Notes: generated by a model not told the origin, from the letters alone. Shown: positions 1 to 63,594, counted from the whole stretch's first letter. The stretch is DNA of 63,594 bases, filler included, from Conidiobolus incongruus B7586 (GCA_000697335.1; 14 parts of 14 records of this genome joined end to end with filler, not necessarily neighbours in it); one strand, 5' to 3'. A program made the numbers and translations.

Positions 1-233
1 TGAGTTTTTTGATTATTTAATTTAAATCTATAATTTATCTTTTGAAATTTAAATTTAATATATATTGAATATTATTTCAAAATATTTTATAATTAAATTT
101 TATTATTATAGAACATAGTTATTAGATTTTATAATTTAATTAATTAAATGTAAATAAGGTTTTAATTAATAATTATTTGATAAATTTTAATATTTTAATT
201 TAATTACATTATTATAATTTTTTATAATAAATT

Positions 234-629
234 TATAAGTGTAGTGGTAGTTAAACTAATATAATATAGAAGAAAACTTAATATAAAAGTAGTGTGGTAT
301 AGAATGTAGTAATATAATGTAGCTATAATGTGCAAGTGTAAATAAAGTTTAATTAAGCTTCAAACTAAGATGAGTTACTAATATATTAAGATTTATATTA
401 GGTAGTATTAATATCTTATAATATTAATAGAATATAGTTTCAATTTTAAAAATAATTTAAAAGTAAGAATAGTAAGAATTGAAAAGAAAAAAAAACTTAA
501 TTTATTAGATAATTTAATACTATTTATACAATTAATTTAACTATATAAGTATAAATTAATTATATAATTTATAGTTAATTGGATTATATAAAAGTATATA
601 TAAGAATTTAAAGAACTAGTTTTTTAATA
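234..629 (-). repeat. 3' LTR of Gypsy element
   Basis: Colinear with 5539-5937 and 57756-58154; adjoins the PPT. Confidence 0.93.
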
Positions 630-639
630 CTCCCTTAAT

Positions 640-3600
640 AAATTTTTTAGAAGAGACACACTTTTTAATTTTTTACAAATAGGTATAATAAGCTAAAGTA
701 TTCTTAATATTTTTTAGAGGTTCTTATATAGTTTCTTTAATAAAATAACCCATCTATTTTATATAAAAATAAAGTTTATTCCTAATAGATTTAAACCTAA
801 TTATATAATTAACATAGTATTCTTCTTCTTTATCTTAATTAATAATTAAATCTAGTTTTAAAATTTTTAATTAATTAAGAAAAGTATTAAAATCTTTAAA
901 ATATAGTTTAATTTTGGATATGTGAAAGGTAAAGTTAATCTTCAAAGTTAGAGGTAATTCTAAAGTAATATATTTAAAATTTGAATTAATAAATTAAATT
1001 TTATAGGGACTATAATATAATAATAAGTATTTGGGATTTAAGCTAGATTTAAGTAAGGTAAGTTTAAAGGTAAATTGTTCTAAATATACAAACATACTAG
1101 TTTTATATTTAAGAGGGTTTCTAAATAACTTTAAGTATTATTATTCTATAATCCTTTAATTTTCTTCTAAGTTAAATTTAATAAAAGAATTAATATATTT
1201 AATATTAAATTAAAATTCAACAATGTTTAAAAGTAAGTTGATTTAAAGTTTTAGAGTAATTATTAAGTTAGGATATTTATTATAATTAATAAAATAAAAG
1301 CTAAAACTTATTGATTTATTAATAAAAGTGTTGAATAAATATTAGAGTTAATAGATATAAGCATCCTAATTTAACTAATTAGTGTTAATATAAGCTTTAA
1401 TTATTTACTTTAAGGTTTTAATAGTTTTTTCAACAAGTTTATTAGTTTAGTGATAATTAGTAATAGATATAACTAGGTTAATTTTAAAAAAAAAGGATAG
1501 TAACTTCTAAAATTAAAAGTTGAATTATATATCTCTATTAAATATAATAGTTTGTAGAATTCTATAGTAGGTAAAAATATTAGAGAATAACAATTATACA
1601 ATATCTTTAGCTGTAGAAGTTTTAAAATAAAGAATAAAATAAACATATTTAGAAAATGAATCAATTATAATTAGTAAGTTATTATAATTATTTGTTGATT
1701 TAAAAATTTCTATAAAATTAAATTAGATTTGTTGTTAAATTTTATTAGAGACTTATAAGAGAATAAGTTTACTATATTTTAGTTGAGTATTATATTTAGT
1801 TTTTTAACATATATTATAGATATTGGTGTATTTCTAAACTAATTTAACTAGGGAAAGTTAATAATACTTTATTTTAATTCTCTCAGTGGTGTTTAACTAG
1901 TTTTAATATCCTCTAATAAGTAAGTTATAACATTCATTAAATATTATTTGTTAGATCTTAAGAATATTAGGAATATATAGATAATTATTATAATATAGTA
2001 AGTTATTGATAATTTTAAATCTTTTAACATATTTTAGTTAGTTTTCTAATAGTTTAAAAAGTTCTTCTTTAACTAAAATAAAGAAATTATTATTTAACAG
2101 TGTTTCTTAAAGTAATTTAATAAATTTTTTATTTCCTTTATTAATAATTATTAATTTAATATTTGCTAGATTTTTATAATTAAAACAAAAGGGTAAATAT
2201 ATAAGATTTTTTAATAAAGTATCTACAACATAGTTTTATTAACCTAAAAAATATTGAATAAAGAAAAAATAAGCTTAGATAATTTTAATCTATTTAATTT
2301 ATTTTCTTAATAAATACTTTTGAGTATTTAAGTAGATAAGTGATTTATAATTTATAAGTATTAAGAAAAAGTTGTAGGATAAAAAATGTAAGTGATTTTT
2401 AATTATTTCTACTAAAGTAAAAAGTTCTTGTTTATAAACTAGGTATTTCAATTCAACTGGTTTTATTTTTTTTAACCAGAATATTATTAATTTTAAAGTA
2501 ACATTTGTAAAGTTAAACTTAACTTATTCTCTTTTATTTATTATTTTATCCTATAGTTATAAAGTAAAATATAAATTAAATTTAAACTAAGTTAATTATC
2601 TACTAATTGTAAAAAAACTAAAGTTAATAAAAATAATAATAGGTAGTTTTAGATTAAAAATAGATAAAGCAAAAACATTAGTAATATAGAAAATTAAAAC
2701 ATTTATGTAGAAAGTATATAGTGGGGTTTATTCAAAAAGAGAGTTTTTCTTTAAGAGATTAGTAAAAAAAATAATAAGTTTAATAAAAGAATCAATGAAA
2801 TTTTTAAAGTGATTTAATAATTTAAGTATAAACATAAGTTGATTTTTGTTTATAAGTATAGTAAAAACTTTAACACCATTGAGTTTAGTTAAATCAATAT
2901 TAATTTTTTAAAAAGAAACAATATAACCAAAGAAAAAAATAAAAGAGGTACTAAAAATATATTTTAATAATTTTAAAGGTAATTTATATTCTTGAATAAT
3001 TTGTAAAACTTAATTAACATGTTAAATATATTCTTCTTTAGTTTTTAAATAGATTAGGATATTATTAAAGTAAGTGATAATAAAGTTATTAAAGATAAAG
3101 TTAAAAAGGGAATTAATAAATTAAATAAAAGTTATAAAAGTATTACACAATTTAAAGTTTATAATAGTAAATTTATAGTAACCTAAAAAAATATTAAAAG
3201 TAGTTAAAGGAATAAAGTTTTCTTTAACTTTAATGTTGTAATATCTATTTTTAACATCTAGTTTAGTAAATATAGTTGATTTAAGTAATTTATCCCTAAT
3301 ATTATATAGGTTTAGTAATAAAGTTTTATCCTTAATAGTTTTAGAGTTTAAAATATAATTATCAATATATAATCTTTAACCACCATTAGTTTTTTATATA
3401 AAGAAGATTAGAGATTTTTATAGTAAAGAAAAAAGTTTAATATACCTATTTTCAAGTAGTTTTTAGATTTCTTTTTTTAAAGTTTAATATTGTTTAAGAG
3501 ATAAATAGTAAATAAGCTTTAAGTATAGTTATATACTAAAGATTAGTTTAATTTTATGTTTAATATTATATTTAAGTGGTAATTTATTCACAAGTTTAAA

Positions 3601-4300
3601 AACATTAGTAAATTAACTTATTATATTGTATAAAAAGTGGTTATTAGATATAACTTTATTAAAATCAACAAATAAAGTGTTGATAGATAAATAATAAACA
3701 AATATATATCTTTATAAATTATTTAAGTTTTTGATTAGCTTTTTATATTAATTTTTACTTAGAATAATAAAATTATTTATTACAATTATAGAGTTAGTAT
3801 TAGGTAAAGTATTTAATAGTTTTATAGTAGGGTAATATAAATTTTTTAAGATTAATTCTACTAATTTTTTTTAGAATGTGAAAAAAATAGATTTATAGCT
3901 TTTTAAGGTAATATTTATAGATATAAAACTGTGATATTTAAACTAATTTTAACCTAGTATAAAATTTTAACTAATGTTGCTAGCTAAAAATTCAATATAT
4001 TAAAAATAGTTAAAGGGTAATGATAAGTATTTAAATATAATACTAAATACTTATTCTATTAAGTTATTAATATATTTAATTATTAAGTTGTTTTTTAAGT
4101 AGGTAAAGATAACTTTACAACAATAAAAAAAGAGATAATACAATTAAAACAACTAAAGTTAATTAAAATATTAACAAATATATCTATAAAAAAACTAGTT
4201 AACACAAACAATAAAGTAATAGTTAAAGGTAAAAAATTACAAGGTAAATTAGTTACTAGAATATTTTTAGTTTTTAATAGTTTAATCAGTTGGATTTCTC
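640..4300 (-). pseudogene. Gypsy pol pseudogene (RT and integrase/chromodomain motifs recognised; PR/RH inferred from position)
   Basis: Motifs become recognisable after reverting A>G/T>C. Many TAA/TAG stops at W/Q positions. ORFs 1473..1664 and 4095..4310 are fragments from within this element. Boundaries approximate. Confidence 0.8.
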
Positions 4301-5538
4301 TAGTATACATAGTTTAATTTATAGAATTATTAGTTTATTAGAACTTTTGTGGATTAGATTAGAATCTACTAACTAATTATAAAAAAAATAATTTTAAAGT
4401 TATATTAATATTATTCAAGTTTAATTTATGGTTAGTAGATTAAAATTGTTGAGAATTAAATTGGTGTTGTTTTTTGAAGGGATATTTGTTAGTTCTATAG
4501 TTAAGTCTTTCAACAATAATAATAACCTTTGTTTACTCTCAAGTAAATTTTAGTTTCTTTACTAAAAATTTTCTCATAAAGCTTTAAAACAGAAACATTT
4601 ATCATTTAAAACTTAAGTGGGTTAAAGTAAAATTTAAAAAATTAATTTTTAGGGTGGGAAGATTTAATTATAAAGTAAAAGATATTATCAATTATAATTG
4701 TTATATTACAAATGTTAGAAAAAAACATATTATTAAAGTGTTCTTTATTAACTAACTAAAGTTTCATTTAAAGGTTAAAGTATTATAATAGTTTGTGGAT
4801 TTATTCTTTTTCAGTGATATTTAATATATTTAAACATATCTTATTAAATTTCTCAATTAATTATCTTGTAGAAGTTTTTTATTTAAGTTAAGAAAGTTTT
4901 TCTCTTGTTAATTAAATTTAATCTTTTAAGTAATATCTCTCTTTAAAAGCTTTTTCTAATTATTTAAAAGTTTGTATCTTTATAATAAGTTATCCTCTTG
5001 AAGATTCTTTAGGATTAAACTTGTAATAAGTTAACTACCAAATATAAATAAATTTTTCCAAAAAAAAGTAGCTAATTTAAAGATATTTTTTAAATCTTTA
5101 TTAGAAATTAAATTAAAGTAATTCTTTATGTTTTTAAAGTAGTTTTCAAGTTTGTAAAGGTTTTTTAAACTAGCATAAGTAGTTAATTTGTTTTTAAAGA
5201 TACTAAAGAGGTAGTTTAATGTATTAATTATAATAAAGTAGCTAGTTTGTTAAATTTAAACTCTTTGAGACATGTTTTTTTCAATCAAAAGTTGTTTAAT
5301 ATAAGTTTCTTAAAGGGTAGTAAGTTTTTAAAAACTAAAGTTTTAAATTCATTTAGTAATTAAGCTATTATCATTATTAAAATAATATAAAGGTATTTTT
5401 TTTTGGTGGTATTATAGTATATAGTATTAAATTTAAATAAAATAAATTATAAATAAGATTTAAAATAGTAATAAATAAGTTAGATACAAGTAGTTATTAA
5501 TTTCTAGTAGGTTTTTAATAGTTTTGTTGTTGTTACTA

Positions 5539-5937
5539 TATAAGTATAGTAATAGTTAAACTAATATAATATAGAGGAAAACTTAATATAAAAGTAGTGT
5601 GGTATAAAACATAGTAATATAATATAGCTGTAGTGTGCAAGTATAAATAAAGTTTAATTAAGCTTTAAACTAGGATGAGTCACTGATATATTAAAATTTA
5701 TATTAGGTAGTGCCAATATCCTATAATATCAACAGAATATAGTTTTAATTTTAGAAATAGTGTAAAACTAAAAATAATAAGAATTAAGAAAAAAAAAGAA
5801 GAACCTAGTTTATTAAATAATTTAATACTATTTATACAATTAATTTAATTATATAAGTATAAATTAATTATATAATATATAGTTAATTAGATTATATGAA
5901 AGTATATATAAGAATTTAAAAAACTAGTCTCTTAACA
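5539..5937 (-). repeat. 5' LTR of Gypsy element
   Basis: Direct repeat of 234-629, ending ...cttaaca on the plus strand. The adjacent 5526-5538 reads TAGTAACAAC on minus, a plausibly mutated TGGTAGCAGC-type PBS (inference). Confidence 0.93.
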
Positions 5938-6186
5938 AAATTATTAATTGATGATTTATTAATTTTCAATTAATAATCAATTAAATTATAAATAAAATAT
6001 ATATTTTAAACTTTAAAAGACAATATAAATTTTTTCAATAAGCTTATATATTTAATATTATATTTATCAATATGTTTTTTAATTTTTGAAATATTTTTTT
6101 TATTAATATATTAAATTTAACAGATATTTATATTTAAAAAATATATTAAATTTTATTTTAAATTTTATAAAAAGATTAAATAAAAT

Positions 6187-6286
6187 NNNNNNNNNNNNNN
6201 NNNNNNNNNNNNNNNNNNNNNNNNNNNNNNTTAATTAATTAANNNNNNNNNNNNNNNNNNNNNNNNNNNNNNNNNNNNNNNNNNNN
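6187..6286. other. Assembly linker N44-TTAATTAATTAA-N44 (also at 18613, 26911, 28080, 31491, 33152, 41277, 45591, 54070, 55712, 57366, 60967, 62147)
   Basis: Identical 100-bp unit containing six-frame stop codons; artificial. Confidence 0.98.
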
Positions 6287-6471
6287 TAACATTAATAATT
6301 ATAATAATATTATAAGTTGATTTATTTTTTTAATAAAGTTAATTAATATATAAACTGATTTTTTTAAAAAAGGATTTAAATATATTAATATTAATCAAAA
6401 AAAATATAATATAAATATATAAAATATTATATAAAATAATAACAAAAAGAGAAAAAAGATATGGTTATATA

Positions 6472-8039
6472 CACTAACCTGCAAAAGTAATCATAAAATC
6501 AAAAATATATATATTTTAATTAATAACTAAAACAATTGTATATATTAGATTATTTGAAACTATAATATATAATTAAAGTATATTATTTAATAATAAATAA
6601 ATATATTTAGATATATTTAGTAAACTATTAGCAAAAATATTAACCCTTAATATTTAACTAAAGTGAGTCATAAATTTATAGGTTTTTGAGATAAAGGGAT
6701 ATATTTAACAATATATAACCATATTTTTTTTCTCTACTATTATTTTATATAATATTTTATAAATATACTAAACTTTTTTTATTAGTATTATTATACCTAA
6801 ATCCCTCTTTAAAAAAATTTACTTGTGTATTAATCAACTTTATAAAAAAAATAAATCATCTTGTGATATTATTAGAATTACTAGTGTTAGCTAGTCTACT
6901 ATAGTTAAAGTTGTTAAGAATAGCAATAAAGAAACATTTAAACTTAAACTTAAGTGTGTTAAAATTATAGATGAACATGATAAGAAGTATATTTGTAGGT
7001 TAGTTAGTATAAGTAAATGTGGTACTATTGTAGAAATATAGCAGGAACTATAAAACTATATAGGAATATTAATTAGCACTAATATTATTATATATACTTT
7101 ATATTAGTATGGATACTACTTACACTTTAAGAAAAAACACCCCCAATTAAAGAAATCCTATTATAAAACTAGGTAGGAGTTTAAATATTACTACTAATAT
7201 TAAACTAAAACTAATTAGAGTAAGGTTATTTAGTTTAATAAAACAAAAATATACCTTAGTGGATTTAATAAAAAAGCTAGATACTTCAAAAAAGATACAT
7301 AACTACTTTGTGACTATTATGTTAATTTTACCCAAAAGTATAATAGTGGGTTAATTATTATTTAGGGATGTATATTATCTTTAGGTGTAAAGTATCTTTA
7401 TAAAGTTAATAGGGGAATTAATGCTAAAATATACTAAAGTATTCTAAACAATGAATTGAAAAAAACCATTGAATAGTATAGGTTAAACAAATCTAATGTT
7501 ATTTTCTAGTAAGATAATACCTCTTGTTATACTATAACTTCTACTACCAAATAACTTAAAAATAATAAGATAACAGTTATAAAGTAACTTCTTCAATCTC
7601 CTAACTTTAATCTAATTAAACACCTTTAGGATTAGTTAAAAAAAGTTATTAAAGCTTTCCCCCCAATAAAAAATTTAGATCAATTTTAGAAATATATTTA
7701 AGAAGTATAGAATAAGATTAACTTTTTTTAGTATAAGAAGTTAGTTGATTCTATACCCTACAAACTTAAAGAAGTTAGAAAAGTCAAAGGTAGATACACT
7801 AGGTTTTAATTTTTTTTTATCATCAAAAACCTGTAAATTTATAACTCACCTTAGGTAAAATTTAAAGGTTTATATTTTAACCAATTAATAGCTAAATATC
7901 ACCATTTAATGATATATATAACTAATAAATATAATAGATTTTAATTATTTAATTTAGGTTTATTTTATTTAATATTAATTAAGTTATTAGTAAAAATATA
8001 GGTGTTTTTGATTTTATGACTCACTTTTGTAGGTTAGTG
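6472..8039 (+). mobile_element. Tc1-family DNA transposon (DD34E), full length, hypermutated
   Basis: TIRs cactaacctgcaaaagt...cataaaatcaaaaa / tttttgattttatgactcacttttgtaggttagtg. TA TSDs at 6470-6471 and 8040-8041. Inner repeats at ~6655-6695 and ~7821-7860. Confidence 0.95.
6793..7809 (+). pseudogene. Tc1 transposase pseudogene (339 codons, start and stop in the same frame, many premature stops)
   Basis: ATA(ATG)-PKSL...; KVI*FNKTK (=VIWSDETK), II*GC (=WGC), VIF**DNTSCYT (=FQQDNASCH), K*LLQSPNFNLIKHL* (=WPPQSPDLNPIEHLW). 34 residues lie between the D and the mutated E (AAA). Confidence 0.9.
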
Positions 8040-11000
8040 TATTATTAAATATATCCTTTTATCTCAAAAACCCACATATTTATTATTTATCTTAATTTAA
8101 TATTAAGAGTTAATATTTTTGCTAATAGTATATTAAAAATATCTAAATATATCTTTTTAATATCAAATAATATACTTTAATTATATTTTATAGTTTTAGG
8201 TAATTTAATAAATATATTGGTTTTAATTATTAATAAAAATATATATTTTAGATTTTTTAACTTTTTTTGTAAATTAGTATATATTATATTATTTATAAAT
8301 ATATAAAATTTTAATTTTTAAAATTGGGTTTATTTTATAAAGCATTGATTAAGTTATTAGTTAAAATATAAGTGTTTTTGATTTTATATCTTATTTTTAC
8401 AGGTTAGTGTATTATATTCTATAATAAAATTTATAAACAAAGGTTGTTGTTACTAAATACCTATAATATAATCTAATAAATTAATTTATTAAACTTGATT
8501 TTTAAAACCATTAGGCTGTATAATTTAATTTACTTATTAATGAGTCATTATAACAGAATATCCTATTTTCTCCTTTTTTGTTATTTTTTGGTTTAAATAG
8601 TTAGTTTAGTGAATGATATAGGGTTAGGAAAATTTCTGATAAAAGAAACAAATATCATTTGATTACAAACCAACAAAGCCACTTTTAATTGGTAGTAATA
8701 TTCACTTAGCTATTAAATCAAGACAGACAGGTATTTTTGAAATATAACAAATATCACTTGTCTTAATAAATAAATAAGAAACACTAATATTCAAATATAT
8801 GTTAATTAATAATATGAGAAAAATATACATTAGATTATTGATATTTTTATAAATATTTGATAAATTAGTCTGCTATATATATTCAATTATTAGAAAAATC
8901 TGATAGAATTTAAAATATTGATTTTTACTGAAAACTAAATATAAAATTAGTAATATTTGATTTTGTGTAATCTTTAAATGAAAGGTGGTTGATATGTAAC
9001 GATGAAAGTGATTAAAAGATAACTAATAAATATGATGGTAAATAGTTATTCTGAGATAGAATGAAATTGCTGTTTTTACTTGGAATATAAATCAATAAAA
9101 TTAATTTCTACCTAGTATTGGGTCTCTTGATAATTCCAACATATATTTAAACTATCAAATAAAATATACAATTTAGAAAACCAATTTCCAAATATGGCTA
9201 ATATGAATAAAAAAAATATGAAATTTACTGACATCACAATCAATAGTTCAGATTAAAAATTAGCAAAAGTTACTATATAGGTTTATGTAAAAGTAATATT
9301 TAATTAATTAGGAGAAAATGACAAAATTCCATTTATTTCACATTCTCGAAACCCACTAGAATTGGAAATTATGAAACCTTAACTGATCAGGAATAATAAA
9401 ATATTAAATTAAAAGTGTTTCAAACAAATATTTAAATCTAATTTTAATAAGAGTCATTAGCTCCTAAACAGGGTTTATTTCAAGTATCGATCCATTTCCC
9501 GATTTCGAATAATTTCTTTATGTGGTAATAATTTTCGAGATATTTTCCTAAAATATTAATCAATGCTTGTTATTAATTCAACTATTTAAATTTAATTGAT
9601 TGAATATCATTAACATTAATTGATATATAATATATTTGGCTGATATATTATTTAGCCAATAATCAATAATATTAAAAATTTTACTAAAGTTTTTAGTGTA
9701 ATTAAATAATATATTTAAATTTTTTTAGTCAAATCAATTGCTATAAGGTTATTAAATTCTTCAAAAATTGACGAATTAGACATATCAAAAATATATTTAA
9801 TAAAATGGTTGATACAAATTAATAGTTAAGGAATAACGTAGATAAGAAATAATATATATTGGTAATTGAAAGAAATAACTATTATTTAATTTATTGATAA
9901 TAATAGATTATTGTTTGACTATTTTATCAGTTTCATTCATAAAATTAAATATCAGAAATTTCCTCATCGTGATATAAACACAGTTATTTTCTCATTTATA
10001 TTCAGTTTTATTATTTAAAAATAATAGATTTGAAATTCAAATATTTACCAAATGCATTTATATTTCATCGAATAAAAGATAATAATATTATACTTTTCAG
10101 TCTAGTTCCATTGATTAATAATATATAATTTTATTTATGAATTCACCCTTACAATTACACAGTCATAGAATCAAAATTTGTTTTTGACAAAAATGATACA
10201 AGGTATCTAAAATTATAGTTATATTAAGGTATTCATTGATATTACTTTTCCATTTATTGTCGTATTTTTGAAATTAATTGTTTTAGAATATTGGCCAAAA
10301 ATCATATTATATTTAATTTAACAGTCTATATAATTAAACTTTATTTTAACACCAGTTTAAAGTTTATATCAAATTAGAATACACCAATTGACAACCATAA
10401 TTCATATCCAAAATTTTATATATAGTATTAATTTATTTAATTTAACTCTGTTAAAGAATGAATCATTTACAACTGTGAAAATTAATAAATCCACAATTAA
10501 GATAAATTTATCATCAACCTCATTTAATCAGCGCTGCTTTTTTCCTTTAATAGATTTATTAATTTACAATCTCTTACAATTAAAATATCACTGATTTTTA
10601 ATTTTAACCAGATTTTCATTATTATTTCACATTCTGTGATGATTTTAAAATAGACTACTATTAGCATTATTTGATCATCGCGTTTAAGTTCCTTTTAAAG
10701 ATATATGGATGTTAAAGTGATTTCCCAAGCATTAGAGTAGTTTCTGAATAATCTATATCCATGTTAAAGAAAACTTTTTACAAATCATAGGATTGAATAT
10801 GAAATCTATATTTAAAATATTGTTCTGTTATTTTTTTATTTGATTATTATTAATAATTTAAACCAAAATGATATTAAATTGATAATATTTTGATAGTTCG
10901 TCTTTAAAGTTAATTGAAGATTATTAAGGAATATTTGTATCACTGTTCCTCAACTTAACCAGATATTCATTTTATATTACGAACACTGTTAAATATAAAA

Positions 11001-13821
11001 TTTATTAGCTTAATTGATATCAGGAACAATAATGCTTAATATTAATTTTGCAGAATAAAATAATTTGCATTAATTACAAATATAATAAGACATTAATCGA
11101 AGCTAAATGTACAAATACGATATATTTCGAATCTCATCCATATATATTAGAGAATTATTAAAAAACCAAGAATAATGATAAAAATTTTACAACAACAATA
11201 TTATTTGAGTTGAATTGAATTTTAGATATTCAGTTCTTAAAAAATTTTGAATTATATTCTTTACAGATTCATAATAATTTTTTGAAATTCACTTCTAAAT
11301 ACCTAATATGCAAAGTGAATATTTTATTATAGGGTAAACTGTATTATGTTTCAAGCAAAATTTTAAAATATATTATTTAAATATTTGAATTTTTCAATAA
11401 TATCCTCAAAATATATATTAGAGTCTAATTGATCATTGTTGTATTTAAAGCTACCTTGGAATTATATATTTGCAGGATAATAAACTAATTAATATGGTAT
11501 ATTTTATTAATACAAATTTTAAATATTTTTTGTAATAATAATTGAAATATATTTTAAATATAAATATGTAAATATATTGCTTATTTTTTATGCAATTCAA
11601 AAATTAATTGAGCTTGATTTTAAAATTTTTTAAAATTACTATAATTGTTTTGGTATATTTTAGATCAGATCATTGAACTACAATATAATAATATTATTGA
11701 ACAGATGTTGATAGATAAGATATAAAGTTAAAACCCATTAGGAAATTACCGGCCTATTGGATATATATTTTATAGATTTTCGTCATATATTTGGATATAT
11801 TCCGATTTTCAAGTAAATTAACTATTACTCAAGCAATTATACCCGAATTTCTGAATTTTATAATCATGTATTTTTAATGCCACATTATGTTATAGCATCG
11901 CGATTCATGTTCATGACATCATATATTACTATTATAATTGCATTGCCAAAAAATGCTTAAGAATTTTTTATTAATAGATTAAGTTGAATTTGCAAAATGC
12001 TGTTGAATACTGATTTCAAAAGTAGACTACGTAAAAAACTATGTAAAATAAAATTTGCTAACAAATTGGATTTAATAAGATATTATGAAAATTATTAAAT
12101 TTTTATAATCGCAGTTCATATGTAGAATAATAATATTATATATTATTAAAAAACTTTGTATAAGATTAAATCAGTGATTATTAATCTGTGTAAAAATAGT
12201 ATTAAACAATTTAAAAAATTTTTATCCTATATTAAATTAGAATGATTTATTAATAAAAATCAATTATATTAACATAAGTCATTTGATGGTGTTCTATATG
12301 AATAATAAAACATCAATTTAAATTTATATTATATAAAAAATACAATTATAAATAGGAGATTTTTATCCTTTTTTGACCAATGAAATTTAATCATATCATA
12401 TACATATATGGAATTCCACATTGCTAACTTGTAATTCTCCATATTAACAAAATTAATAGTCAAATTGCAGGTTCGCTCGGTTTCCTTATTAGGTAAAAAT
12501 TTCGTTAATTGAGGATATAAAACTGGATAGTTATTTGTAAGTGTTGATTTGGATATCGATTGTTATATCAAGTACATATAATATCACTTGTTTGTCCAAT
12601 AAATTAATTCATGTGATTTAAGAAAAGTATTAAAAACAACTTTATAGTTCCATCTATCAAATACTCTCGGTGCTAACTACTTGCGTTATATTACGGTCTT
12701 CAAAATTAAATATTATTATTATTATGATTATTGAGAAGAATATTTTTTTTATTATAGTATATATCAGTTGGGAATAACAATTTGGTCTGTATCTTTTTCT
12801 TTGTATAGATTTTTAACATTTAAATGTAATTGAATCTGATTTGATATAATGAAACATCTCATTTCAAATGAATTTCATATGAATCTATGTGTCAAAAAGA
12901 GATTTTAGTATTATTAAACCCTTAATTTATTTGATTATTACTATTAATTTCAAAATCAATATATTTAGTACTTAATTAAATTGTCTTATATTCAATATGA
13001 GAGGATAGCATCAAGAGTATTTGTACAGCTATATGATATTCAATGAAATATTATATTATAATCATTTGTTGATGAATCTTCATAGTCATTAATTTATTTG
13101 AGAGAATAGAATATTTGAAATATATATTAAATAAAGATATCTACAAAAAATAATTATTTTCAATTATATTAAAGTTGTGTGGAATCATTATTTCCAAATC
13201 AAATATCAAATTCAAGCAGAATTAATAAAGTTGTGGCAATCATCGAGTCATTTAAATATTTTGAATCTAATATCATTGTAAAAGTTATAGAATTTTAAAT
13301 CTAGTTATATTTTATTATCTGGAGATTTTTATAAATTGTTGTTGATATATTGGATTTTAAATTTCACTTGTCAGGGATATATGATAATTGTTTTGGAAAT
13401 AATGATTCGACTGGCATGATACATACTTTCATTTCAATTTTCAGGACTAATATTGAAAATAATCAATAATGGTTCATATTATATTATTTTTTTAATCTAT
13501 AATGGTCAAAAAACTTGGCACTCGGAAAATATCTAATATATCTGAGTCGCTCAAAATTCCCAAAATATTATATTATTTCAAAAACACTGAACTATGTATT
13601 TAGTTCTCAAAACTCACATTCATAGCCTTATACTAATATAGAAATATTGTAATTCATTCTTTGTATGTCTAACCTGTTGAATCATTTATTATTTTCTGAT
13701 ATGATGTGTGGATGGCGGATAAAGGTATTATGAGAATTTTTAGTATAAAAAGGGGCTTCTGGAATTGTAAGTGATACAGTATATTTATTTGTTTATTTTC
13801 ATAGACTCCAATTGTATTATA

Positions 13822-14547
13822 ATGCCTAAAGCCTCTTCTAAAGTCAAAATAGCCAAACCCAATATGAAATCTGTCACATATGAATCCTCTTCTCCAGAAT
13901 TAGTTGCCCCAAGGCCTTGTGATAGATGCCGTAAGCATAGAATCAGATGTGATAGGAATCCTAATCAATGTCATCATTGTAAGAGGAAGAATATAGATTG
14001 CACCTATTTATACACACCAAAGAAAAGAGGTCCCAAATCCAAAATAGATTTAGCTGTTCAAGAATATATGAATATATCAAGCAGTAATATTTCATTTGAT
14101 AATAGTATTCAGAAACCTTTGGCTGCTAATTCAAATTATCCAATTAAGCAAGAAAGTAATTCTTGTAACATTTCCCCTATTATGAGTGATTCCATGATGA
14201 TAAATGTGAATCCCATTGAGAATCAATGGTTATATCAGCCAATTTATAACCCTGATCCTTTCAATACGAGATATATTTCTTCCTCAGATATTACTTCCAT
14301 TTACATTAACGAGTTTCTTCCATCTATGACGTATCCTGAAGATATCTATAAACTTCCATGCTCGAACTGGAATCAGCATGTGTTTGATATGAGTTATGTA
14401 TCCTCGGATCTTAATTCACAAAGTACATTCTTTTCTAACTCGAATTATGGCTCGTTATCAACCGATTTTTTGAGTGTATCAAATATCAACTCTACTCATA
14501 ATTCAGATTACTCTTTACCTTCTGATATGAGTCCGTTATTATTTTAA
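13822..14547 (+). CDS. Zn(II)2Cys6 fungal transcription factor (241 aa from the first ATG)
   Basis: CDRCRKHRIRCDRNPNQCHHCKRKNIDC followed by TYLYTPKKRGPK. TATA-like tataaaaa at ~13745. S/N-rich C-terminus. Confidence 0.92.
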   Translation: MPKASSKVKIAKPNMKSVTYESSSPELVAPRPCDRCRKHRIRCDRNPNQCHHCKRKNIDCTYLYTPKKRGPKSKIDLAVQEYMNISSSNISFDNSIQKPLAANSNYPIKQESNSCNISPIMSDSMMINVNPIENQWLYQPIYNPDPFNTRYISSSDITSIYINEFLPSMTYPEDIYKLPCSNWNQHVFDMSYVSSDLNSQSTFFSNSNYGSLSTDFLSVSNINSTHNSDYSLPSDMSPLLF

Positions 14548-17429
14548 AATTTTAATAAATTGTATTCTGTTTTGAATGTTATACCTAGTTATTTGTCCAA
14601 ATCTCTAAATTAATGTACATCTTATATAAACCATATATTTTAAATTGATCTAAATAAATTAGTGATTCTCTTGAAATATCATTTTTGCTAAACTTATAAT
14701 CAAGTTCATAAAAATTATATATCTTTTCCTTTTGTGTTTAATTTTTGCTTCAATATATAGATTAAGAGATTATATTTAATTGAAATATTTCAAATAAATT
14801 ATTAACGAATTTTTAATAGCCAAATATTTATTTTTTAGCTTAAATGAAATAGTGCTATAGTCAGTATATTTCAGATACACAGAAAGTTAAATACTTATTA
14901 ATTTTTATAGGGTTATAAAAATGTTTTATAAAATGTATGATATATAGTATCTTTTTATTCAAACGAGACCGTGTAATTTTTTAATATTTAATTTATATTT
15001 GCCAAATGAACTTGTGATAGACTATGCTATTGGAGCATATATTAAAGTATATGTACGTATAAAATAATATTTTATGAATTCTCAAATACCTATCACTAAA
15101 TATAATTTTGATAAATATACCCTCACTCACAGGCTCTATATTATATAAATATTTTATTGAATCCTACAGTTTGCATAGAATGGATACTATCACGTAATAT
15201 TAATATTAATATCACATAATTATTTTATATTTCAATCGGAATTTTAAAATTAATTATTAATATTGTTTCAATAGAATGTAATATAGATTATAGGTTTGAA
15301 AATAAGTTAGCATTACAATATTTAAAATATTTCTTTGAAATCAATATAAAGTAAATATAAGTTAATTTCTCTAGAAATTACTATTATCAAGGCTTTTCAA
15401 TTGATAATAATAAAATTTTGAATAATTGATTTTCAATGATTGTGTTCATTCATCATAGAACTTAATTGTGAATTTATTAATATATTTTTCATATATAATT
15501 ATATGGATATAATAAGTATATATTTAAGTATAATAGGTATTAAACTCTATTGTTTTTTTCATTAGCAATAAAAATTATATTAAAATAGGGATAACTAATT
15601 TTATTGTTGTTCTGCAACAGTGTTGATTTAGGATATAATTTTTCATAAATTGAATATTCGTACAGAGATATATTATGATTATATTGAGTGGTCAAGTGAT
15701 TATATAATAATTAGTTACCATATTTAAATAATCTATAAATAATAAAAGATTTACCGGTTTAGTTGAATTCTATTTCTAGTAATTATTCTTCCAGGAAAAC
15801 AGCGATATTTCAGCATATATCAATTTTCAATAATATATTACTAGAATTTTATTAAATTGCAATAAATCGGATTTTTACCAGATGGATTATTCATTAGATC
15901 TTTAATTATAACTTCATCCTGTATAAAATATATCCCAATTATAACTATATTAAAAATAGAGCAGCTATGTATAAATTTTTATAATGATTAAGCCACTAAA
16001 TCAATATAAATCACTTTGTAATATTTTTTATAAAATTAATAGAGCCATGTAATGGATTATTATTCATTGATAATATACTAGTAATTTACAATGTTATGAA
16101 TATTAACACGATTATAAATGTTTTTACCTATATAAATATACAAATTGATGAGTTATATATTCTTGCACTAATTAAAGAAGAAATTAGGAAATTTAAAAAT
16201 TATACTCGAATACGTAATTATTATGAAATTCCTACTTAGTTCCAATTTTTGAAAAATAATTGTGTCGAAAATTATTAAGAAATATGTAACGGTAGGATTT
16301 TACAAAAAAATTACTGGCTCAAAAGATTACATTGCAAGATGGTTCAATAGGTAAGCTTGTTATTTCTATATCCATAAATACTATCCAAATACGTTTATTT
16401 AAAATTATTGATATGTTTTGATATATCAACTAATTATAATATAAATTTGACTTAAAAATTCACTATATATTATATATTAGTATATATTTTTTAATTATGT
16501 CCTAAAACTCTTCTATTAAATCTTTTGAATAATATAATCTTTTCCCAAGATTAAATATAAATAGTTATTATACCGGTATACATTTAATTAAACAACCCAA
16601 TTTTCTTTTTGCTTCGATATTTGAATATTTTCACAACATATATACTATTTATGAATTCTATTAATTAATAATCGGAGGTTAACTAGTGATGGATTTTTAA
16701 AATTTACTATATTACCTTCAACCTTCAAATCGAAATCAAATATTGCTTACATACTTATCCATAATTATAGTTTAAGCCTATTTTTGAAAATATATCAATA
16801 TATTATCAAAAAAAAATAAGAAATAATTTTGATTTTATATCAAATTGTAAAAATTCATTGATTTTGAAATCATTTTAAAAATATTTGAGCATATCAAAAT
16901 TTTTATTTTTTAATTTGTTCGGAAATAATTAATGGGTCTTAAATTTTTTGCATAAAATTAATAAGTTAGAATATTAAGGGTATAACATTCTCAAAGCTGT
17001 ATAAAATTTTTTGATAATACTTTCGTATTAGTTCTTCATTTTAATATCAAATATTTATTGATCCAAGTAAAAATATTAATATCTTAGCTCACTGCTATTA
17101 ATTTATAATACATTGTATAATATATATCTATAAATTAAGAAAGAAAAAATGGTAGTTTTATAATTTAAGGTTATTAAAACATATTGGTAATTTTGAAAAA
17201 TTTACTATATACAAAATATATAGAATTATCAATTTATTCATGCTGTATATGTCCATTAATTAATAATAATTTGATAATTAAAATTTTTTGATTAATAATA
17301 TATTATGGGATTTAACTTTATTTCAAATAAATAATAATTATTATTATGGATTTTAATAAGAATTTTTTAAGAATATATAGATATTTTTATAAATAAATTA
17401 CAAAAATAAATATACCATATAAAATCAAT

Positions 17430-18400
17430 ACTCTGGATTATCATTAATTACTCTTTATTATACTTTTAATAAAGGTTTGATATTGAACAAATTGATCTTT
17501 TTATTTAAAATTTAAATTTAATATTTATAAATTAAATATGTTATGAAAGTTTTTTTTTATAAGCTGATGTTTTAATTGCTTAAGGTAATTATAATCATAT
17601 AGGTTATAGTCTAGTGAATATACTAGATATGATAGTTTTTTCTAACTATTCTTAATTATAAAATATTTGATAACTTTTATTTTTTATATTTTATAATTAT
17701 TATTCATTATAATATATATCCTAAAATTATATTAAAAACCTAAAATTTAATATAATTTTATTTAAAAAAAATAAAATTAATTATTAATTATATTCTTTTT
17801 AAAAGGATAAAAAGAAAATACTTTATTATAATTCATATTAATAGTTAATATTTACTTATAAATAAAATATTTATTTATTAAAATTTCTTAAAATGATTGT
17901 TTCAACTTAATAAAGTATTTTTATTTGCTCTTATAAAGAATTATATAAAAAAATTTTTAATTTATTTATTATAATCACTTATTATTAAATTTTTGATATT
18001 AAATAGTCTTAATAAGTTCTATTAAATTATAGGTATTTAAATTTCTATTTAGAATTTAACTTAATTTAAAATCATTAATATTATATTTTATTGATTAATC
18101 CATTTTCTAATATAAATATATATAATATATTTAAATTGTTAGTATTAATATATTTTGACAACATTTTAGTTAAAATAAAAGGATATTTTTTAATATATTT
18201 TTTTACTTTATTAATAATTCCATTATATTAGTCAAAATTATTATTTTGGATTTTAATTTGTTTTTTATTATTTTTTCTATTTTAAAATAATTTACCTAAT
18301 AATATATAGTTAAATTTAAAAAGGTTTTATTATTAAAAATGATTATAAAATTTTGATAAATTTCAAAATGATCTATTTGATTATTAAATTAATATAAACA
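17430..18400 (-). mobile_element. Heavily degenerate mariner (DD34D family) relic
   Basis: 17560-17700 aligns with 54755-54900 (aattataatcatataggttata...tatactagat). 18280-18360 aligns with 55495-55570. Ends approximate. Confidence 0.75.
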
Positions 18401-19669
18401 TTTATATTAATTATTATTAATTAATATAAATATAATTAAATTAAACCATAAAGTTTTAAAGATTAGGTTTTTGGTAAAAAAAAATATAATATATATTAGT
18501 TTTCAAAATTTCTTTATAAAATTAAATTTATTAATTATTTTATTAATAACTTCAATAATTTATAATTAAATTAACTTAAATTAATTATTTTGAATAAGCT
18601 ATTTTATATATTNNNNNNNNNNNNNNNNNNNNNNNNNNNNNNNNNNNNNNNNNNNNTTAATTAATTAANNNNNNNNNNNNNNNNNNNNNNNNNNNNNNNN
18701 NNNNNNNNNNNNTTTTTAAAATAAAGTTTATTTTTTTTATAAACTAATAATCAATATAAATTATAATAATAATAATAAATATTTTATTTAAAATAAGAAT
18801 TTTAAAAGAATAAAATATATATAATTAGGTAATATAAAATTAGTAATCAAATTATAATAGGTTTAAAGGAATTTTCTAATAAGAAATAATGTCTTTTAAT
18901 CAATTAATTATTAATATTTTAATATAGATAGTTAAATTAATTTGTTCTTAAGAAAAAAAATAAATATGAATTAAATTACTCAATAATTAATAATAAAAAT
19001 TAAATGGATTAGTAAGGAAAATATAATGCAACAATTATATAAAGTAAATTAAATACTAAAATATAAATGAATTAAAAATAATCTAATATTATAAATAATC
19101 AATAAATCTATTTAACTTTTTAAGATATTGAAATATCAGAAATATGTCAGTTATAAGTTTGAAATATATTTCCAAATTTTTATATTAAGGTTTGATAAAA
19201 ATATATTTATAATTATGAATATGAAAATATAATATTTTTTATAAATATAGATTCAATATTATTAGTTGGTATTTAATCAACAAAAAAATTAAAAATTCTC
19301 AAAATTTAAAAAAAATATGACTATATTAAATAAAATAAAATAAAATAATCAAAAATGCTGAGTTTACTTTTATCAGGAATATCTGATATTTTCAAATATT
19401 ACTCTAAAGAATATTTAAGGATAATTTCTGATTATCGTTTAATAGAAATAAAACTGTTATAATTAATTATTATTGTTACAGCTTTGTCAAATAAATGTAT
19501 GTTGGGCAAAGTATGTTGTAGTGCACAATATATATATCAAATTAATTGTGAAACAATAAACTTCTAAAGTTTAAAGTGATGCCTGATATTATGTTTGATG
19601 AATACTAAATATTAGTTATTGAAACAATATACATATGATATCTTAATATTTCAATTCAAGATTAAAATG

Positions 19670-20030
19670 ATGGAAAATAATCTTGTCAATCACTCAAGAA
19701 ATTGCAATTACCTCAATGAATCAAGAAGTCACATTGGAGAACGCCCATTTCCTGAACTCTAATACAAGATTCTCACGAACAAACTAATAAACACATTTGT
19801 TTTATCTTCATTCCAAAAGTGTTCAGTCTCTAAGTTTTTCTCGTAACCCTCACATGAGCGTTGAGTCGTGACGAGCGTGAGATATTTACTATACACGAAG
19901 TACCCAATTTACAGTAAGCCATTTTTACCTAATTGGGTGAATCCCATTAATTTCCCTTGACTCTGTAGTAAGCTATCGTTTATCACTGGCGATTCCTCGT
20001 TTAACCTCTAAAATTCTATTCCCTCACACA
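19670..20030 (+). repeat. Dispersed LTR-like repeat (CpG-retaining copy)
   Basis: About 350 bp homologous to the reverse complement of 40774-41135 (shared tcttgtcaat, cctgaact, actaataaacac, cccaattt..agtaagccattt). Contains AATAAA. May extend left to ~19475. Confidence 0.75.
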
Positions 20031-20708
20031 ATTATAGTCTTCAAAAATTTTAATTCAGTATTATAGATTTTTGAAAGATTTTAATATGGCTTAAATATTG
20101 AAATTAAGTAATAATAAACATTAAAAAAATATAATAATAAATATGTTATGAATAAATGATATATTTTTGCTAATAGTAATGTGAATTAAAATATAATTAA
20201 ATTGAGGATAGATATATTATATTTGAAATTATTTTAAATTGAAATAAAATATTAGATCAATATAAACAGTTAAAATTCAGATTAATCAGATTGATTAAAT
20301 CAATGATTAGAAATGATCATTATAAAATGTGCATTATTATTATTTAAAAGTCAACAAAGAGTAATTTCAGATAAATAAATTAATTAATAGCAATTAAGAT
20401 AAGTTCATAAAAAAATAAAACTATTAAAAAACTAAATTTTAAAGATATATTACAAATTCGAATGTTATGGTTAAAGTAAATGAGTAAACCTAATTAAACT
20501 ATATTATTGGCAAAATGAAAAATGATGAATCAAAAAAATAAATAAATCAACATTCCGATTATAAAGCATTAAAAATATGATAATAATAAAATCATCAGAT
20601 CTAAAATATAACTTTGAGAAATACTATGGATTTCAATATAGATTAACGTGACAGAGAAATCCATTAATTTATGACCATAATTTATTAATGATAAGCGGTA
20701 AATAGAAA

Positions 20709-21706
20709 TTAAACAATCTTCTCAAGTTCTTTAGCATAGCCCAAGGTCTGTGTAATAATTTTGGTGGTAGGGATTTCAGCTTTGGTAGACTTGGAGCCAG
20801 AAAATGAAATGACTTGATCTTGAGGGGAGATTTGCCATCTTCTCTGTTATTGTTCAAGTAAATTTCAATATAAATTACAAGTGATCAAAGTAAATAAAAT
20901 TACCTCTTTGCAAAAATTCATGAGTTCAGATTTATCATTTAAAAAGAGCATGGCACCTACATCCACTAAAGGAAGGCTTTCATAAGCTTTTTCACAGCAG
21001 CTAGCAATTTCATTTCTAAAATGTTATAACGTTTAGTGCCTAAATAATATACAAAATATATAATCAAAACCTTATGGTAATGGCTAAAATATCCATAAAG
21101 AAAGAAAATTCAGGAGAAGGAGGTTGGCCTCTGTAGTCAAGAACCTTAGTATAACTTCCTTCCATTAAGGACTGCTCAATTTCAACAGGATATTTGATAA
21201 AAATATTTTTTTCAAATTCTTGAGGATCTACTTTTTCAAGAGCCATATGGAAATCTGAGATACGATTTTGAGCAATCAAGCGCATGAGATTTAATCCAGT
21301 CAATGTGTCTTTATACGTTGAAGGTGGCAAATCTTGGCTAAAATATGTTAGATATAGAAAAGCAAAAAATGAATTGGATAAATACTTGTGGTCATTATAA
21401 AACACTTCTAATTGAGTGATATATCGTTCAAAAGAATGAGCATCTTGAGAACGAACACTAAGTAAAGCACCAAGTTCTAAAATATTTCCTATATAAAATT
21501 AATACCTTGAAATATAGAAATGAATATAAATGCTTACTGGCAATCAATAAAGAGTTTTTATCAGTTGAATTTAAAGAAGATAAATATCCAAGCTTTATAA
21601 GCTCAATTTTGGCTTCTCCTAGCGACTTGTGGCATACATTCAAGTTAGGATTGCCAGATTCAAATTCTTTCTTTAAAGTTAGATATAAAGTTTCAAGCTT
21701 AGACAT
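20709..21706 (-). CDS. RPN12: 26S proteasome regulatory subunit Rpn12/PSMD8; exons 21706-21538, 21488-21386, 21337-21071, 21015-20904, 20843-20709
   Basis: Four GT-AG introns give a continuous frame: ARNILELGALLSV..FERYITQL..FY; GLNLMRLIAQNRISDFHMALE; YPVEIEQSLMEGSY; TIRNEIASCCEKAY; C-terminal YAKELEKIV*. Confidence 0.95.
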
Positions 21707-22064
21707 GGTACTGAATTATATAAAATTATTAAGGAAATTTTGTATTTTGACAAATAAATTTAAGAATATACTATTGTATTTAATATAGCTTCACTGATAA
21801 TGATAATTACGTAATGAATTATTAAAATTAATCCAATAAGTAAATTTAAATTCTGGTTTTTTCTTTATTATTATGGGATTTTTATCTGATTACAGATATA
21901 TTTAATATCATTGACTTGTATTTGTTCAGTAAACAATATTAAAGACTCTTTACTGTGTTATGGCCATATCTATCTTCAAAAATAATACCGACAAATAAAA
22001 TTAATTCGTAATATATTCATTACATAAATTATATTTTAAATATTTAAACTTTATTAATTATTAA

Positions 22065-22458
22065 TGTTATAAAAAATGTTGTTATATTGTAGTTTCTCTG
22101 TGGGTATTATGGATTGTGTAATGTGAGGGGCAATGGCTATTGTTGTTACCTAATAGTAGGTTAGTGTATTTGAGGGTTTATTGACTAAAGTGGTGTTTGG
22201 AATAAGCTATTGGATTTAGTCATTAAGACTGATCCTTATATAGAGAAGTTGTTAGGTATTGATAGTGTTACAATGTGTAAAGGTTACTTGCAATATTACA
22301 TGTGTCGCAAGTAATGGTCAATTAAGGTAAAGGTTTCTTATAGAATAGATACCCGAGGTTAGAAGTGGTGTCAAGGGTGGCACTTTGGGATCTCACAATA
22401 TTTCTTATACCTCAGTTATGTCTTTTCAAGATTATTGACTAGTATTTGATTTTCAACA
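22065..22458 (-). repeat. Possible solo-LTR relic
   Basis: GC-elevated, TG-rich, CpG-poor island bounded by tgtt...aaca with ttaa on both sides. Minus-strand TATA (tatataagg) lies upstream of caataaa. No second copy in this window. Confidence 0.35.
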
Positions 22459-22566
22459 TTAATTCTAATAAAATCCTATTATTAATTAATTATTACTAAC
22501 AAAAGCATTAATTGACAATTTATATTAAAACCAATATCCTTGACTACAAAACATCAAAATATTAGA

Positions 22567-22599
<33 letters not shown>

Positions 22600-24504
22600 T
22601 GAATCATCAGAAGGCCGTTTAAATTTAAAAAAGTGAATACACTTTAATTTTATAGGTTATATGTATTTGAATTTCTTTATCACTTAATTTTATTTATAGT
22701 CAAATTTACCTTACAGTGTATATTTGTATGATATTAAATTACGCTTGTAAATTATACGAGTTAATATATCTTCTATGAATATCAATTCCAAATGATAGAA
22801 AAATATTAAAATAAAATTTGATAATTCAAAATTTATACTATTAGCAGTATTTTATCATATTAATTAATATATATTTTATCTAATTTCGTTAATCTATTCT
22901 TAAACAAATAAGAAATAGTTTTGATATACTAATATTTTAACTAATAAAAAAAATGATAATTAAGATGTTGAAATAATTTCTAATTTGATTGAATATTCAA
23001 AAGATGGATCAAATAAAATTAGCAATCCCATACTAATTAGTTAAAGGTTGAAACTAACAACTTTAAACCTGCAATAATTACCAATCAACTGATTTATATG
23101 AAACCAAGCAATCATAATTAATTTAGCCAATCACTCTGCTCAGTTGGCAAAAAGATGGTGATTCCTTTTTGTTACAGACAAATTCAATTGAAATCACACT
23201 ATCAGTTTTAGGAAACAAATCAAATAATAATAAAATGTATTCTCTTTGTAAATACAAAAGCGTATTGAAATATTGATTCATATATTGTTTCAAAAAATTA
23301 CATCCTATTCAATTTATTATAGTATTAATGATGGCAATATAAGCTTACAATTTAGCTAAATATCATTTGTTACCCTTTTAAGAAATAGTTCAATATTATT
23401 TTTATGTCCTAATCTCAAAAGTTGGATTAAACATACTTAATGGAAAATAAACACCAAATTAAATCATTTGATTGTATTACTTTTTTGTATAACATTACTA
23501 TGTATTGAATTATAAAAAAATGAAAATATCGAATTTCTGGTGTTTTTGTATTATTGTATCATTATTAATAATCAAAAATTGGAATAAACGAGCATTAAAA
23601 AAGAGTATATTCATTTAAATCAATTACACAGGATATAATGTTTTCGACTAAACCGTTATTTTTCAATTGAATATTGAATATAAATATAAATATATTAAGG
23701 ATAAATACTTATGTGCTACAGAGTACAATATTGACATATTTAATATTTACTAATAAAAATCATTAAAAACGCAATAGGTTAATGTTTTAAAATATTGAAT
23801 TATAAAATGGATATTTTAATAACATATAATACTATTTAATTAAATATGATACTAAAAAATGATATTAGAAGCTAATTGATTATTCTGTATGACAATGGAG
23901 TAACATTATTTACAGGAAGATTGTTAATAATTAAGCCAGAAATGACTAATGAGTGGGTTGGTGGGATCGTTATTTCTATTTCCTAAATGGGCTGGTTAAA
24001 AATAGTTATAATTAAATGATGGTTGATTGAGTAATAGAAGCTGCTGGAGAAGATCTATGTATGGGTGGTTTAGAGAACTATTTGGCAATGGTTATCACTC
24101 TAATTATAAACCTGGATTGATTCTGTTGGATCGGAAACAATCAAGACAGTTGAGCTAAATTTGTTGATTGTTTTGGATGTAAATAGTTGTTAGATTGAGT
24201 GAGTTTGGAAATAAATAGGAGGTTTGATTGATTGAAATTGCTGAGAAAATTTCATTAGTGGGATTGGATGCGATTTGTAGGAAATTATTAATTCAATTTG
24301 TAATGATAATTGAGTTTAATTAATTTAGTATTATCATCTCTTTCAGCCATATCGTATTATTGCCAAATCTCTATTATCTCTTTTCTTTTTTTAAAAGTTT
24401 ATTTTCAGTCTCTTATTAATTGTAGTACATCCATATCTGAAACAAATTTCTTGTAATCGTTATTTTTATTTCTACTTCTTTCTTCATATTGCCTGTTTTT
24501 AACA

Positions 24505-37867: not shown

Positions 37868-40773
37868 TTTATAGACTAAATTAAATTGTTTACCTAATAT
37901 TAGATAAATTGTAACAAGTTTTAATAACCGAATAAACAATTAATTAATTAAAAGGATCTCTATTATTAAATTTAATTTAATTTTCGGAATCACAATAATT
38001 TAAATTATTAAACTTAACCAGGTTCTTTAATGAAATAATTAATATAAAAAAGAAAATGATAGACTAATGAGGTATGATTAGTAATAATTGACTTTTGAAA
38101 GAAATATTAGTCAGTTATGAACCTCCTTTAATTAAGGCATATATTGGAAAATGAATGATAAACACTATTTAAATAGTTTATATGTGGATATATAAAGCGA
38201 AATAAAATGATAGTTCACATTGTTGGATATGATGCAAACAATTATAATTTACAATCATTTATAATTCACTAGAGCATATTATTTCAGAGTATTTATTGAG
38301 GTTCAAAAAACAATTAAGATATCATGTTTGTTTAGTAGTGTGTTCCAAATAAACTTTAAAATTTTTTATTGTTTCATCAAAAGTTTCAGTATTAAGGATT
38401 AATTATGGAAATTTTGAAGGTTTTGCTATATTTTGAATTTAATAATGGATATTTTTAAGTTAATCAAAGATTAAATTAATAATTTGGTAAATATGCACAT
38501 GATGATTATTAGGTTATTATTATAAGTTCTATTTTTAATATTAACATTGATGTTGCTTTATTACATCTAGTACGAATTTAATACATTTTGACATTCAATA
38601 ACTAAGACGGATATAATATTAATAATTACAGTAATTCGGATTTTAGCAAATCATGATCATTCCAGTTAGCAATAAATAATGATGTAATATTGTGAATAGA
38701 AATATATTGGTACATTCACCAAAAGATTTCTTAAAATTATTCCGGTATTTATGCAAATCAAAAAACTATAAAATTGGCAAAAAGAGATATAAACACAAAT
38801 TATCAAATTAATTGAAATTTTAATAAAATCCAAATCACCATTATTATTAATAAACTAAACCCTCCATTTAAATTCAATGTATCCAAGTTTGAATTACGCT
38901 TTGAAAATATTCATGTATTTTTAGTAGATTTAGATTCTGTAATTGAATATGGTTTCAAATTTATTTCATTCCACTTCTATTGTTTTACAGATACAATAGT
39001 TGGTGATATTTCTTCACACTATTTGGAATTGGGGTGATATTGCGTTATTTTATTCTGATTTGGCACCTTAATATTTTGATTTTGTTCCTTTATTCCATCC
39101 CGAAATTTGATCCATTTTTCAATTGTATTATTCAATATGATTGTCGCCTTGGGTTAATTGATATTTTGTTAGGTTTAATTGTGTAATTAATCAAACAAAA
39201 CTTTTATTATAATTCGATTGAGTTCTCAATTAATTTTATTGTAATTGAATGAGGTAACTGTGAAAATTGATTGATTTTGATTTGAATTTGGCTAATTCAA
39301 ATAATCTATTTACTCTGTGGTTATGTGAAATTGCTATACATTCTTAATTTATTATACATTAACACTATTAATAACATTCTGTCATAGACGCAGTACCCTA
39401 AAATTCAACTTACATTAATTAAAATACATGGAATTTCTAATTAATTCATTCCAATTGTTTACTCGACCAATGTTTTTTATGGTCTCAATTTTATTGATTA
39501 TTCAAATTCGCATTAAAAATTTCAAATTTATTAATTTTTATTAATTAAAAAAAATCCAGAATTGGTCAATTTTTAAAAGAAACATATAAAAAATTTGTTG
39601 AGTTGATTTTAAAAAATTATAATGCATCAAATTTTATACTTTATATATGTAACTAATTTCAAATATTTGTATATTAAGTTTAAACATTTTAAAATTTGTT
39701 ATAAAGATAAATATTATTAAAACTCTTGTTTGATATATTGTATTAAATATATTATTTGGAAATATATAGAATAATTTTATGTTTTATTCCAAACTAAGTT
39801 ATATTATAAATATTTGATAGGTTAGTATAATTTATTTATTTTGAATTAAAAATTAATATTAAAATTTATTATATATAACTAATTTAATATAATTAATATC
39901 AAATAAAAATAAAATATTATTTTTTTATAATAATCATCGATATATTATACTACTTCAAAGTCTCTAATCGTATTGTTATTCTTATATATATATATATATA
40001 TATATATCAACACTAATGTCAATTAACAAAATATTCATTGATATATTATTTAAACACAATGTTAGCTCTATGGTAAATTTGATTAATTTGAATGATAATT
40101 TATTTGATATTGGATTAAATATCTATTTATATAAAATTTTATAAATAGCATTTATAAACTTATGATAATTGATTAACATTTAATACTTAATCTAAATTAA
40201 AACCTTTGATAAAAATTATTATGGTTAAATTATATTATAATAATGATAATTAATTTAAATTATATTTATAATTAAAATTAATTAATATATCTAACAATAT
40301 AAGATTAATTATTTAATTTAGTCAATTTAAATTTAATATAATTTTAAATATTTTTATTTTATTAATAAATTAATTAATTCAAATTTAGAAATATCGTATT
40401 ACTTGACTAAGTTAAACAAAATTTGAAAAATTAAATTTTAATCAATTTATAACCATGTTTAGTTATTGCCAATTTTAGATTAATATCCTTATATTAATAT
40501 TTAAGGATTTATAATATTATAATATATTGAATTTGATTTATTTAAATTGAATATTATAAATAACATCCTTTCAAAAACTTAATTAATTCGGCTTTATTAA
40601 AATCAATTATTAAAATCAAATATTTTTTTATTATTAAAAATTATATATATAAATAAATCTTTATTAATATTTTCATTTTAATATACTATTAACTTTAATT
40701 AACATATGAATTTAAAAAACAAATAAATAAATTATTAAATTTAATTAAATTTATTTATTAGATAATGATGATA

Positions 40774-41135
40774 GTAACTGAGGGCGGGAATTGACTTTTT
40801 TCAAAGCTTAAACAGGGAATCACCAGTGGTAAACAACAGATTACCACAGAGTTACAGGTAATTGATTGGGTTCACTGAATAAGGTGTAAATGGCTTACTC
40901 TAAATTGGGTTTTGTGTGTAAAGTAATTATCTCACACTTGTTATAACTCAACACTTTTGTGAGGATATAAGAAAATCTTACAGACTGGATACTTTTGAAA
41001 TAAGGATAAAAAAGGTGTGTTTATTAGTTCATTTATGTTAATATTATATTAAAGTTCAGGAAATAGGAGTTCTCGTATGGTATCTCTTAATTCAGTATAG
41101 TAATCACAGTTTCTTAAGTAATTGACAAGATCATT
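40774..41135 (-). repeat. Dispersed LTR-like repeat (CpG-depleted copy)
   Basis: Reverse complement homologous to 19670-20030. Confidence 0.75.
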
Positions 41136-44100
41136 TGCTATTAATATTGTAATTTCAAAATCATTAATTTAATATTCATATTTAAATATAATATATATAT
41201 TAAAAATAATATTTTTGAATATATATGAAGTTTTTAATATTTTAAAAAAATATTGATATAATATATTTAATAAAATNNNNNNNNNNNNNNNNNNNNNNNN
41301 NNNNNNNNNNNNNNNNNNNNTTAATTAATTAANNNNNNNNNNNNNNNNNNNNNNNNNNNNNNNNNNNNNNNNNNNNTAATTTACCAAATATTAACTCTAT
41401 ATATTATATTTTATATAGTATCATAATATATAAGTTTATATAAATTACAAAATAGTAAAATTTAAATAAAATTAAATTATAAATTTATATTCGATTCTAA
41501 TATTTCAAATTTTTATAATTTTAAGAATATTGGATTAAATAAATTATAATTTAACAACGAGTTTTAAAATACAGAAGGATTGAATAGATAAATATATATT
41601 TTGGGATATTACCTTGCTAATTATATAACATAGAAACGAAGCAAATATCATACTTATAATCGTTTAGAAATTATTCATAGGTTGATTGTCCGAATTGAAT
41701 AATATTTGATTTAATTAATAGTGTATTATCAAGCAAATTTCGATCATTTTTAATTAAAAATATAGGCAATGGTTTTATCGATTAAATTATATAATGAAAG
41801 TTAATATTTTTATAGTTTTATTCAAAAAAACAATATTTATTGATAATAGATAAATATCATTAACATTATAATTGTTATTAGTATTACGGATAGAATATAT
41901 TTGAAACCAATGTTTTAATAATATCTTAAAATCAACTAATAATAAAAAGTAAACTTTGTAGTTTTAGGAACTAAAATTATCTCTAAATGGTGTAAATATC
42001 CTTGAAATCGCTTATTTTTTTAAAAGTATTAAAAAAATTAGAAGAATCGACATAATATGAGATTGATTTATGTATTAAAAATAACTAGATAAAATACTCA
42101 AATATATTTATATACTTTTTTATTTTTAAATTAACCATGGTAAAAAATCTATATAAACTATTTGTTGATATATTTTAATATATTAATAGATAAAATATAG
42201 TAAATGTGGTTCATTATTTTGGTAATTATTTTCTTAAATTTCAATATCTATGAAAATATTAAATTTTAAATTCTATTAAATATTATAGGTTTATTGGCTT
42301 TTATAATTCAAAAATAATCAAAATAATATTCAATGACATCATAACTTTTTCATAATGAAAATTAATTGATTTAAAACTAAATATATTGTTATCAATCATA
42401 ATATTTAATTTGAAACTATTATTTATTAAATTTATGAAATAATATTCTGGTCAATCACATAATCATTCCTAATTAATAAAATCATTTTATTTATATTTTA
42501 CTTTTTGAACAAATATCAAGGATGGTGTTTTATTAATAATTTATTTATTTCTTTTAGAAAATATATGGTTTTATAATACTAAATTTATCAAACACTAAAT
42601 CAATAAAGGAAGATATTCAAAATAAATTTTTAATGAATTTTGATGTCTGGGGTATTAATAATCAAATATAAAACTGAATAATCCTATTCTATTAATAAAA
42701 TACTTAGGCAATGAGGAGATTATTATAATATTAAACTAAATATATATTTGTAAGATTTATATATAACTTTTTACTTATTGATCATTTATTTTTTACTTTA
42801 TTTCAAAAATATACTTTGATATTGAAAATAGATTCAAACTGGTTCAAATTTAGCTAATTAATTAGAGGTGAAATACTTTTTATTCTAGTCTTAATTTAGA
42901 AGTAATTATGTTAGGGAGATTTTGTCTAATATGCTTTAGCATTCAAATGCCCATTTTTGGTTTTTCTTTATTAACCTCATTTGGCTATTATAATTTATAC
43001 TCAAGAGTTTATGAATATAGAATGTCATAAAAATTTTAACTAAAATAATGATTTATTTTATACATATTCCTTTAGATTTATTTTATCAGGCTTTGTTATT
43101 ATTTTCCTTTTTTATCCCCTTTTCAAAGATTATTTTGAGCTAGTGATATTATAATTTTTGAAATATAGTTAATTTTTAAATCTAGTTAGTTTAATTAACC
43201 TCAAAAATAAAGTCTAAGATGAATAATCTATATTCACTGATTTTTTTATTAATATTTTATTTTATATTCTTGTATTTTCATCTAAATTGTATTATATTGG
43301 GTATAAACTTGAAGTAGGAAATAAATGAACATTTTTGATGGATATTGTTTCACAAAGTTTAAGAAATTATTCGGCAGTGGTAAATAGCTTCATCCTGTTG
43401 TAAATGAAACAAAATGTCATAGTTTCTTTTATTCAATTCTTAAATTAAATCAAATCTTCTATATTCAAATAAATCACTAATATTTTGGTCATAGTAATAT
43501 TCATATAAATTTAACTATATATTTTAATGGAAAAATAAATCAAATTAATATAAACTACTAGTATTTAATTAGTTTTTTGAAAAATGTTAAATGAATTTAA
43601 TCTAATTATTTTTATTTTAAATTTATTTATATAATATATAATTTATTAATATTTTATTTTGAAATATATTTCTTTTGATTATCCTTATTTAGTATATGTA
43701 AATACGAATTCAAAAATTAACTTTGAAGGATTACTTTTTAAAAATATTTTATTGAAAAAAATATCCATTTTCAGACTAAAGTATATAGTGAAAAACAATA
43801 CTTATTTTACTATAATCAATTCAAAATATATTATAATTCAAAATGTTAAATATTCTAAGTACAGTGGGATGTTATATTTAAAATTATAATAACTTGGAAG
43901 AGTTTGCAATTTAACTCTGTTTATTTTTGAAGTAAATTTTACAAATAAAAATTCAATAAATTTTTTAAATTTCCTAATAAAATATCAGGGTTTTAATCAA
44001 TTTGAAATAATCAAAATAATGAAAAATAATAATCAGTATTTTAATATAATTTGTTATTTAGTTCTGAGAATATTACTATTTAAAATATATTTTTCCCATA

Positions 44101-44191
44101 AATTAATTATATATTAATTATATACAAATTTTTATATTGAATTTGAGTAATTTATCTAATATTTTTAAATAGTATAAATTTTGTCTAGATA

Positions 44192-45008
44192 TTACTTTGT
44201 AATTTAAATAATGGGAATTTTTTGCAATTGAAAAAAAATAAACATTTTAATATATAAAGAGTAAAAATAAATATATAATACAAAATTAATAGTTTCTTTT
44301 ATTTCTAATAACTTTTTGCTTTACTTTTAGCAAAAATCTAACACTTAAAAAAACAATTCTTTTTATTAAAGACTAAAATTTGATATTTCACAAACCAATT
44401 AAATTTTCTTATAAAAATTTTCTTTTTTATAAGCTAGTTTTTTAATTGCTTAAAACAATTATAATCACATAGGTTATAATATAAGGAATATACTAGATAT
44501 AGTAGTTTTTTTAATTGTTTTTAATTAAAAAGTTTTTTACAACTTTAAATTTATGTATTTTATAATTATTATGCAAAATAATTGGTTTTCTGAAATTATT
44601 TTGAGAATACTAATTAGAAATAGTTTTATTTAAAAAAAATATAAAGTTTACTATTAATTGATTTTTTGAAAAACTAAATAAGAATAGTATATGCTATTAT
44701 AATATATTATAACAATTAAAATTTATTTATCAATAAAGTGTTTATTTAAAGGAATTTATAAAAAGGGTTGATTTAATTTAATCTAACACCTTAATTTATG
44801 TTTTAGTAAAAAATTATATAAAAGAATCTAAGATTCATTAATTATAATAATTTACTGTAAAAGCTTTAGTTTCTAGTTATATCTTAGTAAGTTTTATTTA
44901 ACAATAACTTTTTTAACTTTTTTTAAGCTTTAGTTAAATTATAAGATACCTATTTTATATTTTTATTAATTAATTTTAATTTAAACTTTAATATATATAA
45001 AATACTTA
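44192..45008 (-). mobile_element. Mariner (DD34D) 3' portion, interrupted by Tc1
   Basis: TA-ttactttgtaatttaaataatgggaatttttt TIR; colinear with 54519-55341. Confidence 0.9.
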
Positions 45009-45010
45009 TA

Positions 45011-45590
45011 CACTAACCCACAAAAGTGAGTCATAAAATCAAAAACACTTATATTTTTACTAATAACTTGATTAATATTTAATGAAATAAACCTAAATTA
45101 AATAATTAAAATCTATTATATTTATTAGTTATATATATCATTAAATGATGATATTTAGCTATTAATTGGTTAAAATATAAACCCTTAAATTTTACCTAAG
45201 ATGAGTTATAAATTTGCAGGTTTTTGGTGATAAAAAAAAATTAAAACCTAGTGTATCTACCTTTAGCTTTTCTAACTTCTTTAAGTTTGTGGGGTATAGA
45301 ATCAACTAACTTCTTACACTAGGAAGGGTTAATCTTGTTCTATACTTCTTGAACATATTCCCAAAGTTGATCTAAATTTTTTGCTAGGGGGAAAGCTTTA
45401 ATAGCTTTTTTTAACTGATCCTAAAGGTGTTTAATTAGATTAAAGTTAGGAGATTAAAGAGGCCACTTTATAACTGTTATCTTGTTATTTTTAAGCTATT
45501 TGGTAGTAGAAGCTGTAGTATAGCAAGAGGCATTATCTTGCTAGAAAATAACATCAGATTTATTTAACCCATATTATTCAATGGTTTTTT
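45011..45590 (-). mobile_element. Tc1 copy (least mutated), truncated by a gap
   Basis: TA-cactaacccacaaaagtgagtcataaaatcaaaaa. Retains NASC and KWP codons; no CpG seen. Confidence 0.92.
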
Positions 45591-46558
45591 NNNNNNNNNN
45601 NNNNNNNNNNNNNNNNNNNNNNNNNNNNNNNNNNTTAATTAATTAANNNNNNNNNNNNNNNNNNNNNNNNNNNNNNNNNNNNNNNNNNNNCAATATTGAT
45701 ATTTTTGGTTTAAATTATATTGTTATTTTTGATTTAATAATAATAAAATTAATATTAAAAATTTTATAAATTTTTAAATATTTTGATAATTTATATTAGG
45801 AAATAAGATAATATCAATTTTGAATAGCATAAAAATTAATATATAATATTAATAAATAAAAACATATAAATATATTAAATCTTTTATATTTTATTTAATT
45901 TTTAAAAAAAATTAATTAAATTATTATTAAAAAATTTTGTTTAAATTAATTAAGTTTAAATAAAAATATAAAAATATATTAATATTCTCACGAAAAATTG
46001 ACTATTAACAATATTTCTGAAATCATATAAATTTCCATTTATATTATTTGAAATTCGAATCCAAAAAATATAGTAATGATGAATTAATGAGTTACCTATT
46101 TAAAAAAGGAGCACTATAGAAATGATAATTATATATTTATATAAATCTTAAATGAGTTCTGAATATTAATTTTGTTTTTCAACATACTTTTAAAATATTT
46201 TTAAGAATTGTTTTAAATATATTGATTCAATAAGATTAAGATTAAAAAACTATTTAATACCAAACAAAGAAATTTCAATGTTATTTATGATCAAATAATC
46301 TGAATTTATTGAATAAATAATTAAGTATGCAATATTATAAATGTTATTAATAGATATAATCCCATAACTTTAAAATCTTTGTTCAAATTAATTAATTATG
46401 AATTCATTAAATTGGTTTCAATTCAAATTAAAAATAATTCCAAAATATTTAATTAAAATTGAAAAATCATATAAATTCATTAAATTTATTTATTTTTATT
46501 TAAATTCTCATCAACAAAGGATTTTATTGAATTACTGTATAATAAACCGACATTCGAA

Positions 46559-47338
46559 ATGACTCGCGATCACAGTGTGGATATGGCAGATGGTGAAAAT
46601 CAACATTCTCCAAAACAGATTAATATAATTCGCAGAGGACGTGGTTTTAAGTCTCAGAATCAGGGACTGAACACTGCTTCTCAGCAGTATGATTCTATTG
46701 GTGTGGACTCTAACCAAATTGACGCCCAGCCTAGTGTAGAAGGATGGGTTTTAGTGGTTGCCAACATTCATCCCGAAGCTATGGAGGAAGATTTAAGGGA
46801 TAGATTTGCAGATTTTGGTACGATTAAGAGCTTGAATCAAATTTTGGACCGTCAAACTGGGTATTGTAAGGGTTATGCGCTGCTCGAATACGGCACTTAC
46901 CAAGAAGCTAAAAATGCGATTGACAACGCTGATGAAATTGATATTATGGGCCAGAAAGTTCAAGTAGACTTCGCCTTCAAAAGACCTCCCCCCGATGCTG
47001 GCGATCCCGTGCGTATCGACCCCATCGTTCGCGATCGCAAACGTCCCACAACGATTGACGATCGCCTGGGCGACCGCTTCGACAGACATCGTAATAGGAA
47101 TGACGATGATATGGAAGAAGGCGAAGTTGACGAACGTCGTCACTATAGAGGCAGACGTAACAACTACCGTCCCCACCATAGAAAGCCCTACTCACGCCCC
47201 GAGCGCAGAAGGCATCCTGACGATCCCAGCGAAATTGAAAGGGATTTAGGTAGAAGTCGAGACGAGGATTATTCCAGTCGTCGTAGCTATCGCGACTCTA
47301 GGAGGAGAGATCGATCTTTGAGTCCTCGTAAGTATTAA
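46559..47338 (+). CDS. RBM8A: Exon-junction complex RNA-binding protein Y14/RBM8A with a long R/D/S-rich tail
   Basis: RRGRGF; QPSVEGWVLVVANIHPEAMEEDLRDRFADFG; LDRQTGYCKGYALLEY; VDFAF; ends RDRSLSPRKY. Confidence 0.9.
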   Translation: MTRDHSVDMADGENQHSPKQINIIRRGRGFKSQNQGLNTASQQYDSIGVDSNQIDAQPSVEGWVLVVANIHPEAMEEDLRDRFADFGTIKSLNQILDRQTGYCKGYALLEYGTYQEAKNAIDNADEIDIMGQKVQVDFAFKRPPPDAGDPVRIDPIVRDRKRPTTIDDRLGDRFDRHRNRNDDDMEEGEVDERRHYRGRRNNYRPHHRKPYSRPERRRHPDDPSEIERDLGRSRDEDYSSRRSYRDSRRRDRSLSPRKY

Positions 47339-48961
47339 ATTATCAAATACTTCACTCACTCATATATATTTTATTATTATTATTGTAACTTTGCCATTTA
47401 TTTAGCTAAATCATTTTAGTATGAATTTTAACATTAAAATAACCTTGTTTCATTAGACCATATGAATTTTATTTTCCTAATCTAAAATTTATTCCCAGTG
47501 AATTATTGATATTATTTTTATATAATTATTATTAAATCAAAATAGAATACGAATATTAATACAAAATATGAGAATTAAAGTTGATTAATGATATAATAAC
47601 AAATGCACCGATTTTTGTAAAAGTATTATTGAGAATAAAAAAAACTACAGGCTCTAGAATTCAAATTTACTACAACATACCATTAGGTCAAAACTTGGAT
47701 ACCTTGCTTATCATTTAAAAATATCTTCCTAAAAGCCCAATTTCTTAGATACTTTACTGTCTAAAAGCATTGTCTTTGAATAATCAACTCTCCTTTAAAT
47801 TTATAGGGTTTTAAAGTTAGATAGCGGTTGCTATAACTTTAAAGTATGCCTCAGTTAATAAGCAAATTACTGTTTTCGGAATGAGATTATCTGAAAAAAG
47901 TATTGATATTAAATTTAAAAAATTAAGATTATTTAAAATAATTCAATTTTTGAAAATTTTTTAATATATATTTTAATAAGAGGTAAATAAAAATATTTAG
48001 TATACTGAAATAAATTAATTTTCAATATAGCATTTATCATAATTTGAACTGATTATTACATTATTAATAACAATTAGCTAATATATACACACACAAATTT
48101 TCTTATCATAAATTAATTAATTCAGTCTACTTATTAACTGAGACCAACTTTAATTTTAGATATTATTTTAATTAGAAAAATTCTCTGCTAATAATTGAAA
48201 TGAAAACAAAAATAACATATTAAATATATCTGACCTATTTTTGATTTAATTTTAATACATAGTTACTTTTTCTAGTTATAACTATAAGCTTATTTAATAT
48301 CAAATAATATTTTTATTTAAATTTTGTAATTGTATTTATAAAGTCAATTAATACAATAAAAGATTATAGTATATCAAATTTGTTTCTAACATCTCAAATT
48401 ATAGTAATAATATATTAAGTGAAATATACTTTTGAAATTTTATATAATGAATAAAATATATATTTAATAACCATTTTTGTTTAATTAAAATATAAAATAT
48501 AAAATAATATTTTAAATGATTTAAGGATATAAACAATAATTGAAAACTATTACATTATTTATTTTTCTAACTAAAATATTATTCAAGGAATTTCGAAAAA
48601 TACTTTATTCAAAACTAATTAAAGTTATAATAGGCACTAATTAGTAATAAAACTCTGTCTCTAACATATAACTTTTGAAATTAAATTCACAATATTTATA
48701 AATAGATTTTTGTTTTCGAGTCAAATTTTAGGAAGGATAAATATTTTTATCTCTAATTAACTAATATACAATTTAATTTGTAATTTATTTACAAATAAAG
48801 ATATATAATTTTATTAAACTCAAAAATTGAAATAACTTAGTGTTTAATATTGAATAAAAAACAATTTGATAATATAATAATAATGAGAATATGAATTAAA
48901 TAAAAAAATATTATAATAATAAACGAATCAGAGTTGTAAAATGATTCTTCTCGTTCTAGTA

Positions 48962-49035
48962 TGCTCCCAACAGGGATCGAACCTGTGACCTTGGCGTTAT
49001 TAGCACCACGCTCTAACCAACTGAGCTATGGGAGC
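48962..49035 (-). tRNA. tRNA-Ile (AAT)
   Basis: GCTCCCATAGCTCAGTTGGTTAGAGCGTGGTGCTAATAACGCCAAGGTCACAGGTTCGATCCCTGTTGGGAGCA; cloverleaf with A and B boxes. Confidence 0.97.
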
Positions 49036-49045
49036 ATATTTTAGG

Positions 49046-49536
49046 TGTGATAATTGCTATTATTTGATACTTTTCCTCACTCCAATTTACTACCAAGTTC
49101 CTATTAATCAAATGTCCTTATCAACATTTTATCAGTCCACGTCCAAGTGACCTCACTGATACTCAGTTGTTTCATACTTGTTCCTATATATCTCAATTAT
49201 TTATAAGAAGGACTCGGTTTCTCCTCTTTGATCTCTCTCCTTAACCTTTCTACTTTTTTACACAAATAAACCTTTTGCCTACTTCCAAGACCATACCTTT
49301 AGTATACTCAAGCAGCTGCCTATAGTCCGCTTGAGTCATCTTCCATTATTCATTCCACATTCATTCCTATTGATATTTTGTGATTCTATCTTTTTAGCAT
49401 GTCAGATCCTAGCGCCACTACTGTTGCTACTGGTCTAGTCGCTCTTTACAACCCCCGTTTACAAGTGATCAGGGACGGATAACCAGAGAACTGATCATCG
49501 GCAGTTTGCCCCAGTTAGTAGGTGTTATATTTCACA
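49046..49536 (+). mobile_element. Probable LTR (plus a short internal stub to ~49605) just upstream of tRNA-Ile
   Basis: TGTGA...TCACA termini. TATA (ttataag ~49201), pyrimidine tract and AATAAA (~49265). Followed by atcTGG (PBS-like). No TSD found. Confidence 0.55.
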
Positions 49537-49793
49537 ATCTGGCCTACAGAATAGCTGTGTCAGTGTCCTCGATGACGCTCCAAGAGCTAATAGCCATGAC
49601 AACAAAAACTATATATAATTTTATTATTTAATATAGCATTTAATAGTCCAACTTGTATACATTCAATCAAACTCATTTTTCCATATCATTTTGAATTTAT
49701 TTTTTAAAATTGTAATTATAATTCATTGTTTTAATTTTATTTTTTATATACTTTTATTTCTTTTAGTGTCTTTAAATATTTTTTTATTAATTT

Positions 49794-49824
<31 letters not shown>

Positions 49825-50224
49825 CATTCTTTGATTATAAAATTTTTATTTTTTATATTTTATTTAAAATTTGAATATGATATAATTAAATTTACTAATG
49901 AATTAAATCAATTTATTATAAAAAATGATAAAAATAATTATTTGATTAATATATAAGAAATTGAAACTATAAAAAATAATTAATTTATGTTAAAAATAAA
50001 AAGTTATAATTTTGGTTATATTTTTCAAATTAATAATTAAAAAAAAATATTGATGATTGAATAAAATTAAATATAATATTTAAAAAATTGAACGTTAAGA
50101 TAAAAAATTAAAGATTATGCTTGTGACTAAGAAAATTGATTTAATACTAAATTTATAAAAAATATCAAAATATAGATTGAATAATCAGTGTTGAGGAGAT
50201 ACTTTGAAGGGATTTAATTTTCAA

Positions 50225-50297
50225 CACCCAACGTGGGGGTCGAACCCACAACCTTGAGATTAAGAGTCTCACGCTCTACCGATTGAGCTAGCCGGGC
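50225..50297 (-). tRNA. tRNA-Lys (CTT)
   Basis: GCCCGGCTAGCTCAATCGGTAGAGCGTGAGACTCTTAATCTCAAGGTTGTGGGTTCGACCCCCACGTTGGGTG. Confidence 0.97.
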
Positions 50298-52209
50298 TTA
50301 TTTTAAATGATCAAATCAAATTAAAATTTTTTAATTAGTTTTTTAAAATACTTTTTTATCATCATTTCTCTGTCAATTATTTATAATATTACATTTTTGT
50401 AAATTAAAATTCATAATCTATTAACATTAATATTTCACTTTGGACAATTTCCTTATATTTTTTAATTAATATATGCTTCAATATTTTTCTATTCATTCTT
50501 TGATTACCTAATATTTTAAAATTATATTTTTCAATATCATTCAAAAAATTTATTATTAAAATTTTAATTGATTTTGTTTAATCAATTTGATATAGAAACT
50601 TATGATTTTAAATATAATAAAATTAAAAAAAATACTTTATTTTCTTCATCAAAAAAATCCATTATATATTTCTATATATAATAAATTATAATATTATACT
50701 TTTTATTATCTTTAATTGTTCATGTTAATATTTTTGAATACAAAATAAGTTATTTAATTTTTAAAATATAGTTAAAGATTTTTATATCTTTTATAATAAA
50801 AATACATCTAATATATAATGGTTAATCTAGTATATAATTTAAATAGCATCGATTATATAAGTAATATTTAAAATATATTTTGAATATTCATTTTTTGAAT
50901 TATTAGTATAATTTGAAGCAATATCATTGTTGTTAATAAATATTAAACTTAATAAAACTATATTATTTTCATATTGTATACTCTGATTAAATATATTAAT
51001 ACCAATATACTAGATAATTTTAAATAATTATTTTGTTATATATAGACTATTTAAAAAGTTTTAATATATATCATATATTATTTACATTTTACAATATATG
51101 ATATTTAACTTTATTAAAATGACTGAAGAAATAATAATATTAGTGAAATATTCAATGAATTATATAATATAATTATTTTAAAAACTTATATATATATATA
51201 TATATAACTTGAAAATTTCTTAATTTTATATAAACTATTGTATAATTAATTGACTTATTATATTTGTTACTTTTAATCAATATTTTATAATAATTTTTTA
51301 AATAGTAACCAACTATGAAAAAATTTTTATAATTTTATATAAATTAACTATATGGTTGACGGAATTTAATATTATTTTTTTAAATTGAATTTTTAATTGA
51401 AAACTTAATAAGAATTGCAATCATTATTTAGGTAAAAAGAAATATACCTGAATCTTACATTTTATTACTTTAATATAACAATATTAATTAAATATAAAGA
51501 CATTAAAAAAATACTATGTTGTTATTTTTATATCAGTCATTATTCCTAATTAATTTTGAAATTATATTATTTACAATTATTTTTATTAGTTTTATTTTTT
51601 AAAAGAAATTTATAAATACAATATTACAAAATAGTCAAATCGATTTTTAGAAATAATTTAAAATATTAATCATCATTTGATAATTTAGTAACCTTCTTTA
51701 ATTGGCAAAATATTAACTTTTAATTGATAGGACTCCTGATATTAACTTTTAATCAAAATATAATAAAAAGGTATTAATCAAATAAATTCAAGATACATAA
51801 GTCAAATGAATAATAAAAATTTTAAGATTAATACGTTATTCAATTGAGAAGTCCAACTCACACTAATGATATTATTCAAGTTCAAATTATTAACAAATTC
51901 TAATTTAAAACCTATTTTATAAGGCTAAGAATCAAAAGATATTAAAATAAATAAAGCAATATCAGAATAAATCATATCATATAATCAAAAATCACACTAA
52001 ATTAAAAAAAGAGGAATTAATTTCATTTGATTTATGATTGCATTAAGTAAATGCATGAAGTTGATGACATAAATCAACTAAATGCTCTATTCAATATAAA
52101 TAGTTTAAATATCCTTAAATAATGAATCGAATTTATTGAATCATCTTCAATCTTCAATTAATAAACAATATAATAACTATAAACTACAAAAAAGAATAAA
52201 GATATAATA

Positions 52210-53205
52210 ATGAATTCTGAATCATTTCAGATGTCTAAAGATGAAGAACCCGTATTATCAAACGAGATCACCTTCTATATTTTAGACTTATTAGTATTGA
52301 GTATATTCCCAACAATTATTACAACTATTGTTCAATATCTATTATATAAAATATTCTACTTTAGAAAGACTGCACCTTCTAAATTTTCCAAAAGGTACCA
52401 ATTTCATGCTAAATTAATATTTACAAGTCTCTATATAGGGTATACCATTTGGAGTGTTTACAATATACTACAAATACAAGCAACTAATCATTATAATATC
52501 TTAAATATTGGCAAAGACTTCAAACCTATAGAGTTGAAAAAATTATACAGTAAACTGTCTATTAATTTACATCCTGATAAAAATCCCAACGATTTAGACC
52601 TATACCTAAAAGTGAAAAAATCGTACGAAGTATTAAAGCAAGATCAAAATCGTTTCCTTTACGAAATTTTCGGGGATAAAATTTTCACGGATTGTGGTAC
52701 TAAGTGCATCGTTTTAAAAGATTACATCATGGAGGGTTTAAATCATATGGGTACTTTTTACTTTGGTACTTTAGCTTATTTTACTAGTTATTATATTATC
52801 GGTTTTCGTAGTGGCTACTATTGGAAATTTTTGATGGTGTCTTCGTGTGCTTTGTTCCATCTTTATATTATATTCCATTATGATTCGCCATTTGTTCAAA
52901 CTCTGAGATTCACACTTCCCAATAGAATGACTCTATCACAGTTAATTAACTTAATGCATCATATACTCTGGAACGTTTGCTTCATCCTTGGCTACTTCCT
53001 CCAATTATTCAGTCCTCGCGACAATTTAGACTCTGTTGTTAAGGCGGAAAGTGATGAATTATCCAAATTGTCTAACAGTATCAAATATGATGAAATCAGA
53101 GCACTTCAATACAAATTTCAAGAGATTGGCAGTTCGGGAGATCATCCTATTATTGATAAAATTTTCGAATTATACCAAATTGATCAATTGAAAAATCAAT
53201 TTTAA
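52210..53205 (+). CDS. Multi-pass membrane DnaJ (J-domain) protein
   Basis: NHYNILNI..ELKKLYSKLSINLHPDKN..VKKSYEVLK..RFLYEIFG J-domain with HPD, flanked by hydrophobic segments. Confidence 0.9.
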   Translation: MNSESFQMSKDEEPVLSNEITFYILDLLVLSIFPTIITTIVQYLLYKIFYFRKTAPSKFSKRYQFHAKLIFTSLYIGYTIWSVYNILQIQATNHYNILNIGKDFKPIELKKLYSKLSINLHPDKNPNDLDLYLKVKKSYEVLKQDQNRFLYEIFGDKIFTDCGTKCIVLKDYIMEGLNHMGTFYFGTLAYFTSYYIIGFRSGYYWKFLMVSSCALFHLYIIFHYDSPFVQTLRFTLPNRMTLSQLINLMHHILWNVCFILGYFLQLFSPRDNLDSVVKAESDELSKLSNSIKYDEIRALQYKFQEIGSSGDHPIIDKIFELYQIDQLKNQF

Positions 53206-54518
53206 TAAATGAGCATATTTGCATTCAATCAATTCACTATATTTTTTTTAATGATTTTTAAAAATTATTAATATAATCTTACTCACTTATATTAATAGTA
53301 AAATAAAAATTAAAGACAAAATTCTGAACCAATAATATCATGGTATTAAAATTCATATGGAATAATATTTTGAAAATTGATTACTTGAGAACTAAATATA
53401 AATCAGTATATAGATAACAAAATTTCCTAATACAGTTGCAGAATTCAAATACTTTTACCCGTGAAGCCTCAAATTATCTGCATGAAACTGAATAAATTGT
53501 GTACATTGATGAAAGTTAATAAAACAGTATGTTAATTTTGTGACCCCATTTAAATTAAACTCCGTTTCAATATTGAAATGATGGAATGTTAAAAATTTGC
53601 CAAAGTATCCTCCTAATTCAAGCTCAACTGGTTATTCTAAATTGCATGGTCCCATTCATCACTACCACTAATCTAAATTCAATGATAAATCTAAATCGTT
53701 CGCGAAACTTTAAGGCTTATTGATTCTAAATTTTAATCTGATTACTTCTCTTTAAAATAAATTTAACCGTTACTATATCAATATTATTTATGCATTTGAT
53801 CCAATTTATCACAGAATTGATTTTCTCATTAAGTGGCTAATAATTTTCAAAAGTTTAATATAACCAATACATTATTAAAAAGTGTCATATTAAATATATA
53901 ATTTTAAAGATAAATTAAAATAGGATACCAATTATATAATTTAATAATAAAATATTAAATTTAAAATTAAAAAAAAATATATTTTTTTAATTTATAAATA
54001 TGAATTAATATAAATTTAATAACTATTAAAAAAATATTTTATAGAATACAATTTAAATTATATAATTTTNNNNNNNNNNNNNNNNNNNNNNNNNNNNNNN
54101 NNNNNNNNNNNNNTTAATTAATTAANNNNNNNNNNNNNNNNNNNNNNNNNNNNNNNNNNNNNNNNNNNNAATATTTAATATTTATTAACTAATTAAATAT
54201 CTTTTATTTAAATTTAATAATAAAAAAATTTTAATTTAATAAAATAATTTATTTTATTTTTATATCTAATATTATATATTAACCTATAAAAGTAAGTTAT
54301 AAAATCAAAAATACTTATACTTTTACTAATAACTTAATTAATATTTAATAAAATAAACCTAAATTAAATAATTAAAATCTATTATATTTATTAATCATAT
54401 ATATCAATAAATTATGATATTTAGTTATTAATTGGTTAAAAAATAAACCTTTAAATTTTACCTAAAGTAAGTTATAAATTTATAGGTTTTTAGTGATATA
54501 AAAAATTAAAACTTAGTA

Positions 54519-55946
54519 TTACTTTGTAATTTAAATAATGGGAATTTTTTGAAATTGAAAAAAAATAAACATTTTAATATATACAAAATAATAAATAAAT
54601 ATATAATATAAAATTAATAATTTCTTTTATTTCTAATAACTTTTTGCTATACTTTTAGCAAAGATCTAACACCTAAAAATCAGTTTTTTTTATTAAAGAC
54701 TGAAATTTGATATTTCACAAACCAATTAAATTTTCCTGTAGAAATTTTCTTTCCTGCAAGCTGGTTTTTTAATTGCCTAAAACAATTATAATCATATAGG
54801 TTATAATCTAAGGAATATACTGGATGTGGTAGTTCTTTCTAGTTATTTTTAATTAGAAAGTTTTTTACAACTTTAGATTTATGTATTTTGTAATTATCAT
54901 GCAAAATAATAGGTCTTCTCAAATTATATTGAAAATACCAATTAGAAATAGTTTTATTTAAAAAAGAAATATAAAGTTTACTATTAATAAATTTTCCTTT
55001 AGGAACTAAATAAGAATAGCATATGCTATTATAATCTATTGCTACAATTAACATTCACTTATCAATAAAGTGCTTATTTAAAGGAATTTGTAGAGGGGGT
55101 TGATTTGGTTTAATCCAACACTTTGATTTATGTTTTAGCAAAGGATTATACAAAAGAATCCAAGATTCATCAATTGTAATAATTTGCTGTAAAAGCCTTG
55201 GTCTCTGGTTATACCTTAGTAAGTTTTGTTTAGTAATAGCTACTCTAGCTTTTTTTTAAGCTTTAGTTAAATTATAAGGTACCCATTTTACATTTTTATT
55301 AATTAATTTTAATTTAAACTTTAATATATATAAAATACTTGTGTGACTAATATTAAAATGTTTTGATAATTCTCTAACTGAAATAAAAGGGTGCTTTTCA
55401 ATATAATTTTTTACTTTATTAATAATTAGAAGAGTGACAGTTGAAATTAGTTTTCCAGATTTTAGCAAGTTTTAGGTAGTTTCTCTCCTAGCTTTAAAGT
55501 AATTTACCCAGCAATAAATTGTTGATTTAGATAATACTTCATTACCAAAAGCTGTTTGTAAATTTTGAATGATTTTAGAGGGTTTGTGGTTAAGTTTTAC
55601 TGATACTAAAATAAAAGACTTTTGATGGTCACTATTTGGTTTAAGTATAATTAAATTAAACAACTAATTTTAAAAAATTCATTTTTTAATCAAAAAAATT
55701 ATTATATATATNNNNNNNNNNNNNNNNNNNNNNNNNNNNNNNNNNNNNNNNNNNNTTAATTAATTAANNNNNNNNNNNNNNNNNNNNNNNNNNNNNNNNN
55801 NNNNNNNNNNNTATATATATATATATATATAATTCAAAACTATTTATTTTCCTATTTGTTTTGTATATATTTGTTTATTTGAAACTAATAATATGTTTGA
55901 AAAATTAGAAATTAAAAAATTTCCCATTTCTTTAATTCTATGGTAA
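54519..55946 (-). mobile_element. Mariner (DD34D) element, full length, TA TSD
   Basis: Imperfect TIRs ttactttgtaatttaaataatgggaatttttt / aaaaaatttcccatttctttaattctatggtaa. TA at 54517-54518 and 55947-55948. The assembly gap falls in its (TA)n tract. Confidence 0.93.
54614..55648 (-). pseudogene. Mariner transposase pseudogene (345 codons, single frame)
   Basis: ORFs 55472..55663, 55256..55468 and 54839..55054 share one frame. Motifs KWVPYNL, IITIDESW, ILHDN, HPVYSLDYNLYD, with 34 residues between D2 and D3. Start ATG>ATA (ATG intact at 61972). Confidence 0.92.
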
Positions 55947-57755
55947 TATATTTATATTTAACTTTTCTAACTTTTATAAGTTTATAAGATATAAAGTTAA
56001 TTAACTTTTTTATATTAAAAAAGGTTAATCTTGTTTTATACTTCTTAAATATATTTTTAAAGTTAATCTAAATTTTTTATTAAGGGGAAAACTATAATAC
56101 CTTTTTTTAACTGATTCTAAAGGTATTTAATTAGGTTAAAGTTAAGAAATTAAAGAAACCACTTTATAACTATTATTTTATTATTTTTAAGCTATTTGGT
56201 AGTGAAAGCTATAATATAATAAAAAGCATTATCTTGCTAAAAAATAATATCAGATTTATTTAACCTATATTATTTAATGAATTTTTTTAATTCATTGTTT
56301 AGAATATTTTAGTACATTTTAATATTAATTCCCTTATTAATTTTACAAAAATACCTTATATCTAAAGATAATATATATCCTTAAATAATAATTAACCCAT
56401 TATTATATTTTTAGGTAAAATTATTATAATAGTTACAAAATAATTCTTTATCTTTTTTAAACTATTTAATCTTTTTATTAAATCCACTAAGATATATTTT
56501 TGTTTTATTAAACTAAATAACCTTATTCTAATTAGTTTTAGTTTAATATTAATGGCAATATTTAAACTCTTACCTAGTTTTATAATAGAATTTCTTTAAT
56601 TAAAGGTGTTTTTTCTTAAAGTGAAAGTAGTATCTATACTAATGTAAAACATATATAATAGTATTAGTATAAATTAATATTATTGTATAGTCTTATAATT
56701 CCTGTTATATTTTTATAATAATAGCATATTTGTTTATACTAACTAATTTATAAATATACTTCTCATTATATTTATTTATAATTTTAACATACTTAAGTTT
56801 AAATATATTTTTATTGTTATTCTTAATAACTTTAACTCTAGTAAATTAGCTAACATTTGCAATTCTAATTATATCAAAAGTTGATTTATTTTTTTTATAA
56901 AGTTGATTAATATATAAGTAGATTTTTTTAGAAAGGGATTTAAGTATAATAATTCTAATAAAAAAAATTTAGTATATCTGTAAAATATTATATAAAATAA
57001 TAGCAAAAAGAGAAAAAAGATATGGTTATATATTGTTAAATATATCCCTTTATCTCAAAAACCCACAAATTTATGACTTACCTTAGTTAAATATTAAGGG
57101 TTAATATTTTTGTTAATAGTTTACTAAATATATCTAAATATATCTAAATATATTTATTTATTATTAAATAATATACTTTAATTATATATCATAGTTTCAA
57201 GTAATCTAATATATACAATTGTTTTAGTTATTAATTAAAATATATATATTTTTGATTTTATGACTTATTTTTGTAAGTCAGTGTATTTAATATTTTTTTT
57301 TAATTTATTATTTAAAATATTTTAATATATCTCAATATTAATTCCTTTGTTAAATTTATAAAAATNNNNNNNNNNNNNNNNNNNNNNNNNNNNNNNNNNN
57401 NNNNNNNNNTTAATTAATTAANNNNNNNNNNNNNNNNNNNNNNNNNNNNNNNNNNNNNNNNNNNNTATATTAAGAAGATTAATTAAAAATCATTTTATTT
57501 AAAAAATAAAATAATAATTTTTTTTTCAATGATTTTCCTGTAAAGATTAAATAAAAATAATATATATTTTTCAATTTATTAAATCTATTTAAATTAATTT
57601 ATAGTTAAAATATTTATTAATAAAAAGTTTATAAAGAAAATTTTAATTTAAACCAATATTTTAATTTATATTTAAATAAAAAATTATATAAAAAATATAT
57701 TATCTATTAAAAATAATAATTAAATATAAATACCTTATTTTTTAAATATAATATA

Positions 57756-60700
57756 TATAAGCATAGTGGTATAATACCAATATAGTATAGAGGAAGATTT
57801 TAATATAAAAGTAATATATTATTAAATATAGTATTATAGTATATCTATAATATGCAATTATAAACAAAGTCTAATTAAGCTTCAAATTAAGATAAGTCAC
57901 TGATATATTAAGATTTATATTAGGTAGTGTTAATATACTATAATATTGATAGAGTATAGTTTTAATTTTAGAAATAATATAAAAATAAAAAACAATAAGA
58001 ATTGAGAGAAAAAAGAAGAACCTGGTTTATTAGATAATTTAATATTATTTATATAATTAATTTAATTATAAGAGTATAAATTAGTCATATAATTTATAAT
58101 TAATTAAATTATATAGAAATATATATAGTAATTTAAAAAACTAGTCTTTTAACACTCCCTTAGTAGGTTTTTTAAAAGAGACACACTCTTTAGACTTTTA
58201 TAAATAAATATAATAAGCTGAGGTATTCTTAATATTTTCTAGAGATTCTTATATAACTTCTTTAATAAGATAACTTATTTATTTTATATAAAAATAAAGT
58301 TTATTCCTAATTAATTTAAATTTAATTATATAATCAATATAGTATTTTTCTTCTCTATTTTATTCAATTATTAAATCTAGTTTTAAAGCTTTTAATCAAT
58401 TAAGAAAAGTATCAAAATCTTCAAAATAAGGTTTGATTTTAGATATGAGAAAGGTAAAGTTAATTCTCAAAGTTAAAGGTAATTCTAAGGTAATATTTTC
58501 AAAATATGAAACAATAAATAAAATTTTATAAAGGTTATAATATTATAGTAAATATTTTAGATTTAAGCTAGATTTAAATAAGATAAGTTTAAGGGTAGAT
58601 TATTGTAAATATAAAAACATATTAATTTTATATTTAAGAGGATTTCTAAATAACTTTAAATATTATTATTTTATGATCTTTTAGTTTTCTTCCAAGTTGA
58701 ATTTAATAAAGGAATTAATATACTTGATATTAGATGAAAATTCAACAAAATCTAAAGGTAAATTAATTTAGAGTTTTAGAGCAATTATTAAATTAGGATA
58801 TTTGTTATAATTATTAAAATAAAGGCTAAAACCTGTTGATTTATTAATCAAGATAATAAATAAATATTAGAATTAGTAAATATAGGTATTTTATTTTAAC
58901 TGATTAATATTAATAAAAACTTTAATCATTTACTATAAAGTTTAAATAGTTTTTTTAATAAGTTTATTAGTTTAGTGATGATTAATAGTAGATATAGCTA
59001 GATTAATCTTAAGGGAAAAGGATAATAACTTTTAAAATTAAAAGTTGAATTATATATCTTAATTAAATATAATAGTTTGTAGAATTTTATAATAGGTAAA
59101 AATATTAAAAAATAATAGTTATATAATATCTTTAAGTATAGAAGTTTTGAAATAAATAATAAAATTAATATATTTAGAAAATAACTCAATTAAAATTAGT
59201 TAGATATTATAACTAGTTGTTGATTTAAGAATTTTTATAAAATTAAGCTATATTTATTATTAAGTTTTATTAGAGACTTATAAAAGAGTAAGTTTACTAT
59301 ATTTTAATTTGATATTATATTTATTTTTTCAGTATATATTACAAGTATTAATGTATTTCTAAACTAATTTAATTACAGAAAACTAGTAATATTTTATTAT
59401 AATTCTTTCAACAACCTTTAATTAGTTTTGATATCCTCTAATAAGTAAGTTATAATATTTATAAAATATTGCTTGTTAAATCTTAAATTTATTAAATATA
59501 TATAAACAATTATTAAAATTTAATAAGTTATCAATGATTTTAAATCTTTTAACATATTTTAATTGGTTTTTTAATAGTTTAGATAGTTTTTCTTTAATTA
59601 ATATAAAGAAATTATTAATTAATAGTGTTTCTTAAAATAGTTTAATAAATTTTTTATTTCCTTTATTAATAATCATTTAGTTAGTATTTATTAGGTATTT
59701 AAATTAAAATTAAAAATAAGAATGTAAGATTTTTTGACAAAGTATTTATAATATAATTTTATTAACCTAAGAGATATTAGATAATAAAAAGATAAGCTTA
59801 AATAGTTTTAATTTATCTATCTTGTTTTCTTAATAAATACTCTTTAATATTAAAGTAAATAAGTGATTTGTAATTTATAAGTGTTAAAAAAAAATTACAA
59901 GATAAGAAATATAAATGATTTTTGATTATTTCTACTAAGATGAAAAGTTTTTATTTATAAACTAGGTATTTTAATTCAACTAGCTTTATTTTTCTTAACT
60001 AGAATGTTATTAACTTTAAAGTAACATTTGTAAAGTTAAATTTAACTTATTCTCCCTTATTTATTATTTATCTTATAGTTAAAAAATAAAATATAAATTA
60101 AATTTAAATTAAGCTAACTATTTACTAATTGTAAAAGAATTAAAGTTAATAAAAATAATAATAGATATTTTAAAATTAAAAATAAATAAAATAAAAATAT
60201 TAATAATATAAAAAATTAAAGCATTTAGGTAAAAAATATATAATATGATTTATTTAAAAAAAGAGTCTTTTCTCAAAAGATTAATTAGGGGAGTTATAAG
60301 TTTAATATAAGATTTAATCAAATCTTTGAAGTAATTTAATAATTTAAATATAAATATAAGTTAATCTTAATTTATAAATATAATAAAAACTCTTGTATCA
60401 TTAGATTTAGTTAAATCAATACTAATTCCTTATGAAAAAATAATATAACTATAAAAGAAGATATGAGGGATATTAAAAATATATTCTTATAGTTTTAAAA
60501 ATAATTTATAATCTTGAATAATTTATAGGATTAAATTAATATATTAAATATATTCTTTTTTAGTTTTTAAATAGATTAACATATTATTAAAATAAATAAT
60601 AATAAAGCTATCAAAGATAAAATTAAAAAGGGAATTGAAAAATTAAGTAAAAGTTATAAAGGTATTATATAATTTAAAGTTTATAACAGTAAATTTATAG

Positions 60701-60762
60701 TAGCTTAGTAAAATATTAAAAATAGTTAAAGAAATAGAATTTTCTTTAACTTTAATATTATT
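57756..60762 (-). mobile_element. Second, 5'-truncated copy of the Gypsy element (3' LTR 57756-58154, PPT, integrase through part of RT)
   Basis: Colinear with 234-~3238; LTR ends ttttaaca followed by ctccct. Confidence 0.92.
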
Positions 60763-61066
60763 ATAATATATTTAAAAAAATGCTCTATATAAATAAATAG
60801 TTTTAAGAATAAGTAAGTTAATTTATTTTTTAATTTCTTATTCTTTTTTTTAACTCCCTTATGATTTAAAATAAAATATAACATAAATATACTAAATTCT
60901 AATATATTGTAAATATAAGATATTTTAAAACTATGGTTATTACATTATATTTTTAATAATAAGAATNNNNNNNNNNNNNNNNNNNNNNNNNNNNNNNNNN
61001 NNNNNNNNNNTTAATTAATTAANNNNNNNNNNNNNNNNNNNNNNNNNNNNNNNNNNNNNNNNNNNN

Positions 61067-61782
61067 ATAAAAATAAATATATAATATAAACTTTATAGTT
61101 TCATTTATTATTAATAACTTTTTACTATATTTTTAACAAAGATCTAACACCTAAAAAATAATTTATTTATTAAAGACTAAAATTTTATATTTACAAACCA
61201 ATTAAATTTTCTTATAGAAATTTACTTTTCTATAAACTAGTTTTGTAATTACCTAAAGCAATTATAATCACATAGGTTATAATTTAAAAATTATACTAGA
61301 TATGGTAGTTTTTTCCAGTTATTTTTAATTAGAAAGTTTTTTACAACTTTAAATTTATGTATTTTGTAATTATTATGTAAAATAATAAGTTTTTTCAAAA
61401 TATATTGAGAACACCAATTAAAAATACTTTTATTTAAGAAAAACAATATAAAGTTTATTATTAAATGATTTTTCTTCAAGAACTATATAAGAAAAGTGTA
61501 TAATATTATAATCTATTACAAAAATTAACATTTATTTATTAATAAAATATTTATTTAAAGGGATTTATAAAGGTGGTTAATTTAGCTTAATTTAGCATCT
61601 TGATTTGTGTTTAAGTAAAGGATTTTATATAAAGATTTAAGATTCATAAATTATAATTATTTATTATAAAAGTTTAAGCTTTTAGTAATATTTAAGTAAG
61701 CTTTATATAGAAATAATTAATCTAGTTTTTTTTTAAATTTTAATTAAATTATAAGGTACCTATTTTATATTTTTATTTATTA
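61067..61782 (-). mobile_element. Mariner sister copy (3' portion), interrupted by another mariner
   Basis: Colinear with ~54585-55304. ORF 61291..61479 contains IILHNNYKIH..KNNWKKLP. Confidence 0.85.
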
Positions 61783-62146
61783 TTACCATAGAATTGAAGA
61801 AATGGGAAATTTTTTAGTTTCCAATTTTTCAAACATATTATTAGTTTCAAATAAGCAAATATATACAAAACAAATAGGAAAATAAATAGTTTTGAATTAT
61901 ATATATATATATATATAATAATTATTTTGATTAAAAAATGAATTTTTTAAAATTAGTTGTTTAATTTAATCATGCTTAAACCAAATAGTGACCATCAAAA
62001 GTCTTTTATTTTAGTATCAGTAAAACTTAACCACAAACCCTCTAAAATCATTCAAAATTTACAAACAGCTTTTGGTAATGAAGCATTATCTAAATCAACA
62101 ATTTATTGCTGGGTAAATTACTTTAAGGCTAGGAGAGAAACTACCC
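61783..62146 (+). mobile_element. Mariner 5' end (TIR, (TA)n, ATG at 61972), lightly mutated, truncated by a gap
   Basis: TA-ttaccatagaattgaagaaatgggaaatttttt; MLKPNSDHQKSFILVSVKL. Confidence 0.9.
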
Positions 62147-63084
62147 NNNNNNNNNNNNNNNNNNNNNNNNNNNNNNNNNNNNNNNNNNNNTTAATTAATT
62201 AANNNNNNNNNNNNNNNNNNNNNNNNNNNNNNNNNNNNNNNNNNNNAATTAATTAATAACTAAAATAATTAAATATATTAAATATTATTTTTAATAAAAC
62301 AATATTATTTGCAATGCTATAATTATTATTATAAAGATATCAATTAATAATAAGTAATTATTATATAATAGTTATTTTAATACTTTAATTTCAATCTTAT
62401 CAAATATCTTCAAAACTAATGAAAAAATAATTAAAGTTTTTTTTTGATAAAAAATTTTGATAAACTTAAAAAGTATTTTTAAATACTTAGAATAAAATTA
62501 ATCTCATTTAATATAAAAATCTAGTTGAATTTATACCTGATAATTTGAAAAAATTTAATAAACAAATAATAATTATAATATTTATTAATTTTCATATTAT
62601 AATTATAATTTATAAATCCATACCAAATCTTAAATAAATATTAAATATTAATATAGTAACTAATATATAGTTAAATTTAAACAACTATATTTTATAAAAA
62701 ATAAAAAAAATTATTAATTATTTAGTTTAATAAAAATGTATTTAAATTTGGATAAATAAAATTAATAATAAAAATATATATGATTAATTTTATAACTCAA
62801 TTTTGCAAGTAAGTATATATTATTTATAGTAATTTTTTTATTATATTATTTTTAATTTGAATATTGATTATCATTATATATATTTAAATTAAATTATAAT
62901 CTTCGAAAGTCTTTTTTTAATATTAAAAATTAATTATCAACCCTGTAATTTATTTAAAATATATAAAAAACGTATAAAAATAATATTTTATTCCTAACTA
63001 CCATTTATTGCTAAAATTACTATTATAAAGCTAAAAGGGATATTATTTATAATTTCCTGAAATTTAAGTAAATAATTTTTATTA

Positions 63085-63594
63085 TTAGTATGGAAATTAA
63101 GAAATGGCAAATTTTTTAATTTCTGATCTTTCAAACATATTATATGTTTTGAAAGATTATATATATATAAAATATATAGGAAAATAAATATTTTCAAACT
63201 ATATGTATATATTCAATTTTAATTATTTTTTTTATTAAAATATTTTGATTTTAAAATTTACACTTAAATTTAATCATGCTTAAACCAGATTGTGATTATC
63301 AAAAGGCTTTTATTTTTGTATCTTTAAAACTTAACTATAAACCCTCTAAAATCATCTAAAACTTGCAAACAGCTTATGGAGATGGTGTTTTATCTAAAAC
63401 TACCATATATCACTGGATTTGTGATTTTAAAGCTGGAAGGGACACTATTCAAAATTTACCAAAATCTAGAAGACTAATTTCTACTGTTACTCTTTCACTT
63501 ACTAATAGAGTAAAAAAATATATTAAGAAATACCCTTTTATTTCTGCTAGAGAACTATCAAAGCAATTTAATATTAATTATACAAGCATGTTAT
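63085..63594 (+). mobile_element. Mariner second subfamily, 5' part (ATG at 63276), runs off the window
   Basis: TA-ttagtatggaaattaagaaatggcaaatttttt TIR variant; MLKPDCDYQKAFIFVSLKLNYKPSKII*NLQTAYGDGVLSKTTIYHW. Confidence 0.85.

What the first reader, a model, noticed from the sequence alone, without database searches (positions are those of the whole stretch)
234..8409. RIP-like repeat-directed C>T hypermutation in an apparently early-diverging fungus
Seen: the two LTRs of one insertion (TSD intact) differ at dozens of sites, nearly all G/A or C/T, with only a few transversions. The Tc1 (339 codons) and mariner (345 codons) transposases keep frame and length but carry ATG>ATA, TGG>TAG/TAA, CAA>TAA and GAT>AAT changes, and the RT YxDD reads YFNN. 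I saw no CpG across ~1-8400. All three unrelated TE families in the window are hit on both strands, while single-copy genes are untouched. Established: this pattern defines RIP, which is characterised in Pezizomycotina (RID methyltransferase-like protein, CpA bias) and reported with other contexts in some Basidiomycota. Inference: the host looks non-Dikarya, so this may be an independent or poorly described genome-defence mutator. I cannot check from here whether it has been reported for this lineage.
Basis: partly seen in the sequence, partly recalled or inferred. Interest (0 to 1): 0.9.

Follow-up and report, generated by a model that had tools for sequence, protein, structure and literature searches.

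The report
Transposon-confined C-to-T hypermutation in Conidiobolus
In a Conidiobolus-type fungus, far from the moulds known for repeat-induced point mutation, transposons have lost every CG pair and many other cytosines to one-way C-to-T change while neighbouring genes keep theirs, likely the scar of a methylation-linked genome defence.

Summary
The host is an Entomophthorales fungus close to Conidiobolus coronatus (MUB1 89.7% identical; tree 100/99). Across 21.4 kb of Ty3, Tc1 and mariner DNA there are 0 CpG (137.9 expected); genes keep theirs (o/e 0.86). LTRs with an intact TSD differ by 41 transitions and 3-4 transversions; one Tc1 pair by 34 and 0. In two public runs, 333 of 349 and 318 of 332 varying places on the Tc1 are transitions. 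An intact relative shows the direction is C>T/G>A (89 to 16), on both strands, ranked CpG > CpA > CpT > CpC. The pattern is RIP-like, but RIP's defining features (homology trigger, sexual timing, RID) were untestable, and no genome was available to look for methyltransferases. Best reading (0.55): a DIM-2/DNMT1-type, heterochromatin-directed mutator plus CpG decay. Print is divided: Stajich 2024 saw RIP indices in Entomophthorales; Badet and Croll 2025 scored all 8 Zoopagomycota 'no_rip'. This scan noted similar patterns in Dimargaris and Jimgerdemannia (unchecked). Corrections: the window is 14 joined contigs; rDNA and a low-copy repeat keep CpG.

The parts
234..5937 (-). Ty3/gypsy LTR retrotransposon copy A, dead; gag-pol frame with 125 stops in 1635 codons; RT motif YFNN
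   Evidence: Pfam RVT_1 E 2.3e-9, RT_RNaseH, Retrotrans_gag; 0 CpG vs 36 expected; stops
234..629 (-). 3' LTR of copy A, TSD AAATT at 229-233
5539..5937 (-). 5' LTR of copy A, TSD AAATT at 5938-5942; 41 transitions, 3-4 transversions against the other LTR
6187..6286 (.). Artificial contig-joining spacer (13 in the window); not biological
6467..8054 (+). Tc1 transposon copy T1 with terminal inverted repeats; transposase frame about 6793-7809, 23 stops
   Evidence: 39% to intact transposase P0121, E 2.7e-67; 28,542 and 24,252 contig pieces laid
8032..8409 (-). Tc1 inverted-repeat fragment
29910..31490 (-). Tc1 copy T2
   Evidence: 134 ts / 7 tv against T1 ORF
31591..33115 (-). Tc1 copy T3 (more diverged subfamily)
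44993..45590 (-). Tc1 copy T5, partial, least mutated, still 0 CpG
   Evidence: 34 ts / 0 tv against T1
55944..57300 (-). Tc1 copy T4
54503..55711 (-). Mariner copy M1, lightly mutated, 0 CpG vs 13.9 expected
   Evidence: Pfam Transposase_1, HTH_48, DDE_3
44190..45007 (-). Mariner copy M2
   Evidence: 71 ts / 14 tv against M1
61067..61782 (-). Mariner copy M3
61909..62146 (+). Mariner copy M5, 232 of 237 identical to M1; 4 transitions, all with M1 carrying the A/T base
63220..63594 (+). Mariner copy M4 (other subfamily)
57755..60775 (-). Ty3 copy B, partial
   Evidence: 339 ts / 86 tv against copy A interior
17325..18570 (-). Old mariner relic, GC 10.7% (similar relics 28238-29024 and 62250-62860, GC about 10%)
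24505..25821 (+). MUB1/SamB MYND gene; host marker and unmutated control
27011..28079 (+). LSU rDNA piece; a repeat that keeps its CpG
19676..20020 (+). Low-copy LTR-like element E1 (11 CpG kept); partner E2 at 40780-41125 (2 CpG); internal control, 54 ts / 29 tv

Best explanation
Transposon copies in this Conidiobolus-type fungus carry one-way C-to-T changes on both strands, first at CpG and then at CpA, CpT and CpC, likely because a DIM-2/DNMT1-type methyltransferase marks them in heterochromatin and the marked cytosines are then likely converted to T far faster than background. Shown: confinement to TE families, direction, both strands, context order, very few transversions or indels alongside. 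Inferred: methylation as the mark, the enzyme class, an active deamination step, repeated small rounds rather than one burst. Untested: whether sequence homology or the sexual cycle triggers it. The outcome is dead transposases and AT-rich relics of about 10% GC.
For: Direction: at amino-acid-changing transition sites the G/C allele matches the intact relative 89 times, the A/T allele 16, neither 75. Differing codons explained by C>T/G>A alone: 104 of 209 (T1), 132 of 232, 124 of 221, 127 of 234, 24 of 64, against shuffle means 33, 41, 37, 42, 7; C>A/G>T is at or below its null. Context from relative-defined sites: CpG lost in 46 of 46 cells (TA 30, CA 11, TG 5), CpA 128/168, CpT 92/163, CpC 107/316; same non-CpG order in 5 of 6 alignments by a second method. 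The 30 TA cells need a second, non-CpG hit. Magnitude: T1 has 84 changes at 297 G/C sites but 1 private transversion in 993 columns. Genome-wide in run X1, 194 of 239 G/C sites vary by transition against 139 of 862 A/T sites, with 16 transversion places. No strand clustering in 15 copy tests (lowest p 0.064). CpG is low in three fixed 500-bp TE flanks (3 seen, 8.1 expected, p 0.04), as spreading would give; DIM-2-type mutation spreads and RID-type does not (bioRxiv 10.1101/115501, passages). RID/Masc1 was found only in Dikarya plus one probable bacterial transfer (PMC5751038, passages); DIM-2 is reported in early-diverging fungi (PMC7862722, PMC11258239, passages); Entomophthorales carry double-PF00145 proteins over 1200 aa (PMC11105155, passages).
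Against: No methyltransferase gene and no 5mC was seen: no genome was held. The Zymoseptoria Dim2 mutator hits CpA in over 98% of cases and spares CpG (PMC8016269, passages), and Neurospora DIM-2 mutation strongly prefers CpA; here CpG is most affected and CpT and CpC are heavily hit. The flank test has three flanks only. Lack of strand runs also fits many RIP rounds; one copy showed strand bias (T2, p 0.014, 1 of 15 tests). The genome-wide frequencies of the 39 listed transition sites gave the same order but no significant context effect (p 0.50; the rows are the tool's best-supported 40 of 354). Context rates are inflated because the relative is not the true ancestor (44% identical to the G/C-richest reading). 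5mC is described as scarce in Zoopagomycota (PMC11258239, passage).
Confidence: 0.55

Rival explanations
1. True RIP: a duplication is recognised by homology during the sexual cycle (zygospore formation) and mutated in bursts, by a divergent RID-like or unrelated enzyme.
For: Non-CpG order CpA > CpT > CpC; extreme ts/tv with frames kept; high-copy families are hit while a 75%-identical low-copy pair is much less so and rDNA is spared; composite RIP index +0.62 in TEs against -0.48 intergenic; RIP index of 24.2% in Zoophthora radicans (PMC11105155, passages).
Against: No strand-clustered runs; relics only 67-72% alike to window copies have fallen to 10% GC, below the roughly 80% identity limit cited in PMC8016269 (weak: closer copies may exist elsewhere); the family still reached very high copy number; RID not reported outside Dikarya (PMC5751038).
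Confidence: 0.2
2. Passive decay: TEs are densely methylated in all contexts and 5mC deaminates spontaneously over time, with no dedicated mutator step.
For: CpG is the first and complete target; both strands equal; no clustering; G/C loss is lowest in copies with no private transversions (T5, T1) and higher in the others; CpG-only decay is visible in E2 and a putative solo LTR.
Against: About 28% of G/C sites changed per 0.1% transversions in T1, mostly outside CpG; from my own knowledge this exceeds the 10-15-fold effect usual for methylated CpG. The transversion count is 1, so the ratio is imprecise.
Confidence: 0.15
3. Ordinary neutral decay under a genome-wide AT-biased mutation spectrum; G/C-rich newcomers simply drift to the roughly 18% GC of intergenic DNA.
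For: Intergenic GC 18.1% is close to TE GC 16.1%. No between-strain spectrum for single-copy DNA was obtained.
Against: CpG o/e 0 vs 0.74, CpA 0.65 vs 1.10, CpT 1.38 vs 0.85 in TE vs intergenic DNA; C>A/G>T not raised; ts/tv 34:0, 134:7 and 41:3 against 54:29 in the low-copy pair.
Confidence: 0.06
4. An APOBEC/AID-like deaminase acting on single-stranded transposition intermediates.
For: Non-CpG C>T at very high density.
Against: Both strands equally hit in the retroelement (213 of 350 G, 126 of 207 C columns vary); cut-and-paste elements hit too; the preference lies 3' of C with no 5' preference (0.43-0.47); the two LTRs of one insertion diverged after integration.
Confidence: 0.04

Closest known systems
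RID-dependent RIP of Neurospora crassa and other Pezizomycotina
   Same: Repeat-confined C:G>T:A on both strands, CpA the top non-CpG target, frames kept, rDNA spared, positive composite index.
   Different: Host is Zoopagomycota; CpG is completely lost; CpT and CpC substantial; homology trigger, premeiotic timing and RID not shown.
DIM-5/HP1/DIM-2 branch of RIP in N. crassa (bioRxiv 10.1101/115501, passages)
   Same: Heterochromatin-linked C>T with possible spread into flanks.
   Different: That branch has a very strong CpA preference and is premeiotic.
Dim2-dependent mitotic mutator of Zymoseptoria tritici (PMC8016269, passages)
   Same: Over 95% C>T, confined to methylated repeats, needs no sex.
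   Different: Over 98% at CpA and CpG spared there; CpG is first here.
CpG-biased RIP-like signature of Microbotryum, Melampsora, Puccinia and CpG-plus-CpA of Tuber (PMC4352252, passages)
   Same: CpG loss in TEs, linked to Dnmt1-class enzymes.
   Different: Basidiomycete signature is CpG only; here most changes are outside CpG and no 5' T preference was seen.
RIP indices in Entomophthorales (PMC11105155, passages)
   Same: Same order of fungi; positive composite index.
   Different: That work used dinucleotide indices only, on other genera; the passages give no value for Conidiobolus and no alignment-level direction or context.

Membership tests
RIP (RID-dependent) | C:G>T:A transitions dominate and are one-way | tested here: met
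RIP (RID-dependent) | Confined to repeated DNA | tested here: met
   CpG and dinucleotide contrast; by composition, not by measured rates in unique DNA
RIP (RID-dependent) | CpA is the preferred context | tested here: inconclusive
   CpA leads the non-CpG contexts but CpG is lost in 46 of 46 cells
RIP (RID-dependent) | Mutations clustered by strand within a round | tested here: not met
   0 of 15 runs tests below p 0.05; many rounds could erase the signal
RIP (RID-dependent) | RID/Masc1 gene present and needed | not testable with these tools
   no genome held
RIP (RID-dependent) | Triggered by sequence duplication as such | not testable with these tools
   needs a duplicated transgene
RIP (RID-dependent) | Premeiotic timing | not testable with these tools
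   needs crosses against vegetative lines
DIM-2-dependent repeat mutator | DIM-2-type gene and 5mC on TEs | not testable with these tools
   no genome or methylome; relatives carry PF00145 proteins (PMC11105155)
DIM-2-dependent repeat mutator | Spread into unique flanks | tested here: inconclusive
   3 CpG vs 8.1 expected in three flanks, p 0.04; six gap-adjacent flanks show no loss, 16 vs 14.6
DIM-2-dependent repeat mutator | Near-exclusive CpA target, CpG spared | tested here: not met
CpG-only methylation decay (Masc2/DNMT1 type) | Excess change limited to CpG, with TpG/CpA gain | tested here: not met
   CpA/TpG o/e 0.65; non-CpG sites 34-76% changed

The most novel reading that the evidence does not exclude
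Conidiobolus has a RIP-strength, homology-triggered mutator that works without RID and arose independently of, or before, ascomycete RIP, making repeat-directed mutagenesis an ancient trait of land fungi that index-based screens have missed.
Probability: 0.2. Interest if true: 0.85.

Novelty: new variant of a known kind. Interest (0 to 1): 0.6.

Why it matters
The most recent kingdom-wide screen concludes that RIP-like signatures are confined to ascomycetes and scores all 8 Zoopagomycota, C. coronatus included, as 'no_rip' (PMC12543289), while an Entomophthorales study suggests RIP from indices alone and asks for validation (PMC11105155). This window gives polarised, alignment-level evidence of RIP-strength mutation in that phylum with a broader context spectrum than the systems compared. 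It makes the open question, which enzyme mutates repeats outside Dikarya and whether sex is needed, testable in a culturable genus, and may help explain very AT-rich early-diverging genomes.

Tried and rejected
No whole genome was held, so no genome-wide TE alignment and no search for RID, DIM-2, DNMT1, DNMT5 or deaminases. Word-index protein searches with the Tc1 and mariner frames found nothing at E 0.001 (1117 and 1059 candidates); this says nothing about intact copies, since the index-free search found 1990 relatives. No RNA holder listed. Runs X5 and X7 laid 0 pieces on the Tc1; no proof of absence. No between-strain spectrum for single-copy DNA was obtained, so the neutral control is one low-copy pair inside the window. 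Depth was not used as a copy number. Strand-run tests were negative. Genome-wide context test on 39 rows was not significant (the one transversion row of the 40 was dropped). Flanks first chosen by CpG-free borders were discarded as circular and replaced by fixed ones. The mariner 5' alignment gave 54 ts / 52 tv and no context order, because it mixes subfamilies. Bewick 2019 was not held. Three supplementary tables of PMC12543289 were too large to read and may hold the methyltransferase content of C. coronatus; supplement searches of PMC11105155 and PMC5751038 gave no such counts. Sequencing or assembly artefact was rejected: genes are unaffected and each copy has its own states.

Full report
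Layout and host. The window is 14 contigs joined by a 100-base spacer, and no genome is held. The MUB1/SamB gene at 24505-25821 has only early-diverging fungi among the named top hits. In a tree of 24 rows it groups with Neoconidiobolus and Entomophthora at 100/99, inside a clade with Basidiobolus at 96/94 (no Dikarya rows were included, and 23 of 120 hits were used). Its nearest hit clusters with a Conidiobolus coronatus protein, which is 390 of 435 residues identical to the window's. The host is thus a Conidiobolus in the narrow sense; the species was not determined.

Observation. 234-5937 is a Ty3/gypsy element on the minus strand with LTRs at 234-629 and 5539-5937 and AAATT on both sides. 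The LTRs differ by 41 transitions and 3-4 transversions. 6467-8054 is a Tc1 element whose 339-codon frame aligns with one gap to an intact transposase and carries 23 stops. The window holds further Tc1, mariner and Ty3 copies. In 21,402 bp of TE DNA there is no CpG (137.9 expected); coding DNA has o/e 0.86 and intergenic DNA 0.74. CpA/TpG is also low in TEs (0.65 against 1.10), which CpG decay alone would not give.

Beyond the window. Contigs of two runs of one sample were laid on the Tc1 core: 28,542 and 24,252 pieces; 333 of 349 and 318 of 332 varying places are transitions (the tool warned that some differences were not counted, and these runs may be the window's own source). 194 of 239 G/C sites vary against 139 of 862 A/T sites.

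Direction. With intact transposase P0121 as outgroup, the G/C allele matches its residue at 89 sites, the A/T allele at 16, neither at 75. Stops fall from 23-26 in the full copies to 12 in the G/C-richest reading and rise to 27 in the A/T-richest. About half of all differing codons are explained by C>T/G>A alone, three times the shuffled null in all five copies, while C>A/G>T is not raised.

Context. At sites fixed by the relative (201 of 338 codons), all 46 CpG cells are lost, 30 by a double hit; CpA 76%, CpT 56%, CpC 34% (chi-square p 2e-18 on non-independent cells, 3e-6 on T1 alone). Trp codons give TAG 20 against TGA 2. A relative-free method gives lower rates in the same non-CpG order in 5 of 6 alignments and no 5' preference; its CpA class may include old CpG sites. 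The genome-wide frequency test on 39 sites was not significant.

Controls. The low-copy pair E1/E2 shows 54 transitions and 29 transversions, far below the TE pairs (Fisher p 1e-5, 7e-9, 5e-4); it is one pair and may include divergence before insertion. rDNA keeps its CpG. A direct rate in single-copy DNA remains open.

Mechanism. Strand symmetry and the hit on DNA transposons argue against a deaminase acting on intermediates. The dinucleotide contrast argues against general AT drift. About 28% of G/C sites changed per 0.1% transversions in T1 argues for an accelerated process rather than spontaneous decay, though on a single transversion. Between homology-triggered RIP and a heterochromatin-directed methyltransferase mutator the sequence gives only weak hints: no strand runs in 15 tests, slight CpG loss in three flanks, continued G/C loss in old relics, and the published distribution of RID and DIM-2. 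I commit to the DIM-2/DNMT1-type reading at 0.55; methylation, enzyme and timing are all inferred. Two earlier notes of this scan pointed me to the Zymoseptoria paper and moved me from 'RIP-like defence' to this reading.

What is in print. Seven searches found no paper describing this alignment-level pattern in Conidiobolus; the library lacks most subscription papers. PMC11105155 (passages, supplement search): RIP index 24.2% in Z. radicans and 2.4-5.7% in three others, with stated caveats. PMC12543289 (abstract, passages, one section, supplement rows): ascomycetes unique; 8 of 8 Zoopagomycota and the 22 of 30 Mucoromycota rows shown are 'no_rip'; the C. coronatus assembly there has 6.4% repeats. 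PMC8016269, bioRxiv 10.1101/115501, PMC4352252, PMC7862722, PMC11258239, PMC13297926, PMC5751038 and PMC8105982 were read as passages only. Bewick 2019 was not seen. The 10-15-fold figure for methylated CpG is recalled.

Verdict. A real, strong, repeat-restricted C-to-T hypermutation outside Dikarya. It works like RIP in outcome; membership in RIP is not shown, and its CpG-first, broad context matches none of the compared systems exactly. New variant of a known kind; interest 0.6.

Noticed in passing
window, 13 spacers e.g. 6187-6286: The window is a chain of 14 short contigs joined by an artificial spacer; neighbourhood across spacers means nothing.
   Followed up: yes
window 19676-20020 and 40780-41125: Low-copy LTR-like pair, about 75% alike; one keeps all 11 CpG, the other keeps 2 with CpA o/e near 1, suggesting a milder CpG-first tier that depends on copy or position.
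   Followed up: partly
window 22088-22397: Putative solo LTR (TG...CA, ATAT on both sides), 2 CpG vs 7.9 expected but CpA/TpG o/e 1.2.
   Followed up: partly
window 49046-49603: LTR-like stretch starting about 10 bp upstream of tRNA-Ile(AAT) (48961-49036, minus), as tRNA-targeting elements do; keeps 10 CpG of 19.8 expected, so such sites may be a refuge.
   Followed up: partly
window 37059-37430 minus: Short open ORF with DUF7769 helix-turn-helix domain (E 1.5e-17), CpG intact; possibly a transposase-derived host gene.
   Followed up: no
runs X1-X4 against X5-X7: Runs with the same species label split into a group that holds this DNA (81-115 million contig letters) and one that does not (25-33 million); the two of the latter tested laid nothing on the Tc1. 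This may be a TE-inflated sister lineage.
   Followed up: partly
window 46559-47338: RRM gene (Y14/RBM8A-like by my recall) with an Arg-rich tail and high CpG (o/e 1.6 in 47001-48000).
   Followed up: no
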